Source: a virus. From it: a DNA stretch of 64,000 bases. A program made the position numbers and the translations under genes. The number at the start of each line of letters is the position of its first letter. Within the stretch, counting starts at the first letter, position 1. The notes beneath the pieces are model-generated. The model ran no database searches, was not told the origin of the DNA, and saw nothing but the letters and a program-made list of their open reading frames with translations. Where the stretch lies: IMG/VR virus record IMGVR_UViG_3300045971_000895, positions 128,001 to 192,000 of that record; one strand, given 5' to 3'. Positions 1-64,000 of the stretch are shown here, in pieces.

Positions 1-1
1 C

Positions 2-358
2 ACCCAGGCGCAGCAGCGAGCCCACTACAAGAAGACGCGGAAGCAGAAGCTGGCCTACCAGAAGGAGTACAACAAGAAGAACCGGGCGGCTCGTCGCGTC
101 TACATGGTGGGGTATCGCTTCGGCCTCACGAAGGAAGCGTACGAGGCGCTCAAGAAGAAGCAGAAGAACCGCTGCGCGATCTGTCGTGGTAAGCAGGTGA
201 AGGGTTGGAAGAACCTGGCGGTCGACCACGACCACAAGACTGGCAAGGTCCGCGGTCTTCTCTGCAACCGCTGCAACAGGGTCATCGGGGCGATGAAGGA
301 CAGCCCGAAGTTGCTCTGGAAGGCAGCACTCTACCTTCGGAAGGCCCATGCCCTCTAA
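2..358 (+). CDS. Endonuclease VII-like Holliday-junction resolvase/HNH-type nuclease (5' end outside window)
   Basis: The frame is open from nt 2 (TQAQQRAHYKKTRKQKLAYQKEYNKKNRAARRVYM...). Motifs 'CAICRG', 'DHDHKTGKVRGLLCNRCN' and the N-terminal '...YG.T.E.Y..L' region fit the Endonuclease_7 family. Confidence 0.72.
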   Translation, partial: TQAQQRAHYKKTRKQKLAYQKEYNKKNRAARRVYMVGYRFGLTKEAYEALKKKQKNRCAICRGKQVKGWKNLAVDHDHKTGKVRGLLCNRCNRVIGAMKDSPKLLWKAALYLRKAHAL

Positions 359-1205
359 GCATCCAGCCGCCAACTTCCTGCGGTATCTCATCATCCAGGA
401 CCGCACCATCCCAGACGCCATGATCCAGAGGCGGCTGGAGGAGTGGGGCTTCCTCTCAGCAGACCCCACGCTGCTGCCCATCATGAAGGCCGAGATCCCC
501 GCCGCGCCGGCGGGGTTCAACCCGGCCGACCGCACGCACCGGCCCAGCGTGCGGTACCTGCGCGAGCAGCAGGTCTACGAGATGTTCCACCCCAACGACG
601 CGCTCAACCAGGCGCTCGACCTGCTCAGCTTCCCTGACCAGCGGCTGGTGGCGGAGCAGCTGCTGCTCTCCCGTCTCGACCTCAAGCTCACCTGCAAGCT
701 GGTGAACGCCAAGCAGAACTGGCACCTGACGGAAGAGGGCCTCTCGATGTACCGGCACTACTTCTGGAACGTGCCGTCCATGACCTTCGACGAGTGGGGG
801 CGCTTCCTCTTCAGCCGCACCTCCTACTACGAGAGATACATGAGCCTGCTCACGGCGCCGCCGAAGCTGTCCTTCTACCACCTCCGACTCGACCAGCAGA
901 TCGACTCGAAGAAGATGATCGAGGACGTGCAGCGCATCGCTCACGAGGCGCTCCTCGAGGTGAGGGAGAAGCCGGGCGTCCCCATCGACAAGGTGAAGAG
1001 CATCAACCTGCTGGGCAAGGTGGTCATCGAGGCACACAACGCCCTCGCCACCTCCGACATGGCGCTGAAGGACACCCTCAAGCAGTTCGAGCAGTGGCGC
1101 ATGGAGCACCCGCAGATCACGCCTCCGTCCTTGCTCAAGCTGGCCCCGGCAGGTAACTTCTCTGGCTCGGGCATGGAAGACAAGAAGTCAGACCTCAAGA
1201 ACTAG
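348..1205 (+). CDS. hypothetical protein (285 aa)
   Basis: Long ORF with GC3-rich codon usage. Its start overlaps the upstream stop. No motif recognised. Confidence 0.5.
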   Translation: MPSKHPAANFLRYLIIQDRTIPDAMIQRRLEEWGFLSADPTLLPIMKAEIPAAPAGFNPADRTHRPSVRYLREQQVYEMFHPNDALNQALDLLSFPDQRLVAEQLLLSRLDLKLTCKLVNAKQNWHLTEEGLSMYRHYFWNVPSMTFDEWGRFLFSRTSYYERYMSLLTAPPKLSFYHLRLDQQIDSKKMIEDVQRIAHEALLEVREKPGVPIDKVKSINLLGKVVIEAHNALATSDMALKDTLKQFEQWRMEHPQITPPSLLKLAPAGNFSGSGMEDKKSDLKN

Positions 1206-1213
1206 GAGGCGAC

Positions 1214-1678
1214 ATGGGCTGGGTGGAACGTAACGAAGCGACAGGGAAGACCGGGTCCAAGGACTCGAAGGATCTCGACGCCGAGAGGCTGGCGGGTCTC
1301 CCCATCATCACCAAGGAAGCGGACAAGGGCGCGATGCCGTTCGAGCCCGTTCGCTTCACCCCGGTGCGGAGCCCCGGCTGCTACGAAGCGCAGTTCGCCA
1401 AGAGGGACGGCGACGTCATCCTCCACTTCTGGCCGCCCGGGTACAACCAGGCGAAGAGGGACGAGAAGCCGCTGCCTCCCTTCAAGACGGGCTTTGAGCT
1501 GAAGCTGAAGTCGATCATGGTGGCGGAGTTCGGGGTCGACAAGGTCGGCTTCCACAACGACCGTGACACCATGGGCGCCTGGTTCGTTCAGGTGAAGGGC
1601 CTGGGCGAGAAGCACTTCTACAGGGACCTCGTGAAGGTCGCCTGCGAGAAGCTGCACTACTCGCTCGGCGGGACATGA
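1214..1678 (+). CDS. hypothetical protein (154 aa)
   Basis: ORF preceded by AGGAGG RBS (ctaggaggcgacATG). Confidence 0.5.
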   Translation: MGWVERNEATGKTGSKDSKDLDAERLAGLPIITKEADKGAMPFEPVRFTPVRSPGCYEAQFAKRDGDVILHFWPPGYNQAKRDEKPLPPFKTGFELKLKSIMVAEFGVDKVGFHNDRDTMGAWFVQVKGLGEKHFYRDLVKVACEKLHYSLGGT

Positions 1679-1681
1679 CCC

Positions 1682-2320
1682 ATGCGCGCTTGGCTTTCCT
1701 CCTTCGCCGATGAGCTGGAGAAGATCGCTGAGACCGAGAAGGTCGAGGCAGCCAAGCAGCGCGCCGTTGCCAACGTCCAGAGGCTGAAGAAGAGCCTCAA
1801 GCCGGGAGACATCCTCTTCACGGCCCCCATCCGCGAGAAGATGCAGAGCACCTTCGGGAAGTACTTCTACAAGCCCATCTCGAAGGCCGTGCAGGGGACC
1901 GACTTCGGCCATGCCGCCATGTACGTTGGGGACGGGCAGGTGGTGGAGGCTCGGATGGGAGAGACCACCAAGGCGGTCTCCCTGGCATCGGTCGCCAAGA
2001 AGCAGCAGATCGTGGCGATGCGCCCGAACGTCACCCCGAAGGAGCGGCGTGAGGCCATCGCCTACGTCGAGTCGCAGAAGGGGAAGCCCTTCAGCATGAC
2101 GGCGCTTGCCAACACCCTGAACCCCTTCCGTGGGAAGCGGAAGGGGCGAAAGCCGGAAGAGGCAGATGCTCTCATCTGTTCCGCTCTCGTCGCCAATGCC
2201 TACGCTCGGAGGAAGTTCTCCGACGCGCCTCGGGTGGTCACCACTCCCGCCGAGGTGATGAGGTCCCCGCACCTCGTGCCGGTTGCGGCCCTCGTCACTG
2301 ACAAGACTCTCGAGGGCTAA
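1682..2320 (+). CDS. permuted papain-fold (YiiX/NlpC-P60-like) cysteine peptidase/amidase with N-terminal 'FADELEKIA' motif
   Basis: 'GHAAMYVGDGQVVEA' precedes 'ALICSALVANAY'. The His-then-Cys order matches the permuted NlpC/P60 (DUF830-like) fold. A GC hairpin follows at 2323..2344. Confidence 0.5.
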   Translation: MRAWLSSFADELEKIAETEKVEAAKQRAVANVQRLKKSLKPGDILFTAPIREKMQSTFGKYFYKPISKAVQGTDFGHAAMYVGDGQVVEARMGETTKAVSLASVAKKQQIVAMRPNVTPKERREAIAYVESQKGKPFSMTALANTLNPFRGKRKGRKPEEADALICSALVANAYARRKFSDAPRVVTTPAEVMRSPHLVPVAALVTDKTLEG

Positions 2321-2346
2321 GGGGGAGGGGTCGCCGCCCCTCCCGC

Positions 2347-2631
2347 CTACGCCGCTCGGACTTTGCCGAGCAGCGCCTGCTCCATCTCTTGCTGCGTCCT
2401 CAGGACCTCTCTCAGATGCGCGTCCAGCTTGTCCGTGCGCTGGTAGAGCGCACCGATCTGACAGCGCATCATGTAGATCATCTTGATGAGAGGCCAGTTC
2501 AGAAGCCCTCCCTTCTCGGCGGCACAGCAGTCCTCGCAGAGGGCGAGTGGCGCTTCCTTCGAGACCCAGTTCTCTTGCGCGAGCTCTACTGGAGCGTCGC
2601 AGAGGAGGCAGGGCTGCACGCAGTTGCTCAT
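2347..2631 (-). CDS. zinc-ribbon protein (94 aa)
   Basis: Start at internal Met 'MSNCVQPCLLCDAP...LCEDCC' with AAGAGGAGGG RBS. ATGA overlap with the upstream gene's stop. Confidence 0.45.
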   Translation of the reverse strand: MSNCVQPCLLCDAPVELAQENWVSKEAPLALCEDCCAAEKGGLLNWPLIKMIYMMRCQIGALYQRTDKLDAHLREVLRTQQEMEQALLGKVRAA

Positions 2632-3095
2632 GGCGCCTTGCCCTCCTCTTCGGCCTGGCGCTTCCGCCACCGCTCCGCCTCGCGCTTCTTCTCCTGCTCC
2701 CTGGCCCGCGCCTGGATGACGTCCTCGACGATGTGGAACATCATGTCGGAGAGCTTGACCCCGAGGGTATCGAACGGCTCTCGGACTGCCTGTGCCAGGG
2801 ACTGCTGCATCTGAAACCTGAACGCCTGGTCGAAGCGGTCGAGCGCCCTCTCGACGACCTCTTCGCCTCGCTTCACGAGGGCGGCCTTGATGAAGTCCGC
2901 ACGCTCCTCGACGACCTTCTTGATGAGGGGAGCCAACAGCGCGTCCATGTTCTTGCGAGTCGTGGTCTGCGCCCGAGTCGTCAGCTCAGAGCGGATGGCG
3001 TACTCGATGTTCTCCTTGATCTTGGCCTGCGACTCGTCCCAGACCTTCTGGACGAGGGCGTCGATCTCGGCGGGTGGCATCTGCTTATCTGTCAT
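2628..3095 (-). CDS. hypothetical acidic/coiled-coil protein (155 aa)
   Basis: The 383-aa ORF 2628..3779 is really two genes. This one starts 'MTDKQMPPAEIDALV' with a GGAAGGA RBS. The region above 3095 is RNase HII in another frame. Confidence 0.5.
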   Translation of the reverse strand: MTDKQMPPAEIDALVQKVWDESQAKIKENIEYAIRSELTTRAQTTTRKNMDALLAPLIKKVVEERADFIKAALVKRGEEVVERALDRFDQAFRFQMQQSLAQAVREPFDTLGVKLSDMMFHIVEDVIQARAREQEKKREAERWRKRQAEEEGKAP

Positions 3096-3703
3096 GGCTT
3101 CCTTCCCATTACCTTCCGGCAGTAGCGCCACCTGTGGAGGTACTTGGTGGTGTCCTGCTTGTTGATGAGGAGGCCGTAAGTGTGAATGGCCTTCTCGTGG
3201 TCTGGGCTCCCGTAGCCCTTGTGGTTCTCGAAGCCGTATTCGGGGAACTGCTTCCCGTAGTCCACCATCATCGTGTCTCTCAGGTGCTTGGCGATCATGC
3301 TGGCCGCGGAGACCTCGATGTGGTTCACGTCGGCCTTGGGCTCGACGATCTGCTTGCCGCCGTACCTGCCGACGTGGTTGCTGCCGTCTACGATGAGGGT
3401 GGCGGGCGGCACCTTCAGCTCTGCGAGTGCCCGGGCGTAACAGAGCTGGAGTGCCGAGCTGACTCCCAGGGTGTCGATCTCCCAGGGCCACGCCCAGCCC
3501 ATGCCCACGTCCTCGCAGGCGGAGATGAGAACGGGGTAGGCGGCGGCGCGCTGCTTCTCGGTGGTCTGCTTCGAGTCCTTGATTCCCGCAGGGAGCAAGC
3601 CTCGAGTGTTGTCGTTGAAGACGGCTACGACGGAGATGATGGGACCGGCCCAGCTTCCGTAGCCGACCTCGTCGATTCCTCCGGTACCCTTCCCGTAGGT
3701 CAC
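3092..3703 (-). CDS. rnhB: ribonuclease HII
   Basis: N-terminal 'GIDEVGYGSWAGPI' matches the RNase HII catalytic-Asp motif. 'DSKQTTEKQR' and the 'GYGSPDH' C-terminal region also fit. GTG start with a 4-nt overlap to the upstream peptide gene. Confidence 0.78.
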   Translation of the reverse strand: MTYGKGTGGIDEVGYGSWAGPIISVVAVFNDNTRGLLPAGIKDSKQTTEKQRAAAYPVLISACEDVGMGWAWPWEIDTLGVSSALQLCYARALAELKVPPATLIVDGSNHVGRYGGKQIVEPKADVNHIEVSAASMIAKHLRDTMMVDYGKQFPEYGFENHKGYGSPDHEKAIHTYGLLINKQDTTKYLHRWRYCRKVMGRKP

Positions 3704-3803
3704 GCCTTCTTCCTTCCGGCAGCCAAGCCATCCAGGTATCCCCAGAGAGCTCCGTTGATGGTGCCAAGAAGGAGTCCAATCAGGATTCCATCAGCAAAGG
3801 TCA
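3700..3803 (-). CDS. small hydrophobic peptide (34 aa), putative membrane peptide
   Basis: Not in the ORF track because it is too short. 'MTFADGILIGLLLGTINGALWGYLDGLAAGRKKA' with a GAGGAA RBS. Its stop overlaps the RNase HII GTG start. Confidence 0.3.
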
Positions 3804-4150
3804 TGTGTGATTCCTCTAAGAGCTTATGCCTACGGCTCCGAGTTCCTTTCTTTGCCCAAACGCTGCTTCATTCCTACGTCGAAGCGCATGTCGAGGGCAG
3901 AGAAGGTGGGCCGACCGACCATGATGCAGTCGTTCTTGGCCGCGTACATGCAGACGATGTTCCACGCCAGCATCCGGCTCTTTGGGGGAAGGGTGGACGC
4001 GAAATGGATGCGTATCGAGTACACTAGTGCGTTGACGCTCTTGTGAGTCTCGAGGGATGCTGGCGTTCCAGCGGCTCTCCCAAGAGAGTCAGTCACACTG
4101 GGGAGCCAAGATAGGGACGGCGGCAGCACGACCACAGGGTAGCAGGGAGA

Positions 4151-5965
4151 GTGATGCAAGTCCTCAGTGCAGAAGAGTTCATGCGGAACTACAGCAGCAA
4201 CGTCGTGATGGTGAACGGCGAACCGGAGATCCCCGAGGAGTGGGACTACGAGCCGGCGATCCCCGAGGAGTACATCGACCAGGACGAGCTCGCCAAGAGA
4301 CGGGCCGATCTCATCAACATCTCCCCCTCCCGGTTCACTGAGTTCGCTGTCCGCATCCCCGACAAGGAAAGCCAGAAGCACGTCAACTTCAGCTTCGATG
4401 GGCGTGAGTACCTCCGCCTCCCCTACGACACACCAGCCAGGCGCACCCTCTTCAAGTGCGGCCGCCAAGTGGAGAAGAGCACGCTGCTGGGCAACCGCAC
4501 GCTCTCCTACTGCTGCGTCATCAACGCCTTCAACGTCCTCTACGTCTCGCCCACCAACCAGCAGACCAAGACCTTCTCCAGAGACCGGCTCAAGGAGCCG
4601 ATGGAGACCAGCGAAGTTCTGAAGAGCTGGACCACCACCAAGCTCTCGGACAACGTCTTCGAGAAGCAGTTCATCAACCGGTCGAAGGTGACGCTGCGCT
4701 ACGCGTACCACCACGCCGACCGAGTCCGCGGCATCCCAGCGGACATGATCGAGATCGACGAGATCCAGGACATCAACACCGACAACATCCCCATCATCGA
4801 GGAGTGCGCCTCCCACTCCCCCTACAAGATCTTCACCTACTCAGGGACGCCGAAGACTCTCGACAACGCCATCGAGAAGTACTGGAACGACTTCAGCACC
4901 CAGAACGAATGGGTGGTTCCCTGCGAGAGACACGGCACGCCGGGCGACTCCTCGAGCTGGCACTGGAACATCCTCACGGAAGACAGCATCGGGAAGAAGG
5001 GCCTCGTCTGCGACAAGTGCAACGAGGTCATCAACCCCACGCACCCGATGGCCCAGTGGGCCTCGCTCTACCCGGAGATCCGCAGGCCGGCGCAGGACGG
5101 TGGCCTTGGAGACAAAGCCTTCGAGGGCTTCCGCATCCCGCAGCTGATGGTGCCGTGGCTGAAGTGGGACGACATCCTGGTGAAGTTCCAGACGTACCCG
5201 CGCGGCCGCTTCTACAACGAGGTGCTCGGGCTCTCGTATGACTCTGGCACCCGTCCCCTGATGCAGCAGGACATCATCGACAACTGCATCCAGGGCTTCT
5301 ACATGTCGCCGCAGACCTTGGCGAAGGTGAAGCACGATGCCTCTGGGACCTCGCCCATCTTCTGCGGCATCGACTGGGGCACCGGCGAAGGGACGTACAC
5401 CGTCCTCTCCTTGGGCACCTACATCAACGGCTTCTTCACCATCTTCTACGTCCACCGCTTCGAGGGGCAGGAGCTCGAGCCGCCCATCCAGTTGGGCATT
5501 GTGGAGGAGTTGATCCGGAACTGGCAGGTCGAGTGTGTGGGAGCCGACTACGGCGGCGGCTTCGATCGCAACGACCACCTCACCCGCAAGTTCGGGCAGG
5601 GCCGCATCTGGAAGTACCAGTACAGCCAGCCGGGCCAGAAGGTGAAGTGGGAGGATCCCCTCAAGAGGTTCCTCGTCCACCGCACCGAAGTGATGAGCGA
5701 TGTGTTCAACGCCATCAAGCGAAGGAACGTCTTCCGCTTCCCCGACTGGAGCCACTTCAAGGAACCCTTCGGCGCCGACATGCTGAACATCTTCAGCGAG
5801 TACAACGAGCAGACTCGGCAGATCGAATACAAGCACGCACCCGACCGCACGGACGATACCTTCCACTCCATGCTGCTTTGCTTCCTCGTCTCGATGCTTC
5901 GCGTGCCGCGGCACGATGTGCTCAACCCGTCTGCGCGTACGGGAGCTTCGTCCGAGATCGACTGA
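4151..5965 (+). CDS. terL: terminase large subunit (ATPase + nuclease)
   Basis: Walker A-like 'KCGRQVEKST', Walker B 'IEIDEIQD', and a C-terminal RNaseH-like nuclease region 'FCGIDWGTG'. GGGAGAG RBS. A low-GC intergenic region lies upstream at 3804..4150. Confidence 0.82.
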   Translation: MMQVLSAEEFMRNYSSNVVMVNGEPEIPEEWDYEPAIPEEYIDQDELAKRRADLINISPSRFTEFAVRIPDKESQKHVNFSFDGREYLRLPYDTPARRTLFKCGRQVEKSTLLGNRTLSYCCVINAFNVLYVSPTNQQTKTFSRDRLKEPMETSEVLKSWTTTKLSDNVFEKQFINRSKVTLRYAYHHADRVRGIPADMIEIDEIQDINTDNIPIIEECASHSPYKIFTYSGTPKTLDNAIEKYWNDFSTQNEWVVPCERHGTPGDSSSWHWNILTEDSIGKKGLVCDKCNEVINPTHPMAQWASLYPEIRRPAQDGGLGDKAFEGFRIPQLMVPWLKWDDILVKFQTYPRGRFYNEVLGLSYDSGTRPLMQQDIIDNCIQGFYMSPQTLAKVKHDASGTSPIFCGIDWGTGEGTYTVLSLGTYINGFFTIFYVHRFEGQELEPPIQLGIVEELIRNWQVECVGADYGGGFDRNDHLTRKFGQGRIWKYQYSQPGQKVKWEDPLKRFLVHRTEVMSDVFNAIKRRNVFRFPDWSHFKEPFGADMLNIFSEYNEQTRQIEYKHAPDRTDDTFHSMLLCFLVSMLRVPRHDVLNPSARTGASSEID

Positions 5966-5973
5966 TAGGTAAG

Positions 5974-6005
5974 AAACTGGGCCCCTCATACTCCAGGGGC
6001 CCAGT
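5974..6005. terminator. bidirectional GC hairpin terminator preceded by 'TGATAGGTAAGAAA'
   Basis: Perfect inverted repeat aactgggcccct/aggggcccagtt between convergent genes. Confidence 0.6.
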
Positions 6006-6027
6006 TCTCACTACGTTCAGCGGTGAG

Positions 6028-6474
6028 CTACTTCATCACCCTGAACTCCGGCCAGCCGTAGCGGTCGGCCAGCCAGTTGTAGCCGAGCACGCCGACGACG
6101 GCGACAGCGACCATCACCGGGATGTGCCAGACCTTGATGTTCGTGGCCGCGAAGCGGCGGGACGTGTTCCAGGCGCCGTCCTCGTGCTTGCCCTCGGAGA
6201 TGAGGTCCGCCATGGCGAGGTTGCCGGAGTTGTACAGCGCGTTGGCCGTCTCCGCGCGGAGCTCCTCCGGCAGCTCCTTGCGGAAGTTGAGGAGGTGCTG
6301 GAACACGGCCTCCCGGCTCTTGGCCTTCATGGCGATGGTCGGAGCCGGCATCGTCGGCGCCGGCGGGGGGGTCTGCGCGAACGGCGGGTGCGGAATCGCC
6401 GTGGCACCGGCGGCTTCTGCGGCGGTGGCTGCGGCGGCATCGAGAGCGATGCCTTTCTTCGGGGTCTGCTTCAT
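6028..6474 (-). CDS. hypothetical protein with C-terminal transmembrane anchor
   Basis: Start 'MKQTPKKG' with GGGGAGGAG RBS. Ala/Pro-rich N-terminal part. Hydrophobic C-terminal segment 'IPVMVAVAVVGVLGY'. Confidence 0.45.
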   Translation of the reverse strand: MKQTPKKGIALDAAAATAAEAAGATAIPHPPFAQTPPPAPTMPAPTIAMKAKSREAVFQHLLNFRKELPEELRAETANALYNSGNLAMADLISEGKHEDGAWNTSRRFAATNIKVWHIPVMVAVAVVGVLGYNWLADRYGWPEFRVMK

Positions 6475-6583
6475 GGTGGACTCGTCTCCTCCCCTTGCAA
6501 GGGAAAACAGCCACGATAGTCGTGGCAGACAGGTCATTACTGACCAGCAAATCCTTATGCCAAGGGTCTGGAGGGAATTGGTG

Positions 6584-7300
6584 CTACCGGCCGGTGAGGG
6601 CCCGGCGCAGTTCGTCCTGGGGGGTATCCAGGGCCTGGAAGAGGGCCTGGGGGATGGTGCCCTTCCCAGACTCTATCCAGAAGAGGGCCGCCGCCCTGAC
6701 CTTCTTGCGGCCCTGCTCCATCTTGGCCTTGAGGGCCTGGAGGGAGAGGTCGTCCTTCACCTTCTTCGGTGAGAGGAAGTCCGACATCCGGGTCACGAGG
6801 TCGAAGAGTGGCTTCCAGGGCTGTGCGCTCCCCGTGACGGCAGCCAAATGCTCGATGGCCTTCTCGTCCACCTGATTGAAGATGCCTGCCCAGGAGTCGA
6901 GTTCCTTCAATTGGTACTTGGGCAGGGTCAGGTAATCGATGACGGCCCTGTGGAGGCTGGCTGCTTCCTTGTCATCCATCTTGAGGGGCTTCTCTTGGAT
7001 GCCCATTGCCTCCCACATGGTCTTCATCACCCGCATCTCTTCCTCGAGTTGCGTGATGCGCCTGTTGAGTTGGAAGACGGTGCGCCGATTCACGACAGGG
7101 AAGTCCGTGCCGAGCTCTTCAGCCAGCTGCTCCACGTCCTCGGACTTCACGAGGACGGCTCGGTTGCGGATTGCTTCCTTCCTCAAGAAGCCCTTCTTGA
7201 GGTAGTTGTGTACGGAGCGCTTCGAGCACCCGAGCCGCGCGGCGGCCTCGGGGACGGTCATGAGCTGGGTGAAAGTGCTTCCCAAGTGGCGACCCTCCAT
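6584..7300 (-). CDS. HTH (MerR/excisionase-type) DNA-binding protein
   Basis: 'MTVPEAAARLGCSKRSVHNYLKKGFL' is an N-terminal helix-turn-helix. The true start may be this internal Met near 7261. Confidence 0.55.
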   Translation of the reverse strand: MEGRHLGSTFTQLMTVPEAAARLGCSKRSVHNYLKKGFLRKEAIRNRAVLVKSEDVEQLAEELGTDFPVVNRRTVFQLNRRITQLEEEMRVMKTMWEAMGIQEKPLKMDDKEAASLHRAVIDYLTLPKYQLKELDSWAGIFNQVDEKAIEHLAAVTGSAQPWKPLFDLVTRMSDFLSPKKVKDDLSLQALKAKMEQGRKKVRAAALFWIESGKGTIPQALFQALDTPQDELRRALTGR

Positions 7301-7325
7301 CTACGCTGAATCCGGAGCATACCTC

Positions 7326-8270
7326 ATGCGAGACGACCTGACGACGTACCTCATCAGCGACCGGAAGCACCGGCCGTCCCTCTCTCCCGAGGCTCTCGAG
7401 CTGATGGGGAAGCAGGCGGCGAACCGGTTCCTCGACGAAGGCATCCCGCTGAACGAGGGGATCGCCAAGCTCGCGAGCGAGCACGCCGACATCAACGCCG
7501 ACCAGGTGCGTCGGGTGGTGGAGTTCGCCAACAAGGCGACCTACCTCGGCCTCCACGACAAGGCGAAGACGGCCGGCGCGAAGGAGAGCTACCCGCAGTT
7601 CGCTCTCGCCGACTCCACCGTCATCCTGGGCAGCCTCGGCGAAGAGGCAAGCCCCCTGCGGACGCCCACCGTCGACACCGACTACAGCTCGAGCGTCGAG
7701 AAGCGGGCCTCCATCGAGGGCACCGTGGCGGACAACCTCCTGGCCGACCTCTTCCAGGTGAAGAAGACCGCCGAGGTCGCCCACACCCGCGACGCCGTGG
7801 TGGAGGAGATCGTCAGTGTGAAGGAGGACCTCACCTCCCTGCGCGACCACCTCACCCACACCGCCTCCACGCTCGACACGCTGTGGAAGGAGGCGCAGGA
7901 GGACTACTACGACCACGTGCGCCGCCACATGCTGAACGGCGGCTCGCTCGCGGACGTCGTGGCCTCCTCCCGCATCCCCGGCGTCGAGCAGGAGAAGATC
8001 TCCTCGGCTCTCCAGCCCTTCGTGGTGCGCCTCCTGAAGGACAAGGTGGCCTCCCCTGCCCAGATGCAGGAGCAGGTGAAGGGCTTCGAGAAGGTGGCCC
8101 ACCGGATCCTCAACGAGAACCACCCGCTGGTCACCACCTTCCGCGCCTACCTCTCGCTCGACTCCGAGATCCAGAAGGTGGCGAGCGGGCTGACCGACGT
8201 CGAGGTCGAGCTGGGCCGGGTGAACTCCTTCATCAAGGAGAAGTTCTGTGGCGGCACGTCGGCTCGCTAA
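7326..8270 (+). CDS. hypothetical phage protein (314 aa)
   Basis: Start at 'MRDDLTTYL' with GGAG RBS. The ORF-track start at 7206 (TTG) overlaps the divergent HTH gene and is unlikely. Confidence 0.5.
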   Translation: MRDDLTTYLISDRKHRPSLSPEALELMGKQAANRFLDEGIPLNEGIAKLASEHADINADQVRRVVEFANKATYLGLHDKAKTAGAKESYPQFALADSTVILGSLGEEASPLRTPTVDTDYSSSVEKRASIEGTVADNLLADLFQVKKTAEVAHTRDAVVEEIVSVKEDLTSLRDHLTHTASTLDTLWKEAQEDYYDHVRRHMLNGGSLADVVASSRIPGVEQEKISSALQPFVVRLLKDKVASPAQMQEQVKGFEKVAHRILNENHPLVTTFRAYLSLDSEIQKVASGLTDVEVELGRVNSFIKEKFCGGTSAR

Positions 8271-8523
8271 GCTGGCGGCCACGGCTCGCCGGCTGGACGC
8301 CAAGATGCAGAAGGAAGCAGTCGTCGGCGCCATCGCCGGGATGCTGGGGCGTGCCGCAGCCGGGGCCGGGAAGCTGGCCGTGAAGAACCCCGGCACCGCA
8401 ATCACCGCAGGTCTCGGCGGTGTTGGCGCCGTGGGCAGCTACCGGCAGCACAAGGCCGGGTTCGATCCGAACGTCCAGAAGGCCATGCTCGGGGACACGC
8501 CAGTCCCCCCAGGAGTTTCGTGA
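8248..8523 (+). CDS. small Ala/Gly-rich protein (91 aa)
   Basis: GTG start 7 nt after an AAGGAG RBS, overlapping the upstream gene's end. Confidence 0.4.
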   Translation: MAARRLAKLAATARRLDAKMQKEAVVGAIAGMLGRAAAGAGKLAVKNPGTAITAGLGGVGAVGSYRQHKAGFDPNVQKAMLGDTPVPPGVS

Positions 8524-9260
8524 TGCTGACCAAGGAAGCCCTCGTGCAGTACGCCGGTGAGACGGCCCCCGCCCTGATGCAGAAGACGGCCGCGGTGCTG
8601 GTCCAGGTGGAGCAGGAGTCTCCCGAAGACGTGGCCTGGGTGGCTCGCGAGCTCGACGCCATCTCCGAGCACACCTTCGACAAGATCGCGGAGATGGGTG
8701 CCTGGGGGAAGTGGGGGCTGGCCGTAGGTACCGGAGTCGCGGCGGGCATCGCCAACGACCTGGCCGGCGACCTCTACTCTTCGGCCAAGCGAGGACTCTC
8801 CAAAAGCCGCAACCTTCGGGCCATCATGAAGGTCAACCCCGACTTGAAGGCCATGGACAAGCATCGTCTCCAGATGTCCTTCGACGCCATCCACCGCTAC
8901 GCTCCGGAGATGACCGCTGACCCGCTGGTGGGCGGCGCTCTCTTGAAGAGCGTGGCCGACGTCTCGGGCAACGAAGGCGTGGCCATCAAGAACATCATCG
9001 ACATGCGGAAGAACGTGGTCAATCCGTTCCGGCCGGGCGAGTCGATCAAGTACGACAAGCCCGAGGTGCACAAGGGCCCGACCGCCGGCGAGGTCTCTCG
9101 TGACGCCAAGCTCCGTGCGGTCGGAGAACTGCACAAGGGTCTGATGCAGAACATCGACCGAGACAAGGATCTGCGGAAGGATCCGAAGCAGCTCGCGGCG
9201 GCCCTCAAGAAGCAGACCTCGGCCTTCAGCAAGCAGGTCGACTCTCTTGCCAAGAAGTAG
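8520..9260 (+). CDS. hypothetical protein (246 aa)
   Basis: ORF translationally coupled to its neighbours. Confidence 0.5.
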   Translation: MMLTKEALVQYAGETAPALMQKTAAVLVQVEQESPEDVAWVARELDAISEHTFDKIAEMGAWGKWGLAVGTGVAAGIANDLAGDLYSSAKRGLSKSRNLRAIMKVNPDLKAMDKHRLQMSFDAIHRYAPEMTADPLVGGALLKSVADVSGNEGVAIKNIIDMRKNVVNPFRPGESIKYDKPEVHKGPTAGEVSRDAKLRAVGELHKGLMQNIDRDKDLRKDPKQLAAALKKQTSAFSKQVDSLAKK

Positions 9261-10979
9261 ATGATCAAGCGGTCCCACTTCCTCGGCAAGTCCGAGCAGG
9301 GCGTCTTCGCTCAAGGGCTCTTCAGTGGGGCCATGGAGAAGACTGCCGGCGTGCCGGGGCCAGCGTGGGACACCGCCGAGCCGATCAAGAAGCTCATCAA
9401 GACGCTGAAGCCAGAGGACCGGAAGAAGAACTGCTACGTCCTCGTGACCGCTCTTGGCGCCGGGGAGTACTACGGCGCCAACGTGAACTCCGACTTCTTC
9501 CCCTGGGAAGCCCTGATGCACAAGGGGAAGGAGTACGGGTACGAGACCTTCCTCGACTCCCACGCGTTCGCACATCATGCGAACAAGGACCCCGAGCGAG
9601 CGTTCGGGGTCCCTGTCGTCTCGGCCCTGAACGACCGCATGAAGAAGGTCGAGCTCGTCATCAAGCTCGACCGCGAGAAGGCCAAGATGGAGGGGGCCGG
9701 GCACATCGTCGACCGCATCGACGCCGGTGACTTCCCCGACGTCTCGATGGGCTGCAAGGTGCCCTTCGACGTTTGCTCCATCTGCGGCAATCGCTCGAAG
9801 ACCCGCAACGACTACTGCGAACACATGCGCCCAGGCCCGGAGAAGAAGGGCATCTGGGGGCCCAATAGGATTCTCGAGGACGGTCGCCAGATCTGCGTCT
9901 ACAACACCCTCCCCCGCTTCTTCGACATCTCGTTCGTGTTCATCGGCGCAGACAAGATCGCCAAGGCGATGGCGAAGCTGGCATCTCGGGGGAGCCATGT
10001 CTGTATTGGTCAAGTGTGCGCAGTACCTTCTCGAGCAGGAGAGGCTGGCTCCGAACCGGAGCTGTACTCAGCAACTGGCGATCGTCTCGAGCTTGGCAGG
10101 CTTCGCAAGCAAGCTGATGGTGGAGCAGCTGTGCGCCGAGGGCCATGCGGCCGGTGCTGCGCTTCTTGCGAGTCCCAGCAGTCCTGCGAACAAGACAAGC
10201 TCGCCTCCGCCTTCGGAGTGAAGGAAGCCGAGAAGAAGATCTCTTCCATCGTGAAGAAGATCCCCTCGGACAACTTCACGGCTCGGAAGCTGCCGGAGAT
10301 CGAAGCCAAGGAGAAGGACTTCCCCAAGGAGGTTCTGGACGCCTTGGCCGAGTACCCTCTCGCCACCAGCACCGGCGCCACCACTTCAGCAGGCATCATC
10401 CTCAAGCCGCATGAGTTCCAGCGCATCGTCTTGGTGCGGATGGGAGAGATGCCGCTGGCGGATGAGCTGGACGCCAAGAAGCAGGTCTTCCAGCCTTCCG
10501 AAGAGTTCGATGACAGCGTTGACCCTGCGCTGCCTGGGCTTCGAGAGGCCCTCTCGATCGTGATGCCCTACCTCTTGGAGCGGAGCGCATTCGCGCCGGC
10601 CCTCTCTCCGAGGCTGATGAAGTTGGCGAACTCCTCGGAGGAACGAAAGAAGTTCTTCCCACACAGGACGGCTATCGGCCATCCTATGCTGGACAAGGTC
10701 AGCGCGGCGTACAATGGCTACCGCCGCAACATCTTGACGAAGCTGTCGCAGGCAAGAGAGGCAGTACAGAGTGACTCGCAGTTGAGGTCGAACTTCTTCG
10801 GAGATGAACTGGTCACGATGTTCAGCAAGACTTCCAGCCCCAATCCGATCATCGACCACAACACGGTCGCATACGTCATGAGCGCTCATCTCTCGAACCG
10901 CAGCCTGCTGATCGCCACCCGAGGCAATGGTGCCTCCGCGGTGGCCATTCCGTGGCTCCCTGAGGAGCTGTCGGCCTAG
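9261..10979 (+). CDS. putative prohead protease (HK97/S78-like N-terminal domain) with long C-terminal extension
   Basis: 'DVSMGCKV' and 'RFFDISFVFIGADKIAKAMAK' resemble the S78 'SiGF ... EvSlV..PA...A.i' motifs. It sits before the scaffold and capsid genes. The ~330-aa extension contains a Cys cluster 'GPCGRCCASCESQQSCEQ'. Confidence 0.38.
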   Translation: MIKRSHFLGKSEQGVFAQGLFSGAMEKTAGVPGPAWDTAEPIKKLIKTLKPEDRKKNCYVLVTALGAGEYYGANVNSDFFPWEALMHKGKEYGYETFLDSHAFAHHANKDPERAFGVPVVSALNDRMKKVELVIKLDREKAKMEGAGHIVDRIDAGDFPDVSMGCKVPFDVCSICGNRSKTRNDYCEHMRPGPEKKGIWGPNRILEDGRQICVYNTLPRFFDISFVFIGADKIAKAMAKLASRGSHVCIGQVCAVPSRAGEAGSEPELYSATGDRLELGRLRKQADGGAAVRRGPCGRCCASCESQQSCEQDKLASAFGVKEAEKKISSIVKKIPSDNFTARKLPEIEAKEKDFPKEVLDALAEYPLATSTGATTSAGIILKPHEFQRIVLVRMGEMPLADELDAKKQVFQPSEEFDDSVDPALPGLREALSIVMPYLLERSAFAPALSPRLMKLANSSEERKKFFPHRTAIGHPMLDKVSAAYNGYRRNILTKLSQAREAVQSDSQLRSNFFGDELVTMFSKTSSPNPIIDHNTVAYVMSAHLSNRSLLIATRGNGASAVAIPWLPEELSA

Positions 10980-11050
10980 AGGGTGCGGAAGCCCCTCGTA
11001 GACGGCCCACACTGATCGCCGAAGTTCAACGAATCGAAGGAGAAGAACAC

Positions 11051-11839
11051 ATGGACAAGACGCTCGCAGAGATCTACGGGACCAATCAGGAGGACGACCA
11101 GGAGAAGCTGGCCGCCGCGGCTGCCGCCGAGGAGCTGACCGAGGACGGCGCCATCGACCTCGAGGGCCTGACCGAGGAGGACCTGGAGGCCGTCGCCGCC
11201 GAGGTGCTCGAGGCCAGCGCCGAGGGCGAGGAGGAGACCGAGGAGGTCGAGGAGCCCGCCGAGGAGGAGAAGACCGCCTCCGACGAGGAGCTCGAGGAGA
11301 AGGTCGCCGAGGCCGACCAGATGGGCCGCATCATGGCCCACGCCTACGTGCAGGAGCTGCGGCAGATCGAGAAGACCGCCGGCGCCCGCATCGACGCGGC
11401 CAAGGCGGCCGTCAAGGGCGTCGGCTCCAAGGTCATGGCGCACGTCCGCTCGGCCGGCTCCAAGGCCGGCGCGGCGGGCAAGCGCGGCGGCGAGCTGCTG
11501 GCCGGCGGCAAGGGTGCCAAGGGCGCCAAGGAGAAGTTCCTCGGCGCGGTCGGCGAGCGCAAGAAGGTCTGGGGCGCCCGCGCGGGCGCCGTGGCCGCCA
11601 CCGGCGCCGCCGGGGCCGGGGCGAAGAAGGCCTTCGGCAAGAAGGAGAAGAAGGCCTCCGCCTTCGAGACCCTGGCCGAGCAGCGCGCCAACGAGATCCT
11701 CGAGGCCTCCGGCATCGAGGAGCAGGAGACCGAGGTCACCAAGTACGACGTCCTCGCCGACGCCGTCGAGCAGCGCGCGGCCGAGATCCTGGCCGAGAAC
11801 GGCTACGAGCTGGCCGACAGCGACGAGAGCGCCGAGTAG
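11051..11839 (+). CDS. acidic scaffolding-like protein
   Basis: Extremely Glu/Ala-rich with low complexity. Its position before the capsid gene fits a scaffold. The C-terminal helix motif 'LAEQRANEILEASGIE' occurs twice. A terminator hairpin follows at 11848..11880. Confidence 0.5.
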   Translation: MDKTLAEIYGTNQEDDQEKLAAAAAAEELTEDGAIDLEGLTEEDLEAVAAEVLEASAEGEEETEEVEEPAEEEKTASDEELEEKVAEADQMGRIMAHAYVQELRQIEKTAGARIDAAKAAVKGVGSKVMAHVRSAGSKAGAAGKRGGELLAGGKGAKGAKEKFLGAVGERKKVWGARAGAVAATGAAGAGAKKAFGKKEKKASAFETLAEQRANEILEASGIEEQETEVTKYDVLADAVEQRAAEILAENGYELADSDESAE

Positions 11840-11899
11840 CTCACCCGGGGAGGGAGGGGCTTCACGGCCCCTCCCCTCTCCACCCCTTCAGAGAACGCC

Positions 11900-12451
11900 A
11901 TGACCTACGACGAACTCAACGACCTGGCCGAGGAGATCCTCCTCGAGAAGACTGCCGCCCGCGGGAAGCACGCGCGGCGCAAGGCAGCCCAGACGGCGCG
12001 TGCCGCCGGCACCATGGCTCCTCACGACTCCGGCTCGAAGCCGGCCAGCAGCCCCGCTCCGGCGGGCGGCTCCTCTGCCTCTTCGATCGGAGACGCCGCG
12101 GGCGAGGCATCGAAGCGGAACAAGGCTCGTCTCGAAGAGCTGGCGTCGCACGCCACGCAGGAGTCCCCCTCTCGCCGCGCCCGGGCCACTGCTCGGCTCG
12201 AGCGGATTCAGAAGGGCCGGTCGGTCAAGGACCGCATCGGTCACGCCGCGCGGCGCGCAGTGAAGGCCGCTCCGGGCATGGTCAAGAAGCACTGGGGGAA
12301 GGGCCTCGCCGCCGCCGCCGGCACCGTCGCCGTCCACCAGGCCGTCAAGCACTTCGGAGGGGAGAAGCGGGCGAGCGCGCTGGACACGCTCGCCATGGCT
12401 CGGGCCTACGAGATCCTCGCGGAGAGCGGCATCGAAGCAGAGCTGGAGTAG
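11900..12451 (+). CDS. scaffolding-like paralog (183 aa)
   Basis: Shares 'DTLAMARAYEILAESGIEAELE' and N-terminal 'LAEEILLE' with the upstream gene. Confidence 0.45.
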   Translation: MTYDELNDLAEEILLEKTAARGKHARRKAAQTARAAGTMAPHDSGSKPASSPAPAGGSSASSIGDAAGEASKRNKARLEELASHATQESPSRRARATARLERIQKGRSVKDRIGHAARRAVKAAPGMVKKHWGKGLAAAAGTVAVHQAVKHFGGEKRASALDTLAMARAYEILAESGIEAELE

Positions 12452-12459
12452 GGGAGCAC

Positions 12460-12705
12460 GTGCATACAGCAGACTCCAACCACAAGACCAAGAACGCAGA
12501 CAGCTTGGCATTGTGGGGGGGATTCGCTGATGAGCTTTCGAAGATCGCCATGACGACGCCGTCCAACATCACCGCCATGGCCCGCCCCAAGCCAATGAAG
12601 ATGGGGCAGACGTCGATGCCACGAGAGTCACCGGCGATGTCGCCAATGAAGGATTCGCTGTCGAGCACGAAGATCACAACCCCGCCGCCCGTCACGGCGG
12701 GCTGA
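12460..12705 (+). CDS. small protein with 'FADELSKIA' motif (81 aa)
   Basis: Carries the motif 'GGFADELSKIAMTT' that recurs in other proteins in this window. Confidence 0.4.
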   Translation: MHTADSNHKTKNADSLALWGGFADELSKIAMTTPSNITAMARPKPMKMGQTSMPRESPAMSPMKDSLSSTKITTPPPVTAG

Positions 12706-12716
12706 AGGAGAAGAAG

Positions 12717-13715
12717 ATGCACACCAAGCTGGCAGGCCGCCTCCCGCTCCAGGACATGATCGCGCAGCACATCGAGTCCGCTCGGGTGAAGCTCGCCGCG
12801 GCCGAGGGCAAGGAGTCGAAGAAGGACGAGAAGGACGAGAAGAAGGTCGAGAAGCTCGTGAAGTACGAGAAGCGCGAGCACGGCGGGAAGATCCCGACCG
12901 AGAAGGAAGAGGAGGCCGAGAAGAAGGCTTCCTTCGACGCCTTCGACCCCGACTCCGTCGAGAAGCTGGCCTCTGCTCTGGACCTCGTGGCCGAGAAGCT
13001 GGCCGGCGACTCCATCGAGCTCGGCGGCGAGAAGCCCCAGGGCGGCGAGGTCCTCCCGACCAAGGGCGTGACCGCCGGCAAGCAGACCTACACCGGGGCC
13101 AAGGCCAAGACCCAGATCCCGCAGAGCTCCAAGGAGAAGGCCACCAAGGACAACCCGGGTGCCGCCACCGCCATGGAGACGGACGAGACCCGCAAGGTCG
13201 GCCCCTCCGCGGCCTACCCGGCCAAGGGCGTCCTCAAGACCGCGGGCCAGGGTGTGCTCGAGCGCATCGCCGCCATGCGCGCCCAGGCCAACGGCGAAGC
13301 CATCGTGGTCCCGGAGAAGACCGCCGGCGCCATCGACTACGTCCTCGAGAAGATCAAGGCCGCCGAGTTCCACGGTGGCGGCGAGACCCTCGACGACAAG
13401 TCGGCCCCCATCCCCAGCAACGCGGGCCGGCAGATGATCGCCAGCAACAAGGCTCCCGTCGGCGCCACCAAGCGCGAGGCCAAGGCTCCCCGCAAGGCGG
13501 AGCTGGCCCAGGTGCTCAAGGAGCCGGCCCTCACATCTTCGACCGACAACACGGTCAACCAGAACCTGCGGAACGCCTCCAAGGGTGGCGTGAAGATCGC
13601 AGCGGCGAAGGCCTACCTCCGCAAGATCGCGGAGGAGGGCTGCAAGTGCGACGGGGACGGTACCTGCCGTCACTGCAAGCTCAAGACGGCCGTCGAGGCC
13701 AAGAAGGCCTCGTAA
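12717..13715 (+). CDS. hypothetical Lys/Glu-rich head-associated protein (332 aa)
   Basis: Long ORF in the head module. C-terminal 'CKCDGDGTCRHC' Cys cluster. Confidence 0.5.
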   Translation: MHTKLAGRLPLQDMIAQHIESARVKLAAAEGKESKKDEKDEKKVEKLVKYEKREHGGKIPTEKEEEAEKKASFDAFDPDSVEKLASALDLVAEKLAGDSIELGGEKPQGGEVLPTKGVTAGKQTYTGAKAKTQIPQSSKEKATKDNPGAATAMETDETRKVGPSAAYPAKGVLKTAGQGVLERIAAMRAQANGEAIVVPEKTAGAIDYVLEKIKAAEFHGGGETLDDKSAPIPSNAGRQMIASNKAPVGATKREAKAPRKAELAQVLKEPALTSSTDNTVNQNLRNASKGGVKIAAAKAYLRKIAEEGCKCDGDGTCRHCKLKTAVEAKKAS

Positions 13716-13746
13716 CAACACCACCGAGAAAGGCAAGGAGAACGTC

Positions 13747-14121
13747 ATGCGGAAGATCAGCAACGTCGAGGTCAGCCAGATGATGAAGCTGGCGGCCGAG
13801 AACCTCCGGACTCTCTCGGAGGAGAACCAGGGGCTCCGCGAGAAGGTCGCGGAGTTCGAGAAGAAGGCGCAGGCCGAGACCATCGCTCACCTGATGGAGG
13901 AGAAGGGCCTCGAGCCCGAGGCCTCCTTCCAGGAGAAGGTGGCTGGTCTGCTCCAGCGTGACGACCTCGAGGTCGTCAGGCAGGCCGTCGGTCTGTCGGC
14001 CCCCCAGATGAAGCTCGCCTCGGTCCATGATGAAGGGACCATCGAGGTCGAGGGCATGGGGACTGACGAGGACGGCGGTTCCGCGGCGGCAGGCTTCGCC
14101 GCGGCCCTGGCCTCCGCCTAG
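13747..14121 (+). CDS. coiled-coil protein (124 aa)
   Basis: ORF with a GGAG RBS. Heptad-like composition. Confidence 0.45.
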   Translation: MRKISNVEVSQMMKLAAENLRTLSEENQGLREKVAEFEKKAQAETIAHLMEEKGLEPEASFQEKVAGLLQRDDLEVVRQAVGLSAPQMKLASVHDEGTIEVEGMGTDEDGGSAAAGFAAALASA

Positions 14122-14176
14122 CTGTACCATTCGCTGCATCCAACGCTACCCCTTGAAGGAATAGGAGACGACAACC

Positions 14177-14662
14177 ATGGCCGGACCGAACTTCGAGCTC
14201 ATCACCGAGCTCCAGACCCTGACCCGCCGCGACTTCACCATCGCGGACAGCACCATCCTCGCCCCCACGGGCACACTCCCTCTCGTCGACGGCGAGTGGC
14301 TCGAGATCAACTCGAGCTACCAGCTGGCGCGCGGCGCGACGGGCGTCCAGTCGTACAGCCCCCTCACCTTCCCGGTGCACACCGAGCGCGGTCGGTACGA
14401 CACGCAGGCCATCGGCAAGGTCAACGTCCTGATGCTCGGCATGTACGAGGCCGAGACCCAGGTCATGGTCGCCTCGGGCATCACCCTGGGCGAGGGGCTG
14501 ATCGTGAACAGCCTCGCCTCCGGTGCCCACCTGGGCCGGCGCGGTCTCGTCGAGCAGGGCTCGGCGACGGCCACCACCCTGGTCGTGGGCTACGCGACCA
14601 AGCTGCCCGCCGCCAACGGTGGGAAGCTCCGCTTCGTCCACTTCGGGAACGCGCTGGTGTAG
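14177..14662 (+). CDS. hypothetical head protein (161 aa), possibly decoration/auxiliary capsid protein
   Basis: Lies immediately upstream of the capsid gene. AGGAGA RBS. Confidence 0.4.
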   Translation: MAGPNFELITELQTLTRRDFTIADSTILAPTGTLPLVDGEWLEINSSYQLARGATGVQSYSPLTFPVHTERGRYDTQAIGKVNVLMLGMYEAETQVMVASGITLGEGLIVNSLASGAHLGRRGLVEQGSATATTLVVGYATKLPAANGGKLRFVHFGNALV

Positions 14663-14698
14663 TTCGGCGCTCACACAGAAAGCACAGGAGACACAACC

Positions 14699-15820
14699 AT
14701 GAGCGCCACTGCCGTTCCAGCCAAGGTCCTCAACGACCTCTTCTTCGAGAAGATCGGGTCCACCGAGGGCAAGGACAAGATCGCCGAGTTCGGAGGCACC
14801 TACATCCGGGACCGCCTCCGTGAGGTCTCGTTCGCCCGCAAGATCATCCCGCCCACTCCCGTCCAGCGGAGCGAGCTCCAGCGCTCGGTGAACCACGACA
14901 CGCTCGTCAAGATCGTGGACATCGAGCCGAACTCGAAGGCCACCAGCCTGACCTTCCGCGGTCAGCCGACGGCTCGGTTCATCCGCGCCCCGCGCTTCGA
15001 GATCCCCTTCTTCACCATCTCCTCGGAGAAGTTCGAGAAGACGGAGCAGGAGCTCCTGGCGTACGAGATGCCCATCACCAAGATCATCGAGGAGAACTCG
15101 GTGAAGGACATCCAGGCGATCGAAGACCGCCAGTTCCTGATCTTCGTCGAGGCCTGCATCCAGGCGATGCAGCTCTCCGCCAACGGTGGCACCGCGACCT
15201 CCAACAAGGTCAACGGCGGCACCGCCGTGGTGTCGTCGGTCATCAAGGGCGCCGGCGCCGTCACCGGCAACGCGAACACCTTCACGGTGTACTCGCTCCA
15301 GAAGAACGACTTCGTCAAGCTGAAGCAGCTCCTGCACCGGCGCTTCCTCCGGTCGGAGCGGCTCCTGATGACGGAGCCGGACTACGACACCCTCTCGACC
15401 TGGACCATGACCGAGGTCTGGAACATCGCTGCCGAGACGGCGACCGAGGGCTGGAAGAGCAACACCGTGGTGGGCCTGAAGATCATCCGGACCATCAAGA
15501 CCAACATCCTGCGCGAGGGCAACGTGTACTGCTTCACGGCGCCCGAGTTCTTCGGCCGGTTCTACATCCTGAACCAGACGAAGTTCTACATCGACAAGAT
15601 CGCCAACCTCATCACCTGGCAGAGCTGGGAAGACATCGGGATGGGCTTCGGCAACGTCGCCGCGGTCACCAAGCTCGAGCTCTTCGGTGGTGGCGTGGTC
15701 CCCGGCGCCTCGCCGGACTCCGGCTACGCGGCCGTCCTGCCGATGGACGAGTCCGACCTGAACCCGGTCAACAACCTGGCCGACGCCGGGACGACCTACC
15801 CGCAGGTCGACCAGTTCTAA
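14699..15820 (+). CDS. major capsid protein
   Basis: 373 aa. Its size and position are right for a capsid protein. Followed by the strongest terminator in the window. No internal Cys-rich or low-complexity region. The assignment rests on context plus general HK97-like length and composition. Confidence 0.6.
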   Translation: MSATAVPAKVLNDLFFEKIGSTEGKDKIAEFGGTYIRDRLREVSFARKIIPPTPVQRSELQRSVNHDTLVKIVDIEPNSKATSLTFRGQPTARFIRAPRFEIPFFTISSEKFEKTEQELLAYEMPITKIIEENSVKDIQAIEDRQFLIFVEACIQAMQLSANGGTATSNKVNGGTAVVSSVIKGAGAVTGNANTFTVYSLQKNDFVKLKQLLHRRFLRSERLLMTEPDYDTLSTWTMTEVWNIAAETATEGWKSNTVVGLKIIRTIKTNILREGNVYCFTAPEFFGRFYILNQTKFYIDKIANLITWQSWEDIGMGFGNVAAVTKLELFGGGVVPGASPDSGYAAVLPMDESDLNPVNNLADAGTTYPQVDQF

Positions 15821-15852
15821 AGCTGGTCGCCTTCGGAGCAGTCATGTAGCTT

Positions 15853-15890
15853 GAGGGGCGGGCGGGAGACCGCCCGCCCCTCTTCTCTTT
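15853..15890 (+). terminator. rho-independent terminator after capsid gene
   Basis: gaggggcgggcgg-gaga-ccgcccgcccctc followed by ttctcttt. Confidence 0.75.
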
Positions 15891-15907
15891 CAGCAGCAGG
15901 AGGTTTC

Positions 15908-16345
15908 ATGGACTACATCATCCGTCCCGCCTACGTCGGTGGTCCCCCGAGCGACAAGCAGCGCACCCACCCGAAGTTCACGGAGGAGCCGGTCATCGGC
16001 GCCTTCCACGTGCGGCGCGGCTCCTTCATCCGCCTGGACGAGGGCCAGTACGCGGCCGCCAAGCACCAGATCGACACCCTGCTCGAGGCCGACGCCATCA
16101 TCGTGACCCGCGAGGGCGAGCCGGCCCCGGTCCAGCAGGCCTCCATGGAGGGCACCAAGCTCCCCGAGGACCTCTCCATCCCCGTCACCCCCATCGCCGG
16201 CCAGGCCTGGCCTGACCCCGTCCAGGTGGCCGAGCAGGCTGCTGCCGACGAGGCCGCCAAGGCCGCCGAGGCCACCACCGACGCTCCGAGCGACGTCACC
16301 ACCACCGAGGTCCCGGTGGCCCGCGCCCCCAAGAAGAAGAAGTAG
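15908..16345 (+). CDS. hypothetical protein (145 aa)
   Basis: Start 'MDYIIRPAYVGG' with AGGAGG RBS. The ORF-track start at 15851 lies inside the terminator. Confidence 0.5.
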   Translation: MDYIIRPAYVGGPPSDKQRTHPKFTEEPVIGAFHVRRGSFIRLDEGQYAAAKHQIDTLLEADAIIVTREGEPAPVQQASMEGTKLPEDLSIPVTPIAGQAWPDPVQVAEQAAADEAAKAAEATTDAPSDVTTTEVPVARAPKKKK

Positions 16346-16348
16346 ACC

Positions 16349-16711
16349 ATGCGGGTCTTCAACCTCACGGCGGAGCCTCTCGCCTTCCGCACCAAGGTGA
16401 TCCCGCCCAGCGGCGGGAGCCTCGACTTCCAGGAGCTCGACTTCTTCATCCCGAACAGGGAGCAGGAGCTCGCGCGAGCCGGCACCATCTCCTTCGGGTC
16501 TCTGCCTCGTGGCTGGGTCCCGAAGGTCATCATCCCTCCCCCACCGCCGGCCAAGACGGCCCCCGTCAAGGTGGTGGAGAAGCAGGTCGTCCAAGAGAAG
16601 GTCGAGAAGGTCTACGTCGACCCCAAGGTGGCCGAGGTTGCCCTGCTGCCCGAAGAGAAGAAGCCGGAGCCGGTCTTCCAGTCCACCGCGGAGAAGTTCA
16701 AGAAGAGGTAG
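16349..16711 (+). CDS. hypothetical Pro-rich protein (120 aa)
   Basis: ORF. Confidence 0.4.
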   Translation: MRVFNLTAEPLAFRTKVIPPSGGSLDFQELDFFIPNREQELARAGTISFGSLPRGWVPKVIIPPPPPAKTAPVKVVEKQVVQEKVEKVYVDPKVAEVALLPEEKKPEPVFQSTAEKFKKR

Positions 16712-16714
16712 GCC

Positions 16715-17251
16715 GTGTCGGACCCCATCAGCAACAAGATCGACCCTGTCCTGCCTGCCCGGAACGCGAGCGAGTTCGCGGACCTTCCGGCATCGCAGAC
16801 GCAGCTCGACAGCTTCATCCAGCTGGTGCGGGCCTACATGCGGGACTACCCGGAGCTCAACCGGCTCATCGCCGGCGAGGAGAGCTCCAACCGGCAGATC
16901 GCCTGGGCCATCATCGACGCGGTGGACGACTTCAACACCACCCCGCCCTTCACCCGCTTCGGCCTGAACGACTACCCCTCTCGCTCCCTCCTGCTGCGCG
17001 CCACAGTCATCACCCTGCTGGAGTCGGTGGGTCTTCTCCAGACCCGCAACCACCTCCAGTTCTCTGACGGTGGCATCACCGTCGGCGTGAACGACAAGAC
17101 GCCCTTCCTCCAAGCCTGGATCCAGCTCTTCCGGAACAGCTACGAGGACAAGAAGATGAAGATCAAGGTCGCCTACAACATCGAGTCGGCCTGGGGCGGC
17201 GGCATCCATTCCGAGTACCGCTTCATCAACAACTTCTACGGGGACTGGTGA
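16715..17251 (+). CDS. hypothetical protein (178 aa), possible head completion/connector
   Basis: GTG start. Position downstream of the capsid gene. Confidence 0.4.
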   Translation: MSDPISNKIDPVLPARNASEFADLPASQTQLDSFIQLVRAYMRDYPELNRLIAGEESSNRQIAWAIIDAVDDFNTTPPFTRFGLNDYPSRSLLLRATVITLLESVGLLQTRNHLQFSDGGITVGVNDKTPFLQAWIQLFRNSYEDKKMKIKVAYNIESAWGGGIHSEYRFINNFYGDW

Positions 17252-17619
17252 TGCAGGTCCTCCGTGGCGGCCTGGCGGACAAGAAGAAGGCCAAGGACTT
17301 CTCCCCCAAGGCGCTGGCACAGGGCCGCAAGGTGGAGAGCGAGCACACCAGCAACCCTCGCATCGCCACCGAGATCGCCGAGGACCACCTCACGGAGGAC
17401 CCGATGTACTACGACAAGCTGAAGCTCATCGAGAAGAAGGCGTTCGCCGACGAGCTCATGAAGATCGCCAAGAAGCTGCCCTTCGGCGCGGGCGTGTACA
17501 AGGACCTCGCCCAGCACTTCGCAGTCAAGCCGAAGCTGAAGCTGCCGGGCTCTGCGATCACAGGCACGCCTGCCGCTGCTGTCCGCAACCCTGGAGTCAT
17601 TGCCCGCATCGGCGGGTAG
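17248..17619 (+). CDS. hypothetical protein (123 aa) with 'FADELMKIA' motif
   Basis: Start overlaps the previous stop (ATGA). Carries the recurring motif 'KKAFADELMKIAKK'. Confidence 0.45.
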   Translation: MMQVLRGGLADKKKAKDFSPKALAQGRKVESEHTSNPRIATEIAEDHLTEDPMYYDKLKLIEKKAFADELMKIAKKLPFGAGVYKDLAQHFAVKPKLKLPGSAITGTPAAAVRNPGVIARIGG

Positions 17620-17628
17620 GAGCACCAC

Positions 17629-17763
17629 ATGACCGTCAAGACCTTCGCCAACGTCGCAGACCTCCAGGCCTACATCACGGCCAACGTCATCACGCTCGCC
17701 AAGACCGTCGCCATCTACTTCGACGCGGCCAGCGGACACCACGTCCTCGTCCACACGCCGTAG
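17629..17763 (+). CDS. small protein (44 aa)
   Basis: 'MTVKTFANVADLQAYITANVITLAKTVAIYFDAASGHHVLVHTP' with AGGAG RBS. Too short for the ORF track. Confidence 0.3.
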   Translation: MTVKTFANVADLQAYITANVITLAKTVAIYFDAASGHHVLVHTP

Positions 17764-17799
17764 TTCCCACACCCTCCTCTACCCGGTAGGCTGGGAGCC

Positions 17800-18225
17800 A
17801 TGAACGTCGTGACCGTGCGCGCCTTCAGAGACGAGCTCACCAAGATCGCCGCAGCTGGCGGTCTCGCTGGTCTCAGCGCCAAGGCTCTCGGCGTCCTCAA
17901 GTCGAACCCCATGGCGGTGAGCGCCGCTCTCGGTGCTGCGACGTTTGTGGCGGCCCAGTACGCCGCCAACAGAGCCCCCAAGGACGGCGGCAAGTCGGGG
18001 CAGCAGAGGCTCTTCTCGAGGATCCAGGCCTCCTCTGAGCACGACGAGAAGCAGCGCAAGAAGGAAGGGAAGAAGCCTACCTTCGTGAGCGAGTCTCGTC
18101 GCATCCTCGCCAAGCCAATGAGTCAGCTTGCGACTCTCTCCACCAAGCATCCCCTTCCTGCGGCCCTTCCTGCGGCCGCCGTCGGCGCCAAGGTCGGCGT
18201 CGAGTTCGCCAAGCTGCTGTTCTAG
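17800..18225 (+). CDS. hypothetical protein (141 aa) with N-terminal 'FRDELTKIA' motif
   Basis: 'MNVVTVRAFRDELTKIAAAGG'. Confidence 0.45.
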   Translation: MNVVTVRAFRDELTKIAAAGGLAGLSAKALGVLKSNPMAVSAALGAATFVAAQYAANRAPKDGGKSGQQRLFSRIQASSEHDEKQRKKEGKKPTFVSESRRILAKPMSQLATLSTKHPLPAALPAAAVGAKVGVEFAKLLF

Positions 18226-18233
18226 GAGAAGAC

Positions 18234-19457
18234 ATGACCCCAGAGATGCAGCTGGCACAGGCCCTCGGTGGCATCGACGAGAAGGAGAAGAAGGCCTACA
18301 CGCTGGCCGAACTCCACGGAGCTGCCACGGCAGTGGGTGCCGGCGCTGGCGGGCTGCGCGGAGCGATGAAGCCCGGCAAGGACGGGAAGGGGAAGACGAA
18401 GAGCCGCGTAAAGGGCGCGCTGAAGGGCGCCGCGAAGGGCGCTCTCGTGGCCAACCTGGCCGCCCCGGCAATCCCTCTGGCACAGATGACGATGGCCCAT
18501 CGCGGAGCGGTCGGGAAGGCCGCCAAGGACATCGCGGAGGTGTACGGCAAAGTGGCCTTCAACACAGGCGACCGCATCCGTCACAGCATCAAGAGGGTCC
18601 TCAGCAAGGAGAAGAAGGCTTTCGACCGGCGAGACATCGCAGGGCACGCCATCAAGGGGATCGCCGGCGGCACCGCGGCGGCACTCACAGGGGCGGCCAT
18701 CAACCACGTCATCAAGAAGCGCAAGGCCAAGAAGCAGGCCGCCATCCAGGCCGCCGACGCGGCTGGCCGCCACCTCGCCCAGGCCAAGACGAAGGAAGCC
18801 AACCTGATGATGGGTCAGGCTCTCCGCACCATGGCCCGCACCAGCGTCGCCAAGAAGGCTCTCGTCGGCGCGGCGGGCGGCGCGGTGCTCAACGGCGCCC
18901 GGGCAGCCGTCTCGAACGACCCCAACGCCAGCGTGGTGGGGAGCGCCCTCACTGGCGCCGCCGGCGGCGCGGCCCTCGCCGGCGGAGCCCACCTCGGCCA
19001 GAAGGCTCTCCTGAGCAGCAAGGGTGCCTGGGGCCAGCAGGCCCGCGGGGCGATGCGGCAGGCCAACGTGGCTGCCCGGGCGGCTCCCGCCGCTGCTCCG
19101 GCAGCTGGGGCGGCCCAGAGGGCCCTCCCGGCGGCGGCTCCGCAGAAGGCGCTCCCCGCCAAGGGTGGCGCTCCCGCGCCCGCCCCGACCCCGATGGCGG
19201 CCCGCGTCATGACGGGCACCGCCCCCGGCGCCGCGCCGGACCCGAAGGCGCTGGCGAGCGCCGTGAAGAAGGCCAAGCAGGCCCCCGGCGACATGGCTGC
19301 TGAGGTCGCTCGCCGCACCGATGCGGCGAAGGGAACTTCAGTCACACCCTCTCCCATCCCCGGCCCGAAGCCGCAGTCGTACGTGGACGCGAGGCAGACG
19401 CGCATGCAGGCAATGCGGGGACGGGTCGCGAGGGCGATGGGGATGGGCCAGGCGTAG
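18234..19457 (+). CDS. Ala/Gly/Lys-rich low-complexity virion protein (407 aa)
   Basis: ORF with an AGGAGAAGACATG RBS. Highly basic and Ala-rich, possibly an internal or ejected protein. Confidence 0.45.
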   Translation: MTPEMQLAQALGGIDEKEKKAYTLAELHGAATAVGAGAGGLRGAMKPGKDGKGKTKSRVKGALKGAAKGALVANLAAPAIPLAQMTMAHRGAVGKAAKDIAEVYGKVAFNTGDRIRHSIKRVLSKEKKAFDRRDIAGHAIKGIAGGTAAALTGAAINHVIKKRKAKKQAAIQAADAAGRHLAQAKTKEANLMMGQALRTMARTSVAKKALVGAAGGAVLNGARAAVSNDPNASVVGSALTGAAGGAALAGGAHLGQKALLSSKGAWGQQARGAMRQANVAARAAPAAAPAAGAAQRALPAAAPQKALPAKGGAPAPAPTPMAARVMTGTAPGAAPDPKALASAVKKAKQAPGDMAAEVARRTDAAKGTSVTPSPIPGPKPQSYVDARQTRMQAMRGRVARAMGMGQA

Positions 19458-19480
19458 GAGCAGACAATGAGAGGTAGCAC

Positions 19481-21286
19481 GTGGCGACTCGCCTCCCTCT
19501 CGATGCCAACGTCGTAGGCTACTGGGGCTTCGACGAAGCAAACGAGACCGACTACGGCATCGACGAGGGGAGCTACGGTCGGAACCTGACCATCGTAGCT
19601 TCCCCTTCCGTTGCCCCCTCTCGCGTCAACAACGGCCGGCAGTTCAACGGCTCCAGCACCTACGCCTACCCCATCTCTCCCGCCCCCTTCAGGCTGCTGG
19701 GGGACATGACGCTCATCGTCTGGCCCATCCTCGACCAGGTGAACAGCTCGGGCTCTCTCCTGCGCTGCTTGGTCGAGTGCTCGAGCGCCACCGACAACAT
19801 CCTCTACGGGCTCTACATCTCCAGCACGGGAGAGATCATCTACCGCCACGAGTACGGCGCCAAGGTCTTGGTCGAACTCAAGACAGCAACAGGCACGGTC
19901 AGGTCTGGCCGCTACTACTCCCTCGCGCTGCTTCGGGCGGCGAACACCATCTACCTCTTCATCGACAACAAGCTCTCCTCTTGGGCTTCTTGCACCGTGA
20001 ACGGGGCTACCCAATCGCCCACCCTCGCAGTCCCTGCGCCCACGGGTGGTGCGACGGCGCTCTTGAAGATCGGCAAGAGCGACCGCCTCGTCGACAACGG
20101 CTGGTGGCAGGGGATGGTGGACGAGCTCTCCATCCACGACGTGGCGAGGACGTACAGCCCCTACCTCCGCTCCGTCTACTTCCGCCTCACCCTCTACTCG
20201 AACTTCTTCCGCCTCACGGCCTACAACAACGTGAAGAGCGTGGGTGCCGCGGAGATGGGCGGCGGCTCGAGGTGGTGGACGTACGAGCGCGACGGGTCGC
20301 TCTACGCCGTACGAGAGAACACGCTCGGACTCTTCAGTCCGGAAGTGCAAATCACTTCGGGCGGTCCGGCCGCCACGGGGGCCATCAACCCCGGGGGCAC
20401 CGAGAAGCCAGAGCTCATCTATGACGCCGCCACGGACACGCTGCTCGTAGCCTTCGTCTCTTCCGGCAAGGTCTACAAGATGACGGCAGGAGTGGGAGAC
20501 CCACCTGCTACGCAGACGATGCCGTACCTGACTGAGTCTTCGACGGTGGTGAAGCTCCATCCTCGACAGTGGAGTGAAGGAGTGCGGCTTGGTGCCGGAG
20601 TCGGCCTGAAGCCGATCGAGCAGGTTGGGTACATCACCAGGACCCCTATCAAGGGCGCCTATGGAGACGCCGTCTTGGTAGGGGCAAACGAGGGCCGGCT
20701 GCGCTCCTTCCAGAAGGGTGATCAAGACGCCCCGAGCGACGCATACTCAACGGTGACGATCGCCTTCACAGGGAAGCCCAGCTTCGGCATCACCATCAGC
20801 GGGTCGAACGCCTACGGCTACTCGGTGTATTCCCTCATCGGCGGCGTTGTCCAACTCCTCGGGTACTCAACATACGTGTTGGAGAGCCAGCTGGGTCGGC
20901 ACTTCTTTGCCCTCTCGACTCGTCTCCGCTATCGAAGCTACTTCGTGCGTCCTCTCACCTCTCTGGGCGTGCCTGCCCTCACGGCGCGCTCCAACACCAT
21001 CAGAGACACTCTCGGCGAGGTCGACAATTACTACCTCACCTACCCGGACACTCTCGTCCTCAACAAGGATGGAGATCTCCCAGAGACGGTGGTTGCTGGC
21101 GTGGGGTCCATCCCTTCCCCCATCTTCCCTGTTGGCTACATCACCAGAACTCCGATCAAGGGCTCCTACGGTGAGGTGGGGTATGGTGCTGGGGTCGGTG
21201 GGGGTCTTGCCTTGAGCTTCTCTTCTACCAACGCTGGCAGCTTGGCGGTTTACACACGATCCCCTCCTCGGTGGAGATACCCATGA
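19481..21286 (+). CDS. structural protein with N-terminal LamG/concanavalin-A-like lectin domain (601 aa)
   Basis: 'LDANVVGYWGFDE...' fits a LamG-like beta-sandwich pattern. It continues through '...LFIDNKL...' to '...WQGMVDELSIHDVAR...'. Confidence 0.5.
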   Translation: MATRLPLDANVVGYWGFDEANETDYGIDEGSYGRNLTIVASPSVAPSRVNNGRQFNGSSTYAYPISPAPFRLLGDMTLIVWPILDQVNSSGSLLRCLVECSSATDNILYGLYISSTGEIIYRHEYGAKVLVELKTATGTVRSGRYYSLALLRAANTIYLFIDNKLSSWASCTVNGATQSPTLAVPAPTGGATALLKIGKSDRLVDNGWWQGMVDELSIHDVARTYSPYLRSVYFRLTLYSNFFRLTAYNNVKSVGAAEMGGGSRWWTYERDGSLYAVRENTLGLFSPEVQITSGGPAATGAINPGGTEKPELIYDAATDTLLVAFVSSGKVYKMTAGVGDPPATQTMPYLTESSTVVKLHPRQWSEGVRLGAGVGLKPIEQVGYITRTPIKGAYGDAVLVGANEGRLRSFQKGDQDAPSDAYSTVTIAFTGKPSFGITISGSNAYGYSVYSLIGGVVQLLGYSTYVLESQLGRHFFALSTRLRYRSYFVRPLTSLGVPALTARSNTIRDTLGEVDNYYLTYPDTLVLNKDGDLPETVVAGVGSIPSPIFPVGYITRTPIKGSYGEVGYGAGVGGGLALSFSSTNAGSLAVYTRSPPRWRYP

Positions 21287-21822
21287 TCGAAATCCATGAG
21301 CTCTCCCCTGAGGACTCTGCGCTTATCCTTTCCGCCATGCGCGGTCCTCCGAACGCCTCATTCGGTTGCTCCATCAAGGGCTTCTTCGACGCCGTCTGTC
21401 GGAACCCAGACGGAGAGGTTGCCTGGGAGATCCACCAACCGAACCTTCAAACCGACTACGGTCGGCGCACGTGGGCAGACAGGCTGTATGCCAACAGCCT
21501 CGCCCTCTTCACCAGTCCGGTCGGAGAGCCTGCTCTCGTCTCCCGTTACGCCCTCTTCGACCACTCTGGTCAAGCGCAGATCACCGCCGCGGTTACGCCA
21601 ACCGTAGACGGCAACGCAATCACCAAAACGGTCAGCACGATCTTCAACGTTCCGGCCTCCAACAGACAGCTGGCAGCTGTCGGCCTTGCGTCGACGGGTC
21701 TGGGGATCACTATCGGGGCGACCGGTGTGATGTGCTACTCCCTGATCAACCCGGTCAAGACCCAGACGACGATTCAGACGCTCGAAGTTTCCTATCGGCT
21801 CACCCTCCAGGCGGCGGTGTAA
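21271..21822 (+). CDS. hypothetical protein (183 aa)
   Basis: ORF overlapping the previous gene's end. Confidence 0.4.
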   Translation: MEIPMIEIHELSPEDSALILSAMRGPPNASFGCSIKGFFDAVCRNPDGEVAWEIHQPNLQTDYGRRTWADRLYANSLALFTSPVGEPALVSRYALFDHSGQAQITAAVTPTVDGNAITKTVSTIFNVPASNRQLAAVGLASTGLGITIGATGVMCYSLINPVKTQTTIQTLEVSYRLTLQAAV

Positions 21823-21825
21823 CTC

Positions 21826-24800
21826 ATGCGCGAGATTCTCAGTCAGGTTCGCATCGAACGTACGGGGCTTGGCGGTGTTCGAGAGGTCCTCGAGAAGGCC
21901 AACACGGTATTCAAGGCAGAGCTCGCTGAGGTCACCACCTGGTGGTGGAACGCAAACACGTCCGCCCCGAACCTGTACCCGCTCATGTGGCCCTGGAGGT
22001 CACATCCCGCGCTTGCCGCAGGAGCTGTACTGACTTCCCCAGTTCGTCACAGTTTCCTTGGGCTCGACAATACCTACGGGTATCCGGCGTACAACATTCA
22101 GGCCAACATTGCGACGAACGTCGACATCGGCAGGATGAGGATTGCCACAACTACCCCCGTGTCGGTTCTACAGGCCACCATTCCGGCGGTGTTCTCTGGC
22201 ATCGGTATCGGCCATGCGCAGAACCGTACTCTCAATTACAACAGCTACTGGGGTCACAACAACATGGTGTCGCTGACCGACCTGGGGGTTCAGCAGATCG
22301 GTATTCCTTACCTTCACCCGGCAGCAGCATGCACCGTGACCACGTCCGTGGGGCTGTCTTACATCACGTTCGTCACGAGCACGGTTAGCCTCAACTTCAG
22401 CGGAGGCCACACCCATCAGCATCTCACATCAATCTTGCGTATCGAGACGGGCGCAGATCGAGGGCAGTACTTCGTCCAACACCTCGATCGGACCAACGGC
22501 CGGCTGTATCTCCAGACGATGACGGGACAGCCGTTTATCGCACAGGCCTCTACCGTCGGAGTCGCCGCCAGCCTTTCGCAGCGTCCAGCCTTCTTCAATG
22601 AGACCGCCGTCATGTGGGCCTCTGTCGGGCGTGTCGACGTCGATGGTTTCTTCGACCCCGGTGAGAGCAGGAACTCACTCGCTTTCAGGGTTCACTTCGA
22701 GAAGAGCGGATCTCCGTCTCCGACAAACGAGGCGCAGCGTGGATCCTACTGGTTCTCCCATCGGCCTTGGTTGTGGGGGTCAGGGGGCTTTGACAGCGCC
22801 GCCAACTACGGTTCTGAGGACAATGGCTGTGCCTCGCATCGACTCATCTACCCCTCCATCGCCACTGAAGGGGGCTTCCACTACAACGTGAGTGGAGGAG
22901 TTACCGCATACTCTATCTGCACGGGGATGGGTCTCGACAAGGTGTCTCAGCGCCTCTGGCTCGCCCATGGCGACAGGTACACTGCCGGAGCCCCGTCCAG
23001 CATCGGGTATTGGAACTACAAGAGCCCGGAGACGATGCGGGAAGTTGCAACCACCACCGGTACTCCGAACGACCCTCTTCCGACGCCATTCACTCTTCCT
23101 GATGCCTCAACTGCGTGTGGGTGCGAGATCGGTAGTGACGGCACCGCGTACTTCCCGATCTACCACCTTACGGACAATACGAAGAACGGCGTGCTCGCCA
23201 TCAAGCGCGACCTGTCCTACACGTTCCTCACTGGGGCCGCGCTCGGCACCACGGGAGGCTATGCTCCTTCCGGTCTGGTGCTCGACAAGACGCGCTTCCG
23301 CTCGGGTACGGCGGGAGACGCTGCCTCGACCGTTGCCGGCCACATCACCTCTGCTACTGGGGCGTTCGCGGCGCAGGATATCGGCCGCTGCATCACCCTC
23401 ACAGGTAACGCGCAGGACAACGGGACATACCTCATCTCGGCGAGGAACTCCGCTACCGACGTCACGGTCACAACCCTCGCCGGCGGTGCCGTCTCCTTCG
23501 CCGGGGGAAGTGGGGGCACCTACTCCATCGGCGACCGCATCTACTTGTTCACGTCGACGGACACCGCATGGAACGCGGGAAAGATGTCGTACCTGGACTC
23601 GCTCTCTCTCACTCAGCGGTTTACCAAGACCGTGACGATGACGAACGGGACCACCATCGCACCGTACTACCTCGGCAGCGTGCCCTCCGCGTGCGTGGAT
23701 CCCCTCAATGGCAACGTCTTCTGGTACTCCACCGACACGGCGGGCCGCCTCAACAAGTTTGTGGTCTCCACAGGCTTGGTCGAACAACGGCCTCTCACAG
23801 ACTTCGCCGTTCAAGTTCCTGGATCCAACTTCAACCCGACGGCTCCGACCATCGCCTACTCGGTGGCGGTCAACACCAACACCTACTTCCGCGAGCTCTG
23901 GGTCGGTACCAACCAAGGACAGTTTAAGTTCAACCCTGACACATTCTCCGCACAGTTCTCTCGCTATTTCGGACTAAACACCACGGGAACATACGCGGAA
24001 GCTGACGGCAAACTGATGCTGGACGGCACAGACGCATCGTACACCAACATCCCCAAGGTCAGACAGTTCCTCTTCATGCCCGATGGGCAAGTCTACTGCT
24101 CACTGATGGAGATAGCCCAACAGGCCTACAGCCACCTCGTTCACCTCAATAGAGAATCGGACTGCTTCGAGGTCGGTGGGTTCCACGTCTCCGAGATGCC
24201 ATCGTACTGGTCTGGGGCTCCATACTTCACCAGCACCCCCAACATGCTGTACTTCATGGATGGGTATGGGGGATTCGTCTGGTATCGCCCGGAACGCAAC
24301 CTTGGAGCGACCTATCCTGGGCTTGTTGTCGCACACGTGAGCGCCACCCACTATCAGTGGGTCGGTGGGGCGTGGGTCGCTCGGGAAGTCGTGCGTGGGT
24401 CGCTTCCGGACGCCACGAGCTCCCCGGGCTGCCTCACCAAGCCTCTGCACACGACACTTGACGACCTCGTCTTTGGGGTGAAGGTCAAGTTCACTCGACA
24501 GGCTGGGGTCGGAGGGGAGAACACGGACTTCATCGGCCGTGTTGGCCAACTCGGTACCGCCAAGAACGACGGGGCCACTGCGTCTGGGGCCGGGAGCTTC
24601 ACCGGCTCTGGTTTCTCGTCCCTCAGTTTCATCGCTGCCGACAAGGGCCGTTACTACCTCCGGGTCGAGAGTGGCGCCGACGCGGGCGTCTACATCATCT
24701 CTGCTGTGACGAACGACACTCTTCTGACTCTCCAGAAGTTCAACGGCGTGGCTCTCTTGGCCACCGCCACAGCCGGATCTCTCCAGTACACGATCTGGGA

Positions 24801-27219
24801 TCTCGGCGCTGGCGCAGCCATCGGCCCAGAGAACTGCACTTTCACGGCGTGCACCGGCTACGCAAAGGACAACACCCAGGACATCACCGGCCTTCTGTAC
24901 GAGGCCTACGTCGCCAAGACGCTACTCTCGGAGCAAGAGGAGCCCATCAAGTTCGCGATGGATGTTGTGCCAGTTATGGGTGCTGGGGTAGCTCAGTGTT
25001 ACGCAGAATCCTACGCCGCTGCGAATCCCAACTTCTCTCCGTCGAAGCCTGCCCATCTGGCTCTCCCAGGGTCTCCTCTCACGGGAGGCGACCAGTTGCT
25101 GGACGGTTGTATCGCTCGGTCACTCGACGGGACCGGCAACAGAACCAACGTCCCGATTCCTACCTCCTTCATTGGGGGCACCGTCGTCAACGCTGTTGGC
25201 TGTGCCCACACGGTCGACGCGGGACTTGATGTGGAGATCGGTTCCATCATCATTCGGGCACGCGCCAGTACGCTCGCACAATACGCGCAGTGGCTGTCTC
25301 CTCTCGCGGCCAACGGCGGGCTGCTCGGCATTCTCTACAATGCGCCGAACGCTGGCGGTGCCCCGGCAGCATCGTCTTCGATCAGGACCAGCGGCACCGC
25401 CAACATCACTGCAACACTCAGCAGCACTACGATCTCCGTCAGCTCTGGCGACTTCCTGGGAACCTCGGTCTCCTCTGGCGCAGATGGAGAAACGAGCCCT
25501 GGGACCTACGGAGTCAACGTCTTCGTCTCTGCTGTCGGCAAGTTCACAGGCCACGCCGGGAAGGCCCTCAAGATCACCTCCGGGTCCGATGCAGGGTCCT
25601 ACCGGATCGTCTCCGTCAACGGAGACGGCTCGCAGGCAACCATTTGCAACCTCGACCAGACCGCCAAGTCATTCTCCGGTGCCGCGACCGGGCTCACTTT
25701 TGCCGTGCACGACAGCGTGACGGAAGAGGATCTCATTTGCATCCCGAGCCTTGCCGTGCCCACGTACCAGTACGTCGTGGAGCGGCTGCTCTCCACAACG
25801 ACGGCTCAGGTTCGTCATACCCCTGGAGTCACCTCTACCAACCAGAATTGGCAGTGTGTGAAGCCCACTTGGAGCGTGGTGAAGAGGCTCTCCTATTCGG
25901 GTACGGCCACTCCTCCTGATGTCGCCAACAACGGCACCTTCATCAGCAACGACGGCAAGGAGAACTTTAGTCAGCGCACGCTCTTCTCCGCTCAGTACTA
26001 CACATCTCACGACGTGAAGATCGTGTTCGACTTGTCCGATCTTCCTTCGGCAGCACGGACCGCTCGGTGGTGGAAGTTTGGCGCCACTGGTCGAACCTCT
26101 GGCTCTTTGGCTGCGATGACCTCGATCGACAGCATCGAGATGTTCGACACGAGCGGGAAGAGGCTGTTCCTGACGGACTACAGCCGGGCAGACTCCGTCG
26201 ACTCGCAACCGAACTTCCTTGCGGCCTGCTTCAACCGCGTGGACTTCATCCAGGCAAAGCAGAGCGCAGCTCCGCAGTACGCCTGGGCCAATGGCACGGC
26301 TGCCCTTGGTGGCACGGCGGGGGATACCATCACTCTCACCGGTGCCAACAAGTTCCTCGGCTTCCGGGTCAGGCCGAAGGGAACCAACGGCACCTCAAAT
26401 GGAACGAGCACCTTTACCGCTGGCGGTGGAGATCCTCCCTTCCTGACCTCCGACGTTGGCCGCTTCTTGGTCATCGCCAGCGGGGTGAACCTCAACGCCG
26501 TCTTCCGCATCTCCTCCTACGTCTCCGCGACGCAGGTGACTGTGACCTCTCCTGCTGGCAACGCGGCCACTGTCTCCTCCGACACGGCGGTCACCTTCTC
26601 CGTGCATGAGGGCATCAACGCCGGTGGAACTGTTCCGGACTACATCGTCCTCATGAGCGGCTCCAACCAGGTGGGGCTCACCGAGATGAGCATCCTCAGC
26701 ATCTCGGACGACCTGAAGACCATCGTGGTCAACGAGAAGCAGTGGCGCAGCGCGACCGGCCAGAACTGGGAGATCCGCAGGCGCTGTGTCGAGAACCGCA
26801 CGGTCACCATGGGCATCGACGCTACCAACGTCGCACGGCTCCTCTTCACCGAGCACATGTACCCGCAGCAGTCGGGTGATGTGAGCCAGGACATCAAGGG
26901 CGTCGTGAAGTTCTGGCCTGCCGACGTGGGAGGCACCAGCCTCACCGCAGGGGTGACCGTCGCCGGCGGCAACCACCTCCAGGCTGCTGCTTCCATCTTC
27001 ACGGCCGATGATGTTGGGCGTGTCCTCCTCATCACGGGAGGCACCGCCAACAAGGGACCGTACAAGATCGCCACTCTCGTCTCCGGCACTGAAGTCACGC
27101 TGGTGAACGCTTTCACCGGCGCCAGCCCGACCTTCGCCGGTGAGGTCTCTCTCACCTACACGATCAAGGGAGAGCGCCGCCACCGCTTCAGCCGCTACAC
27201 GACCGCCCTGAGGCAGTAG
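21826..27219 (+). CDS. giant beta-rich structural protein (1797 aa), baseplate/fibre-like
   Basis: Uninterrupted 5.4 kb ORF rich in Gly/Thr/Ser/Asn. No coiled-coil, so it is not a tape measure. Confidence 0.55.
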   Translation: MREILSQVRIERTGLGGVREVLEKANTVFKAELAEVTTWWWNANTSAPNLYPLMWPWRSHPALAAGAVLTSPVRHSFLGLDNTYGYPAYNIQANIATNVDIGRMRIATTTPVSVLQATIPAVFSGIGIGHAQNRTLNYNSYWGHNNMVSLTDLGVQQIGIPYLHPAAACTVTTSVGLSYITFVTSTVSLNFSGGHTHQHLTSILRIETGADRGQYFVQHLDRTNGRLYLQTMTGQPFIAQASTVGVAASLSQRPAFFNETAVMWASVGRVDVDGFFDPGESRNSLAFRVHFEKSGSPSPTNEAQRGSYWFSHRPWLWGSGGFDSAANYGSEDNGCASHRLIYPSIATEGGFHYNVSGGVTAYSICTGMGLDKVSQRLWLAHGDRYTAGAPSSIGYWNYKSPETMREVATTTGTPNDPLPTPFTLPDASTACGCEIGSDGTAYFPIYHLTDNTKNGVLAIKRDLSYTFLTGAALGTTGGYAPSGLVLDKTRFRSGTAGDAASTVAGHITSATGAFAAQDIGRCITLTGNAQDNGTYLISARNSATDVTVTTLAGGAVSFAGGSGGTYSIGDRIYLFTSTDTAWNAGKMSYLDSLSLTQRFTKTVTMTNGTTIAPYYLGSVPSACVDPLNGNVFWYSTDTAGRLNKFVVSTGLVEQRPLTDFAVQVPGSNFNPTAPTIAYSVAVNTNTYFRELWVGTNQGQFKFNPDTFSAQFSRYFGLNTTGTYAEADGKLMLDGTDASYTNIPKVRQFLFMPDGQVYCSLMEIAQQAYSHLVHLNRESDCFEVGGFHVSEMPSYWSGAPYFTSTPNMLYFMDGYGGFVWYRPERNLGATYPGLVVAHVSATHYQWVGGAWVAREVVRGSLPDATSSPGCLTKPLHTTLDDLVFGVKVKFTRQAGVGGENTDFIGRVGQLGTAKNDGATASGAGSFTGSGFSSLSFIAADKGRYYLRVESGADAGVYIISAVTNDTLLTLQKFNGVALLATATAGSLQYTIWDLGAGAAIGPENCTFTACTGYAKDNTQDITGLLYEAYVAKTLLSEQEEPIKFAMDVVPVMGAGVAQCYAESYAAANPNFSPSKPAHLALPGSPLTGGDQLLDGCIARSLDGTGNRTNVPIPTSFIGGTVVNAVGCAHTVDAGLDVEIGSIIIRARASTLAQYAQWLSPLAANGGLLGILYNAPNAGGAPAASSSIRTSGTANITATLSSTTISVSSGDFLGTSVSSGADGETSPGTYGVNVFVSAVGKFTGHAGKALKITSGSDAGSYRIVSVNGDGSQATICNLDQTAKSFSGAATGLTFAVHDSVTEEDLICIPSLAVPTYQYVVERLLSTTTAQVRHTPGVTSTNQNWQCVKPTWSVVKRLSYSGTATPPDVANNGTFISNDGKENFSQRTLFSAQYYTSHDVKIVFDLSDLPSAARTARWWKFGATGRTSGSLAAMTSIDSIEMFDTSGKRLFLTDYSRADSVDSQPNFLAACFNRVDFIQAKQSAAPQYAWANGTAALGGTAGDTITLTGANKFLGFRVRPKGTNGTSNGTSTFTAGGGDPPFLTSDVGRFLVIASGVNLNAVFRISSYVSATQVTVTSPAGNAATVSSDTAVTFSVHEGINAGGTVPDYIVLMSGSNQVGLTEMSILSISDDLKTIVVNEKQWRSATGQNWEIRRRCVENRTVTMGIDATNVARLLFTEHMYPQQSGDVSQDIKGVVKFWPADVGGTSLTAGVTVAGGNHLQAAASIFTADDVGRVLLITGGTANKGPYKIATLVSGTEVTLVNAFTGASPTFAGEVSLTYTIKGERRHRFSRYTTALRQ

Positions 27220-29363
27220 TGACCGTCTCCGCCATCAGCCAGGTGACGCAGGAGGGGTACGTCGAGTACCTCTCCTCGTTCTCCAAGAGCGGCGTGATGC
27301 ATCTCGCCTGGACCACGCAAGGGTCCGGGGTAGATAGGATCCTTCAGTGGAAGCCCCACACGAGTGGGGACTTCACCGAGGTGGCTGGGGCCACTCAAGC
27401 CTCGTTCCACAACGTAGCGACGATCTACGTTCCGTCGTCGAACGCGGTCGTCGCGGTCTTCGATGTTGGTGGAACGGACCTCTACGTGGCGCGGTTCGAT
27501 GAGACTACTGGGGCCACGCTTGCACTGCCGACCCGTCTCGGTGTTGGGATGAAGCCATCCATCCTGTACCGCGGCGGCGTGCAGGGGCCCACGCTCGAGA
27601 TGGTGTACGGGAACCCGAGACTGCCACAGGTCTACCTTCGGGAGAGCTTGGATGGCGGGGTGACGTGGAGCGGGGAGCGTCCCGTTCTTTCCAACTACGT
27701 CCGCAACACCGTCGACATCGCAGCCGTTCCCTTCGATGACACGCATGTCTCCGTTCTCCAGCTCGGCAACGATGCAAGGCCGATGTTGGAGACGGGCTCG
27801 TACACCCGCACCCGGCCGGTTGCCGGGATCCTGAAGCACCCGACGCTGCCCGACCAGTTCTACGTCGTCGAAGGGAGCAATCGTGGTACTCGCCTTGGTG
27901 ACTATGTACGTGGCGCCGTACTCGGTAGCAGTCTCAAGTTCCTCGACGGCGACCGGTACGGATCTGATGACGGTCTTGGCCCCCTCAGCCTGTTCAGTGG
28001 CTCTGGCCTCGTCCCGACAGTCGTCACTGCCCAAGTGGCGGGAGCAGCTCTTGGAGACGTCGTTGGGCCGGCGCAGGCAGCGGACCTTGCACTCGGCCCG
28101 ACCTACCTCTACGCGGCTCTCTACTCCGATGCAGTCGCCAACCAGGGCACGCTCTACGTTGCGCCCATCGCCGGGGGATCATCGGGGACTCCCATCACAG
28201 GCATCGCGGCAGTACACGCGGTCTCGGTGAGCAACGGCGTCCTCTTCGTGGCAACGCTCGAGGGGACGCAGGAGAAGCTCCGCATCTTCACGGAGAACGG
28301 GCTCACTCCTATCGCGCAGACCGACCACAAGATGCCCGCAAGAGTGAATAAGCTTCTTGCGGTGATGTCTTCTCCCTCCGTCGGGTACATCTACGTCTCG
28401 ATGTTGGACCGCTTCAACGTCTACAGGGTCGAGGGCCTTACCAGCCCCATTCGCATGGTGATGACGACCCCCGTGCTGAGTCGGGGATCCTTCTTCCAAG
28501 CGAAGGTGCTCTCCACGGGAAACATCCTCGTGGCGATGGGGGATGGTGGCATCATCGCCCTGACCCCCGAGGGCGGCGTCATCTCCGAGACCGTGCTCAC
28601 CGGGAAGATGGCTTCGCCCTGGGTCGCGAGCAAGGTTTACGCCTTGAACGACATCGTGGCGCCTACGTCCGAGTCGCCTTACGCCCAGTACCGCAGGTAC
28701 TTCCGCTGCTCGGTCGGGGGCACGAGCTACATCACCGAACCGCTCTGGTCACCGAGCGGGACCGTCATCGACAACACGGCGCAGTGGGTTGAGGTCGGCT
28801 CTGTCTCCGCCATCATCACGGGCCTCGAGGTCGATGAATCGAGATCTAAGATCTTCGCGGTTGGTGTTGTGGGAGGGAGCTCCGGCACATCGGGAAGGGT
28901 GTACTGCATCAGCGCCCCTGGTGTGGTCCCTGCCAACCCCATCTGGCGCGGCGTCGGCAGTGTTTGGTGGTTTGCCCGGCCTGACACGTTCTTTGAAGTG
29001 ACGGCCTCTGTGACGTATCCACCAAACAGTAACCCGTTCGCGTTCGACTCTTATGGTGCCGGGATAGGCACGGAGCAGTCCGTCGAGATCCGCTCACCGG
29101 GATCCTTCTCTGGGATCCAGATGCTTGGTGGCGGCGACTGGGAAGCCACCAACGGCCTTGAGCTCCAGCTCCTGCGTCCTGATGGAGTCTGGGTCACGGT
29201 TCGGGCTTGGCCTCCCGGTTTGGTCGTGGGCCTCGGCAGTTCCGAAGTCCTCTTTACGCCCCCGTCTTGGTGGGGGCTCTACGGAGGTTCTTACTGCGCC
29301 AGGTTCCACGGGATCGGTGTTCGATTCTCCGGCTCCGTAGATAGCCTCCGAGTCCTGTCCTGA
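27219..29363 (+). CDS. BNR/Asp-box (sialidase-like beta-propeller) repeat structural protein (714 aa)
   Basis: Asp-box 'SLDGGVTW' (S-x-D-x-G-x-T-W). Start coupled to the previous stop. Confidence 0.5.
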   Translation: MTVSAISQVTQEGYVEYLSSFSKSGVMHLAWTTQGSGVDRILQWKPHTSGDFTEVAGATQASFHNVATIYVPSSNAVVAVFDVGGTDLYVARFDETTGATLALPTRLGVGMKPSILYRGGVQGPTLEMVYGNPRLPQVYLRESLDGGVTWSGERPVLSNYVRNTVDIAAVPFDDTHVSVLQLGNDARPMLETGSYTRTRPVAGILKHPTLPDQFYVVEGSNRGTRLGDYVRGAVLGSSLKFLDGDRYGSDDGLGPLSLFSGSGLVPTVVTAQVAGAALGDVVGPAQAADLALGPTYLYAALYSDAVANQGTLYVAPIAGGSSGTPITGIAAVHAVSVSNGVLFVATLEGTQEKLRIFTENGLTPIAQTDHKMPARVNKLLAVMSSPSVGYIYVSMLDRFNVYRVEGLTSPIRMVMTTPVLSRGSFFQAKVLSTGNILVAMGDGGIIALTPEGGVISETVLTGKMASPWVASKVYALNDIVAPTSESPYAQYRRYFRCSVGGTSYITEPLWSPSGTVIDNTAQWVEVGSVSAIITGLEVDESRSKIFAVGVVGGSSGTSGRVYCISAPGVVPANPIWRGVGSVWWFARPDTFFEVTASVTYPPNSNPFAFDSYGAGIGTEQSVEIRSPGSFSGIQMLGGGDWEATNGLELQLLRPDGVWVTVRAWPPGLVVGLGSSEVLFTPPSWWGLYGGSYCARFHGIGVRFSGSVDSLRVLS

Positions 29364-29579
29364 GCTCCTCCTATGCTCAGTCCCCCTTGCCCTCTATCAT
29401 GGTGCTGCATGGCCGACGCCTACGTCACTCTCGCCTCCATCCAGCCTTCGGGCTCCACCCAGGTCGAGACCCCTCAGGAATCGAAGACGCAGGGCGGCCG
29501 CTCCATGAAGCAGGGCATCTACGCTGAGAAGCGGAAGAACGCCGTCGACAGCACATCCACGAAGCTCCCGGAGTAAGAG

Positions 29580-30524
29580 ATGGCCATCGCCTACCCGTTC
29601 ACCGCTCGCTACTTCGTCCGCTTCCGCCACTCGGACACGGCCCTCACTCCGACGTTCAACTACTTCAAGAGGGCGGACACCCTCGTCGGTGTGACGTCTC
29701 CCCCCATCCTCGAGGTGGGCGGCGGGACGTACTACTTCGACTACAGCTTCACCACCTCGGCGGCGCCGGACCTCGTCTTCGAGATCGATGGCGGCTCCTC
29801 CATCCCCACGGAGGAGGTGCGCTACATCTCCGACACCATCTCCATCAAGGACCACTTCATCGACCAGCCTACGTCCCAAGTCGTCTCCGACGTCTGGACG
29901 GACGCCGTGGTCTACGCTGCCGGCACGAAGGGGAAGCGCGTCGCCGATGTTGGCGTGACAGGAGATGCCTACAACGCGGGTACTCTCTTCGGCGCCATCG
30001 TCAACGCCATCGAGATGATTCGAGGTGACGGCCACGGCAACACGGCAGGCAATAGCGTGAAGCAGGCCTACGACCGCATCGGGACTCCCGTCGGACTGAC
30101 CATCTCGGCCGACCTCCAGACGATCGACTCCCACATCACCACGTCGACCGGCGACACCGGAACGGCCATCACGGCTGCCGTCGTCAGCATCAAGGGAGGG
30201 GACGGCCGAGACCTCACCCAGATCTACAACTTCTCCAGTCACTTCGATGGGCAGATCGACCTCGTGCAGGCGATGGTCGCGCGGTGTCTCGGGATGCTCC
30301 ACGAGAACGCGGTGCTCGACAAGTGCATCTACGACATCTCGACCAACAAGTTGAGCTCGGCCCGGCTGCGGATGTACGACAGCTCTACCAACGCCCAGGC
30401 CGCCAAGGCGTTGGGGGATGGCACCACCTACACCACCGGCATGATCGGGCAGCACTCCATCGTCGCCGAGTACTCGGGCAGCAACATGTCCAACTACATG
30501 GTGGTGCGCGAGCTGCCGCTGTAA
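29580..30524 (+). CDS. hypothetical tail/baseplate protein (314 aa)
   Basis: ORF. Confidence 0.45.
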   Translation: MAIAYPFTARYFVRFRHSDTALTPTFNYFKRADTLVGVTSPPILEVGGGTYYFDYSFTTSAAPDLVFEIDGGSSIPTEEVRYISDTISIKDHFIDQPTSQVVSDVWTDAVVYAAGTKGKRVADVGVTGDAYNAGTLFGAIVNAIEMIRGDGHGNTAGNSVKQAYDRIGTPVGLTISADLQTIDSHITTSTGDTGTAITAAVVSIKGGDGRDLTQIYNFSSHFDGQIDLVQAMVARCLGMLHENAVLDKCIYDISTNKLSSARLRMYDSSTNAQAAKALGDGTTYTTGMIGQHSIVAEYSGSNMSNYMVVRELPL

Positions 30525-30533
30525 GGAGCTGCG

Positions 30534-31445
30534 ATGCTGGAGGTAACCAAGTTCTGGACTCGCTCCTTCGACCTCGACAGGGTTGATCTCTTCTGGGAGA
30601 TCGCCAACGTCCCTGGTCCGCGCTCGGATGCGGATCGGCACGATGTCTTGGAGCACGAGATCTTCGTTCTTCGGGCCGGGGACAGCCCAATGGGTCCGTA
30701 CGAGCAGATCGGCGGACCGCTTGTGGATCAGTACTTCTTCCGCGATGTGAAGGTGAACCTCCTTCACAAGTGGCGGCAGTACTTCTACAAGCTGCGGGTC
30801 GTGGATCGCCGGACGGGTGAGGCCAAGGAGTTCGGCCCCACTTCGTCCGGCGAGGATGCTCCCGACCTCATCGGCTCCGAGATCCAGCGCCAAGAGGACG
30901 TCCTCTTCCGCGAGTTCGTGGGGAGGAAGGGTTACCTCTTCATCTCGAGAACCTTCGGGCCGAGATGCTCTTGCTTCGACGTCACGCTGGGCCGCATCAC
31001 CAGGTCGAACCACCGGCCCTGCTATGGCACCGGGTGGTTGGGCGGCTACATGCAGCCCATCGAAGTCTTCGCCCAGTTCGACCCCAACCCCAAGAACGTC
31101 ACGCACAGCTCTCTGCCTCCGCAACAGGCAAGTGACACCTCCGCGAGGATGATCTCCTTCCCACCTGTGTCCCCCAAGGACATACTGGTCGAGGCAGACA
31201 ACAGGCGCTGGAGAGTCATCAGCGTTCGCAGCACCCAGAGGCTTCGCGCAGTGGTTCGGCAGGAGATCCAGCTTCACGAGATCCCCAGAGGGGATATCGA
31301 GTACGACCTCCCGGTGAACGTCAACGAGCGAGAGATGGTGGCCGTCGCCGACCGCAACTACACGAATCCCCAGAACGTCGAGAGCGGCAAGAGCTACTCC
31401 GACATCCTCTCCGCCTACGGACACCCCAGTGGAACTCTCCGGTAA
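30534..31445 (+). CDS. hypothetical tail/baseplate protein (303 aa)
   Basis: ORF with AGGAG RBS. Confidence 0.45.
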   Translation: MLEVTKFWTRSFDLDRVDLFWEIANVPGPRSDADRHDVLEHEIFVLRAGDSPMGPYEQIGGPLVDQYFFRDVKVNLLHKWRQYFYKLRVVDRRTGEAKEFGPTSSGEDAPDLIGSEIQRQEDVLFREFVGRKGYLFISRTFGPRCSCFDVTLGRITRSNHRPCYGTGWLGGYMQPIEVFAQFDPNPKNVTHSSLPPQQASDTSARMISFPPVSPKDILVEADNRRWRVISVRSTQRLRAVVRQEIQLHEIPRGDIEYDLPVNVNEREMVAVADRNYTNPQNVESGKSYSDILSAYGHPSGTLR

Positions 31446-31770
31446 CCTGCACCCCATCACGAAGCTCGCCTTCATCGACGAGCTCGAGAAGATCTCGAGA
31501 GAGGTCTCCCCGAGGGCACAGGCGAACCGGGACCAGGCCAAGAAGTTCTTGAAGAGCACCGCCATCATGATGGCAGGCTCTGCCGCTGGAGTGGGCACCT
31601 TCATGGTTGGAGACTTGCTGGCAGGGAAGCTCTTCGGTGCCGGATGGAACAGCCTCCCCAAGGAGGCTCGCCACATGATCCTCACGGCAGCAGGTGGCGC
31701 GGCCGCAGTAGGGTCTGCTCACTACGTGAAGCGCCTCGCTGAAGAGCGAGAGAAGTACATGCGCGCATGA
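31429..31770 (+). CDS. small protein with 'FIDELEKIS' motif and Gly/Ala-rich hydrophobic segment (113 aa)
   Basis: 'KLAFIDELEKISREV' followed by 'AIMMAGSAAGVGTFMVGDLLAG'. Confidence 0.4.
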   Translation: MELSGNLHPITKLAFIDELEKISREVSPRAQANRDQAKKFLKSTAIMMAGSAAGVGTFMVGDLLAGKLFGAGWNSLPKEARHMILTAAGGAAAVGSAHYVKRLAEEREKYMRA

Positions 31771-32543
31771 GCGTCCGAGTTCCGGCCGGGCCCCCGCAGC
31801 CCCAGGGTGTCGGTGAGGATCCTCTCACGCAGTACACTCGCGTCTTCACCAAGTTCCTCCAGCTCGTCTTCGCGAGCTTCCAGAAGGGGAACTACCAGTG
31901 GTCGTCCGACTACGAGACCACGGACATCATCGTCCAAGGCGAAGGCACGGTGGCTCTCGAGGTGGTGGAGAAGCGCCCGGCCATCGTCGTGGCGAGAGGC
32001 CCTGCCGCCTTCACCAACATCGCTCTCGATCAGTTCGCGGGGCCGCTCCTCGACGCAAGGACAGGGCGCATCACCCTCAACTACGACCCCGCCACGAGCG
32101 CACGCCGGCACACTGACCTCCTCTCTTCGGTGATGACCTTCAACTGTCTCTCGGCTGAGGGGCTCGAGGCACAGCGCCTTGCCTGGATCGCCGCCTACGC
32201 GGTGAGGACCTTGAAGCGGGCACTCATGCAGGTCGGGATGCACCGTGTAGGGGAAGACATCCAGGTTGGCGGCGAGAGCCCGCCCGGCGCCATCGTTCAG
32301 CCCGACACCACGGAGATCATCATGGTCTCCGTCTCGGTCCCGTTCTTCTTCCAGCAGACGTGGACCACCCAGCCGGAAGACAAAACGCTTCTCAATCAGG
32401 TGTCCATCGCTCTAAGGTCCGAGGTAGGCCTCCCGGAGACTGTGCAGCCGGTCATCCGCGGGGCAGGGATGAATGGACAGCTCCTGAGAGGCACGCAGTC
32501 TGTCCGCATTGACGAGATCCCAGGCCCCATCACAGGGCCGTAA
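31767..32543 (+). CDS. hypothetical tail protein (258 aa)
   Basis: ORF coupled to the previous gene. Confidence 0.45.
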   Translation: MSVRVPAGPPQPQGVGEDPLTQYTRVFTKFLQLVFASFQKGNYQWSSDYETTDIIVQGEGTVALEVVEKRPAIVVARGPAAFTNIALDQFAGPLLDARTGRITLNYDPATSARRHTDLLSSVMTFNCLSAEGLEAQRLAWIAAYAVRTLKRALMQVGMHRVGEDIQVGGESPPGAIVQPDTTEIIMVSVSVPFFFQQTWTTQPEDKTLLNQVSIALRSEVGLPETVQPVIRGAGMNGQLLRGTQSVRIDEIPGPITGP

Positions 32544-32569
32544 AGTGAAGAAGGAAGAAGGAGCCTGAC

Positions 32570-35500
32570 ATGGCGACTGGTGAGCTTCTGAGGCCCGGAG
32601 TCGAGGTCATCCAGCAGATTCGGAAGGCCTCTCCGACCGTGCTTCGTCCGACGCTTGTTCCCTGCGTCGTGGGGACGGCGTTCGAGGTCGTGAACGTCCT
32701 CAACTCGGACGGCACGATCAACACGAAGGCCAAGTGGGGCTCGTACGCGCAGATCGCCAAGGCGATCTCCGAGAGCGCCTTCCCCGATCCCCGCGGCAAC
32801 ATCGCGGAGCTCGACTTCCTCGAGGACACCGTCCGGCCGTACCTGCTGCACGGCGGCTCCCTGAGCTACCTGCCGCTGACGCACGGTTCGGCCTTCCTGG
32901 CGTCCCTGCACAAGGCGAGCAAGGCGGCCATCCAGACCGACATCTTCTCTGGCGTGTCCGGCAAGGCCCTCAACGGCCTGGTGCTCACCCTCGCCATCGA
33001 CCTCCCCGCCATCGCGGACCACAGCCGCGACATCGCCATCACCTTCGTCGGCTCTGGCGCCGGCGGGACTGGGGTGCTCACCTCTCAGCAGTGCGCGGAC
33101 CAGATCAACACCGCGGTCGGTGAGATCGTCGCCACCGTGGTCGGTGCCTCGCCCAACGACCGGGTGCAGATCGCATCGCCCACCTACGGCGCGCTCTCCT
33201 CGGTCACCATCCGGCCGGGCACCGCCAACGTCCCGCTCAAGGTCGCCTTCCTCACCACCGACGGCAACTACACCGAGCGCGTCGAGGGTGCCGGCCTGCG
33301 CGGCCAGGACGACCTGAACAACGACACCATCACGCCGTGGGTCGAGTTCTTCCAGGGCGAGTACTACTACGGTGCGGCCTCCGCGGCTGTCGCCGCGTCG
33401 TACCGGGCCCAGGTCGGCGCCATCGACCTCGAGACCCAGGTCTTCGCCGCGGCGAAGGCTGCTGCGGTCACCTTCTCTGGAGGCAGCCCGACGGTGCCCC
33501 TGAAGGTCGGCGACTTCGTCATCGCGGACGGCGTGCGCCTCGCCAGCGGCGAGGTGATGAAGGTCGAGACCAGCCGCTTCAAGGTCGGGACCATCAACAC
33601 GCTGCTCTCGTCCGCGGATGCCCAGGGCAACTACACCACCAAGGTGTACGACACCCAGCAGGTCGGGACGGCGTACGACTCGACGCCCTTCGCGCCGACG
33701 TACTGCTACTTCGTGGCCAACGACATCAACTGGCGTCTCGCCACTGGTGCGATGGCCGCCACGGTCACCGGCACCACGGTGTCCTTCGCCGCTGCCACCG
33801 CCGCCACCGTGGCCACCGTGGCCACCCCCGCCGGCCCCTACTCGCTCCAGGGCCTGGGGCTCCACTACACCGTCACCATCGACGGCGTGGAGACCGAGGG
33901 GACCTTCACCTTCACGGCCGCCTCCTACGCCGACATGGATGCGGTGGTCGCTGCGCTCGGGACCAACATCCCCGGCGTCCTCGCCACCAACGCCGGCGGG
34001 CAGCTCACGCTGACCTCGACGAAGACCGGCATCCTCCAGGGCATCACGGTCTGGGGCAACAGCACCTGCCGCTCGGTGCTGCTCTTCGCCTCCGATGTCG
34101 CTGACGTCGGCAGCGACACGAACTACACTGGCCTGACGGGCAAGTACCTGACGTTCCAGTTCGACTCGAACCCCCACACCTACCAGGTGCTGGCCACCAG
34201 CCTCTCCCTCGAGGAGCTCGTCGCCGAGGTCAACAAGACCGTCGGCGCGACGGTGGCGACCATCTCGTCTGGCTTCATCACGCTCACCTCGCCCCTCAAG
34301 GGCATCGCGAGCCGGGTGACCGTCCTCGACACCGGCTCCAGCAAGGCCGAGGACATCCTCGGGCTGACCGCGGGCAACACCAACGGCACGGGCCGCCCCT
34401 ACCCGGACGCCTACCTCGACGACTCGCTGGTCCTCCACATCGGCTCGGAGGTCCTGCGCGACTCGGTCAAGGGCTACCCGCTCGACCAGGCCTACGACAC
34501 CGGCACGCTCTACGTGCAGTACAAGGCGCTCCGCAAGGACGTCTCGGCTGCCTCGGCGCAGCCCGGCGTCATCCGCGTCTCCGACACCGACACCCTGCTG
34601 GCGGTGCTCGACCCGGTGACCGAGGAGAACCCGCTCGCCCTGGGCATGTTCCTCACCATGCTGAACGCCCCCACCTTCGAGGTGAAGGGTCTCGGCATCG
34701 ACGAGGTGACTGCCGCGGCGCCGGAGGGCACCGAGGTCGCCTGGGCCCGCGCGGCCGCGCTGCTGGAGACCGAAGAGGTCTACGCCATCGCCCCGCTCAC
34801 CCAGAACGAAGTCGTCCAGGGCATGTGGATGACCCACTGCTCGATCATGAGCGCCCCGGAGCAGGGTGGCGAGCGCATCGTCTTCCCCAACAAGAAGATG
34901 CCGACCACCAAGAACCCGGGCATCGCGGCCTCCGGCTCGGCGGCCAACAGCACGGCTTCTCCGAACCAGCTGGTGCTCGACACGAACCCGTCCTCGGGCC
35001 TCGTGGCTCTCGGCGTCAACCCCGCTCTCGCCTTCGCCCTCTCGAAGGGCGTCTACGTCGAGGTGACGGTCGCCAGCGAGCTCCGCCGGTACAACGTGTC
35101 GAGCGTCTCCGGCTCGCTCGTCAACCTGCGGACCACCTTCGCCACCGGCGAGAACACCGACGCCTTCTACTCGGACGTCTTCCTGAACGTCCCGGTGGTC
35201 AACAGCGCCTACTCGCTGAAGGTGCGCGGCGCCTCGCTCACCATCCCCGGCACCAACCCGGCGCTGTACGACTACTCGCTCATGAGCGAGACGGTCGCCG
35301 AGGCCAACGCCCTCTACAAGAACCGCCGCGTCTACGAGGTCTTCCCCGAGACGGTGCGGCTCCAGGTGAGCGGCGTCGAGAAGGCGCTGCCCGGCTACTA
35401 CGCCTCCTGCGCCATCGTGGGCATGGTGGCGGCGCAGCCCCCGCAGCAAGGCTTCACCAACTTCCCCATCGTCGGCCTGACCGGCGTGGTGGGGTCGGAG

Positions 35501-35908
35501 AAGTTCACCAAGCGCCAGCTGAACGTGATGGCCGGTGGCGGCACCTACATCCTCGTCCAGGAGGTTCCGGGTGGCTCCGTCTTCTGCCGGCACCAGCTGT
35601 CGACCGACCTGACCAGCGTCGAGACCCGCGAGCTCTCCATCACCAAGGTGGTCGACTTCGCGGCCAAGATCCTGCGCATCGGTGTTCGCCGGTTCATCGG
35701 GACCAGCAACATCAACCCCCAGCTGCTCGACATGCTGGGCGCCACGGTGCACGCCATCCTGAAGTTCCTCGAGGACACCGGCGTCATCAACGGGTCGAAC
35801 ATCAACAACCTGGTCCAGGACAAGGCGAACCCGGACACCATCCTCGTCGACGTCACCCTGGACGTTCCGTACCCCTGCAACTACATCCGCCTCACCTTGA
35901 TGGTGTGA
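32570..35908 (+). CDS. tail sheath protein (1112 aa)
   Basis: The C-terminal region '...FIGTSNINPQLLDMLGATVHAILKFLEDTGVINGSNINNLV...VTLDVPYPCNYIRLTL' resembles the conserved sheath C-terminal domain. Gene order before the putative tube fits. GGAG RBS. Confidence 0.5.
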   Translation: MATGELLRPGVEVIQQIRKASPTVLRPTLVPCVVGTAFEVVNVLNSDGTINTKAKWGSYAQIAKAISESAFPDPRGNIAELDFLEDTVRPYLLHGGSLSYLPLTHGSAFLASLHKASKAAIQTDIFSGVSGKALNGLVLTLAIDLPAIADHSRDIAITFVGSGAGGTGVLTSQQCADQINTAVGEIVATVVGASPNDRVQIASPTYGALSSVTIRPGTANVPLKVAFLTTDGNYTERVEGAGLRGQDDLNNDTITPWVEFFQGEYYYGAASAAVAASYRAQVGAIDLETQVFAAAKAAAVTFSGGSPTVPLKVGDFVIADGVRLASGEVMKVETSRFKVGTINTLLSSADAQGNYTTKVYDTQQVGTAYDSTPFAPTYCYFVANDINWRLATGAMAATVTGTTVSFAAATAATVATVATPAGPYSLQGLGLHYTVTIDGVETEGTFTFTAASYADMDAVVAALGTNIPGVLATNAGGQLTLTSTKTGILQGITVWGNSTCRSVLLFASDVADVGSDTNYTGLTGKYLTFQFDSNPHTYQVLATSLSLEELVAEVNKTVGATVATISSGFITLTSPLKGIASRVTVLDTGSSKAEDILGLTAGNTNGTGRPYPDAYLDDSLVLHIGSEVLRDSVKGYPLDQAYDTGTLYVQYKALRKDVSAASAQPGVIRVSDTDTLLAVLDPVTEENPLALGMFLTMLNAPTFEVKGLGIDEVTAAAPEGTEVAWARAAALLETEEVYAIAPLTQNEVVQGMWMTHCSIMSAPEQGGERIVFPNKKMPTTKNPGIAASGSAANSTASPNQLVLDTNPSSGLVALGVNPALAFALSKGVYVEVTVASELRRYNVSSVSGSLVNLRTTFATGENTDAFYSDVFLNVPVVNSAYSLKVRGASLTIPGTNPALYDYSLMSETVAEANALYKNRRVYEVFPETVRLQVSGVEKALPGYYASCAIVGMVAAQPPQQGFTNFPIVGLTGVVGSEKFTKRQLNVMAGGGTYILVQEVPGGSVFCRHQLSTDLTSVETRELSITKVVDFAAKILRIGVRRFIGTSNINPQLLDMLGATVHAILKFLEDTGVINGSNINNLVQDKANPDTILVDVTLDVPYPCNYIRLTLMV

Positions 35909-35943
35909 GCGGGTTGAACGTCCACTGCTACTGAGGAGCGCAC

Positions 35944-36678
35944 ATGTCCAGCCTCACGTCTTGGAATCCCTACTCCCAGAAGGTCGACAACGCGTCGGCC
36001 CTTGGAGAGGGCAGGTTTGCCTCCGGCGCGTTCACCATGATCGCCGCCGGTCCCCCGCGCCTCTCGTCCATCGGCGGCGGCGCGGCGGCAGGGCTCGACC
36101 TGTCCAGCGGCACGTCGAACTGGGCTCTGCCCATCGGCGTCGTCCAGAACTTCAACCTCGCCCACAACAAGAGCTTCGCCCGCTTCTGGGAGCTCGGCAG
36201 TGAGCGGTCGTACTTCATCGCCGGCCGCACGCAGGCGCAGGCCGGGTTCAGCCGGGTGCTCTACAACGGGCCCTCGCTGCTCCGGATGATGTACGCCTTC
36301 TACCAGGACCTCCTGGCGCCCACGACCATCAAGTCGTTCGGGGTCGACGCCAAGATCCCGCTCACGGTGGCGAACCAGCACAACGTGAAGATCCCGCCCG
36401 GGTTCGAGAACATCTACCTGAACCTGGCCTCGGACCTCTTCTCGCAGCCGTGCGGGCTCCTCTGCTACATGAAGGACTCCAACGAGACCACCCTCGGGGC
36501 CATCTACCTCGAGGAGACCTACCTGCCCTCGCACAGCATCGCGACGGACGCCCAGGGCGTGGTCATCCAGGAGCAGGTCTCGCTCCAGCCCGAGCGCGCG
36601 GTGCCCATCGCGCTCAACAGCCTGGCCCTGGTCGACTCGACCCTCACGCAGGCGCTCAACGCCGTCACTGGCGCCTAG
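35944..36678 (+). CDS. putative tail tube protein (244 aa)
   Basis: Immediately downstream of the sheath gene. Followed by a terminator. Confidence 0.38.
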   Translation: MSSLTSWNPYSQKVDNASALGEGRFASGAFTMIAAGPPRLSSIGGGAAAGLDLSSGTSNWALPIGVVQNFNLAHNKSFARFWELGSERSYFIAGRTQAQAGFSRVLYNGPSLLRMMYAFYQDLLAPTTIKSFGVDAKIPLTVANQHNVKIPPGFENIYLNLASDLFSQPCGLLCYMKDSNETTLGAIYLEETYLPSHSIATDAQGVVIQEQVSLQPERAVPIALNSLALVDSTLTQALNAVTGA

Positions 36679-36704
36679 CACGCCCCAAACGGGTAAGGGC
36701 TAAG

Positions 36705-36745
36705 AAGAAGGGCCGGTTCCTCGGGGGGAGCTGGCCCTTCCGCTT
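36705..36745 (+). terminator. hairpin terminator after tail module, preceded by 'GGGTAAGGGCTAAGAAGAAG'
   Basis: gaagggccgg...ctggcccttc inverted repeat between convergent genes. Confidence 0.55.
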
Positions 36746-36817
36746 TGGTGCGCCAGACGAAGCAGGGCTCGATTCTAGAGGGCCTGCTCTCCGGACCGCC
36801 CAAGGAGACGGGGCGGC

Positions 36818-37069
36818 CTACTTCTCGATGCCAGGGGCCCGCGGCTTGCGCGGCTTGGGGGTCTTCGTGAGGGACCTGACGCGGCCTGCCTGACGCCGGC
36901 CCTTCTCGTCGGTCACCACCTCGAACTCCACCGTGTCGCCCTGCGTCAGGGTCCGGTAGCCCTCCATCTCGATGTTCGAGTGGTGGACGAAGAGATCCTT
37001 GTCATCCCCGTCGGGGACAACGAAGCCGAAGCCCTTGACACTACTGAACCACTTCACCTTGCCATGCAC
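36818..37069 (-). CDS. cold-shock protein (CspA family) with basic C-terminal tail
   Basis: 'HGKVKWFSSVKGFGFVVPDGDDKDLFVHHSNI' matches the RNP1/RNP2 CSD motifs. Probable GTG start. C-terminal tail 'KTPKPRKPRAPGIEK'. Confidence 0.72.
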   Translation of the reverse strand: MHGKVKWFSSVKGFGFVVPDGDDKDLFVHHSNIEMEGYRTLTQGDTVEFEVVTDEKGRRQAGRVRSLTKTPKPRKPRAPGIEK

Positions 37070-37113
37070 GGAGCCATTGTCCGTGCATGGAGGGTCTGTG
37101 GGTAGGGGAAAGG

Positions 37114-37719
37114 CTAGGCGCTGGGTGCCGCGAGCGGCATGAAGGTCGGCGGAGCTGCGCCGTTTCCCGGCAGGGGAGTCGGCAGGAAGGTCGGCGGCGC
37201 CACGGAAGCCTTGGGCTCCGACGCGCGCCGGCGGGCCACCTCGGCCGCGATGCGGTCCTTCTCGCCGGTCTGGATGGCGTCGAGGCTGACCGTGACCTCG
37301 TCCCTGCCGGTGAGCGTGACCTCCGTCTGCCCGCCGCTGTGCGGCAGGAGCTGACGCAGCCGGTCGAGGTGGTCGAGCGTCCTCGCGGCCATGCTCTCGA
37401 ACTTGCCGAGCAGCTCCAGGTTGCCGCAGTTGCCCAGGGTCAGGTGGTTGGTGCAGACGTTGGTGAGGATCGTGGAGACCCGGTCCATCTCGTTGCGGAG
37501 GTCGTACTGCGAAGGGCTCTCCTCCTTCGTGAAGGCCGTCTCGACCTGGACGTTGGCGGGGGCGTCCTTCCACGGCTTCTTCAGGGGCGAGGGGGCCGCC
37601 GTCTTCACGGCGTGAGGGGTAACGGCAGGGGCCGACTTCATGGCCGCCTTGCCGGCCGCCTTCTTCTCGGCGGCGCGCTGCGTCTTGGTCTTGGTCCGGT
37701 CGTACTGTCCACGAGGCAT
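37114..37719 (-). CDS. hypothetical basic protein (201 aa)
   Basis: ORF with a Lys/Ala-rich N-terminus. Confidence 0.45.
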   Translation of the reverse strand: MPRGQYDRTKTKTQRAAEKKAAGKAAMKSAPAVTPHAVKTAAPSPLKKPWKDAPANVQVETAFTKEESPSQYDLRNEMDRVSTILTNVCTNHLTLGNCGNLELLGKFESMAARTLDHLDRLRQLLPHSGGQTEVTLTGRDEVTVSLDAIQTGEKDRIAAEVARRRASEPKASVAPPTFLPTPLPGNGAAPPTFMPLAAPSA

Positions 37720-37763
37720 GAGGGACTCCTGTGTGTGGGGAAAACTACCACAGGTCTATAACG

Positions 37764-37937
37764 TCACTCTGACACCCGTTCCAAGAACTTCTTGATGATG
37801 AGAAGAATCACCGTGCTCTTGGTAACTCTCTTCTTTGTGACGACTTGCATATCCTTCCGAAGAGCCTCGAGTTTGACTGAGAACTCTCTCGGAAGGGTCA
37901 CCTCAACGCGGTAACCCTTCACGCCGGTCTCCTCCAT
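37764..37937 (-). CDS. ribbon-helix-helix (CopG/Arc-like) DNA-binding protein
   Basis: 'MEETGVKGYRVEVTLPREFSVKLEALRKDM...' fits an RHH beta-strand plus helix pattern. Confidence 0.5.
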   Translation of the reverse strand: MEETGVKGYRVEVTLPREFSVKLEALRKDMQVVTKKRVTKSTVILLIIKKFLERVSE

Positions 37938-38215
37938 GCCATGAGAGCTCCCCACAGGATTCCCTGGTTGATGGGGAGCCCGAGATCGAAGTCAGTCGCC
38001 AGAAGAGACCGACCGAGACGCTGCTCGAGGCAGTAGAGGCACAGGGAGACGAAGCGCTTCTCCCTGTGCTCTCTCTCCTTCCCGGGCCACCTCGCTCGGA
38101 GCTCTGACTGCACCTCTCGGTAGTTCGGAAAGGCCTTGAGCCAGACCTCGTCGAGCACCATGTACGTCGGCGTCGCCTTGTCGCAGACGTAGCACCCCAG
38201 CCCGCCGTCCTTCAT
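37919..38215 (-). CDS. zinc-finger protein (98 aa)
   Basis: 'GCYVCDK...CLYC'. ATGA overlap with the upstream gene. Confidence 0.45.
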   Translation of the reverse strand: MKDGGLGCYVCDKATPTYMVLDEVWLKAFPNYREVQSELRARWPGKEREHREKRFVSLCLYCLEQRLGRSLLATDFDLGLPINQGILWGALMAWRRPA

Positions 38216-38502
38216 CTCGGCGACGCCACGTTGTCCTGGCGCAGCTCCTCGATGCTGTGCTCTCCGAGCATCCACAGCACGCCCTGGAGGAAGCCGTACC
38301 ACATGATGACGAGGTCCGGCTGGCCCACCTCGACGAAGTGGAGGATCTGGTTGCAGACCCAGAGAGCGTGCTGCTTCACCTCTCCCGTGCTGGTCTCGAC
38401 GGAGATGATGTCGACCTCGTGCATCTTCTTGGCGACGAAGCCCTCGCGGGTGAGCTCGTCGCGGTACTTCTTTACATCCTTGATGATCAGCTCTTCGGTC
38501 AT
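38212..38502 (-). CDS. hypothetical protein (96 aa)
   Basis: Start 'MTEELIIKDVKKY' with GAGGAGG RBS. Confidence 0.5.
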   Translation of the reverse strand: MTEELIIKDVKKYRDELTREGFVAKKMHEVDIISVETSTGEVKQHALWVCNQILHFVEVGQPDLVIMWYGFLQGVLWMLGEHSIEELRQDNVASPR

Positions 38503-38666
38503 TGTTCCTCCTCGGGGGCGTCCACCTTGTACTCGAGCTTCCTCTCCAACTCTTGCACCTTGGCACCGAGCGCCTTCACGCACTCGTACAGCCAACCGTC
38601 GTCTTGTCCGTCCTTGCCCGCCGGGTGCTTCAGCCCGCAGAAGCGGCAAGCCTTCTGGGCCATCAG
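38499..38666 (-). CDS. small zinc-ribbon protein (55 aa)
   Basis: 'MAQKACRFCGLKHPAGKDGQDDGWLYECVK' with GAAGGAA RBS. ATGA overlap downstream. Confidence 0.4.
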   Translation of the reverse strand: MMAQKACRFCGLKHPAGKDGQDDGWLYECVKALGAKVQELERKLEYKVDAPEEEQ

Positions 38667-39139
38667 GGTTCCTTCGGTGGCGCCGGCGTCTTCTCGCCGT
38701 AGCAGTAGGAGCAGGCGCCGTCTCCCGTGCGCGCCCAGGTGGCTTGGTCACGACCGCAGTGCTTGCACACCATGATGATCCGCGGAGACTCTCGATGCTC
38801 TGCGATGGTCTCCTCGAGCCAAGAGCCCGGCACGACACCAGGCACGAGCCCCTTTGCTCGCTCGGCGGCCAGGGCCGCAGACTTGGCGTCAGCAGCGATG
38901 GCCTCCGGAGAGTTCCACGGATGCTGAGTGGTGGGGCCTGGCCTCTTGCACAGCGGGCAGGACTTGTAGACCTTCCAGTCCATCTCGCCCGGATCTTGGA
39001 TGCGCTTCCGGAGGACGTTGTAGGCGACGAGGGTGGTGATGATGCGGTCCCATCCGTAGATGGCGATGGCCTCTTGTGCGTGACCGCCCTCGTAGATGTC
39101 TCTGATCTCCTCGTCAGAGAGGAGTGCTGGGATCGGCAT
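38663..39139 (-). CDS. hypothetical protein with C-terminal zinc ribbon (158 aa)
   Basis: 'CPLCKRPG' ... 'CKHCG...CSYC'. Confidence 0.45.
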   Translation of the reverse strand: MPIPALLSDEEIRDIYEGGHAQEAIAIYGWDRIITTLVAYNVLRKRIQDPGEMDWKVYKSCPLCKRPGPTTQHPWNSPEAIAADAKSAALAAERAKGLVPGVVPGSWLEETIAEHRESPRIIMVCKHCGRDQATWARTGDGACSYCYGEKTPAPPKEP

Positions 39140-39299
39140 GTGTCTCTTTCTTGGCGCGTTCGATGAAGCGGAGGAAGGCCTCCAACACCTCGGGCTCGAG
39201 GTAGATCGTGTTGGAAGCCTCCGCTCCGTTCTCAGTGGTGAGGATGACGTTGTACGGCCTGACCTCGGCGTACACGCTGTCCCCGAGGTAGGTCTTCAT
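39114..39299 (-). CDS. small protein (61 aa)
   Basis: 'MKTYLGDSVYAEVRPYNVILTTENG...' with AGGAA RBS. Confidence 0.4.
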   Translation of the reverse strand: MKTYLGDSVYAEVRPYNVILTTENGAEASNTIYLEPEVLEAFLRFIERAKKETHADPSTPL

Positions 39300-39583
39300 G
39301 GCGTTCCTTTGTTCCTCTTCATGAGCTTCGGCCCCTTCGGCTTGGGTGGCTTCTTCGGCAGCCGAAGCTCCTGGAAGAGCGACGAGATGATGAAGATGAC
39401 GGGGAGGAGGTTCGGCGCGAGGTACTTCCCGTCCATGATGCAGCCACAGACGAAGCAGTAGGGCGCCGATGTGGCCGTGTCGTGCACCGTGGTGACGTAG
39501 TTGATGACGAGCACTTCGGCATGGCAGGAGGCGCACGTTCCTTCATGCGCCCCCTTGCCGGCCCAGACGTCGTAGCGCCTCAC
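39296..39583 (-). CDS. zinc-finger membrane protein (~96 aa)
   Basis: GTG start with a GTGA overlap. 'CASCH...CFVCGC' followed by a hydrophobic 'LLPVIFIISSLF'. Confidence 0.4.
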   Translation of the reverse strand: MRRYDVWAGKGAHEGTCASCHAEVLVINYVTTVHDTATSAPYCFVCGCIMDGKYLAPNLLPVIFIISSLFQELRLPKKPPKPKGPKLMKRNKGTP

Positions 39584-39921
39584 AGCGAGAGCTCCGTCTG
39601 CATGGTCTTGGGCTTGCGCTTCAGGCACATCTTGCAGTCAACCCGGGCCCAGTCCTCGGTGAGACGGCTGGCGGGCACCATCTTGTCGGAGCAGATCGGG
39701 CAGTTCATGATGCCCCAGTGCATCTTGCGCGGGATGAGGCGCATCGACTCTTCCTTCGTCGGGACGTTGTGGCCGACCTCCGAGCCGAGCACGGAGTAGT
39801 GGAAGGTCCTGAACTGCTTTGCAGCCTGCTGGAGGACGCTATTCGACGCGCCCTCCAGCATCTGCTCGTCCCGCTCGTTCCTGGCCTCGACCAGGATGCG
39901 AAGCGTGACGACCCGCTTCAC
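39580..39921 (-). CDS. zinc-ribbon protein (113 aa)
   Basis: 'CPICSDK...CKMC'. Confidence 0.45.
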   Translation of the reverse strand: MKRVVTLRILVEARNERDEQMLEGASNSVLQQAAKQFRTFHYSVLGSEVGHNVPTKEESMRLIPRKMHWGIMNCPICSDKMVPASRLTEDWARVDCKMCLKRKPKTMQTELSL

Positions 39922-40190
39922 TCCTTCTTCTCCGGCTCCTGCTGCGCCGCGAAGGGGGCCTCGCTCACGGCCGCCACGACCTCGGCGTCGGTGGCCGCGG
40001 GGTGCGCGACCTTCCCGATCTCGCCGGGGACCATCTTCGGGTGGGCCTTCTTCCAGGCCTCCCGCTTCTCGCCCCGCGCCTGGTAGCGCTTGACGGTGGA
40101 GGGCTTCGACTTCTTCTTGACGATCTTGGCCGGCGACTTCTTCTTGGTGACGACGGCGGGCTTCTTGGGGGCGATCTTCTTCTGGGCCAT
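39918..40190 (-). CDS. histone H1-like / basic KKP-repeat DNA-binding protein (90 aa)
   Basis: 'MAQKKIAPKKPAVVTKKKSPAKIVKKKSKPSTVKR' is a Lys/Ala/Pro-rich low-complexity stretch. Confidence 0.5.
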   Translation of the reverse strand: MAQKKIAPKKPAVVTKKKSPAKIVKKKSKPSTVKRYQARGEKREAWKKAHPKMVPGEIGKVAHPAATDAEVVAAVSEAPFAAQQEPEKKE

Positions 40191-40200
40191 TGCGGGCCTC

Positions 40201-40518
40201 CTACTTCGGTGGTGGTCGGAGCACGAGGCGGTACCCGAGCTGATTCGCTCGAGCCCGCACCTCTGCCACTTGCTCTTCCCTGGTCTTCTCCACAGTTGGC
40301 GGTGAAGGTGCTGACATCCACTGGTCGGGGAGGTTCTTTCGTGTTGCCTTGTTGTCGAGCTCTACGAGTTGGAGGGCGAGACTCTTCGCCGCCTCCTTGA
40401 AGGAGTCGTCGAGGTCCATGTCCTGACCAAACTCGTAGTTGAACTCGACACCCAAGAACCGAAGGATGCGCTCCGCGTTGAGCCGCGCATCCCGGAGAAC
40501 CTCGTTGACGTTCATCGC
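40201..40518 (-). CDS. hypothetical protein (105 aa)
   Basis: Internal start 'MNVNEVLRDARLN'. The part of the ORF upstream of it is Pro/Arg-rich and looks like an artefact. Confidence 0.4.
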   Translation of the reverse strand, partial: AMNVNEVLRDARLNAERILRFLGVEFNYEFGQDMDLDDSFKEAAKSLALQLVELDNKATRKNLPDQWMSAPSPPTVEKTREEQVAEVRARANQLGYRLVLRPPPK

Positions 40519-40871
40519 TACATCTCGCTCTCTTCCGCAACGTCGTTCAGGCTGTTGATCTCCGACTCCAGGCTGATCATGGTGTCGCAGATCACAGGGA
40601 CCTCCACAGTGAGGTCCTGGTTGAAGCGCATCTTCAGCTCGTCCTTCATCGACTTGAAGTAGTCGACCTTCTTCTCGTACGAGGAGGTGGGAACAGTATA
40701 GACGGCACACAGGTTCCCGTTGGGCTCCCTCACTTCGATGATGCGAACGTCCCGGAGCTTGCGCAGCATCTGGCAGCGCTTCTTGTACTGCTCGAGCTCC
40801 TCTCGCAGCAGCATCTCCGTACGGAGCGCCGTCGAGAGCGTCTTCTTGGGCTTCTTCTTGACCCTAGCCAT
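40518..40871 (-). CDS. hypothetical protein (117 aa)
   Basis: ORF 'MARVKKKPKKT...'. Confidence 0.45.
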   Translation of the reverse strand: MARVKKKPKKTLSTALRTEMLLREELEQYKKRCQMLRKLRDVRIIEVREPNGNLCAVYTVPTSSYEKKVDYFKSMKDELKMRFNQDLTVEVPVICDTMISLESEINSLNDVAEESEM

Positions 40872-41094
40872 GGGTGATCCCGTGCTTCTCGCGAGTGCGC
40901 TGAAGGATCATCTCGTAGTGCTTCTCCATCGCAGCGTGAAGCTCCTTGTTGTTGATGGCCATCATCACCATGGCTCCCGCCCTGCTCGCCGTGTTGATCT
41001 CGGTAGGGTTCGACCGGTCGGGGAACTGGCCCTCTGCCATGCCGTTCTCTCGGAAGATGATCGCCGACTCGTTGTCCTTGATCTCGAACTTCAT
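40864..41094 (-). CDS. hypothetical protein (76 aa)
   Basis: 'MKFEIKDNESAIIFRENGMAEGQFPD' with GAGGAG RBS. Confidence 0.45.
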   Translation of the reverse strand: MKFEIKDNESAIIFRENGMAEGQFPDRSNPTEINTASRAGAMVMMAINNKELHAAMEKHYEMILQRTREKHGITHG

Positions 41095-41096
41095 CC

Positions 41097-42824
41097 TTAG
41101 CTCCTCAGGTAGTTGGTGAAGGAGGTCCTCACGAGATCGGTCATCTCGAAGAAGAGGTCCTCCGGGTTGTCTCCTACTCGAACCCAGCGCTTCGGGCCCA
41201 GCATCCTGTCCGCCTCTGACGACGGCAGGGTGTTGCCCAGCAGCACGGTACTGACTCGGATGCGCCGGCGAGCGGCATCGACCACGTCTTGTCTTACCTG
41301 CTCGCGCAGGCCGATGTTCGACTGAGCCCCGATGGTCTGCGGATTCCCGTCCGAGACGATGAGCAGGTGCTTCATCCGCCCAGGCATCTGGGCCAGCTGC
41401 CGTGCGGCGACAGGGACAGCGATGTGGAGCGGAGTGAGCCCCCACGCCTCGGGGATGGTCTTCTTCGGCAGGTAGCCCTTGGTCGGGTCCTCGAAGTCGA
41501 TGATGACCGTCCCTCCGGTGCTGTCTCCAGAGAAGCCCCAGACCTTCACATTCGAGAAGGGGAACTTGGTGGCCACCGCGGCCACTTTCGCCGCCCTCGA
41601 CACCGTCATCCAGAGCTGCTGCATGGAGCCGCTCATGTCGAGCAGGATGATGAGGTCGAAGCCCTTGGCTGGGCGGTCCTCGAGGAAGAACTCCATGTCG
41701 CCCTGACCGTGGAGGAACTCGATGTAGCGCTCGGGGTCGAGGTGAGATCCGTCTTCGGCCCTCGCACGGGTGCGCTGGTCGATGAGCCGGATGAAGATGC
41801 GGCGCAACTCCGAGGCAAGCTTGGAGTCCCTCTCGCTCAGCCTGAACTCCTCAGCATCGTGGGCAGGAACGTGAACGAGCTTCGTCCTGTGCATCCCCTT
41901 CAGGAGGTCTTGGTCCGGAGGGATCTCTCGCAGTCGGGAGGAGAGCTTGCGGATGAGCGTCTGCACTTCCTCCGTGCCCAAGCTGATGAGCTGAGCGAGT
42001 GCGTCATCCGACTCGAGACCCATCGCAGTGCGTGCGACGTGCTTGGTCTTCCCCGTGTCCCTGTCGAGCGCTCGAGGGGACTCGGTGTCGAACAGCATGG
42101 CTGCTCCCCGAGACTGAAGCGCTGCCTTCTCGAGCTGAACGACTGCTCGCTCGTTGCTGTAGATCTTCCTCTTCGTCATCCTCTTCGCGCCGCCGGCCTG
42201 CGGCACGCCAGGCTCTTGTGGCACCTCCTCATCTGCGAGGAGGCCGATGACGTGGTCGAGGATGATGCGAGTGGCCACGAGCACGGTGGGGTAGCTGGCA
42301 CGCTTCACCAGCTCGAGCGCACGCAAGATGACGGGGTCGAAGCGGTCCCAGCTGCTGCCAGGGATCTCGGCCGCACCGATGCCGAGGGCGATGACCCTCA
42401 TGGTCAGGTTGCCTTTCGTCCCGTTGGCGAGGAGCCGCTCCCACCGAGTCTTCAGCTTCTCGGCGCTGCCCGGGTACACCATCTCGTGGAGAGAGTGCAC
42501 GCGAACATCGTCGATCGCGTTCGCCAGCATGTCGATGAAGTCCTCTTGGAGGGAGGTGGGGGAGAGCCCAGTCAGCTTCCGCTCCTCGAGGTAGAGCTTC
42601 ACGAAGTGGGCTCGAGCATGGAGGTCGGTGCCGAAGAGGATGTGCGTCCACTCATGCTTGTGGATGACGTCCACCTCCTGGTCTTCGATGGGGACGGAGA
42701 GGTAGGTCTCGGTGTCCGTCCGACCAGGAGGATCAGCGGCGAAGAGGGTGATCTCCTTCCCCGTGAGGCCGCAGAAGATCTTGTGGACCTTCCGCACGAT
42801 GTCGACCCGGTCCTTGTGGTTCAT
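41097..42824 (-). CDS. VWA-domain protein (CobT-like partner of MoxR ATPase)
   Basis: MIDAS motif 'DLIILLDMSGSM' in the C-terminal half. 4-nt overlap with the upstream ATPase gene. Confidence 0.7.
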   Translation of the reverse strand: MNHKDRVDIVRKVHKIFCGLTGKEITLFAADPPGRTDTETYLSVPIEDQEVDVIHKHEWTHILFGTDLHARAHFVKLYLEERKLTGLSPTSLQEDFIDMLANAIDDVRVHSLHEMVYPGSAEKLKTRWERLLANGTKGNLTMRVIALGIGAAEIPGSSWDRFDPVILRALELVKRASYPTVLVATRIILDHVIGLLADEEVPQEPGVPQAGGAKRMTKRKIYSNERAVVQLEKAALQSRGAAMLFDTESPRALDRDTGKTKHVARTAMGLESDDALAQLISLGTEEVQTLIRKLSSRLREIPPDQDLLKGMHRTKLVHVPAHDAEEFRLSERDSKLASELRRIFIRLIDQRTRARAEDGSHLDPERYIEFLHGQGDMEFFLEDRPAKGFDLIILLDMSGSMQQLWMTVSRAAKVAAVATKFPFSNVKVWGFSGDSTGGTVIIDFEDPTKGYLPKKTIPEAWGLTPLHIAVPVAARQLAQMPGRMKHLLIVSDGNPQTIGAQSNIGLREQVRQDVVDAARRRIRVSTVLLGNTLPSSEADRMLGPKRWVRVGDNPEDLFFEMTDLVRTSFTNYLRS

Positions 42825-43777
42825 GTGAGCCCCGCTCGAGTGGCGAGGTCGGCATGGGTCCCGTTCTTGGTGATGTCCTGGATGCGCTCGATGACGAGCT
42901 TCCGGTCCTCGTCGCCAAACTTCTGGCAGAGGAGGAACATCATGTCGAACCAGCCGACGCGGGGGAGCAGGTTGATGAGCTCCACCAGGTCGCGGGTGGA
43001 GAGGGAGTAGCTGGTGGCTCCCTGCCTGGTCTGGTTGGCGATGTTCACCAGCATCTCCAGGCCCTGCTGCTGGATGGGGTCTCCCATCGAGCCCGTCTTC
43101 CCGTAGCCGGTCATCTCCATGAGGATCTCCTTCTCGGCCTCGGGAGGCGGGTAGGGGATGTCGATGCAGGTGAAGCGGCTCCTCAGGTCATCGTTCAGCT
43201 CGTTGGTTCCGCCGTAGACGGTGGGGTTCTGCGTGGCGATGACCCAGAGCTTGCAGCCCTCCCGGAGCTCGAGGCGCGTGGAGAGCTCTGGGATCTCCAG
43301 CTTGCGGCGGAAGTCGGTGAAGCTGTTCACCAGCTTCTGCTGCTGGTTGGGCAGCGAGTTCAGCTCCTCGAGCACGAGCATGGCGAAGCCGCACTCGTTG
43401 GCCACCTTGATGGCGTTGGCGACGGTGCCGAGGATGAAGGGGGTCTCCCCGCTCTTGGCGACGAAGCCTCCCTTGAAGTGCCGCTCCCTCGTCTCTTCCG
43501 AGCAGTCCATGGAGAGGTAGGGGATGCCGAGGGTCTCGGCCATGTACGACGCCAGCAGGGACTTCCCCGTCCCCTTGGGCCCGTTGAGCAGGAGGTTGGG
43601 AGGATCCCAGGTACCCGAACCGGTAGGCACCTGACTCATCTTTGTGAGGAAAGGTATGAGCTCGAAGACATCGACGTACTTCAAGCCCTTCCTCAAGACG
43701 AGAGAGGCGGGTACCATGTACCTGACCTCGACGCCGTTGATGCGGAGGATGCCCTCTCCGACTGCTTCAAGTGTCAT
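42821..43777 (-). CDS. MoxR/CobS-like AAA+ ATPase
   Basis: Walker A 'LLLNGPKGTGKS' and Walker B 'MLVLEELN'. Size and architecture match phage CobS-like proteins. Confidence 0.75.
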   Translation of the reverse strand: MTLEAVGEGILRINGVEVRYMVPASLVLRKGLKYVDVFELIPFLTKMSQVPTGSGTWDPPNLLLNGPKGTGKSLLASYMAETLGIPYLSMDCSEETRERHFKGGFVAKSGETPFILGTVANAIKVANECGFAMLVLEELNSLPNQQQKLVNSFTDFRRKLEIPELSTRLELREGCKLWVIATQNPTVYGGTNELNDDLRSRFTCIDIPYPPPEAEKEILMEMTGYGKTGSMGDPIQQQGLEMLVNIANQTRQGATSYSLSTRDLVELINLLPRVGWFDMMFLLCQKFGDEDRKLVIERIQDITKNGTHADLATRAGLT

Positions 43778-43845
43778 GTGTCCTCTGGTAGTGTAGGTTG
43801 TTGGCCTTCAAGGTCTTATCCCTTCAACGCGGACCCTTTGGACCG

Positions 43846-44169
43846 ATGCCCCAAGACCAAGAACTGACCATCGACAAGCTCTCCGCCGGCGACCGCCCTT
43901 CGATCCTTGCTCTTGGCGTGGCCGCGGCCGAGTCGTTGAAGCAGGCCAGCATCGCCGTCTTCATGGTGGACGTCTTGGGCCGCGTCCAGATCCTTCCGCC
44001 GAACTCGATCACCGTGAAGATCCCTGCTCGCGTGAAGACCGCTGAGCTGGATTCTCTCGACGAGGCCTCGGCCATCAACATCATGACTGCGCAGGGAGAC
44101 GGCGATGACTCCATAGTGGAGTACCTTCGCCACAGGGAGGGTCTGGGGGATGGCAACTCGAATCTGTGA
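43846..44169 (+). CDS. hypothetical protein (107 aa)
   Basis: Start 'MPQDQELTIDKLSAGD'. Divergent from the ATPase operon across a 70-bp intergenic region. Confidence 0.4.
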   Translation: MPQDQELTIDKLSAGDRPSILALGVAAAESLKQASIAVFMVDVLGRVQILPPNSITVKIPARVKTAELDSLDEASAINIMTAQGDGDDSIVEYLRHREGLGDGNSNL

Positions 44170-44407
44170 CACGGAGCCGTGCGACAAGATGAAGATGGCG
44201 TTGAGCCTCTTCTTCCGCACCGAGGCGTTGGAGAACTACAACCCCGAAGAGGGGCTGCTCGTCGCTCGGGTGGAGAAGAAGAAAGGGTTCGCCCCGGTCG
44301 ACCTCCACTTCAAGTACTGCCCCTTCTGCGGAACCAGAGCGGCCCTCGGCCTGGTGGATGGCCTCGAGGAAGAGTACGAGATGCGCGGGTCGAGGCAGCT
44401 GGCGTAG
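44150..44407 (+). CDS. zinc-ribbon protein (85 aa)
   Basis: 'CDTEPCDK...CPFCG'. Confidence 0.45.
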   Translation: MATRICDTEPCDKMKMALSLFFRTEALENYNPEEGLLVARVEKKKGFAPVDLHFKYCPFCGTRAALGLVDGLEEEYEMRGSRQLA

Positions 44408-44410
44408 CAG

Positions 44411-45088
44411 ATGCCTATCCCGGTCGCTCTCCCTGTCGGTGCGCTGGTCATCGACGACACGATCTCGGCAACAGCTGAGGCGTTCGTCGCTGCCATCGGT
44501 CAGGTCTTGCGGTCGGGAACGTCTGGGGCCACGCTCAACACCCCGCCCACTCTCTTCCCGGACGGAACCAACCCAGGCATCGACTCAGGCACGGGGCAGC
44601 CGTACCTCGCCTCGCTCGTCATCAGCACGCCCGAGCAGCAGCTCTTCTACCGGCAGCTGGGCGCGGCCATCGCATCGGCCATCGGTTCAGGCGGTGGAGG
44701 GCCAACACCTACTCCGACCGTCCAGCTCGTCCAGCTCGATGCGCTGTGCCCTTCGACGGTGGCGGTAGGCAACCTCGTTCGAGTGGCGAGCGCAGGTCAT
44801 GTCGACAAGACCGACATCACCGACATCACGAAGCTCCCCGCCATCGGAGTCGTGACCGCCAAGGCAACGACCACGAGCTGCACGGTGCAGACGCATGGCA
44901 TCGTCTCGGGGATCTTCACGGGCCTCACGCCTGGCCTGCTCTACTACGTGGCGCTCGACAGCACACTCGGGCCCATACCAGTTCCCACCACCGGTCAGGT
45001 TCTGTTCTGGCAGGCGGTGGGTGTCGCGCTCGATGCCACGAGCCTTGTGCTCTCACCGAGCTTCAGTCTCACCCGTATCGTAGGGTAA
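44411..45088 (+). CDS. hypothetical beta-rich protein (225 aa), possibly fibre-associated
   Basis: ORF. Gly/Thr-rich. Confidence 0.45.
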   Translation: MPIPVALPVGALVIDDTISATAEAFVAAIGQVLRSGTSGATLNTPPTLFPDGTNPGIDSGTGQPYLASLVISTPEQQLFYRQLGAAIASAIGSGGGGPTPTPTVQLVQLDALCPSTVAVGNLVRVASAGHVDKTDITDITKLPAIGVVTAKATTTSCTVQTHGIVSGIFTGLTPGLLYYVALDSTLGPIPVPTTGQVLFWQAVGVALDATSLVLSPSFSLTRIVG

Positions 45089-45153
45089 CATCCACGTTCC
45101 CACCCCCGCAGGGTGGGTGCTAACTTCAAACCACAACCGAGGAGCCAAGCACT

Positions 45154-45579
45154 ATGGCACGTAGAAACCTGAAGAGCGTCGAGCCCGAGACCGTGACCCC
45201 CGTCATCCCGAACGTGGCTCTTCCGCCTCCCCCGGCGGCCGGCACCGCTCTGGACGTCCTGAAGATCGACGAGCTGCGGCTGCTCAAGGTCACTCGCCTG
45301 ATGGAGAAGGAGCGGGCCGCCCGCTACGAGTCGATGGCGGCGGTCAGCGCGCTCAACGCGATGTTCCAGGAGTTCCTCTCCAAGGACCCGAAGGGGAAGG
45401 AGCTCAGCGACCGCGTCAACCAGCTCCAGGCAGAGGCGCAGAAGGCCAACAAGGAGTACCAGGCCATCGCGTTCGAGATCGGCAGAGACCTCAAGATCGA
45501 CATGCAGGAGTACGCCTTCGACGACGAGACCGGCGTGCTCCACAAGCTCCCGCCTGCGGCGGGGGCCACCAAGCCGTAG
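45154..45579 (+). CDS. hypothetical protein (141 aa)
   Basis: GAGGAG RBS. Low-GC promoter-like region upstream at 45089..45153. Confidence 0.5.
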   Translation: MARRNLKSVEPETVTPVIPNVALPPPPAAGTALDVLKIDELRLLKVTRLMEKERAARYESMAAVSALNAMFQEFLSKDPKGKELSDRVNQLQAEAQKANKEYQAIAFEIGRDLKIDMQEYAFDDETGVLHKLPPAAGATKP

Positions 45580-45597
45580 TCTCTTCAAGGAGAGGGC

Positions 45598-48500
45598 ATG
45601 GCCCTTCGCAGGTTCCTGTTCCAGAACCTCGGTGCGGGCTCTGGCTTCTTCGATCAGAACCAGGACTCGGACGAGGTACAGGTAGCGAGGGTCACCATCG
45701 TCGCCGGCGTAGGCGGCGTTGGTCTCGCTCTTGGCCTGACCGACATCTCTGGGGCTCGGGACATCAGCGCCCGGTTCGTCTCGTTCACCACCGGCGTCAC
45801 CGGTGGCGTGGCGATCGACGCCGGCGGCCTGCGCATCACCAACCTGGCGCTCGTTCCCACCGGGCCCAGCGAAGCCGTCTCGATGCAGTTCGTCGTGGAC
45901 GCCATCGCTGGGATGACCGGCGTTGGCGCCACAGGAGCCACAGGCCCTGCTGGCCAGCAGGGACCAACCGGTGCCGCGATCACCGGGGCCACTGGCCCGC
46001 AGGGCTCGCCCGGGCCCACAGGGCAGCAAGGTCTTCAGGGCGTCACTGGAGCAACTGGGCCTGTCGGTCCGCAAGGCCCTACCGGAGCGGCGATCACAGG
46101 GGTCGCTGGGCCGCAAGGGGCAACAGGTGTCACGGGAGCCCGAGGTGCTGACGGCGTCACTGGGGCGACGGGCCCTCAAGGGCCGCAGGGGGTCACGGGA
46201 TTCACCGGTCCCCTTGGTCCTCAAGGCGTCGATGGCGTCACTGGTCCGCAGGGTCCGACTGGAGCTGGCAGCTATCCCGGTGGCACGACGGGGCAGCTGC
46301 AATACTTCAACGCCGGGTCCTTCGGTGGCGCTACCAACATTACTTTTGAGAACGGGTCGCTTGTTCTCAAAGCAGATGGTGTCCACCCAATACTGGTCAT
46401 CAAGAACTCTTCTGGCGTAACCGTTGGTGGATGGGATGCCTCCGCAGGGCATCTATCCACCACCTTCCTAGATCCTGTTGCATCGCTGCGTACAGGCCAT
46501 GATGGCTACTTCGAGCAGGGAGGTTTCTTCTTCGACTCTTCCCTTACGGCGACTACCGGAATAGCTGCTGACGTTCTTGTTCTGGATACGGCAGCTGCGC
46601 TTAGAACCAAGAAGGCTACGACCGCTCTTGAGATCCCCTTGGGGGTTGCGGGGCAGTTCAACGCGCCTACTTGGATGCTCACTAGCGGTAAGGCTAGCGT
46701 TACTGCGGATACTGCCGCAGTGGCCATTGGTGACCGTATCGTGATGTCCCCCACGCTGATTGGGGCCGTCACTCCCGACAACACATGGGACCTTGCGAAG
46801 CCCATGCTTGGGTACGCGCTGTCGAGCAAGGCAGGAGGGTCCAGCGGGGCAATCACTATATGGCTGGCCCAGCAAGCGGGGATACCGTCTCTCAACTACT
46901 CCGGCACGCTTGTCTCAACAAACAACATCACCGCACCAACGTTCCTCGGCAACGTGACGGGTACCGGGCCATCTTCCCTGGGGCCTTTGAGTGTCACTGG
47001 AGCAGCTACCGCAGATCAGCCTACGTTTGGCCCCGAGCTGCTCAGCGCAACAGGCTGGACTTCGGTCGGATGGACTGGCGGGCCTTGGCCTACTGGGTTC
47101 GCACACACCGCCGGCAACACTTCCGTTCTCTCCAACACCTTGGCTGCCGTCATCGGCACCAAGTACCACATCACGTTTGCCGTTACGGGGCGTACGGTCG
47201 GAACGTTCGACTTGCAGTTCGGTGGCCAGACCATCCCACTGCTGTTCTCTTCCACCACGGTCAACCTCGGGGACGCGAACGGCTACGGCAGCGTGGACCC
47301 TACCGCCACGACGACCGGTGGCCTGACGATCACTCCGACAACGGACTTCAACGGGACGATCACCCTCTCGATCAAAGCCATCACGGCCGTCTCTACTCCT
47401 GTGTTCAAGCTCCTCTCCAGCACGTGGGGAGTCCAAGTAGAGGTCCGCGTCAACACGGTAGAGAGCGGCACTAACATCGCAAGCATGTTCATCGGCCAGG
47501 ACTCTGGCTCCTATGCGACTACCGGGTTCAACAATACGTTCCTCGGTAACGCTGCGGGCATGAACCTGACGTCAGGCCATGACAACTGCGGCCAAGGCAA
47601 CCTGGCCCTCAAGGCTCTCACGGTTGGGTTCGGCAACTCGGCCTTTGGGTCTTACGCTCTTCGGCAGATCATCGCGTCCAAGTACAACACGGCGATGGGC
47701 ACCGGGGCTTTGCGGTTGCTCACCTCGGGCTACGGCAACACGGGCGTTGGGTTCAGTGCCCTCTACTCCAACACCACGAGCATCTACAGCTCTGCCCTCG
47801 GCGTAAGTTCCGGACGCTACTTGGTTGATGGCATCACCGAGCTTACTGACTCTTCCTACTCGGTGTTCCTGGGCTACAAGTCGATGTCGTTTGCCCAGGC
47901 ACAGACCAACGAGATCGTCATCGGAGCCTTGGCTCTTGGCAACGGCTCCAACACGGCCACGCTCGGTAACGACAGCGTCACCAAGACCTACCTCAAGGGC
48001 GTGCTCACGAGCTTGGTTGTTGATAGCGCCGCAGCGGTGGCTCATGCCATCAACTCCCCAGCCTACAGCACGGCCGGCGCCAAGCTCCTCTCGATCCGCA
48101 ACAACGGCGTCGAGAAGTTCTACGTCGACAAAGATGGCAACGCCTACTCGAACGGAGTGCTGCTCGGTGCCACGGGCCCAGCTGGAGCGACAGGAGCTCA
48201 GGGCGTTACTGGAGCACAAGGGATCCAAGGTGTCACCGGTGCAACTGGTCCGACTGGTCCACAAGGAGCCACTGGGCCGTTGGGTGCCACTGGCGTTCAA
48301 GGCATCCAGGGAGTCACTGGGTCGACAGGCCCTGCCGGCGCGCAAGGTGCCACGGGTCTTCAAGGCATTCAGGGTGTCACGGGAGCGACCGGGCCTACGG
48401 GCCCGAAGGGCGACACCGGCGCTGCGATCACTGGAGCGCAGGGCGCAACTGGTGTGCAGGGTCCGCAGGGCATCACCGGCGTCACAGGACCGATGGGACC

Positions 48501-51500
48501 TGGGAGTCCCTCCGCTGGCCCTCAGGGCAGCCCAGGCGTCACTGGTGCGACGGGTGCTCAGGGTCCACAAGGAGTAACGGGGGCAACAGGTCCCACTGGG
48601 CCTCAGGGCCCAACTGGCGCCGCCATCACTGGCGCTCAGGGTCTTCCCGGTGTCACCGGTGCTACGGGCACAACCGGAGCGCGAGGCGCGACCGGTGTCG
48701 ATGGTGTCACCGGCGCCACAGGTGTTCGCGGTGCCACTGGTGTGGACGGTGTGACCGGCGCGACGGGTCCTACGGGGGCTCGAGGTGCGACAGGCATCGA
48801 CGGAGTCACCGGGGCTACTGGCCCTCGTGGTGCAACCGGAGTCGATGGAGTCACAGGAGTCACGGGACCAACCGGCGCACGAGGTGCGACTGGCGTTCAA
48901 GGAGTCACTGGGGCTACTGGTCCTCAAGGGGCCACAGGCGTCGACGGCGTTACCGGATCAACGGGACCTCGAGGTGCGACCGGAGTGACTGGTGCGACAG
49001 GTCCTGTCGGTCCTCAAGGGCCTACGGGAGCGGCCATCACCGGCGCCATCGGGCCGCAGGGCCCGACAGGTGTGACCGGTGCTCGCGGCGCTGACGGCGT
49101 CACTGGCGCAACAGGTCCGACAGGGCCACAGGGTGTGCAGGGTCCTACTGGTGCGGCCATCACAGGAGCGCAAGGAATCCCCGGCACGACCGGAGCTACT
49201 GGCACAACTGGTGCGAGAGGCGCGACTGGCGTCGACGGTGTCACTGGTGCCACGGGGCCGACCGGACCGGTCGGTGCTCAGGGCGTGACGGGAGCTACCG
49301 GCCCAACAGGCGCACGGGGAGCGACGGGTGTTGATGGTGTGACGGGCTCGACAGGTCCTCGTGGCGCCACCGGCGTTGACGGAGTGACCGGAGCAACAGG
49401 CCCCACTGGTGCACGCGGGGCGACAGGCGTCGATGGAGTCACTGGGGTCACAGGCCCAACCGGTGCCCGCGGTGCAACGGGTATCACCGGTGCCACTGGT
49501 CCCATCGGCCCGCAGGGTGTGACTGGTGCGACTGGCCCGGTTGGCCCACAGGGGGCGACGGGCGCCACTGGTCCTGTTGGTCCGCAAGGCCCCACTGGTG
49601 CGGCGATCACTGGGGCTCAAGGCATCCAAGGGCCAACGGGTGCTGCGATCACGGGTGCGGTTGGTCCGCAAGGTGTCACCGGCGCTACTGGTGTGACTGG
49701 TGCTCGAGGTGCTGATGGCGTGACTGGTGTCACCGGCCCCGCCGGCGCCAGGGGCGCGACAGGCGTTGATGGTGTCACCGGCGTTACAGGTCCGACCGGA
49801 GCGCAAGGTGCCACTGGGCCTGGTGCGAACCCTGGCGGCATCACCGGCCAGATCCAGTTCAACGAAGGCCCGACCTTCAACGGCGACGTCGGCCTCACCT
49901 ACGACAAGGTGTCGAAGGCTCTCTTCGTCAGCACCATTGACGCTCTCCCCAACAACCCTCTCAGCCTGTTTGGGAGTGCGACGGCCGGAGCGACGAGCGG
50001 CGCCATCATCCTCACGCAGACCCCGGGCCTTACGGTCCCCGGGTCCAGGCTCTTCAGCCTCCGCAACAACAGCGCTGAGAGGTTCTACGTAGACGAAAGC
50101 GGCAGAACCTACGCAGCCGGCATGGAGGTATTCAAAACCAACGACGTGGTGATGAACACCAACCCGTTCGGTGGACGCAAGCTCTACCTCAACAGCATCA
50201 ACAATGCGCTCTTCCGTGCCGAGAGCCGCTGGGCCGTTACTGGGGCTCGGTACCTGACGAGCGACGACAGCCTTCTGTCTGCCATCTCGCAGGTGGAGCT
50301 CGCCACGCTCTTCGATGGCAACTACGAGGCGGTACTCAACATCCCCGCCGGCCAGTACATCATCGTCAACATCAACTTCGCCACCGAGCTCGGCTCCGGT
50401 GGCGTCTACCCCGGGTACCCGTACGGCAACTTCCTCGTCTCGCACTACTACACTGACTACTCTGCCGGGGGCACGGTCAGCGCGTACTCAACCTACGTGC
50501 CCCATGGCGTTGGGTGGCACTCGCAGACGTTCTACGACTACCTCCGAGTCGGCACCACCAACCTGATCCTTCAGGCGCGGAACGACGTCTACGCGATCTC
50601 TCAGCTGGAGTTCAAGTTCTCGGCGCTGCCAGGCACTGCGGCCAAAATCACCCAGATTGACTGGAACCTCGATCGCCCTGGCGGTAACGAGATGCCGCTG
50701 TTGGATAAGTTCAAGGCCAACATCCTGTACTCTCACTTGTCGTTTGAGAGCGGGCTTTCGACGACTGCTGTGATTTCGGTTGCCGGTGAGGGCCGCTTTG
50801 CTGCGCTGTACGGCGTCACTGGGTCGTTGCCGCTGCACGGTCAGGCCGTAGACGGAAGCTCTGCTGTTGGGGTGAGCGTCAACAACACGACTGCGCTCAC
50901 CACGGCTGGTGCGAAGCTCTTGTCTGTCCGCAACAACTACGTCGAGAAGTTCTACGTCGACAAGGATGGCAACTTCGGAGGCCCGAACGGCGTCTTCCGC
51001 GTTACGGAGACGCGCACTCTCCCGATCACTGTCGGGGACTATGTTTCGCTCGGCTCCGTTCAGGTCCCAAGCGGCGCACACCAGCTGATTGTTCAGCTTA
51101 CCGTGTCGAGCTCCGGGTTCTCCGTCGCGAAGCTCTACTTCGTCACTGCTGCCTACGGCCAGACGGGGAACGTTTGGAAGACTGTCGATCCCGTCGACGA
51201 CACGGGCCCGTTCTCGAACGACTTCGCGTTGGAGGTCAACACAGTCAACGCCTCACTCTTCCTGCGGGTGCGCCGTACTTCGGGAGCCGTTGCTGGAGTC
51301 GTCACGGCAGTCATGACGATCGGCGACTCCAACGTCGCTAGTTGGTTTACCGACTCCTCGACCGGGGGCACTGGGTCGGTGGCGACGGGCTACTTCGCCG
51401 GCGTTGCCTCCAAGATCCTGCGGAGCGGTCTTGCGGACTCAGGTTCGGCGGTCGCTGCGCTCATCGACACCACGGCGACGTTCACCACAGCTGGTGCGAA

Positions 51501-54500
51501 GCTCCTCTCCATCAGGAACGCGGGCATCGAGAAGGCCTACGTCGACAAGGACGGCAACTACTGGTCAAACGGCCAACAGATCAGCGTCACTGGCCCCACT
51601 GGCCCTCAGGGCGCCACCGGGGTCAACGGCGTCACTGGAGCAACTGGCCCAACAGGGCCTCAAGGCATCCAAGGCGTCACGGGAGTCACCGGTCCAACTG
51701 GTGCGCGTGGTGCTACCGGAGTTGATGGCGTCACCGGAGTGACTGGGCCTACCGGTGCACGAGGCGCCACTGGTGTTGATGGTGTCACGGGAGCAACCGG
51801 GCCAACAGGTGCTCGCGGCGCAACTGGTGTCACCGGAGCAACTGGCCCTGTTGGGCCGCAAGGAGTGACGGGCGCTACTGGCCCCGTCGGACCGCAGGGA
51901 CCTACCGGGGCAGCCATCACTGGAGCACAGGGCATCCAAGGTCCTACCGGAGCCGCCATCACTGGTGCTGTCGGGCCCCAAGGGCCTACCGGCGTCACGG
52001 GTGCGCGCGGTGCGGATGGTGTGACCGGGGCCACTGGGCCGACAGGTCCGGTTGGCGCACAAGGTGCGACAGGGTGGACAGGCCCCACCGGGGCGAGGGG
52101 TGCCACCGGTGTGGACGGCGTCACCGGCGTCACGGGCCCGACTGGCGCCCGCGGCGCCACCGGGGTCACCGGTGCCCAAGGCATCCAGGGCATCCAAGGC
52201 GTCACCGGGTCGACCGGCCCGCAGGGCGGGCAGGGCCTCCAGGGCGTCACTGGGGCCACGGGACCGACCGGACCCCAGGGCGCGCAAGGGGTGACAGGCG
52301 CAACGGGCCCCACGGGCCCGCAGGGCGCTCAGGGAGTGACCGGCTGGACCGGCCCGACGGGCGCCAGGGGCGCCACGGGCGTGGACGGTGTCACAGGTGT
52401 GACCGGACCCACCGGGGCCCGTGGTGCGACCGGCGTGACGGGTGCGCAGGGCATCCAAGGGAACCCCGGTGTCACCGGTGCGACAGGTCCTCAAGGCGCT
52501 CAGGGACCGACTGGTGCAGCCATCACTGGGCCGCAGGGTGTCACAGGAGCCACAGGGCCTGTCGGTTCACAGGGCCCGACAGGAGCTCTCGGCCCCACGG
52601 GAGCAGGCAGCTTCCCTGGAGGCGCGAACACTCAGGTCCAGTTCAACAACTCCGGCGCGTTCGGTGGATCTGCGAGCCTGTTCTGGAACGGCACCTCTCT
52701 CGTCGTAGGCACCTCTGCGGCAGGCTCCAGCCAGCTCTCAAGCGCCAACGCCTTCCAAGAGTACTGGTCTACGGAAGTGTACCCTCGCGTGTGGCTCTCC
52801 CGCGATGCAGGGTCGAGCGGCGTGGCCGGTCTGGCGTTCGGCATTGGCTCCGTTGCCCCGGACAGCAAGATCCATCGAGCCACCAACGGTGCTGGCCTCG
52901 CCTTGATGGGCGGCAACGTCGGCATCGGCACGACGACCCCTGGGTACAAGCTCGATGTGGCGGGTAACGCCAACATCAGCAACGGATCTTACTACTACGC
53001 TGGAGGCTTGCCGCTTTCGGCCGGCGCTGGTGCAGAAAACTACCTGTTCACCAGAACCAACGGCCTGCTGATCCGCAACGCAGGTGAGACCGCGACCCTT
53101 GGTGTCATCGACAACAGCGGTAATGCGTCGTTCATAGGGACGCTCTCCACAGGAGGCAACGCAGTCATTCATGCCGGTAACATCGGCACCCAGAGCGTCG
53201 CTAACGCAAACACTGTCGACTCGGTCCATTCGTCATCGCTCCGTCGTCTGGACTCGGACGGCTTCTTCTCTACCGGGACCTACCCAGGCAACCTGAACGG
53301 CTCTGACTACCAGTACACGTTCCAGTCTGCGCCACAGTCGATGATCGGGGATGCCTTCGCCTGGAACCCTCCCACGTCCTACGAGATATGGAATGGGTCT
53401 GCGTGGGTGTCCGGTGGCGCCGTACCAGTCGAGGTGTTCCGGGGAGACCCCGCCCAGAACTGGGGCAACGTATCCATCCCCTACGGGACGCAGAAGGTCC
53501 GCTTCACGTGGAACAACTTCGAGTACTTCTACTGGAACGCTCTCCAGATGGCCCACTCCACCAATGGGCACACCTTTGTCGTGAAGGTGCAGCAGAGCGA
53601 CGCAGCGGGAACGACGTTCACTGACACGGTCACCTCGGCCGCCATCGGCTCTTGGCCCGGGTATACGATCCTCCCTCACACGGGCGTTTCGCACCCCTCC
53701 AACACACTTCACGCTCGGATCGAGATCACCCCGACGTGGAATGGTACCTACCCTTCCAACACCATCGGCATCGGGCACATCGGCCTGCTGGGCGCGTATG
53801 GCCCGATGAGGAAGCTCTACACTTGGGACGCAGCTCGAAACATCTATCTCCAATCAAGCCTTGTCATCGACCCCACCGGCACCAGCGGCATCTACATCAA
53901 CTCCGCTAGCATCCGGCGGTCAGGGAACTCGTACCTCGATATCTCTGCCCCAGACGCTGGAGGACGCCTTAGACTTCGTGGCGCTTCAGGCGTTGGCATA
54001 TACAACGGCACAAACGACTACGATGTAATCCACGCGGGCAACATCGCGTCGCAGACCGTCGCCAGTGCCACCAACGTGACGTCAGTCGCTGACACTACGA
54101 CGACCAGTGGATTCTTACTCTTCCACCCCGGGAGCGGGACCTACCAGCCCAGACTGAGCGCGGCGCTATACTACGACGCTACTACTGGGTCTCTGTTCTC
54201 TACGAAGTTCTTCGGGAACGCTTCCGGGCTTACGGGTTCGGCGGGCAGTCTAACTGCCGGCGCGACCACGAATGTAACCGCTGGTGGGTCCGTCACCACT
54301 ACCACCATAAGCGCCCTGGTCGCGGGTGGAGCCTTAGACCCGTACGGCGCAGTCGCCATCGCGGCACCCAACGACGCTACCAGCCACTCCTACATGTCGT
54401 TCACTAGGAACGCGCAGGTAGGTATTGGGTTTGGTATCACGAGCTCAAATGAGTACTGGGTTGGGCCAGCCACGGCGGGCTTCGCCGGGGTGATGAGTGG

Positions 54501-55209
54501 TACGCCCTGGCTGCGTCTGAACGGCACTACTGCCCAGATCAACGGCAATAACATCATTCACGCCGGAAACATCGCCTCTCAGACCGCGGGTACCGCTACC
54601 AACGCCGTCAACGTTGGGGTCACCGACGACACGACGACCAACGCTACTCACTACATAACGTTCGTGAACACGGCCTCGGGCAACCGTGCGATCGAGGTCA
54701 GCAGCAGCAAGCTGACGTACAACCCGTCGACCGGTGGTCTCACCACCGCCGGCAACATCACCGGCAGCGACATCTATGCCATCCGTGCGAGCAATACGGC
54801 TTCAGGCGTCATCTACTTCGGCAACAGCGGCGCCCAGTACCTCTTCTACAACGGTGCTGGCGCATACAGCCTGACAAGCGGAACTCTGACCGTTGGTGGC
54901 ATCGTCTACGCCACCGACTTCTCGGCATCTTCCGACTACAGGCTGAAGGACAACATCGCCACCATCCCCAACGCGCTGCGCCGTGTTCTTGGGATGCGCG
55001 GAGTGAACTTCACACGCGCTGACGACGAGAGTAACCGTTTGCACATGGGCGTCATCGCGCAAGAGATGGAAGAGATCGCACCCGAGGTCGTCAGCACCGA
55101 CGAGCATGGTATGAAGTCCGTCAGCTACACAGGGCTGGTGGGCATCCTGATCGAAGCGGTCAAGGAACTTCAAACCAAGGTCGAGGCGCTCCAAGCGCAG
55201 AAGGTGTGA
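45598..55209 (+). CDS. giant collagen-like tail fibre (3203 aa) with C-terminal peptidase S74 intramolecular-chaperone domain
   Basis: Three Gly-X-Y segments (about 110, 550 and 340 aa) separated by beta-rich modules. The C-terminus '[55 protein letters not shown]...[17 protein letters not shown]' matches the auto-cleaving chaperone domain of endosialidase-type fibres. Confidence 0.82.
48170..49830 (+). repeat. collagen-like GXY coding repeat (9-nt periodicity, 'GgtGcgACnGGn' units)
   Basis: Hundreds of near-identical '[13 protein letters not shown]' triplets. Shorter copies at 45920..46270 and 51590..52610. Confidence 0.85.
51590..52610 (+). repeat. collagen-like GXY coding repeat (third segment)
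   Basis: Same unit as above. Prone to recombination and length variation. Confidence 0.85.
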
Positions 55210-55210
55210 C

Positions 55211-56338
55211 ATGAGCGGCAAGCGCGAGTTCCACATGGACTTGAACTTGACCAACCAGTGCAACCTTCGCTGCTCCTACTGCGTTGAGGCTGGGCTGTTC
55301 ACCTCCAAGACCTGCGAGGAGATGCTCCCTCGCTTCTACGCTTGGATCGACCGGTTCATCGGCTCCCAGTACTTCAAGGAGCGCTACGACGAGCTCCACA
55401 TCGCACTGTGGGGCGGAGAGCCGACGCTCGAGTGGCGAACCATCATCGAGTTGGTGCGGCGCTACCTCGGAGACAACCGGGTCGCGTTCTTCCTGTACAC
55501 GAACGGCTACAACCACCCCAAGGGTCTTCAAGACCTTCTGGTGGACGCCACCAACAAGCACCGAGAGCAGCCCGACAAGTACCCAGCCTTCCCCATCCAG
55601 ATCTCGTACGACGGCATGCCCCTACAAGACATGTTCCGCAAGACGGTCGGAGGCAAGCCGTCTTCGGAGCGCGTCATCGAGACCATCCGGTGGGCGCAGG
55701 CCAAGGGATTGGACTTCAGCCTCAAGGCCACGATCACCGTGGCGTCATTGAAGCACCTCTACGCAGCCTGGCATGACATCAACATCCTTGGCCGAGGCGA
55801 GCTCACTTACTTCCCCACACTCGACTACTACAACGCGGTGATCAGCGACGATACGGCTGTCCTCGACACCAGCATCGAGGAGATGAAGACCTGCATGAAG
55901 ATGATCGCCGCCGACACGCTCAGGGCTCGAGCGGCAGGGAAGCAGGTGGCGCACTTCAGGTGGTTCGACTCTGCGAAGGCCAGCTGCTCGGCGGGACAGA
56001 ACCTGTTCAGCGTGGACCTCGATGGTGTGGTGTACGCCTGTCACACCGCCCCCTACTCCGAGAAGAAGGCCGACCATGTCGTTGGGGCTCTGGAGGACGA
56101 CTTCTCGATCTTCGACGTATCTGCTGAGAAGCATCGCGGCCTCCGTCCGCACCAGTGCTCTGGCTGCGAGGCGGTCTTCTGCGTGGTGTGCAGCGTGTCG
56201 AAGTATCGGATGTCGGACAAGGACAACTACCTCGACCGGTGGATGGACTACACCAACGACGATGAGTCCTGCCGCATCTACCGAGAGATGGGCAAAGTCA
56301 CTCGTGCGTTCCTTCAGCTCAAGGAGGAGATCAAGTGA
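55211..56338 (+). CDS. radical SAM enzyme with C-terminal SPASM/twitch-like Cys cluster (peptide/protein-modifying maturase)
   Basis: 'CNLRCSYC' is CxxxCxxC 18 residues from the N-terminus. The C-terminal cluster is 'YACH...QCSGCEAVFCVVCSV...ESC'. The start is 2 nt after the fibre stop. Confidence 0.8.
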   Translation: MSGKREFHMDLNLTNQCNLRCSYCVEAGLFTSKTCEEMLPRFYAWIDRFIGSQYFKERYDELHIALWGGEPTLEWRTIIELVRRYLGDNRVAFFLYTNGYNHPKGLQDLLVDATNKHREQPDKYPAFPIQISYDGMPLQDMFRKTVGGKPSSERVIETIRWAQAKGLDFSLKATITVASLKHLYAAWHDINILGRGELTYFPTLDYYNAVISDDTAVLDTSIEEMKTCMKMIAADTLRARAAGKQVAHFRWFDSAKASCSAGQNLFSVDLDGVVYACHTAPYSEKKADHVVGALEDDFSIFDVSAEKHRGLRPHQCSGCEAVFCVVCSVSKYRMSDKDNYLDRWMDYTNDDESCRIYREMGKVTRAFLQLKEEIK

Positions 56339-56997
56339 GCTTCATGGGGAACACGTACTACCCACTGGCCGATCGCATCAGCTACGGAGACGTGGAGTCT
56401 GCGCTTGCCGACCTCGAGGCTCTGGACGCTCCAGAGAGCCACACTGACTTGCTGGCCCTGCACAGGTGGTTCCAGGTCAGCACGGGGAAGCTGCGCTGCT
56501 ACACCAAGCTGAAGCGCCTCGAGGATGCTCGGGCCATCGCGTCTCGTATGATCTCTGTGAGCCCAGAGAACATGGCCGCCATGGTGGGCGACTACCCGGT
56601 GGCGGGCTTCTCTGCTGCCCTGATTCAGTTCATGCGTTTGGTAGATCAGGGGAACTTCATGACCAACCCTGCGCTACAGCCTTACCGAGACTTCTTGGAT
56701 CTCAACCTTGCCGTAGACGGGAATCGCCACGGTGCTCGCGTGTACGCTCTGTACAAGCTCGGAGTCGATGCTGCTTGGAACATGCGCCAGGACGAGCCCG
56801 CGATGGGGCCCACGCTTGCCCTGCTGGACGCCTTGACCCCAGACAACATCAGCCTTCTTCAGGTTGGGCACATGAGCCTACTGTTCTTTGCGGTCCACAT
56901 GCTGTCGGTACTGACCGGCCATCTACCTCCAGAGTCCGAGGTGGTTGCTCGAGTCAAGGCCCTAACGGAGACCGTGCTCGCGCTCCCGCGCGGGTAA
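56335..56997 (+). CDS. all-helical partner protein of rSAM cassette (220 aa)
   Basis: GTG/ATG start overlapping the rSAM stop (GTGA). No motif recognised. Helical repeat-like composition. Confidence 0.5.
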   Translation: MSFMGNTYYPLADRISYGDVESALADLEALDAPESHTDLLALHRWFQVSTGKLRCYTKLKRLEDARAIASRMISVSPENMAAMVGDYPVAGFSAALIQFMRLVDQGNFMTNPALQPYRDFLDLNLAVDGNRHGARVYALYKLGVDAAWNMRQDEPAMGPTLALLDALTPDNISLLQVGHMSLLFFAVHMLSVLTGHLPPESEVVARVKALTETVLALPRG

Positions 56998-57003
56998 CTG
57001 ACC

Positions 57004-57678
57004 ATGGCGATCATCCCATCGTTGCCGCCCATCGTCCTCAGAGGCTCGACCAGCATCGCCACCAATGCGGTGAGCGTGAACATCTACGGCACGCCAACTA
57101 ACCTGACCCTCACCGCGACCATCGTTCGTACGCTCTTCGCCAAGCTGACTGGGACGATCAATCTCTTGGATGGAAGGGGTAAGTGCTACTCCAACTGCCT
57201 GTGCAACGGCGATTGCGGCTGCGACGCCAACTGCGGCTGCGACGCCAACCTGTGCGGCTGCGACGCGTTCTGCCCGGCTCCTGATGTCCCACTGCGTATG
57301 GCGGATGGGACCGAGAAGCTCGCTGGCGACATCGTGGTCGGAGACCTGGTGGTGGCTTGGGATGAGCACGCAGGAGAGTTCTCTACTCGCAAGGTCATCC
57401 ACGCATCACTCCACTCCAACCTCCGAATGCTCCTCGAGCTCAACAACGGGAAGTCCGGAGAGTTCGCAGCCAACCACAGGTTCCTCACGCAGAAGGGCCG
57501 TTGGGTCGAGCTTCAAGATCTCCATGTTGGTGAGAGGCTCTCGACGGGGCTGCTGGTCACCAAGACGGCGCTCACCTGCATCGGCCCCGTCGTGTCCATC
57601 ACCGTCGAGGACCTGCACACCTACGTCACCCTCGGCGTCATCTCTCACAACGTCAAGAACTGTCCGCCAGGAGTCTAG
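57004..57678 (+). CDS. Cys-rich (CxC-repeat) peptide fused to Hint/intein-like (BIL-type) autoprocessing domain
   Basis: Residues ~60-90 are 'CYSNCLCNGDCGCDANCGCDANLCGCDAFC'. Hint block A is 'CPAPDVPLRMADGTEKLAGDIVVGDLVV'. Block B is 'ANHRFLTQKGRWVELQDLHVGERL' (compare 'TANHRFLT' in the DnaB mini-intein). The C-terminal block is 'VEDLHTYVTLGVISHN', followed by 'VKNCPPGV' with no Cys/Ser/Thr at +1. Confidence 0.75.
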   Translation: MAIIPSLPPIVLRGSTSIATNAVSVNIYGTPTNLTLTATIVRTLFAKLTGTINLLDGRGKCYSNCLCNGDCGCDANCGCDANLCGCDAFCPAPDVPLRMADGTEKLAGDIVVGDLVVAWDEHAGEFSTRKVIHASLHSNLRMLLELNNGKSGEFAANHRFLTQKGRWVELQDLHVGERLSTGLLVTKTALTCIGPVVSITVEDLHTYVTLGVISHNVKNCPPGV

Positions 57679-57681
57679 GGC

Positions 57682-57975
57682 ATGTACACATCGCTCACGA
57701 ACGACGACCTCTCCGCAGAGTCCCTCTCAACACTGTCTCCCAAGGACAGGGCCTATGTGGAGGCCGCGGTGCTCATCATCGCAGCCAAGGAGTTGATTGC
57801 ATCCCACGAGCCTCTCTATGGTGAGATGCTGAGCGTTCAGGCACACCACCTGCTCGGGCCTCTGCGGAAGAAGAAGACAGAGGACGCAGCAGCAACAGCG
57901 GCCAGGCTGAAGAGCGAAGTAGACGACATCGCGAAGGACATCCAGCGGTTCACCATCGAAGGGAGCAAGAGATGA
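57682..57975 (+). CDS. hypothetical protein (97 aa)
   Basis: ORF. Confidence 0.45.
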   Translation: MYTSLTNDDLSAESLSTLSPKDRAYVEAAVLIIAAKELIASHEPLYGEMLSVQAHHLLGPLRKKKTEDAAATAARLKSEVDDIAKDIQRFTIEGSKR

Positions 57976-58127
57976 ACAACACCAACGATACCCAGAAGCC
58001 CGAAGTCACCGGCGGCACCTCCACGAAGACCGGCTGGGCCGGCGTGCCTGCCACCACCAAGTACATCGTGATCGGCGTGGGGGCATTCCTCCTCCTCGCC
58101 GCGCTGATGGCGCTGAAGTTCCGGTAG
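57972..58127 (+). CDS. tiny single-pass membrane protein (51 aa), holin-like candidate
   Basis: 'MNNTNDTQKPEVTGGTSTKTGWAGVPATTKYIVIGVGAFLLLAALMALKFR'. ATGA overlap with the upstream gene. Confidence 0.35.
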   Translation: MNNTNDTQKPEVTGGTSTKTGWAGVPATTKYIVIGVGAFLLLAALMALKFR

Positions 58128-58151
58128 CCACCAAGCCTGATAGGTAAGAAA

Positions 58152-58189
58152 GAAGAGGGTCCCCAGGCAATCACCCGGGGACCCTCTTC
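58152..58189. terminator. bidirectional GC hairpin terminator preceded by 'TGATAGGTAAGAAA'
   Basis: agagggtcccc...ggggaccctct between convergent genes. Confidence 0.6.
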
Positions 58190-58218
58190 ACGCGAACGAG
58201 TCCGCTCTCGCGGCTCGT

Positions 58219-58773
58219 CTAGTTCATCGCCACCATCAACACCTTGGCCTGCTTCCGGTATCTCTCGATCCGGGTGCTGTACACAAGCCTGAGCTCGGTG
58301 TCCGCGGTGTTGTAGAACGAGTACCCCAGGCTCTCTGGGTGGCGGTCGAGTACGTCACGAAGGATCTTCGCTGCGATGCGCAGGTTGTATCCATCGTCGC
58401 TACGCAGCCTCTTGGCGTCGAGCTCGAGCTCGTCCACCCAGAATGAGTTCACCTGTGCGAGGCCATAGTCACAGGTACGGCGGCCACTGGCGTTATAGCA
58501 GCTCTTGGCGCCGGTCTTGAAGTGACTCTCTTGGCGCACGATGGCACCGAACAGAGCCACGTCGATCTTGAACTCGTTGGCCACCTCTTCGACCAGACGA
58601 GCGATGCGCTCAGCTTCGGGTGCGCTGAGGTGAGGGTTTGACGTCTTCACGAAGGTGAGCAGCTTCGGTGTGGGCAGCGGTGCTGGTAGAGCCGGCGGCA
58701 GCTGGGTGTCACTCGTCTTCAGCGGCGAGATGCACGCCGTGAACAGAGCAGCAGACAGAAGTAGTCGTCTCAC
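58219..58773 (-). CDS. lytic transglycosylase (SLT domain) lipoprotein
   Basis: 'QESHFKTGAKS...DYGLAQVN' SLT catalytic-Glu motif. Signal peptide plus lipobox-like 'ALFTAC'. GTG start after AGGAGG. Confidence 0.72.
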   Translation of the reverse strand: MRRLLLSAALFTACISPLKTSDTQLPPALPAPLPTPKLLTFVKTSNPHLSAPEAERIARLVEEVANEFKIDVALFGAIVRQESHFKTGAKSCYNASGRRTCDYGLAQVNSFWVDELELDAKRLRSDDGYNLRIAAKILRDVLDRHPESLGYSFYNTADTELRLVYSTRIERYRKQAKVLMVAMN

Positions 58774-58867
58774 TCGAGCCTCCTTTCAGAGGTTGAGTTC
58801 TTACCTTACGGTGAGTGATGGTGAGTGCACAGATTGCAGTTGCGTACCATGTGCGTGGTACTTGAAG

Positions 58868-59262
58868 TGGACCTGGAGGGAGTCGAACCCTCGTCCGGAA
58901 AGCCTTGCTTCAAGGCACTACGAGCGTAGCCCTGTAGACCTGGGCAGGTTGCAGCTGTTGCATCGACCTCTGTCCGCGGCGCCTCCCTCGATGCCAGGAG
59001 AGTGGACCCATTTCCTTCACATCCCACAACCGCGGTGTCCCTCGTGTGGTTGCGCCTATCCAGCTACCCGAGAGGCACTCTCGCTGGTAGACGGCTGAGC
59101 TCTCGTGGTCTCAGCAACATGGTGCCGCTAGGCTGCTGCGGCGGCCATGTTGATCATGGGCTCGTTGGCACATGAACGTGGTCTGCTTGGTAACGGGGCC
59201 TGCTGACCAACCCCGGCTCGCTCCTTGATCTGGGTACCCTCCGTCGAAACCGGTTCAGGCCC
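58868..59262 (-). ncRNA. ssrA: tmRNA (ssrA), one-piece, about 395 nt
   Basis: On the minus strand the 5' end is 'GGGCCTGAACCGGTTTCGACGGAGGG' (compare E. coli 'GGGGCUGAUUCUGGAUUCGACGGG'). The 3' end is 'GGACGAGGGTTCGACTCCCTCCAGGTCCA'. Acceptor stem GGGCCUG/CAGGUCC has a G3-U wobble. Candidate tag ORF 'GCCAACGAGCCC...GCCTAG' encodes ANEPMINMAAAAA*. Confidence 0.65.
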
Positions 59263-59451
59263 GTGAAGCCCTGAGCCAGCCCCAAGGGGCCTTGAACCTG
59301 TAGGTCGTTCGACTCGCTGGTAGGCCGCAGTCGATGAGTATGTTCACGCCTACAGAGCAAGGGCCCCTGGCACCGGCCCAGGGATGAAGCATCCTACACG
59401 ACTAGGCGGATGGGGGGTCCTCTTGCTCCGCCTCTTGCGTGGTACCCGACC

Positions 59452-60054
59452 CTACTGGGTCTGCTGTGGCTGCTGCTCGGCCGGCGCGGGGATCTGCTCA
59501 GCCGGAGGCATGTGCCCCGCCGCTTGGAGCTTCTCGGCCATCGACTGCGTGAGGGGCCTCTGCGAAGGCGGCAGAGGCCTCTGCCCGGGCTGGCCGGAGG
59601 TGCGGGGGTGCCGCCCTCGGTAACCCGCTTGAACCTGCTGGGGCGTCCTCGGGGGAGGCCCCTGGACGGCCTGCGGAGCCTTCGGCTGCGGCGGCTGGGA
59701 CGCGGCCACCTCGCTGAAGTGCTTGCTCCGCATGTCGTCTCCCATCTTCCTCGTCTTGTACCGGAAGATGCCCTTCACCACGTCGAGGTTCTCGGAGAGA
59801 ACCTTGACCGCGATGTCGGAGAGCACGGCCAGCGTGCCGAAGAACCGCGCCTGGGCGTTGTTCTTGGCAGCCGCACTCGTGAGCCAGCCGAAGACCAGCG
59901 TCTTCGACTTCTCGATCTCTTCCGGCGACAACACCTGCACCAGCGATTCCACCGTGCTTGACTCCACCAAGCTCGGTGCGGCGACCTCCACTGGCTTCTT
60001 CTCGACCACCCGTGCTGCCCCCGCCGCCCTCTTCGTCCGCTTCTTGGTCGCCAT
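59452..60054 (-). CDS. hypothetical protein with Pro/Gln-rich C-terminus (~200 aa)
   Basis: ORF. Probable start 'MATKKRTKRAAG'. Confidence 0.4.
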   Translation of the reverse strand: MATKKRTKRAAGAARVVEKKPVEVAAPSLVESSTVESLVQVLSPEEIEKSKTLVFGWLTSAAAKNNAQARFFGTLAVLSDIAVKVLSENLDVVKGIFRYKTRKMGDDMRSKHFSEVAASQPPQPKAPQAVQGPPPRTPQQVQAGYRGRHPRTSGQPGQRPLPPSQRPLTQSMAEKLQAAGHMPPAEQIPAPAEQQPQQTQ

Positions 60055-60137
60055 CGGTCTGTGTCCCCACTTTGTGTGCGTGACGGCTGACAATCAGCCG
60101 CACAACACCTTATCCCCCACGATGGAATCTTTTGGAT

Positions 60138-60176
60138 GAGGGCTAAAACAAGAGTCCCGATGCTCTGGGACTCTTG
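60138..60176 (-). terminator. rho-independent terminator (minus strand)
   Basis: caagagtccc...gggactcttg followed on the minus strand by TTTTAG. Confidence 0.6.
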
Positions 60177-60210
60177 CCGACGGTTGCATCGCTGCGCGGG
60201 AGGAGCCGCG

Positions 60211-60684
60211 CTACGCCTGCGCCATCTTCTGCGTGGCCTTCTCCGCCTCCAGCTGGAACTGGTTGGAGTCGGCCGCCTTCTTCACGTAGCTTGCGAGCTC
60301 CCACGGCGCGATGCCGAGCTCAATCACCGACTCGAAGGTGATCTCGCGGTAGGTATCCTTACCCAAACCGAGATCTTCGAGCGCAGTCTCGAACGCCGAA
60401 GACATGACGGCGTGCGGCCTCCACTGGGCTCCGAAGATGAACTCGTCTTCGCCGTTGAGGCCGAGCACGACGATCCTCGCGTGCACCAAGGACTCCGCGC
60501 CGTCGATGCAGCGCCGGTTGTCCAGCCCGATAGAGCACTTGAAGATCTCCGCCGGGGGCTTCTTCATTGAGAGCAGCAGGGTGAGGAGAGGCCGAAGGCC
60601 GCGAAGTGCGACTCTCGGCAGGGACTCCTGGTAGTTGCCGATGAAGTGGTCACACTCCTTCACGATCTCTTCGTTCTTCGTCAT
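60211..60684 (-). CDS. hypothetical protein (157 aa)
   Basis: Start 'MTKNEEIVKECDHF' with GGAGGTGG RBS. Confidence 0.45.
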   Translation of the reverse strand: MTKNEEIVKECDHFIGNYQESLPRVALRGLRPLLTLLLSMKKPPAEIFKCSIGLDNRRCIDGAESLVHARIVVLGLNGEDEFIFGAQWRPHAVMSSAFETALEDLGLGKDTYREITFESVIELGIAPWELASYVKKAADSNQFQLEAEKATQKMAQA

Positions 60685-61163
60685 GACCACCTCCGAGTCT
60701 TCGGGTTGAGCACCAAAGTCGAGTCCCCTCTGCTTCTGGTGATGGTCTGCCCCTTCACCTCTCGCTTCATACGACGCGAGCGGATGACGGCGCGAATGAC
60801 CCACACCAACACCATCCCCAACAGCACGTACCCCGTCATCCGAACCTCCAGGCTATGGTTGTCTCTGCTCTCTTCTTATGCCTCCACGCTCCGACCTTTG
60901 GGAGGCACTCGCACGATTGGTACGATGAAACATTACCCTCAAACGTGCACGGTGCAAGGGGTTTGCACGATACCCCCTCCCACCCGTCAAGCAACGAATG
61001 TACAGGGCTGTCCTGCAACTCCGGGCAACCACGAGAGGTATGGAGATTAGCCGCCTCCCGGCGGCCTACTCGAAGCGCCTCTCAAGTTCTCATCTGGAAG
61101 CGAGGTGCAACTAACACCTCTCCCAGATGGGAACTGAGCGGACTCTAGAGAGCATCACGGTCA

Positions 61164-62132
61164 GTGCAACAAGCAGTGAACTTCACCGCTACATCCTTAT
61201 GCCCAAATCGCACTCGTACTTGCTACCACATCCACCGCACTCTTCATGCTCCCCACCGCAGACTCAGGAGAGTAGCGTGGAGGTACGTGACCACCTACCC
61301 AGTACCTCCAGGCACTTCCAGGCGCGTTCCGCGTTACGTGACGTTGCTTCTTTGTTGGTTGGGGGTCGCGATATGTGGAGGGCTGGATGGTTGGCTCGAC
61401 ATGGCCTTCCACTACAACTTCACACCAACACCGATCTACCTAATTCCCATCTCGGTGGCAGCGTGGCTTGGAGGAATCCCTCTTGGCCTTCTCGTCGCTG
61501 CTCCTGCCTTGGCACTCGAGGTGTGGTTCAGTGTCGACGCAGTCAAGGTGCACCACTCCAACGGTGTAGTCATCACAGAGGCACTCTCGCTACTCATCGC
61601 CGCAGAGATGCTGACGGGTGTGCTCATCATCTCGAGACTGCGCGGCTACGTTCGCAAGTACCACCACTTCGCTTCGGTGGACGAGCTCACGGAGTGCCTC
61701 AACGCCAGAGCATTCAAGCACGAGTGTGAGATCTCCATCGAGCGCCTGAAGCGCCACAGCAACACGCACCTCTCAGTGATGTACATCGACGTGGATGACT
61801 TCAAGCTCGTGAACGACGAGAAGGGTCACAAGCATGGCGATGAAGCGCTCAAGATACTCGGCCAAGCACTTCGAGACTCGGTGCGCGTGGTGGATGTGGT
61901 TGGAAGAGTGGGAGGAGATGAGTTCGCCATTCTCTTGCCAGAGGCTAGTGAGAGCGATCTCCCATGTATCATCGAGCGCATCAAAGCTGCACTCGTGCAG
62001 ATGCAGTTCCCCACCACCATCAGCATCGGCTACGTGACCTACCCGCCCGGTGTGCCGAAGGATCTCGACGAGGTCTTCCACACGGCCGACCGGCGCATGT
62101 ACGAAGCCAAGAAGGCACGCAAGAAGAGGTAA
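61164..62132 (+). CDS. membrane-anchored GGDEF diguanylate cyclase
   Basis: 'RVGGDEFAILLP' active-site motif and 'MYIDVDDFKLVNDEKGHKHGD'. Hydrophobic N-terminal segments. The true start is probably downstream, around 61338..61400. A hairpin follows at 62137..62160. Confidence 0.68.
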   Translation: MQQAVNFTATSLCPNRTRTCYHIHRTLHAPHRRLRRVAWRYVTTYPVPPGTSRRVPRYVTLLLCWLGVAICGGLDGWLDMAFHYNFTPTPIYLIPISVAAWLGGIPLGLLVAAPALALEVWFSVDAVKVHHSNGVVITEALSLLIAAEMLTGVLIISRLRGYVRKYHHFASVDELTECLNARAFKHECEISIERLKRHSNTHLSVMYIDVDDFKLVNDEKGHKHGDEALKILGQALRDSVRVVDVVGRVGGDEFAILLPEASESDLPCIIERIKAALVQMQFPTTISIGYVTYPPGVPKDLDEVFHTADRRMYEAKKARKKR

Positions 62133-62163
62133 AACACAGGGGCCTGTACAAGCGCCCCTGGTG

Positions 62164-62454
62164 CTACTCCTCAGCTCTGGCCTCGAAGATCCTGGCCGCC
62201 CTGAGTGCTCCGTTGGCGTAGTGCTTCAGCTGCTCGTCGGTGACGCCATCACCATCGCCAAAGCACGGGATGAGCTCGGCCTTGTCGACTTCCTTCTTGA
62301 ACAACTCCCAGGCCTTCTCGGCCACGCGCCGCTTGAAGGCCTCCTCCTTGGTGGCCTTGTCGGGCTCGAGCAACGACCGCAGCGAGCGGTTGATGCCCTT
62401 CACGGCTTCGGCCATCTCCTGACCGAGCCTCGTCTGAATCCATTCAGCTGGCAT
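62164..62454 (-). CDS. hypothetical protein (96 aa)
   Basis: Start 'MPAEWIQTRLGQEM' with AGAGGAAG RBS. Confidence 0.45.
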   Translation of the reverse strand: MPAEWIQTRLGQEMAEAVKGINRSLRSLLEPDKATKEEAFKRRVAEKAWELFKKEVDKAELIPCFGDGDGVTDEQLKHYANGALRAARIFEARAEE

Positions 62455-62677
62455 TGTTCTTCCTCTTCTGCCGCCTGGCTCGTTCATAGCCATCAAGCCA
62501 GCCAGCTTCATGAGCGTCTGTGCCAGCCTGCTGCACTGGGCACGCCGGTGGGGGTGGCGCGATGCATTCGAGATTGCCAGCGCACCACCCACTCTTCCAC
62601 CCCGCTGCGAAGCTCTTGCAGTAGGGCGCATCGAACGGGTTCTGCGCGAGCAGCAAGGCCACGATGAGCGGAGTCAT
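62444..62677 (-). CDS. small secreted Cys-containing protein (77 aa)
   Basis: Signal-like 'MTPLIVALLLAQNPF' followed by four Cys. Its stop overlaps the downstream start. Confidence 0.35.
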   Translation of the reverse strand: MTPLIVALLLAQNPFDAPYCKSFAAGWKSGWCAGNLECIAPPPPACPVQQAGTDAHEAGWLDGYERARRQKRKNNAS

Positions 62678-63025
62678 CTAGGCCTCCGGAGACAGGATGA
62701 AGAGCGTCTCAGCAGGCTCCTTCGACCACTCGAACCTGCTCATCTGCTCCTCGTACTCGAGCACAGCGATCTCCACCGGGAAGCTCCTCAGCCGCATGGC
62801 GCAGAAGAACGCCATGCGGATGGTGTGCTCGTCGATGTGGCCGTCGTGGACGAGCTGCCGCACGCACTCCCGCTTGGCCTCGAGCGGAACGCTGTCGGCC
62901 TTGAGGTCCCCAATCCTGAAGAGCCCGAGGAGACCACCGCAGAGGCGGAACTTCGCCTTCACGACGTCGGGCAGCTTCTCGAGCTGGGTGATGAACTTCT
63001 TGTGCGCCTCTTCGATGAGGTCCAT
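62678..63025 (-). CDS. hypothetical protein (115 aa)
   Basis: Start 'MDLIEEAHKKFITQLEKL'. Confidence 0.45.
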   Translation of the reverse strand: MDLIEEAHKKFITQLEKLPDVVKAKFRLCGGLLGLFRIGDLKADSVPLEAKRECVRQLVHDGHIDEHTIRMAFFCAMRLRSFPVEIAVLEYEEQMSRFEWSKEPAETLFILSPEA

Positions 63026-63026
63026 C

Positions 63027-63419
63027 TCAGCCTGCCTTTCTGGCGTGCTCGTACGTGCCCCACAGCGAGATGGGCTTGGCGAGCGGGGTGAAGCCCTTCT
63101 CGAGCAGCTCCATGCTGTACTTCGGAGGCACGAGAGGGGCGCAGGAGATGGTGATGTGCGCCACTCCTTTGTCCATTCGCAAGAGCTGCTCCTTGATGTG
63201 GACGGCCTGCCCCTTGTCATCAGAGGCCACACCATCCACCGTCAAGAGCACCAGCTGCCCCAGCTTCGGAGCGAACTGCTGCACCACCATGTCGTGGGGC
63301 TTGAACATGACCGTGAGGTGCTCAGCGAACACCTTCGGGTGGATGGCCGGCACAGCAGCCAAGAGCGCCTTCTTGGAGACGTCGCTGAGGTAGATGGCGA
63401 TGAACGTGGGGAGAGCCAT
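63027..63419 (-). CDS. 2H phosphoesterase superfamily protein (LigT/Acb1-like), ~130 aa
   Basis: Two H-x-T/S-x motifs, 'EHLTVMF' and 'AHITISC', at the spacing expected for the 2H fold. Internal Met start coupled to the upstream gene by a TGATG overlap. Confidence 0.55.
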   Translation of the reverse strand: MALPTFIAIYLSDVSKKALLAAVPAIHPKVFAEHLTVMFKPHDMVVQQFAPKLGQLVLLTVDGVASDDKGQAVHIKEQLLRMDKGVAHITISCAPLVPPKYSMELLEKGFTPLAKPISLWGTYEHARKAG

Positions 63420-63661
63420 CACATCCCCATCCTGTCGGGGATGCGCAGGTGCTTGATCTCCTCGAGGAGGTCTTCGCCCTTGTCCTGGCGCTCGAGGAGG
63501 GAGAGGACGGTGTCCCGCATGCCCAGCTGCGAGGACACCTGCACCGCGATGAGGCGGAGCTTCGAGTCGCTGCTCTTGAGGTGGCAGCAGCACGGCGGAC
63601 CGTGCCAGAGCTCTCCCGGGAGGCGCAAGCTGCACTTGGGGCAGAACGCGATGCCCACCAT
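63419..63661 (-). CDS. zinc-ribbon protein (80 aa)
   Basis: 'CPKCSLRLPGELWHGPPCCCH'. Confidence 0.4.
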   Translation of the reverse strand: MVGIAFCPKCSLRLPGELWHGPPCCCHLKSSDSKLRLIAVQVSSQLGMRDTVLSLLERQDKGEDLLEEIKHLRIPDRMGM

Positions 63662-63820
63662 CTAGGCCTCCTGCTTCATCTTCTCGTCGAGGTACTTCTC
63701 CTTCGCCGCGGGGCTGAGGGAGTCGAAGTACTTGGCCTCACGGGCCTCCACCTTCTTGGCCTTCTTGCGCTTGGCGGTGCGGAGCATCGTCTTCAGTGAG
63801 AACGCGTTGCGGGTCTTCAT
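63662..63820 (-). CDS. small basic protein (52 aa)
   Basis: 'MKTRNAFSLKTMLRTAKRKKAKKVEAREAKYF...' with AGGGAGG RBS. Confidence 0.4.
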   Translation of the reverse strand: MKTRNAFSLKTMLRTAKRKKAKKVEAREAKYFDSLSPAAKEKYLDEKMKQEA

Positions 63821-63852
63821 GTGTGTTGCCTCCCTTACGGGGTGTGGGGGGA

Positions 63853-64000
63853 CTACAGTCTGCCGTTCAAGAACGGGGCTTCGATGCTGGCCTTGTGGAT
63901 GCGGTGGTGCAGCGTTGGCTTGTGGCAACGGGCCAACACCTCAGGGACGATGAGCGCAACCTGGTCTCTGCAATCGGGGCAAGAGCGGAACCGCCGATAG
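63853..64000 (-). CDS. zinc-finger protein, 3' end only (gene continues past window end)
   Basis: '...CPDCRDQVALIVPEVLARCHKPTLHHRIHKASIEAPFLNGRL*'. Confidence 0.35.
   Translation of the reverse strand, partial: YRRFRSCPDCRDQVALIVPEVLARCHKPTLHHRIHKASIEAPFLNGRL

Follow-up and report, generated by a model that had tools for sequence, protein, structure and literature searches.

An acidic N-terminal tag on unrelated basic proteins of an uncultured phage is a candidate capsid-targeting and processing signal

Results

Tagged genes and head module of the window

The window (the whole 64,000-nt stretch of DNA analysed here) belongs to an uncultured phage of ~198 kb. Its tagged genes and head-assembly genes are the following.

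1682–2320, + strand: 212-aa permuted papain-like peptidase; tag copy 1, MRAWLSSFADELEKIA, at 1682–1729 (residues 1–16), motif at 1703–1729
4151–5965, + strand: large terminase subunit (phrog_675, E = 9e-59), context marker
7206–9260, + strand: pair of head-assembly genes (7206–8270 and 8520–9260) preceding the protease gene
9261–10979, + strand: 572-aa prohead protease with the T4 gp21/herpesvirus assemblin fold, catalytic domain at about residues 40–226
11051–14121, + strand: scaffold-like genes with short-motif sites in the protease-to-capsid interval
12460–12705, + strand: small head-module gene, 81 aa from the GTG at 12460; tag copy 2 (GGFADELSKIA), motif at 12523–12549
14699–15820, + strand: 373-aa major capsid protein (phrog_2522; 30% identical to that of Arash)
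17248–17619, + strand: 123-aa DUF5661 protein (PF18905, E = 1.9e-8); tag copy 3 (FADELMKIA) at 17443–17469
17800–18225, + strand: 141-aa protein; tag copy 4 (MNVVTVRAFRDELTKIA) at 17824–17850 (residues 9–17)
31429–31770, + strand: 113-aa protein; tag copy 5 (FIDELEKIS) at 31471–31497

The pattern F.DEL.KI[AS] matched the window exactly five times in a six-frame regular-expression search, always in plus-strand coding frames with coding-type GC3, and gave no match in the other frames or on the minus strand. From composition, 3.7e-5 matches were expected in the 31 predicted proteins (10,770 aa), none of 5000 shuffled proteomes contained one, and a looser version of the motif gave 5 matches against 0.005 expected. 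The recurrence in five proteins, reported in a preliminary description of this DNA, was thus borne out, as was the enrichment over shuffled proteomes that it had named as a check. Codons varied among the five copies (GAT/GAC, CTG/CTT/CTC, GCT/GCC/TCG), indicating that the repeat is maintained at the protein level and does not reflect a recent DNA duplication. All five carriers had a pI of at least 10, and their post-motif parts showed no mutual BLAST similarity and fell into five different clusters. The preliminary description had called the carriers unrelated small proteins; they are indeed unrelated, but relatives also tag a ~700-aa SNF2 helicase and other enzymes, so smallness is not a property of the group.

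The motif started at residue 8 of the 1682–2320 protein, residue 9 of the 17800–18225 protein and residue 15 of the 31429–31770 protein. In the 12460–12705 protein, also described earlier as carrying it near the N-terminus, it spans residues 22–30, assuming that translation starts at GTG 12460, a choice backed by a GGGGAG Shine-Dalgarno sequence and by a conserved upstream peptide in the orthologues. Copy 3, previously placed near a C-terminus, in fact lies mid-protein, at residues 66–74 of 123 and after the DUF5661 domain.

The earlier identification of one carrier as a permuted papain-fold peptidase was confirmed by a match of the 1682–2320 protein to the C92/NlpC-P60 family (PF05708, E = 6.7e-6). 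The tag was retained by 24–25 of its 29 homologues, including some with identity as low as 31%, and the residues His77 and Cys166 were invariant; orthologue counts here and below do not represent independent events. In the AF2 model (pLDDT 92) the tag was predicted to lie within an N-terminal helix of residues 2–25; the part after the tag has a pI of 10.0. The 12460–12705 protein continues after the tag as a basic, Pro/Ser/Thr-rich tail of 51 aa ending in PPPVTAG (pI 10.4), and its tagged orthologue occurs family-wide, ~2.2–2.8 kb upstream of the capsid gene, forming one of the two largest cargo clusters. The 17248–17619 protein is built of DUF5661 (residues 26–64, nt 17323–17439), IEKKA, the tag and a 49-aa basic tail. 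The DUF5661-tag order is kept in its homologues, and we read the protein as a putative polyprotein of two parts joined at the tag; other phages have DUF5661 within the linker of the protease, flanked by short-motif sites (defined below). The remainder of the 17800–18225 protein is Gly/Ala-rich and basic (pI 10.5), and its orthologues L001 and L002 retain the tag. In the 31429–31770 protein a short motif, ITKLA (nt 31456–31470), immediately precedes the tag and the remainder is again basic (pI 10.3); all 7 orthologues in its cluster carry an N-terminal LFDELxKIA.

The tag across relatives

An exact-pattern scan of IMG/VR yielded at least 115 stretches with a match. Near the capsid genes of 80 relatives (1.07 Mb), the loose motif occurred 80 times on the coding strand vs 0 times on the other. 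Although the loci were only 2–14 kb long, 29 of 114 tag-pattern loci also held a head gene of this family, one of them being a contig of 37% GC. Tagged genes were spread over the genomes, beyond the structural module, and the most conserved of them lay inside the head-assembly module.

Pooling all loci with the window gave 201 unique instances, in which the nearest ATG peaked 8 codons upstream of the motif, the residue at position −1 before F was A, G or S in 92%, and there was no conservation downstream of K-I-A. The 174 N-terminal carriers resolved into 106 BLAST clusters, and only a few carriers had Pfam domains (SNF2 helicase, GNAT, MazG, C92 peptidase, DUF5661 and DUF6321). Attached proteins had a median pI of 10.2, with 88% above 9, compared with a median of 8.0 and 41% above 9 for untagged ORFs of the same loci (n = 1527; Mann-Whitney p = 1e-17), whereas transmembrane-like segments (19-residue hydropathy ≥1.6) were not enriched (5% vs 4%). 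Internal tags were found at domain junctions, in the arrangements ligase-like...TEKAA|FLDELRKIA|C92 peptidase, tag-helicase-tag-domain and J-domain-tag-tail. The motif, the statistics behind it, its N-terminal placement, portability and conservation, and the basic character of the attached proteins are direct observations.

The full tag was found in no cultured phage, and a 20-aa consensus had no match in 50,697 phage records; Arash, in particular, lacks it. We found no account of an F-x-D-E-L-x-K-I-A motif in the literature.

A short motif in the protease and scaffold-like proteins

The tag ends in five residues that fit a short motif, hydrophobic-x-K-[ITVL]-[AS]. The 9261–10979 protease carries it as MEKTA (nt 9333), MAKLA (9969), LMKLA (10614), LDKVS (10689), LTKLS (10734) and FSKTS (10821); the sites mark the catalytic-domain boundaries and lie in flexible linkers, MAKLA coinciding with the end of that domain. 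Upstream, the 7206–8270 product, a homologue of Arash gp220 (6 sites), contains 4 sites and the 8520–9260 product 2, one of them at residue 20. Downstream, the acidic 11051–11839 product has IEKTAG, the 11900–12451 product LEKTAA at residue 15, the 12717–13715 product 3 sites, and the 13747–14121 product MRKIS at residue 1 and MMKLA at residue 12.

In total, the head module (7206–14121) contained 20 sites, where shuffling each protein gave 1.9 ± 1.35 and none of 2000 shuffles reached 20, compared with 4 sites vs 3.7 expected outside it and no site in the terminase (4151–5965). Likewise, densities per 100 aa were 0.5–1.5 in head-assembly orthologue sets vs 0–0.03 in terminase and tail-region proteins. 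The enrichment was Lys-specific (9.5-fold, vs 0.67-fold for Arg and 0.66-fold for Glu), with 12-fold enrichment of Ala and 4.5-fold of Ser at the final residue, and position +1 was S, A, G or E in 73%. Confinement of this enrichment to head-assembly proteins, the sites at the protease domain boundaries and the fold of the protease itself are all directly supported.

The N-terminal alignment of capsid proteins revealed a family-wide invariant EGK(D/E)KIAE(F/Y)GG at residues 22–33, a possible propeptide boundary. A second capsid site, IDKIA at residue 300, was conserved in 42 of 45 proteins; this and some other conserved sites are probably structural and uncut, and therefore the short motif alone is insufficient to define a site.

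The pattern extended to distant cultured relatives that share the protease subfamily, namely Arash (gp220, gp222 and gp225), Bacillus phage G (gp19 and gp20) and Vibrio D69, whose carriers include a small basic protein starting MDNVDTLLEKIA. Arash provides the only virion proteome of a relative; because it comprises 116 proteins, ribonucleotide reductase among them (PMC10585845), it does not discriminate.

Discussion

We propose, with a probability of roughly 0.6, that the tag is a propeptide for capsid targeting and processing, the counterpart of the T4 capsid-targeting sequence (CTS) but based on Lys/Ala instead of Glu. What we infer is docking and cleavage, including which bond is cut, together with packaging and ejection. 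The motif would be the conserved core of a ~17-residue N-terminal propeptide, M-x6-[AGS]-F-x-D-E-L-x-K-I-A, predicted to form a helix that is acidic and amphipathic, F, L and I lying along one face. This helix may dock unrelated, strongly basic proteins to the interior of the assembling prohead (scaffold core, protease or shell), and its terminal hydrophobic-x-K-[ITVL]-[AS] would be recognised by the gp21-fold protease (9261–10979), which would cut probably after Ala, the exact bond being a guess, and might also process the scaffold-like proteins and its own chain at this pattern. The mature proteins, whose strong basicity is what one would expect of proteins packed with DNA, would remain in the head with it and presumably reach the host on infection. 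An internal tag, as in the 17248–17619 protein and the polyproteins of relatives, would mark a domain junction to be cut. The preliminary description had likewise suggested a packaging or processing tag recognised by the 9261 protease, which fits everything computed (fold, short motif, portability and basic cargo) apart from the T4-like L/I-x-E rule that it invoked; the common element is instead hydrophobic-x-K-[ITVL]-[AS], making a cut after Glu unlikely.

Targeting and cleavage could in principle be separated. The helix might only dock, binding inside the prohead (shell, scaffold or portal) and staying uncut, with the short motifs of the scaffold serving as multivalent binding sites, in the manner of encapsulin cargo-loading peptides or of the P22 scaffold with its C-terminal helices. 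An amphipathic helix with invariant D, E and K would suit such a role, as would the repetition of the short motif in scaffold-like proteins and the conserved K-I-A in the N-arm of the capsid protein, and the short-motif enrichment could mark binding instead of cleavage. We consider docking alone unlikely in view of motifs placed exactly at the catalytic-domain boundaries of the protease, in flexible linkers, and at polyprotein domain junctions, the expected location of processing; moreover, conservation drops sharply past the final Ala, and propeptides of this kind are taken off by the gp21-fold proteases already known (PMC5694885, PMC10052503). Just as doubtful is a processing site alone, a pro-sequence that keeps proteins inactive or marks polyprotein junctions while the head recruits them by other means, for example through a basic body binding DNA. 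Although domain junctions do host internal tags, basic attached proteins could enter the head with DNA, and hydrophobic-x-K-x-A occurs without F-x-D-E in scaffold proteins, Arash, D69 and phage G, the scaffold sites lack the invariant F, D and E, the fixed Met distance and the small −1 residue of the tag, which therefore carry more than a cleavage signal. In the T4 precedent, targeting and cleavage are coupled within one peptide, which also speaks against processing alone.

A slightly less probable alternative is that the peptide is not a head signal and directs proteins to a membrane, a secretion route or a phage-made compartment, or acts by recruiting a host factor or chaperone; its likeness to the head-module motif would then be coincidental. 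The dispersal of tagged genes beyond the structural module and the Gly/Ala-rich hydrophobic stretches of several attached proteins would agree with this, but the genes of T4 internal proteins are likewise dispersed, the tag is acidic and without the hydrophobic core of Sec or Tat signals, and transmembrane-like segments are not enriched. Furthermore, the most conserved tagged gene belongs to the head-assembly module, and the K- and A-specific short motif is common to protease and scaffold proteins. Chance, or functionless ancestry in which the five carriers are diverged paralogues retaining an N-terminal stretch, is the least credible explanation by far. Small proteins diverge fast, and missing BLAST similarity therefore leaves homology possible; yet 4e-5 matches were expected vs 5 observed, the tag is under purifying selection where the attached protein is at 31% identity, internal instances occur at domain junctions, and the diversity of folds across the 106 attached-protein clusters (SNF2 helicase, GNAT, MazG, papain-like peptidase) already contradicts it.

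A targeting and processing propeptide would have several consequences. The head-packed and probably injected proteins of a large, widespread group of uncultured phages could be listed from sequence alone; proteins of this kind frequently serve as a phage's first weapons against host defences, and metagenomes do not otherwise reveal them. T4 gp21-fold prohead proteases would not be limited to cleavage after glutamate, a compact and well-defined peptide would be added to the short list of tags that can load foreign proteins into phage capsids, and Pfam DUF5661 would gain its first functional context, as a small cargo domain moving between tags and the protease linker. In its broadest form, to which we give slightly less than even odds, one portable 17-residue leader loads more than 100 families of basic proteins and enzymes into the capsids of a global clade of uncultured ~130–210 kb phages whose gp21-fold protease has shifted from Glu to Lys/Ala; helicase, acetyltransferase, MazG and peptidase are put forward, equally tentatively, as its enzyme cargo. 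Under this broad form sequence would suffice to read off the full set of injected proteins, and the leader might be usable as a new protein-packaging tag.

Comparison with known systems

Sec, Tat and lipoprotein signal peptides, which combine a positively charged n-region, a hydrophobic h-region and an A-x-A or lipobox site, do not match the tag, which is net negative (D, E and often a second E) and has no hydrophobic run; at position −3 relative to its final Ala it has the invariant Lys. Encapsulin cargo-loading peptides are similar as short portable peptides that load unrelated cargo into an HK97-fold shell, but they are usually C-terminal, Gly/Ser/Leu-rich and uncleaved, have no associated protease and do not resemble the tag in sequence; their loci have an encapsulin shell gene but neither protease nor terminase. 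Here, the tag is N-terminal and acidic-helical, and the surrounding locus encodes a terminase, a protease and a capsid protein, as a head module of tailed phages. In Staphylococcus phage 80alpha, capsid and scaffold proteins share an N-terminal leader removed by the host protease PrsP. Comparable with the tag is an identical short N-terminal peptide on different proteins, which in 80alpha are head proteins that lose it during assembly; however, the enzyme is the host's, only two substrates are known and the sequence is different. The maturation and release sites of herpesvirus assemblin are (V/L/I)-x-A|S; with Ala at the end and a small residue next to it they resemble the short motif. The invariant Lys, two positions ahead of Ala, has no herpes counterpart, and herpes sites occur in the scaffold-protease polyprotein only, not in cargo.

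In phiKZ, 201phi2-1 and SPN3US, large phages with many packaged proteins, gp175/gp245 cut N-terminal propeptides of head and ejection proteins (PMC10052503, PMC5694885). As proposed here, the protease strips off N-terminal propeptides and trims itself, there in its C-terminal part; long propeptides are multi-site. Their motif, in contrast, is (S/A/G)-x-E with a cut after Glu, and most of their propeptides are 111–254 aa long with no common portable peptide (PMC10052503), whereas the tag is ~17 aa, near-identical between proteins and without an x-E terminus.

The closest likeness is to the T4 CTS, a peptide carried by IPI, IPII, IPIII, Alt and gp24 and removed by the prohead protease gp21 (PMC5694885, PMC9026906). 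Both are short N-terminal peptides (10–20 aa) on otherwise unrelated proteins of one phage, here the five window carriers and, family-wide, 106 clusters; the phage encodes its own gp21-fold protease (9261–10979), and the cargo is small and basic. The CTS ends in the consensus site of its own protease, and the tag ends in L-x-K-I-A, a candidate site, with many further copies of the respective motif in the protease and scaffold proteins in both cases. The tag has no sequence similarity to MKTYQEFIAE and no conserved L/I-x-E at its end, in line with the enrichment of Lys and not Glu in the short motif. It also differs in its range, being attached to more than 100 protein families across an uncultured phage clade and occurring internally in polyproteins, and its function is a putative one.

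A peptide tag repeated in dissimilar proteins

A six-frame search of the window for the peptide F.DEL.KI[AS] (the tag) returned five copies, all in plus-strand frames with coding-type codon composition, and no match outside these five sites. Carrier proteins are named by their start nucleotide.

nt 1703, + strand, tag copy in the 1682 protein
nt 12523, + strand, tag copy in the 12460 protein
nt 17443, + strand, tag copy in the 17248 protein
nt 17824, + strand, tag copy in the 17800 protein
nt 31471, + strand, tag copy in the 31429 protein

From the residue composition of the 31 predicted proteins, 3.7e-5 matches were expected compared with the five seen, and the tag was enriched over shuffled proteomes, 5000 shuffles having given no match. 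The copies use differing codons, which shows that the repeat is kept as a peptide rather than as copied DNA. As the preliminary description had stated, the motif occurs in five dissimilar proteins and lies near the N-terminus in four: BLAST detected no kinship among the parts following the motif, and four carriers contain it 8–22 residues from the predicted start. The copy in the 17248 protein, previously assigned to the vicinity of the C-terminus, was instead located mid-protein (residues 66–74 of 123), right after a DUF5661 domain.

The tag in a family of uncultured phages

The window, with a G+C content of 63%, encodes:

nt 4151–5965, large terminase
nt 9261–10979, protein with a head-maturation-protease match (the 9261 protease)
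nt 14699–15820, major capsid protein

A JGI contig 198,259 bp long encodes counterparts 100% identical to three window proteins, which places the window in an uncultured phage genome of ~198 kb. The closest cultured relatives, Salmonella phage Arash and three Vibrio phages, are distant (~30% capsid and ~36% protease identity); at least 174 IMG/VR contigs, many of 130–210 kb, carry a related capsid gene. Most neighbouring genes were without annotation in PHROGs. The structural region also contains two very large ORFs with no PHROG or Pfam match (21826–27219, 1797 aa; 32570–35908, 1112 aa, the latter with a GC3 of 95%), comparable to a 2549-aa structural protein encoded downstream of the Arash capsid gene. 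Several overlapping ORFs at 48000–52600 showed, unlike the remaining window, an unusually high G+C content of 0.7–0.8 at codon position 2, pointing to coding sequence that is of low complexity or rich in repeats, or to a non-coding stretch.

In the capsid-gene neighbourhoods of 80 relatives (1.07 Mb), the coding strand contained 80 occurrences of a loose form of the tag and the opposite strand none. An exact DNA-pattern scan of IMG/VR with TTYNNNGAYGARCTNNNNAARATHGC, covering CTN Leu and GCN Ala codons only, yielded at least 115 stretches on contigs of 29–70% G+C. Among the matches listed, 29 of 114 pattern loci, each just 2–14 kb long, also contained a head gene of the window phage's family; one of these 29, a contig of 37% G+C, carried the same capsid and protease families, and at least 18 further loci came from contigs already in the capsid-gene list. 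This co-occurrence with the head genes of the family indicated that the tag belongs to this phage group, and tagged genes are dispersed within each genome. The tag signal is robust and widespread.

Pooling all loci with the window gave 201 unique instances, which included orthologues and are not independent counts; gene starts in the loci were taken from the nearest start codon. The distance between the tag F and the nearest upstream ATG peaked at 8 codons, the residue directly before F was A, G or S in 92% of instances, positions −3 to −5 were hydrophobic, and conservation was absent beyond K-I-A. The Met spacing, the residue before F and the limit of conservation defined the unit as M-x6-[AGS]-F-x-D-E-L-x-K-I-A, an acidic, amphipathic helix whose F, L and I share one face. 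An AF2 model of the 1682 protein placed the tag within an N-terminal helix (residues 2–25), at a confidence below that of the following domain.

A short motif shared by the tag and the head-assembly proteins

The last five residues of the tag fit the broader pattern [LIMVF]-x-K-[ITVL]-[AS] (the short motif). Genes 7206–14121, the head-assembly module, contained 20 copies compared with 1.9 ± 1.35 in per-protein shuffles, none of 2000 shuffles reaching 20, and the remaining plus-strand window proteins contained 4 with 3.7 expected. Orthologue alignments gave a density of 0.5–1.5 per 100 aa in head-assembly proteins and of 0–0.03 in the terminase and the 14177, 16715, 30534, 31767 and 32570 proteins. 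The centre residue was enriched 9.5-fold for Lys compared with 0.67-fold for Arg and 0.66-fold for Glu, and the final residue 12-fold for Ala and 4.5-fold for Ser, so that the short motif is not a generic amphipathic pattern. The residue following it was S, A, E or G in 73%.

The 9261 protease bears conserved copies at residue 25 (MEKTAG; K27 and A29 invariant) and residue 237 (MAKLAS; K239 and A241 invariant), with further conserved copies in its C-terminal part. Both flanking sites lie in low-confidence segments (residues 23–34 and 227–249), and His105/106 and Ser162 are invariant. A PDB sequence search with this protease found no match, unlike fold comparison, which assigned it the T4 gp21 protease fold. 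Some protease orthologues (among L007, L014, L106, L010, L062, P0003, P0017, P0048 and P0105) reach 930–1680 aa through intein/homing-endonuclease insertions with the Pfam domains Hint, Intein_splicing and LAGLIDADG_3, none of which occurs in the window's own protease.

Residues 22–33 of the capsid protein (window 14762–14797) read EGK(D/E)KIAE(F/Y)GG, nearly invariant across the family, and the Arash and Vibrio phage D69 capsid proteins have L(V/T)KEAG at the matching place. This segment may be the boundary of a ~29-residue capsid propeptide.

Proteins attached to the tag

The 174 N-terminal carriers formed 106 BLAST clusters, and Pfam domains were found in only ~6 of 59 representatives (SNF2 helicase, GNAT with glyoxalase, MazG with a P-loop domain, DUF6321, DUF5661 and C92 papain-like peptidase). 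The 1682 C92 peptidase had just 29 detectable homologues in 5.8 billion proteins, with His77 and Cys166 invariant; 24–25 of them retained the tag, down to 31% identity, and one has only ILQKLAG. A ~700-aa SNF2-type helicase is tagged in several relatives (L085, L098, L101). The Arash 'DNA helicase' gp217, adjoining the head module, was detected in the virion preparation of that phage (PMC10585845).

Charge is the property common to the attached proteins. Post-tag parts had a median pI of 10.2, with 82–88% above 9, compared with a median of 8.0 and 41% above 9 for 1527 untagged ORFs, 60–300 aa long and taken from the same loci (Mann-Whitney p = 1e-17). Each of the five window carriers had a pI of at least 10. 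A membrane-protein reading, raised by Gly/Ala-rich stretches in the 17800 and 31429 carriers, was rejected, hydropathy giving no enrichment of transmembrane-like segments in the attached proteins as a group (5% versus 4%).

Internal tags and small modules

Tags away from the N-terminus fell at domain junctions, as in three relatives:

L093: ligase-like domain, TEKAA, tag, C92 peptidase
L101: tag, SNF2 helicase, tag, 189-aa domain
L123: J-domain, tag, 45-aa tail

The 17248 protein has the same build (DUF5661, IEKKA, tag, 49-aa basic tail), in an order kept in its homologues. Another K-x-[AS] site lay upstream of 20 of 46 internal tags versus 19 of 135, which weakly supports a second site usually preceding internal tags, since for many 'internal' cases the start is uncertain or the match is due to chance.

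DUF5661 behaves as a small mobile cargo module with three settings: within the protease linker, flanked by short-motif sites, in several relatives (P0085, P0088, P0103, P0106, P0108, P0115), as a free domain ahead of the tag (17248 protein, window 17323–17439), and behind the tag in a cargo protein from the related loci beginning MINLEKIVQDAFIDELQKLS. The short module (M)PFKSEAQRRWM-AKHP..., found ahead of the tag in some relatives (P0133; L093 around nt 11560–11680), is apparently another small unit joined to cargo via the tag.

Distant cultured relatives

Phages with the same protease subfamily showed the short-motif pattern and lacked the full tag. A tblastn search of 50,697 phage records with a 20-aa consensus gave no match, and scanning the complete Arash genome in six frames revealed the short motif alone, with no F.DEL.KIA at an N-terminus. 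The short motif was concentrated at 145–155 kb of that genome, with six copies in gp220, three in gp225 and two in gp222, the protease homologue. The annotated start of gp225 (L081 nt 10864–11466) overlaps gp224 by 70 nt, and an internal Met would give the tag-like N-terminus MNTDLIRNRAGDLSKIANG; the true start may therefore lie downstream of the deposited one. The Arash virion proteome of 116 proteins includes metabolic enzymes (PMC10585845) and is therefore not discriminating.

Head-module genes of D69 contain 4, 2, 2, 1 and 1 copies, LQKVAS ending the protease domain, and a small basic protein (L200 nt 26930–27385) has a minimal tag-like start, MDNVDTLLEKIAAKSKK / MDNVDTLLEKIA / MDNVDTLLEKIAAKSKKPRKKK. 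In Bacillus phage G, the protease domain of gp19 is preceded by LVKTAA and VVKIAP and followed by LEKVAS and LLKIAS, and the small protein gp20 (L201 nt 9644–10132) opens with a minimal tag, MSKKISRLKKTA. Mycobacteriophage Myrna showed little of the pattern. Cleavage-site data were not found in the phage G proteome preprint; cleavage would be easiest to examine experimentally in the small proteins of D69 and phage G.

Proposed role of the tag and alternatives

We interpret the tag as an N-terminal propeptide for head loading that would be removed by the phage's gp21-fold protease, with a probability of roughly 0.6. The tag would recruit basic proteins into the prohead and, ending in a site of this protease, would be removed; at the short motif the same protease would process itself and degrade scaffold-like proteins, and the basic products would stay with the DNA. 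The putative cut is placed after the Ala of the tag on three grounds: conservation stops at that residue, a small residue follows it, and assemblins, which are related, cut between Ala and Ser. We infer docking, cleavage, packaging and ejection, and regard the mechanism as plausible.

Two alternatives are each one step apart from this reading. The tag may be a docking peptide that is not cut, which would suit its amphipathic helix, or a cleavage site without a targeting role; we consider both unlikely, and equally so. A signal for another destination is slightly less probable again. Chance or paralogy, with the shuffled proteomes and the dissimilarity of the carriers against it, is very improbable.

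Comparison with known systems

The closest known system to the proposed propeptide is the capsid targeting sequence of T4, 10–20 N-terminal residues that internal proteins have in common and that gp21 cleaves off (PMC5694885). The likeness suggested in the preliminary description appears to extend to the layout, the tag being alike in every respect open to sequence analysis, but not to the sequence: the tag lacks the L/I-x-E by which the T4 signal is defined at sequence level, is unlikely to be cut after Glu, and has no similarity to MKTYQEFIAE. Full-text literature searches with tag motif strings and DUF5661 returned nothing relevant; the concept of a capsid targeting peptide is already established, and the tag motif is undescribed in the literature searched. 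In phiKZ and SPN3US the gp21-type proteases trim away their own C-terminal part, and one short motif marks the cuts in scaffold and cargo propeptides (PMC5694885, PMC10052503); the sites here are laid out in the same way, with a different motif. Every gp21-type protease characterised to date cleaves after Glu (PMC5694885), and a Lys/Ala-based site, if true, would represent a new specificity within the gp21 fold.

Follow-up and report, generated by a model that had tools for sequence, protein, structure and literature searches.

The window, meaning the whole 64,000-nucleotide stretch of DNA analyzed here, carries TerL, a protease and a major head protein, and in this phage setting a single open reading frame encodes a 3,203-aa fiber protein. 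A Shine-Dalgarno sequence (AAGGAG) was found upstream of the frame, and its start, MALRRF, is kept in the orthologs of the related records L002, L003 and L004. The protein contains three Gly-X-Y blocks, four modules of ~55 aa, three post-collagen motifs (QFN elements) and a C-terminal Peptidase_S74 domain, and this domain map agrees with the sequence-only reading of the locus as one 9.6-kb fiber gene in which three collagen segments alternate with beta-rich ones. The features, taken from the ORF listing, translation, Gly-X-Y run analysis and family searches, are listed below.

43798-45579 (+): four small conserved genes (123, 85, 225 and 141 aa), upstream of the fiber gene and syntenic in all relatives
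45598-55209 (+): fiber gene, 3,203 aa plus stop codon
45598-45924 (+): N-terminal anchor (aa 1-109), presumed to attach to the virion, kept among relatives
45925-46269 (+): collagen block 1 (aa 110-224, ~33 nm), two GAAITG breaks
46276-46329 (+): QFN element 1, 18 residues
46330-48000 (+): beta-rich non-collagen region (aa 245-801), final ~180 aa with GN.A.G-type repeats
48001-48165 (+): module 1 (aa 802-856), HylP-type unit directly before block 2, weak Pfam Hyaluronidase_1 match
48166-49824 (+): collagen block 2 (aa 857-1409, ~158 nm), six GAAITG breaks and one GPGSPSAG break
49831-49884 (+): QFN element 2, 18 residues
49966-50130 (+): module 2 (aa 1457-1511), the most divergent copy, starting ~48 aa past the end of block 2
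50131-50832 (+): central globular bead (aa 1512-1745), predicted CBM32 / F5-8 type C-like beta-sandwich, putatively glycan-binding
50833-50997 (+): module 3 (aa 1746-1800), best-scoring Hyaluronidase_1 stretch, with PDB HylP alignment and AF2 model
50998-51417 (+): second bead (aa 1801-1940), 41-45% identical to segments of P0012, P0023 and P0079
51418-51582 (+): module 4 (aa 1941-1995), directly before block 3
51592-52608 (+): collagen block 3 (aa 1999-2337, ~97 nm), three GAAITG breaks
52615-52668 (+): QFN element 3, 18 residues
52669-54930 (+): distal region (aa 2358-3111), presumed receptor-binding end
54931-55206 (+): Peptidase_S74 intramolecular chaperone (aa 3112-3203), found by Pfam and aligned to S16 gp37 and T5 pb1
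55211-56338 (+): radical SAM/SPASM maturase-like gene (Pfam Radical_SAM), starting 2 nt past the fiber stop

Pfam Collagen (PF01391) matched ten stretches of the protein (E 2e-124), and 13 perfect Gly-X-Y runs of 6-62 triplets each account for 957 aa, or 1,007 aa when the breaks are included. If extended, the three blocks would together measure ~290 nm. Because of their sequence and the trimeric folds that flank them, these blocks would be expected to form a trimeric triple helix.

At the other end of the protein, the Peptidase_S74 domain (PF13884; E 1.7e-14; 54.3 bits against a cut-off of 22; aa 3112-3165 of 3,203) confirmed the chaperone ending proposed earlier. The domain aligns to 6f45 (S16 gp37), 8hqz (T5 pb1) and 8jov, with ten residues of the fiber aligned to SSDRRIKKDI. 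The Ser/Lys catalytic dyad, defined as S911/K916 in endoNF (PMC8326128), is intact (S3112-D-Y-R-L-K3117), and cleavage is predicted just before Ser3112, releasing 92 aa. Endosialidases, T5 pb1 and S16 gp37 likewise carry the domain at the C-terminus with a Ser...Lys(+5) dyad, but the would-be client in the fiber (aa ~2358-3111) differs in that a search of PDB sequences with aa 2338-3111 found no solved relative. This distal region carries a 14-residue motif and three 'VIHAGNI.SQ' repeats.

Most of the other non-collagen pieces gave nothing informative in PHROG and Pfam scans. Within aa 245-801, which had no Pfam match, only aa ~620-800 matched PHROG families (virion structural and tail spike), part of the region is ~56% identical to the ortholog P0021, and a PDB sequence search with aa 225-801 gave no match. 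The central bead, for which no family match was obtained at the sequence level, was modeled from six input sequences (mean pLDDT 56.7, core 70-90) with a predicted CBM32-like fold, making it a putative glycan-binding domain. No PHROG match was obtained for the second bead (aa 1801-1940).

Relatives, neighboring genes and virion position

The anchor is the sole part of the fiber gene that falls within a block of 79-90% DNA identity common to the relatives, and similarity breaks off at window position ~45895-45971 (fiber aa ~100-125). At the protein level the anchor shares 67-75% identity with L004 gene 1 and with the L002 fiber, while aa 1-109 had no match in PHROG, Pfam or a word-index search. 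Beyond it the fibers at the syntenic locus differ greatly in length (3,203 aa, 1,949 aa and 643 + 2,026 aa in three related phages), as the sequence-only reading had anticipated. The related contigs are 153-196 kb long.

Neither a megablast of the full gene against 50,697 phage records nor an exact-sequence look-up of the 3,203-aa protein returned an entry. The segment aa 1410-1998 was also used in a tblastn search of phages and to scan viral, metagenome and genome contigs, with no match or relative found. The C-terminal 1,829 aa are already on record as P0051 in L001, which is 100% identical to the window over 15.3 kb. Given this identity, an indel or frameshift ahead of P0051 in L001 was rejected, and the split call is a gene-calling artifact.

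PHROG and Pfam scans of the four small upstream genes produced no family match. Downstream, the radical SAM protein gave NCBIfam matches of PapB, anSME and SCIFF-maturase-like type, all far under the equivalog cut-offs, and a scan of viral contigs with this protein found no relatives. The gene is also present behind L004 gene 2 and absent behind the collagen-poor L002 fiber; its link to the fiber is one of association.

We favor the tail as the site of attachment, and the gene context also raises the prospect of a head or neck fiber (decoration or whisker), which would still be a trimeric collagen fiber. The main structural block does not include the gene, which follows a minus-strand cluster, and non-collagen pieces other than the C-terminus had no match to tail-annotated families. 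Furthermore, L004 gene 1 has the same anchor and gave a 6e-35 match to PHROG 2647 'head decoration', so the fiber could attach to the head or neck. However, the S74 domain together with the ~100 aa preceding it matches tail-fiber genes in 768 phage records, as well as phrog_5668 'tail fiber protein', the solved homolog of the module, HylP, is titled a tail-fiber protein in the PDB, and the 'head decoration' labels may reflect shared generic domains. A head or neck position is thus considered unlikely.

The HylP-type module and the QFN element

A ~25-aa module recurring about four times had been noted in the sequence. All four strings singled out are present (aa ~830, 1485, 1774 and 1969), but the unit is longer (~55 aa), its added upstream part reading 'D.SAV......TT', and the copies are mutually similar (self-BLAST E 4e-17 and 4e-6). 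For aa 1410-1998, Pfam Hyaluronidase_1 (PF07212) scored 37.1 bits against a cut-off of 27; a full-length PL16 match including the catalytic beta-helix part was looked for, and model positions ~119-160 of 161 alone matched. The module was aligned by phmmer to 2wb3, 6wv2 and 6x3m, and a module profile searched against the PDB returned PL16 hyaluronidases only (E 0.0013-0.023); in the solved PL16 chains the aligned stretch corresponds to residues ~250-320, the C-terminal end of the helix. The AF2 model of module 3 (pLDDT 79.6) shows a beta-hairpin plus a third strand, and its 22 best Foldseek matches were all PL16 hyaluronidases, with E values (0.2-2) that are individually non-significant. Overall, the sequence comparisons and the predicted structure indicate that the module and the final stretch of the triple-stranded beta-helix in HylP are homologs.

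Module relatives were found in at least 2,102 protein cluster representatives (E<=1e-3, clusters at 50% identity), with up to 17 copies per protein at a modal spacing of 60-80 aa. Among the 151 best module proteins (644 copies), only five contain collagen and a single copy abuts it; this list favors many-copy proteins, so the collagen-adjacent fraction may be underestimated. The module is therefore a widespread and generic trimeric shaft repeat that almost never adjoins collagen. In this fiber two of the four modules abut collagen, a higher share than expected from the family as a whole. The family is large and unnamed, and the HylP Pfam model touches it only through its last positions; a profile built for the module itself would help to annotate many phage and bacterial fiber proteins better.

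The second recurrent element, 'PGG..GQ.QFN..G.FGG', was correctly read as following collagen, as it begins three residues past every block (aa 227, 1412 and 2340). The main collagen blocks of the L003 and L004 orthologs are followed by it at the same distance. Element 3 shares 49-62% identity with its counterparts from collagen-free Synechococcus phage fiber proteins, and in collagen-free cyanophage fibers the element stands near the N-terminus. A word-index search with the QFN alignment returned one marginal match, the element being too short. QFN is thus a generic fiber element and not a dedicated collagen knot.

These distributions bear on the suggestion that module and QFN element are trimer-registration or nucleation knots, in its strongest form a dedicated device that co-evolved with collagen and is required for its folding. 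Consistent with such a role, a QFN element follows every block, modules 1 and 4 end 1-3 residues ahead of collagen, the HylP-type fold is an intertwined obligate trimer (reviews), and HylP itself carries an N-terminal collagen-like stretch (reviews). Conversely, modules 2 and 3 adjoin no collagen, no module precedes block 1, 146 of the 151 best module proteins lack collagen, and QFN occurs in fibers devoid of it. A dedicated knot is accordingly improbable. What stands of the suggestion is the location of the elements at collagen ends and the trimeric module fold, which make it possible that they hold the register; specificity for collagen does not.

HylP and HylP1-3 (PL16; 2C3F, 2DP5, 2WB3, 2WH7, 6WV2 and 6X3M) are trimeric phage fiber proteins, as the fiber would be, HylP also has a collagen-like stretch, and the module matches the last ~45 residues of their triple-stranded beta-helix in sequence and predicted structure. 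In contrast to HylP, with which this single segment is shared, the fiber has no counterpart of the remaining Pfam model positions or of the catalytic region of HylP1, and uses the unit four times, structurally, in a protein ~10x longer. A Pfam match above the gathering score could suggest that the modules confer hyaluronidase or polysaccharide-lyase activity and make the fiber a depolymerase, but this is very improbable, as the match is limited to the C-terminal helix end, the proposed catalytic residues Asp137 and Tyr149 of HylP1 fall outside the aligned stretch even though Tyr264 of HylP2 falls inside it (reviews), and repetition up to 17 times in other proteins is typical of a structural repeat.

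Collagen DNA and change in fiber length

The sequence-only reading had further assumed near-identical 9-nt DNA repeats and, from these, a length-variation hotspot giving a phase-variable fiber. Such repeats were not found, and the hotspot idea thereby loses its premise. Tandem Repeats Finder (TRF) detected degenerate arrays only (period 27-99 nt, 62-78% matches), perfect 9-nt periodicity runs for 8-9 nt at most, such that adjacent 9-mers are never identical, and no exact direct repeat is longer than 24 nt anywhere in the gene or than 20 nt within its collagen DNA. The content of exact repeats is no greater than in a control in which the protein was kept and synonymous codons were redrawn, and identical residues use the same codon at a frequency of 0.302, where 0.314 would be expected at random. 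Codon usage is also flattened: collagen GC3 is 0.57 compared with 0.86 genome-wide in the window phage, and 0.57-0.66 compared with 0.86-0.93 for other genes across all three phages, and exact repeats are 4-7-fold fewer than they would be with genome-typical codons. With synonymous codons fully randomized between repeats and usage flattened, long DNA repeats have been removed. Intragenic gene conversion was considered as a source of the codon differences and rejected because long identical tracts are absent (20 nt at most). An overlapping antisense gene was likewise rejected as the reason for collagen conservation, since saturated synonymous sites leave a second reading frame unconstrained.

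Block 3 includes a 90-aa insertion that is missing from L004 and whose ends repeat one 41-aa peptide. Between the two copies, in-register DNA matches reach 8 nt at most and codon identity is 0.28-0.30; the insertion is ancient. In a global alignment with L004, the collagen indels measure 3, 9, 9, 9 and 90 aa. The expectation of indels in multiples of 9 nt was thus correct in that nearly all are whole Gly-X-Y triplets, but they are old, and saturation of the DNA at synonymous sites speaks for slow evolutionary change and not for reversible slippage. Frequent, reversible switching of fiber length by slippage or unequal recombination would agree with the preserved Gly-X-Y register of these differences, and with the EHEC prophage collagen fibers, which likewise vary by multiples of three residues (PMC3368898). 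Against it stand the lack of near-identical tandem repeats, the random codon identity, the divergence of the 41-aa copies and the L001 record, which is identical to the window throughout block 3, may not be independent, and is the sole near-identical record, the remaining relatives being too diverged for a comparison of copy number. As the repetitive protein is encoded by non-repetitive DNA, the gene is not slippage-prone, and switching of this kind is hardly credible. Instead, fiber length changes through cassette exchange distal to the anchor and through ancient indels, nearly all of whole triplets. The locus offers a clean three-way case of a retained anchor whose distal cassettes have been exchanged, divided among genes or changed by indels, and it cautions that protein repeats alone do not imply slippage hotspots.

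Conservation of the collagen peptide far exceeds that of the neighboring enzyme and of the chaperone. Block 3 and L004 gene 2 are 97% identical in amino acids over a 171-aa core while codon identity is at random level, and pN between the two phages, whose distal fiber block has reached synonymous saturation, is 0.057 for the collagen block versus 0.25-0.29 for the radical SAM enzyme and for the fiber tip with S74. In synthetic codon-scrambled repetitive genes, synonymous diversification prevents deletion and recombination (PMC4403262, PMC12365220). The fiber resembles these in encoding a repetitive protein from which long DNA repeats are gone through diversified synonymous codons, and its collagen DNA can be viewed as their natural counterpart, with an unusually conserved peptide. 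The state of the fiber gene differs in being natural, and may reflect selection against repeats, or age combined with relaxed codon bias.

Proposed build of the fiber

Taken together, the gene probably encodes a virion fiber of an uncultured large phage, composed of three long collagen rods, generic fiber building blocks and a chaperone end of the self-cleaving type. The protein would assemble as a trimeric beads-on-a-string adhesin, attached to the particle by the ~100-aa anchor, with the rods (~33, 158 and 97 nm) serving as long spacers. The beta-structured segments between rods would carry globular beads, at least one with the CBM32-like, putative glycan-binding fold. In this build, a QFN start element opens each non-collagen segment and the ~55-aa HylP-helix-end unit closes the segment wherever a collagen rod follows, so that both would bracket each rod and probably fix chain register, as a by-product of general fiber modules and not as a dedicated collagen device. 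The S74 domain would trimerize, template folding of the distal end and cut itself off before Ser3112. In evolution, the anchor would be kept and distal cassettes exchanged whole, with rare indels of nearly always Gly-X-Y triplets.

The fiber belongs to an ordinary class of protein and takes to an extreme a known design that combines collagen linkers, trimeric junctions, beads of glycan-binding type and a chaperone. Tal extensions of S. thermophilus phages consist of collagen-like linkers, ~60-aa three-stranded '3-beta' junctions and CBMs (PMC9437275), and the fiber is similar to them in having variable collagen linkers, short three-stranded junctions and putative carbohydrate-binding beads, one of them predicted to be CBM32-like, on a presumably trimeric protein. 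This resemblance is architectural only: siphophage Tal starts from a gp27-like domain, whereas such a domain was not found in the fiber, whose N-terminal 109 aa match no PHROG or Pfam family, and the fiber has far longer collagen (1,007 aa) and ends in an S74 chaperone. In the EHEC prophage proteins EPclA-D, trimerizing domains flank the collagen (PMC3368898). The fiber shares with these the capped collagen, triplet length variation and conserved interruptions, but EPclA-D are proteins of 400-670 aa, and their flanking domains PfN, PCoil, Pf2 and PfC (PF08400, PF03406, PF06820) were not detected in the fiber by Pfam.

A further reading concerns the rods themselves, which might be functional through their specific sequence instead of serving as passive spacers, with DNA-level selection against recombinogenic repeats and each X and Y residue under strong selection. 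We regard this as rather doubtful. Selection on X and Y could in that reading arise, for example, from lateral binding of rods or from post-translational modification. A possible modifier would be the radical SAM/SPASM maturase, which accompanies collagen-rich fibers only.

Architecture of the fibre and its repeat units

The fibre is encoded by a single real ORF (45598..55209, + strand; 3,203 aa), as established from the ORF listing and its translation, with an AAGGAG upstream and a start (MALRRF) that is kept in relatives. Pfam Collagen matched the protein in 10 stretches (2e-124), and its three Gly-X-Y blocks together comprise 1,007 residues, with lengths in nm reckoned at 0.286 nm per residue.

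Collagen blocks and short internal repeats of the fibre
Collagen block 1: aa 110-224; window 45925-46269; ~33 nm
Collagen block 2: aa 857-1409; window 48166-49824; ~158 nm
Collagen block 3: aa 1999-2337; window 51592-52608; ~97 nm
GAAITG breaks (four-residue, 'G4G'): aa 125, 163, 941, 1007, 1144, 1185, 1334, 1348, 2104, 2118, 2306
VIHAGNI-type repeats: aa ~2525, 2812, 2988; about nt 53170, 54031, 54559

The anatomy described in the sequence-only reading proved largely correct, as all four module strings and three post-collagen motifs were in place and significantly similar among themselves. The C-terminal chaperone was also called rightly: Peptidase_S74 was matched by Pfam at aa 3112-3165 (1.7e-14), the domain aligns with solved tail-fibre chaperones, and Ser3112 and Lys3117, equivalent to the S911/K916 dyad of endoNF (PMC8326128), are retained. 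The design parallels both the collagen-linker, ~60-aa three-stranded junction and CBM layout of Streptococcus thermophilus phage Tal (PMC9437275) and the EHEC prophage collagen fibres, in which trimerisation domains cap the collagen (PMC3368898). The fibre belongs to a known kind of protein and is a new, extreme example of it.

Collagen interruptions are nearly uniform, with G-AAIT-G accounting for 11 of 12; the same break occurs three times in the distal fibre gene of the related record L004, 13 times in a separate collagen gene of that phage (L009) and not at all in relative L003. This break may serve as a conserved hinge or a recognition site. A third internal repeat, unmentioned previously, was observed in the distal region, where three copies of 'V/I-I-H-A-G-N-I-(G/A)-(T/S)-Q' with similar flanks may mark domain boundaries.

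The recurrent module is ~55 aa long (pattern L.G..ADG.SAVGV..DN...[12 protein letters not shown]...EKAYVDKDG). Pfam Hyaluronidase_1 (HylP) covers it with model positions ~119-160 of 161, scoring 37.1 bits for aa 1410-1998 against a gathering score of 27, and PDB matches by phmmer and profile were confined to PL16 phage hyaluronidases, whose central helix was matched at its C-terminal end. An AF2 model of a single module (pLDDT 79.6) presented a beta-hairpin (KLLSVRN / VEKFYVD) with a short third strand, and the best 22 Foldseek matches of this model were all PL16 hyaluronidases. A homology search with aa 1410-1998 retrieved proteins holding 2-9 module copies and no collagen. When a profile of 26 copies (A1) was run on 1.84 billion representatives, 2,102 proteins were matched at E<=1e-3 and 1,057 at 1e-10, and single proteins carried as many as 17 copies; this HylP-type unit defines a large repeat family of 2,102 cluster representatives without a Pfam model of its own (family proteins P0004, P0006-P0009, P0011 and P0013-P0157). 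Among the best 151 proteins (644 copies), modal spacing was 60-80 aa and only five contained collagen. In other proteins the module is combined with pectate-lyase-like, SASA esterase, K1-lyase and other C-terminal domains. Given these HylP matches and the scarce linkage to collagen, the module is a general trimeric shaft unit. A role as a lyase was rejected, as was that of a collagen-specific knot, since a single one of the 644 copies abuts collagen; the earlier structural reading is partly right, as these elements are generic trimeric fibre modules and not knots dedicated to collagen.

The post-collagen QFN element ('PGG..GQ.QFN..G.FGG') starts three residues past all three collagen blocks, and likewise past the main blocks of two orthologues. 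Synechococcus phage fibre proteins lacking Gly-X-Y runs carry it too, at aa 22-135 (49-62% identical across 32-41 aa), and it behaves like a generic opener of fibre segments.

Length change among relatives

Phase-variable fibre length had been proposed on the premise of near-identical DNA repeats. All TRF arrays in the gene are degenerate (62-78% matches, periods 27-99 nt), no two adjacent 9-mers in the collagen DNA are identical, and exact direct repeats reach at most 24 nt in the gene (in the module) and 20 nt inside collagen, with a repeat spectrum equal to the one obtained from a control whose synonymous codons were redrawn. Identical peptides of at least 10 aa form 271 pairs (up to 41 aa), with DNA identity of only 70-83% among the longest pairs and a codon identity of 0.302 against a random expectation of 0.314. 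With degenerate arrays, unrepeated neighbouring 9-mers and random codon identity, the slippage premise is false and the proposed mechanism wrong.

Record L001 carries the same gene (P0051; 100% identity across 15.3 kb). Three related phages have common synteny and differing fibres, flank DNA identity being 79-90% and stopping at fibre aa ~100-125.

Fibre genes compared
Window: one gene, 3,203 aa; 1,007 aa collagen; 4 modules
L002/L003: one gene, 1,949 aa; 66 aa collagen; 9 modules
L004 gene 1: 10449-12380; 643 aa, anchor-bearing
L004 gene 2: 12403-18483; 2,026 aa; 9 modules, ~255 aa collagen, S74

Collagen block 3 differs from the L004 block by indels of 3, 9, 9, 9 and 90 aa in global alignment and by one 1-aa gap in local alignment. 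A repeated 41-aa peptide is involved in the 90-aa difference; codon identity between its copies is at the random level (0.28-0.30), and their DNA matches exactly in register over 8 nt at most. Fibre length thus differs among relatives, but via cassette exchange and ancient indels, nearly all of whole triplets.

In L004 the anchor and the distal part lie in separate genes, an arrangement implying non-covalent docking of the distal protein in this phage. The 643-aa product matches PHROG 2647 ('head decoration') and is devoid of collagen, module and S74. A second, separate collagen gene was also observed in the L004 phage (L009:2887-6714; IMGVR_UViG_3300045747_000694), an ORF of ~1,276 aa in which collagen accounts for ~990 aa; it has a ~200-aa non-collagen C-terminus and no S74.

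Codon usage and conservation of the collagen

GC3 is 0.565 in collagen, compared with 0.766 for the remainder of the fibre gene and 0.858 for a set of 20 other genes, a flattening also seen in L004 (0.657 vs 0.858) and L003 (0.591 vs 0.744). Per-amino-acid tests confirmed the shift (Gly p = 4e-16, Thr 4e-25, Gln 2e-12), with CAA making up 0.46 of Gln codons in collagen DNA vs 0.11 elsewhere. Synonymous sites between identical collagen peptides are fully randomised, and collagen holds 10 exact repeats of at least 15 nt and one of at least 20 nt, where genome-typical codons would give 48 +/- 11 and 7.2, respectively.

At the protein level, the collagen core of the deeply diverged distal block common with L004 keeps 97% identity across 171 aa. 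For the collagen block as a whole, pN is 0.057 and pS 0.73, while pN reaches 0.285 for the downstream radical SAM gene and 0.247 for the tip and S74 in the same comparison. Non-orthologous collagen blocks of this family are ~77% identical. Either the collagen is under unusually strong sequence constraint, or it has a separate, younger cassette history and is yet saturated at synonymous sites; this side observation on collagen coding and conservation merits follow-up.

Genomic context

The window is phage, encoding a terminase large subunit, head maturation protease and major head protein at 4151-15820. The identity of TerL to any sequenced phage does not exceed 29%, and the fibre gene had no megablast match against 50,697 phage records. 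Related contigs measure 153 and 196 kb, which makes a jumbo phage probable. The large ORFs after the head genes are without family matches, the very large ones of the structural block at 21826-27219 (1,797 aa) and 32570-35908 (1,112 aa), both + strand, having zero Pfam or PHROG matches. Before the fibre lie a minus-strand cluster with a CobS/CobT-like AAA and VWA pair, which is 93-96% identical (aa) in L004 and 80-88% in L002, and then four small plus-strand genes.

Features around the fibre gene and in the head region
15243-15334, -: tRNA-Arg(TCT), ARAGORN, 92 nt
41097-43777, -: CobS/CobT-like pair, AAA_5 ATPase (318 aa) and VWA_CoxE protein (575 aa)
55211-56338, +: radical SAM/SPASM maturase-like gene, starting 2 nt past the fibre stop
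57004-57678, +: Hint/intein-like ORF, 224 aa

The tRNA call lies within, and on the opposite strand to, the major head protein ORF (14699-15820) and is probably a false positive. The radical SAM/SPASM gene best matches PapB, anSME, QhpD and SCIFF maturases, all far under equivalog cut-offs; an orthologue (56% identity) follows the collagen-rich L004 gene 2, whereas none follows the collagen-poor L002/L003 fibre. Cys-based thioether chemistry on the fibre seems unlikely from its composition, because it has a single Cys (aa 664). Weak matches of the 57004-57678 ORF are to an intein C-terminal splicing region and to intein-containing radical SAM and helicase models. Further along, a gene at ~61400-62132 (+; L001 13018-13749) carries a Pfam GGDEF (diguanylate cyclase) domain, an unusual phage cargo.

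Follow-up and report, generated by a model that had tools for sequence, protein, structure and literature searches.

What does a tailed phage make from a late gene that joins a short, cysteine-dense repeat to a Hint domain predicted to process itself, and how would the product be matured? The question is raised by an ORF at 57004..57678 on the plus strand of a 64,000-nt stretch of viral DNA (hereafter the window; all coordinates are positions in it, and "the window protein" is the product of this ORF). A first-pass annotation had read the ORF as a metallothionein-like CxC repeat fused to a mini-Hint domain of the bacterial intein-like (BIL) type. We lean, without great confidence, towards a different product: a phage protein cross-linked by a radical SAM enzyme, probably through thioethers, whose C-terminal Hint domain removes itself through a thioester.

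Layout of the ORF

The ORF, of 224 aa, is present exactly as the first-pass annotation had claimed and is divided as follows:

57004..57183, plus strand: family-specific N-terminal segment, residues 1-60, conserved within the family
57184..57270, plus strand: Cys/Asp(Asn) hexad repeat core, residues 61-89, CYSNCLCNGDCGCDANCGCDANLCGCDAF, the predicted substrate of the radical SAM enzyme (rSAM)
57271..57651, plus strand: mini-Hint, residues 90-216, type A BIL-like to judge from profile, fold and catalytic residues
57652..57678, plus strand: C-terminal tail VKNCPPGV, residues 217-224, with the stop codon; no +1 nucleophile

The cluster of nine Cys (residues 61-86) leads directly into the mini-Hint, and nine homologues with 37-64% identity retain both the reading frame and the Hint blocks. 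Residues 1-60, a leader or else a small separate domain, end in a G-(K/H) that is conserved directly before the first Cys in the family alignment. A phmmer search with residues 1-93 against 1.84 billion representatives returned one family member and nothing else, and phmmer detected no sequence-level homology between the N-terminal part and the wider family of repeat proteins described below. A beta-rich leader had been proposed here and is weakly supported, the AF2 model having low confidence over the N-terminal 90 residues (pLDDT <57).

A Hint domain of the type A BIL kind

The mini-Hint of BIL type recognised by the first-pass annotation is genuine: Cys1, the block-B His and the terminal His-Asn are present, and a +1 nucleophile is absent. 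Block A runs, after an F, 'CPAPDVPLRMADG...GDLVV', with C90 as the Hint Cys1; block B is 'AANHRFLT...GRWVELQDL', its His being H158; and the domain ends in 'HTYVTLGVISHN', with H205, H215 and N216, before VKNCPPGV. The catalytic set thus consists of Cys90 (Cys1), His158 (block B), His205 (block F) and His215-Asn216 (block G).

The possibility of a chance similarity had been raised for these blocks; they are kept in the homologues, and profile and fold searches both match Hint. The family profile found, among PDB chains, 8w20 (E=9e-9), the BUBL BIL2 domain 6y75 (5e-6), the BIL domain 2lwy (8e-4) and also DnaB/RecA mini-inteins, Hedgehog chains being matched only at E 0.1-0.9. The AF2 model, with a pLDDT of ~85-90 across residues 91-218, confirms the Hint fold, and its top Foldseek matches are BIL2, DnaB mini-inteins and a C. 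thermocellum BIL (E 2.6e-9 to 9e-8; TM up to 0.79 against BIL and mini-intein structures). NCBIfam intein_Cterm (TIGR01443) is passed with 18.0 against a cut-off of 15.6. For Pfam PT-HINT (PF07591), the window protein scores 24.6 bits and does not reach the gathering cut-off of 27.7; the profile is matched by 6/10 family members at E<=0.01 (best E 1.5e-8).

Across 35 members of the Hint clade, which diverge to 31% identity, C90, H158 and S214-H215-N216 are invariant (35/35 each) and H205 is present in 34. The +1 residue is V in 12, I in 12, A in 6, L in 2, M in 2 and T in one of them; because no relative among the 35 has Cys or Ser at this position, the Hint is by its sequence type A BIL-like. 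Lys218, at +2, occurs in 32/35, the remaining three having a Lys at +3, and the tail after the Hint measures 3-12 aa in 34/35 (8 aa in the window protein). The Hint domain contains no homing endonuclease.

Three other assignments were considered and rejected: a canonical intein, given the Val at +1, an 8-aa tail that is no real C-extein and the diversity of the carriers' N-terminal parts; a PT-HINT toxin, given the sub-threshold PT-HINT score, with 8 aa after the Hint and no downstream toxin domain; and a Hedgehog/Hog Hint, given a domain ending in HN plus 8 aa and the poor match of Hedgehog chains.

By analogy, the reactions expected of such a domain would be N-terminal thioester cleavage and C-terminal Asn cyclisation. 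The earlier statement that it cannot splice holds for the canonical route alone: type A BILs are still able to join their flanks, the thioester being open to attack by the amine set free on the C-fragment, although cleavage products predominate in those characterised (PMC4031507).

Phage tail proteins as the other carriers of this Hint clade

Otherwise, this Hint clade caps phage tail proteins of 780-1156 aa (tail fibre, tail-tip), which match PHROG tail fibre (2.5e-98), central tail fibre J and Pfam Phage-tail_3; a prophage gene of Sphingomonas desiccabilis CP1D (L049, 2805-5393) is one example of a gene for such a Hint-capped tail protein. Among 33 Hint-clade loci (285 kb), a radical SAM gene occurs only in the one with the Cys repeat, and in 0/32 of those without it; likewise a family member that lacks the Cys cluster has no such gene on its 4.7-kb contig. 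"Cys-dense" ORFs in GC-rich Hint loci were rejected as out-of-frame Arg/Cys artefacts. A tblastn search of 50,697 phage records gave no orthologue of the window protein, with distant intein/Hint matches only (terminase inteins, Lak phage), and a search of phage records for Hints of the J-type carriers matched one unannotated gut-phage record.

A late operon of a tailed phage

The window belongs to a tailed phage, with TerL (9e-59), a major head protein and a Peptidase_S74 fibre. The ORF is the fourth gene of a late operon whose junctions, from the tail-fibre gene on, measure 1, -4, 6, 3 and -4 nt:

45598..55209, plus strand: collagen-like tail fibre, 3203 aa, with a C-terminal Peptidase_S74 (1.3e-15); ends 1 nt before the rSAM gene
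55211..56338, plus strand: radical SAM/SPASM enzyme "rSAM-A", 375 aa, predicted to modify the Cys repeat (Pfam Radical_SAM 1.8e-9)
56335..56997, plus strand: 220-aa all-helical partner protein; 4-nt overlap with the end of the rSAM gene
57004..57678, plus strand: the Hint gene
57682..57975, plus strand: 97-aa helical protein conserved in the cassette, with homologues in the relatives' loci
57972..58127, plus strand: 51-aa ORF that closes the operon, with a hydrophobic helix at the C-terminus of its product; 4-nt overlap with the 97-aa gene
58152..58189, no strand: 17-bp G+C-rich hairpin between the plus-strand operon and a convergent minus-strand SLT gene, probably a bidirectional terminator

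The same gene order behind the tail fibre is found in three related loci (L001, L009 and L014). Homologues of the 220-aa protein are present in all 6 cassettes that combine Cys repeat and Hint, and were found neither in Hint-less clusters of the repeat family nor in the 32 tail-protein Hint loci; the protein has weak TPR matches only in Pfam, and no relative in a profile search of the PDB, and its AF2 model from the single sequence is poor (pLDDT 52). The 97-aa protein, without a family match in Pfam, NCBIfam or PADLOC, has homologues directly downstream in L001, L003, L009 and L014 and none in other Hint loci, and a homologue of the 51-aa ORF is present in L001.

A repeat tied to a radical SAM enzyme

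Cys residues occupy positions 61, 65, 67, 71, 73, 77, 79, 84 and 86 of the window protein, giving one CLC and three CGC, and at the DNA level an 18-nt unit is repeated in tandem over 57214-57266. The underlying motif, (C-x-C-[D/N]-x-[N/D/Y]), is present in 3-4 copies with a conserved Asp/Asn at a fixed hexad position; copy number and core length differ among homologues. In the pooled cores of nine family members, Cys accounts for 32% of the residues and Asp+Asn for 23%, while His, Lys and Arg are absent; each core contains 3-6 [N/D]xxC motifs, and the PapA-type CXXXD / Cxxx[D/N] motif has 0 occurrences in any of them. Two aromatic residues, Y62 and F89, lie in the window core.

By its sequence, the window repeat, of the form CGCDAN, is a variant of the repeat of a "CNCNY" family that has no annotation and was defined in this analysis. 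This family comprises at least 449 protein clusters, and its genes lie in groups that contain from three to eight or more rSAM genes. The two forms meet in one homologue (P0007), which has canonical CNCNY repeats together with the same Hint and both partner genes. The N-terminal part in this wider family is a domain of 100-150 aa, and ~77/120 of the Hint-less relatives carry a Peptidase_S74 domain or its junction motif at the end.

rSAM-A exceeds the Pfam Radical_SAM cut-off. Its CX3CX2C motif occupies residues 17-24, there are seven SPASM Cys (259, 277, 316, 319, 324, 327, 354), and 27/27 homologues keep the cluster cysteines. Since CX3CX2C already begins at residue 17, there is no N-terminal RRE extension. 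Its best NCBIfam matches are PapB (2.5e-20), anSME, CcpM, QhpD, the CXXX-repeat maturase and the SCIFF maturase; it stays below the equivalog cut-offs of all of them (73 against 340 bits for PapB), and because the scores are so far below each cut-off, the type of reaction is only a guess. Among PDB sequences, the N-terminal core alone matched, to 8vpo. An anti-phage defence system was rejected: PADLOC shows only a generic similarity to radical SAM enzymes (pVip) at the N-terminus of rSAM-A, and no match for the other four proteins.

What ties enzyme and repeat together is their co-occurrence, an rSAM-A orthologue adjoining a Cys-repeat gene in 10/10 loci examined (the window, L001, L003, L007, L009, L011, L012, L014, L015 and L016); six-frame translation places the beginning of the L011 contig inside such a gene.

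A proposed route of maturation

The ORF would then encode the substrate within a small cassette of the late operon, and the order of events that we infer is the following. The adjacent rSAM/SPASM enzyme would modify the variable-copy repeat, most likely by Cys-to-Asp/Asn thioether cross-links of the ranthipeptide or QhpD kind. Cys90 would undergo an N-to-S acyl shift at its bond with Phe89 and so produce a thioester, to be resolved by water or by an amine, either the alpha-amine freed on Asn216 cyclisation or the conserved Lys218. An N-terminal product of ~89 aa would be released, its end lying exactly at the repeat. Beta-thioether chemistry between Cys and Asn or Asp is known from NxxcA, freyrasin and QhpD (PMC8326336; PMC12373016), and the composition of the repeat and its [N/D]xxC motifs fit it.

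The first-pass annotation had expected a small free peptide, metal-binding or cross-linked. This is doubtful: the mature product is probably cross-linked and virion- or tail-associated, because the Hint clade caps tail proteins and the Hint-less repeat relatives end in Peptidase_S74, a domain of the tail-fibre type. We draw this destination from the neighbourhood of the gene and from the other carriers of Hint and Peptidase_S74.

Alternative readings

It might be that the CxC repeat binds Zn, Cu, Fe or an Fe-S-type cluster without any covalent modification, as a metallothionein-like peptide or metal ladder that the Hint merely frees, the radical SAM enzyme being unrelated or drawing metal or a cluster from the repeat; we think that this is unlikely. 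Binding metal could be all that unmodified CxC repeats do, the composition of the core (rich in Cys with CxC spacing, and devoid of His, Lys and Arg) would suit such a role, NifU and SOD genes lie near the related cluster L016, and phage fibres can bind metal through repeated side-chain motifs, for example the HxH iron sites of T4 gp37. However, metallothionein-like is not the best description: metallothionein families in Pfam and NCBIfam give no match at E<=1, an Asp/Asn fixed in each regular hexad is not needed for metal thiolate clusters, the core contains aromatic residues, and the repeat is always paired with an rSAM/SPASM enzyme of the peptide-maturase type, which is absent from the repeat-less Hint loci. 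Because of this strict coupling, and the lack of a family match, we rejected metallothionein as the primary reading. A diffusible phage RiPP is also improbable in our opinion. Residues 1-60 would then serve as a leader, cut off after G-K. The cross-linked core of 29 aa would be the active small peptide, with an antimicrobial or signalling role, and a self-removing follower, the Hint, would stand in for a C-terminal protease. An rSAM/SPASM enzyme beside a Cys-rich substrate is indeed the classic RiPP pattern (PMC8326336), and the conserved G-(K/H) before the first Cys, the family-specific N-terminal segment and the variable core length, as in RiPP cores, all point the same way. Yet the ORF list, Pfam and NCBIfam reveal no leader peptidase or other protease, no transporter or exporter and no immunity gene in the operon; with an rSAM that has no RRE and a cassette that has neither protease nor exporter, this is, judging by gene content, not a textbook RiPP locus. 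Also against this reading are the 100-150-aa N-terminal domain and Peptidase_S74 ends of the wider repeat family, and the cassette is predicted from gene order to be co-transcribed with the tail fibre gene in four loci.

The Hint could instead be a conjugation device, in line with the ligation through a thioester suggested in the first-pass annotation, passing the cross-linked N-terminal fragment from its thioester to an amine: the tail Lys at +2 ("side-chain splicing"), or a Lys of a tail-fibre protein or of a target on the host surface. We consider this unlikely, although several observations speak for it. It is made attractive by the nearest neighbour in structure, the BUBL BIL2 domain of Tetrahymena, and enzyme-free conjugation has been proposed for eukaryotic BUBL BIL domains. 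A Lys is kept at +2 or +3 in 35/35 clade members while the rest of the tail varies freely, and the full apparatus for Asn cyclisation is retained despite almost no C-extein. Type A BILs do ligate by amine attack on the thioester; against this, cleavage dominates in the characterised ones (PMC4031507), and the conserved Lys may serve Asn cyclisation or folding. Finally, that the Hint is a decaying intein or a remnant of a PT-HINT polymorphic toxin, now devoid of function, seems very improbable indeed. PT-HINT is the best Pfam match, intein profiles match too and phage genomes contain many inteins, but the catalytic residues are invariant across sequences as divergent as those of the clade, the Hint is terminal and not inserted in a conserved host protein, a homing endonuclease is lacking, and there is no toxin domain, because only 3-12 aa come after the Hint.

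Significance

Our literature search found nothing that joins a Hint or intein-like domain with radical SAM and a RiPP or precursor peptide, no use of "CNCNY" as a sequence motif, and nothing relevant on phage rSAM/Cys-rich proteins or phage-encoded RiPPs. We know of no earlier case of a radical SAM "RiPP-type" substrate that carries its own self-cleaving Hint, and the cassette looks like an apparently undescribed route to a cross-linked phage protein. If our preferred reading of a cross-linked, self-trimmed protein is correct, this would be the first known substrate of that sort, and the C-terminus of a modified peptide would be defined without a protease, a combination of intein-style thioester and enzymatic macrocyclisation that could be of value in engineering. 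The gene would also join the large unannotated phage set of CNCNY clusters with their multiple rSAM genes, suggesting that phages post-translationally cross-link some of their late or structural proteins, a step outside current pictures of virion assembly; and the Hint clade, with its invariant catalytic set and +2 Lys, would be a second self-processing module of tail proteins besides Peptidase_S74. Were the thioester passed on to an amine, the implication would be enzyme-free covalent protein ligation in phage tail assembly or host attachment, a step that all Hint-capped tail proteins of the clade would have in common and that would parallel eukaryotic BUBL.

Comparison with known systems

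With metallothioneins, the window repeat shares ~30% Cys, the CxC spacing and a short segment; it differs from them in its regular hexad with conserved Asp/Asn, its aromatics, its rSAM pairing, its fusion to a Hint and the absence of a family match.

Type A BIL and PT-HINT domains, reportedly described by Amitai (2003) and Dassa (2004), share with the window domain the mini-Hint fold, Cys1, the block-B His, the C-terminal His-Asn and the absence of a +1 Cys, Ser or Thr; they are likewise carried by variable, non-housekeeping proteins, and the same reactions would be expected. These domains are reviewed in PMC4031507. The window clade differs from them by its position at the extreme C-terminus, with a 3-12-aa tail, no toxin or other downstream domain and the conserved +2 Lys, and by its carriers, which are phage tail proteins and a putative rSAM substrate. 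The BUBL BIL2 domain of Tetrahymena (PDB 6y75 / 6tmm) heads the structural matches (Foldseek E 2.6e-9), matches the profile strongly (E 5e-6) and lies, as here, directly after a small domain whose C-terminus gets activated; unlike the window protein, it is eukaryotic, with a ubiquitin-like N-extein instead of a Cys repeat and no radical SAM partner, and the identity is 21-26%.

The ranthipeptide/SCIFF systems (PapB-PapA for freyrasin, CteB-CteA, NxxcB-NxxcA) and QhpD-QhpC resemble the cassette in placing an rSAM/SPASM enzyme beside a substrate with repeated Cys and Asp/Asn, and the [N/D]xxC motifs of the window repeat are like those of NxxcA. In contrast to these systems, the window rSAM misses the equivalog cut-offs widely and has no RRE, and the substrate, which lacks CXXXD, is a 224-aa protein with a Hint predicted to be self-cleaving, in a phage structural operon that contains no protease or exporter.

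Peptidase_S74, known from phage tail fibres and endosialidases, has an unrelated fold and chemistry, being a Ser-Lys dyad protease and trimerisation chaperone where the Hint would use a Cys thioester; because no thioester intermediate forms, ligation is impossible for it. It is nevertheless, like the Hint, a C-terminal self-removing module of tail proteins, and in the Hint-less relatives it takes the Hint's own position, right after the Cys repeat.

Phage setting and operon

The window is tailed-phage genome and carries genes for a large terminase (E=9e-59), a head protease-like protein and a major head protein. The Cys/Hint gene, which encodes an N-terminal segment, a Cys repeat and a C-terminal mini-Hint domain, lies there in a tight operon whose junctions, from the fibre through the 51-aa gene, measure 1, -4, 6, 3 and -4 nt.

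Features of the operon and its downstream border
45598-55209, + strand: giant tail fibre, 3203 aa; globular repeats are scattered among long collagen-like G-X-Y tracts, and the C-terminus is a Peptidase_S74 domain (S74, the self-cleaving chaperone of tail fibres; E=1.3e-15)
55211-56338, + strand: radical SAM enzyme, directly downstream of the tail fibre
56335-56997, + strand: 220-aa protein, all-helical, weak TPR signals
57004-57678, + strand: Cys/Hint gene, 224 aa
57682-57975, + strand: 97-aa protein, helical
57972-58127, + strand: 51-aa protein, hydrophobic helix at the C-terminus
58152-58189: G+C-rich hairpin of 17 bp, closing the operon opposite the convergent SLT gene
58219-58773, - strand: SLT-domain transglycosylase gene (Pfam SLT, 1.7e-8)

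A lysis module may adjoin the cassette, because the 51-aa ORF carries the C-terminal hydrophobic helix. A PADLOC search gave no defence-system assignment for the cassette. Elsewhere in the window, ARAGORN finds a tRNA-Arg(TCT) on the opposite strand amid the head genes (15243-15334, - strand); at 92 nt, it is unusually long for a tRNA.

The Cys/Hint protein and its Hint domain

Nine Cys of the protein (61, 65, 67, 71, 73, 77, 79, 84 and 86) fall within residues 61-86, CYSNCLCNGDCGCDANCGCDANLCGCDAF. Block A of the Hint, CPAPDVPLRMADG, brings its Cys as residue 90, with no linker between the repeat and this Cys1; block B, 'AANHRFLT', contains His158, and the domain end, HTYVTLGVISHN, closes at His215-Asn216, followed by the tail VKNCPPGV. 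The first-pass annotation had described just this ORF, with a Cys cluster, Hint blocks and a final His-Asn followed by Val, and it was exact on each point. Overlapping ORFs in other frames are not the gene, because nine homologues, all metagenomic and 37-64% identical, retain the frame and the blocks.

Four lines of evidence concur that the C-terminal domain is a genuine Hint. Alone, the window protein falls slightly short of Pfam PT-HINT (24.6 bits, cut-off 27.7) and exceeds the cut-off of NCBIfam intein_Cterm; six of ten family members match PT-HINT (best E 1.5e-8) and seven of ten Intein_splicing. Against solved chains, the family profile retrieves 8w20 (E=9e-9), the BIL2 domain of Tetrahymena BUBL (5e-6), a bacterial intein-like (BIL) domain of C. 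thermocellum (8e-4) and DnaB and RecA mini-inteins, whereas Hedgehog reaches only E 0.1-0.9. An AlphaFold model built from the family alignment is confident over the Hint (pLDDT about 85-90, residues 91-218; below 57 for residues 1-90), and its top Foldseek ranks in the PDB are BIL2, DnaB mini-inteins and the BIL domain (E 2.6e-9 to 9e-8, TM at most 0.79).

Conservation among 35 unique Hint-clade members (31-100% identity)
Cys1 (C90): 35/35
Block-B His (H158): 35/35
Block-F His (H205): 34/35
Ser-His-Asn (214-216): 35/35
+1 residue: V, I, A, L or M; Thr in 1/35, Cys or Ser in 0/35

The tails behind the Hint (in the window and in loci L018-L049) are unconstrained in sequence, with the exception of one Lys, which stands at +2 after the terminal His-Asn in 32 of the 35 members (window Lys218, 57655-57657) and at +3 in the remaining three. 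This conserved Lys is unexpected, and we know of no intein or BIL rule that explains it. A further reading, that the domain is a defunct intein or what is left of a toxin, can be ruled out, since the catalytic set is invariant and no C-extein is present.

At the level of sequence, the pattern of conserved residues is that which defines type A BILs: a His-Asn end and no +1 nucleophile. Domains of this type mainly cleave (PMC4031507). The BIL-type call of the first-pass annotation was right, given the invariant Cys1, His and Ser-His-Asn and a +1 residue that is never Cys or Ser. Its further claim that the domain cannot splice holds for the canonical route only, since in type A BILs attack of the released amine on the thioester can also lead to ligation (PMC4031507).

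The radical SAM enzyme co-occurs with the Cys repeat

The cassette enzyme has a CX3CX2C motif at residues 17-24 and seven SPASM Cys, invariant in 27 of 27 homologues; its N-terminus is too short to accommodate an RRE. Among curated models, those that match it best are Cys-directed maturases throughout, namely PapB (2.5e-20), anSME, CcpM, QhpD and the CXXX-repeat and SCIFF maturases, and it lies far short of the equivalog cut-off of each.

The order enzyme, 220-like, Cys/Hint, 97-like recurs in four compared loci (L001, L003, L009 and L014), and in L001, a 153-kb viral contig, the cassette likewise lies downstream of a collagen/S74 fibre. In locus L007, the repeat ahead of the same Hint (P0007) is far longer (CNCNYACTCVCNY...); a 220-like gene lies upstream, an orthologous enzyme gene downstream and a second radical SAM gene farther upstream. 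Distant enzyme orthologues (27-39% identity) adjoin Cys-repeat genes devoid of a Hint (L012/L013, L015, L016); if one includes L011, whose contig starts within a Cys-repeat gene on six-frame translation, the adjacency holds at 10 of 10 loci. Conversely, across 33 Hint-clade loci (285 kb), homologues of the enzyme and of the 220-aa and 97-aa proteins occur only at the Cys-repeat locus L017 (the same as L001), and none is found on the 4.7-kb contig of P0009, a family member that lacks a Cys cluster ahead of its Hint. It is the Cys repeat, rather than the Hint, that the enzyme accompanies. Cassettes with both repeat and Hint are the only places where the 220-aa and 97-aa proteins occur; both are absent from Hint-less clusters and from tail-protein Hint loci.

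A larger repeat family and other Hint carriers

The repeat core of the Hint subfamily, (C-x-C-[D/N]-x-[N/D/Y]) in 3-4 copies, is partly encoded by an 18-nt tandem DNA repeat. Pooled cores of nine members contain 32% Cys and 23% Asp plus Asn; each core has 3-6 [N/D]xxC motifs, and CxxxD is absent. This repeat is a variant of a far larger family of unannotated phage proteins, here called CNCNY (L012:7235-7846; L015:7001-7696; L016:7001-7606; P0034-P0153). Clusters homologous to the Hint-less L012 protein number at least 449. Their members measure 150-330 aa; a helical domain at the N-terminus (HxNELRxAIxxExxRR) precedes (CTCNCNYx)n repeats, and CxxH repeats are often present at the extreme N-terminus. 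The genes are found on phage-like contigs of 100-300 kb, in clusters where radical SAM genes number 3 to 8 or more. The repeat has no model in NCBIfam or Pfam, and the literature searched yielded neither 'CNCNY' as a motif nor any account of the family. Directly upstream of one such cluster (L016:382-3048) are genes for Fe/Mn superoxide dismutase, NifU, APS kinase and UDP-glucose dehydrogenase, which may be auxiliary support for Fe-S enzymes.

Among the best 120 of the at least 449 (P0034-P0153), about 69 have as their C-terminus a stub of 12 aa, 'SDxRLKxDIxY[LIM]' (P0040, P0041, P0056, P0067 and about 65 more), which is the junction (first) motif of the S74 chaperone and nothing further; eight have a full S74 domain, and 32 stop right after the repeat. 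From this survey, such proteins as a rule carry a removable C-terminal module directly behind the repeat, of which the Hint is one form.

In proteins of 780-1156 aa, a Hint of this clade also occupies the C-terminal 130 aa, behind a Gly-rich linker ('GGGTGGGTGGGG|CPAPDVPL') and ahead of a tail of 4-12 aa. The proteins capped in this way belong to phage tails, with matches to PHROG tail fibre (2.5e-98 and 3.4e-67), tail protein (5.5e-117), central tail fibre J and Pfam Phage-tail_3 with Rcc01698_C.

Hint-capped tail proteins
L021:1998-5399
L028:1929-5399
L037:1929-5357
L034:2307-5486
L049:2805-5393

One carrier is encoded in a prophage region of Sphingomonas desiccabilis (CP1D chromosome) and another in a Holophagaceae MAG. 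The Hint-capped proteins point to a C-terminal, Hint-based maturation step in tail proteins. A 483-aa protein (L035:4173-5624) has N-terminal 'ISFSALRNNF' / 'LSLSQFRNS' motifs, a same-clade Hint, Pro-rich and Gly-rich stretches and a 'SDLRLKKNI' S74-type stub, and therefore two self-processing motifs in one chain.

Proposed maturation and comparison with known systems

The first-pass annotation had likened the repeat to metallothionein. A purely metal-binding peptide is possible; however, it leaves unexplained both the strict coupling to the enzyme and the periodic Asp/Asn, and we think that a radical SAM substrate is better supported and should replace the earlier reading. By analogy with NxxcA (Asn-x-x-Cys), freyrasin (six Cys-Asp links) and QhpD (PMC8326336; PMC12373016), the enzyme would cross-link the repeat, most plausibly through thioethers from Cys-S to Asp/Asn C-beta. 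Cys90 would then form a thioester at Phe89-Cys90, and its hydrolysis or aminolysis, together with cyclisation of Asn216, would free an 89-aa N-terminal product ending at the repeat.

As to the fate of this product, the conserved G-K just ahead of the first Cys would suit a diffusible RiPP whose leader spans 60 aa, but the cassette has no protease, exporter or RRE. A less likely alternative is ligation driven by the thioester, which would accord with the similarity to BUBL, the conserved tail Lys and the retained Asn-cyclisation machinery. We favour a mature product associated with the virion or tail, because the operon is shared with a tail fibre in four loci, other Hint-clade carriers are tail proteins and Hint-less relatives bear S74 modules.

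BFVD holds many phage proteins automatically named 'Hint domain containing protein', so non-intein Hints in phages are already catalogued; the literature searched contained no functional description of them. Nor did the collections and literature searched describe a fusion of a Hint to a Cys-rich predicted radical SAM substrate, its setting in a phage structural operon, or the links to the CNCNY/multi-radical-SAM family and to Hint-capped tail proteins, all of which appear to be undescribed. The components themselves are of known kinds, a Hint like those of type A BILs and a radical SAM/SPASM enzyme with a Cys-rich substrate.
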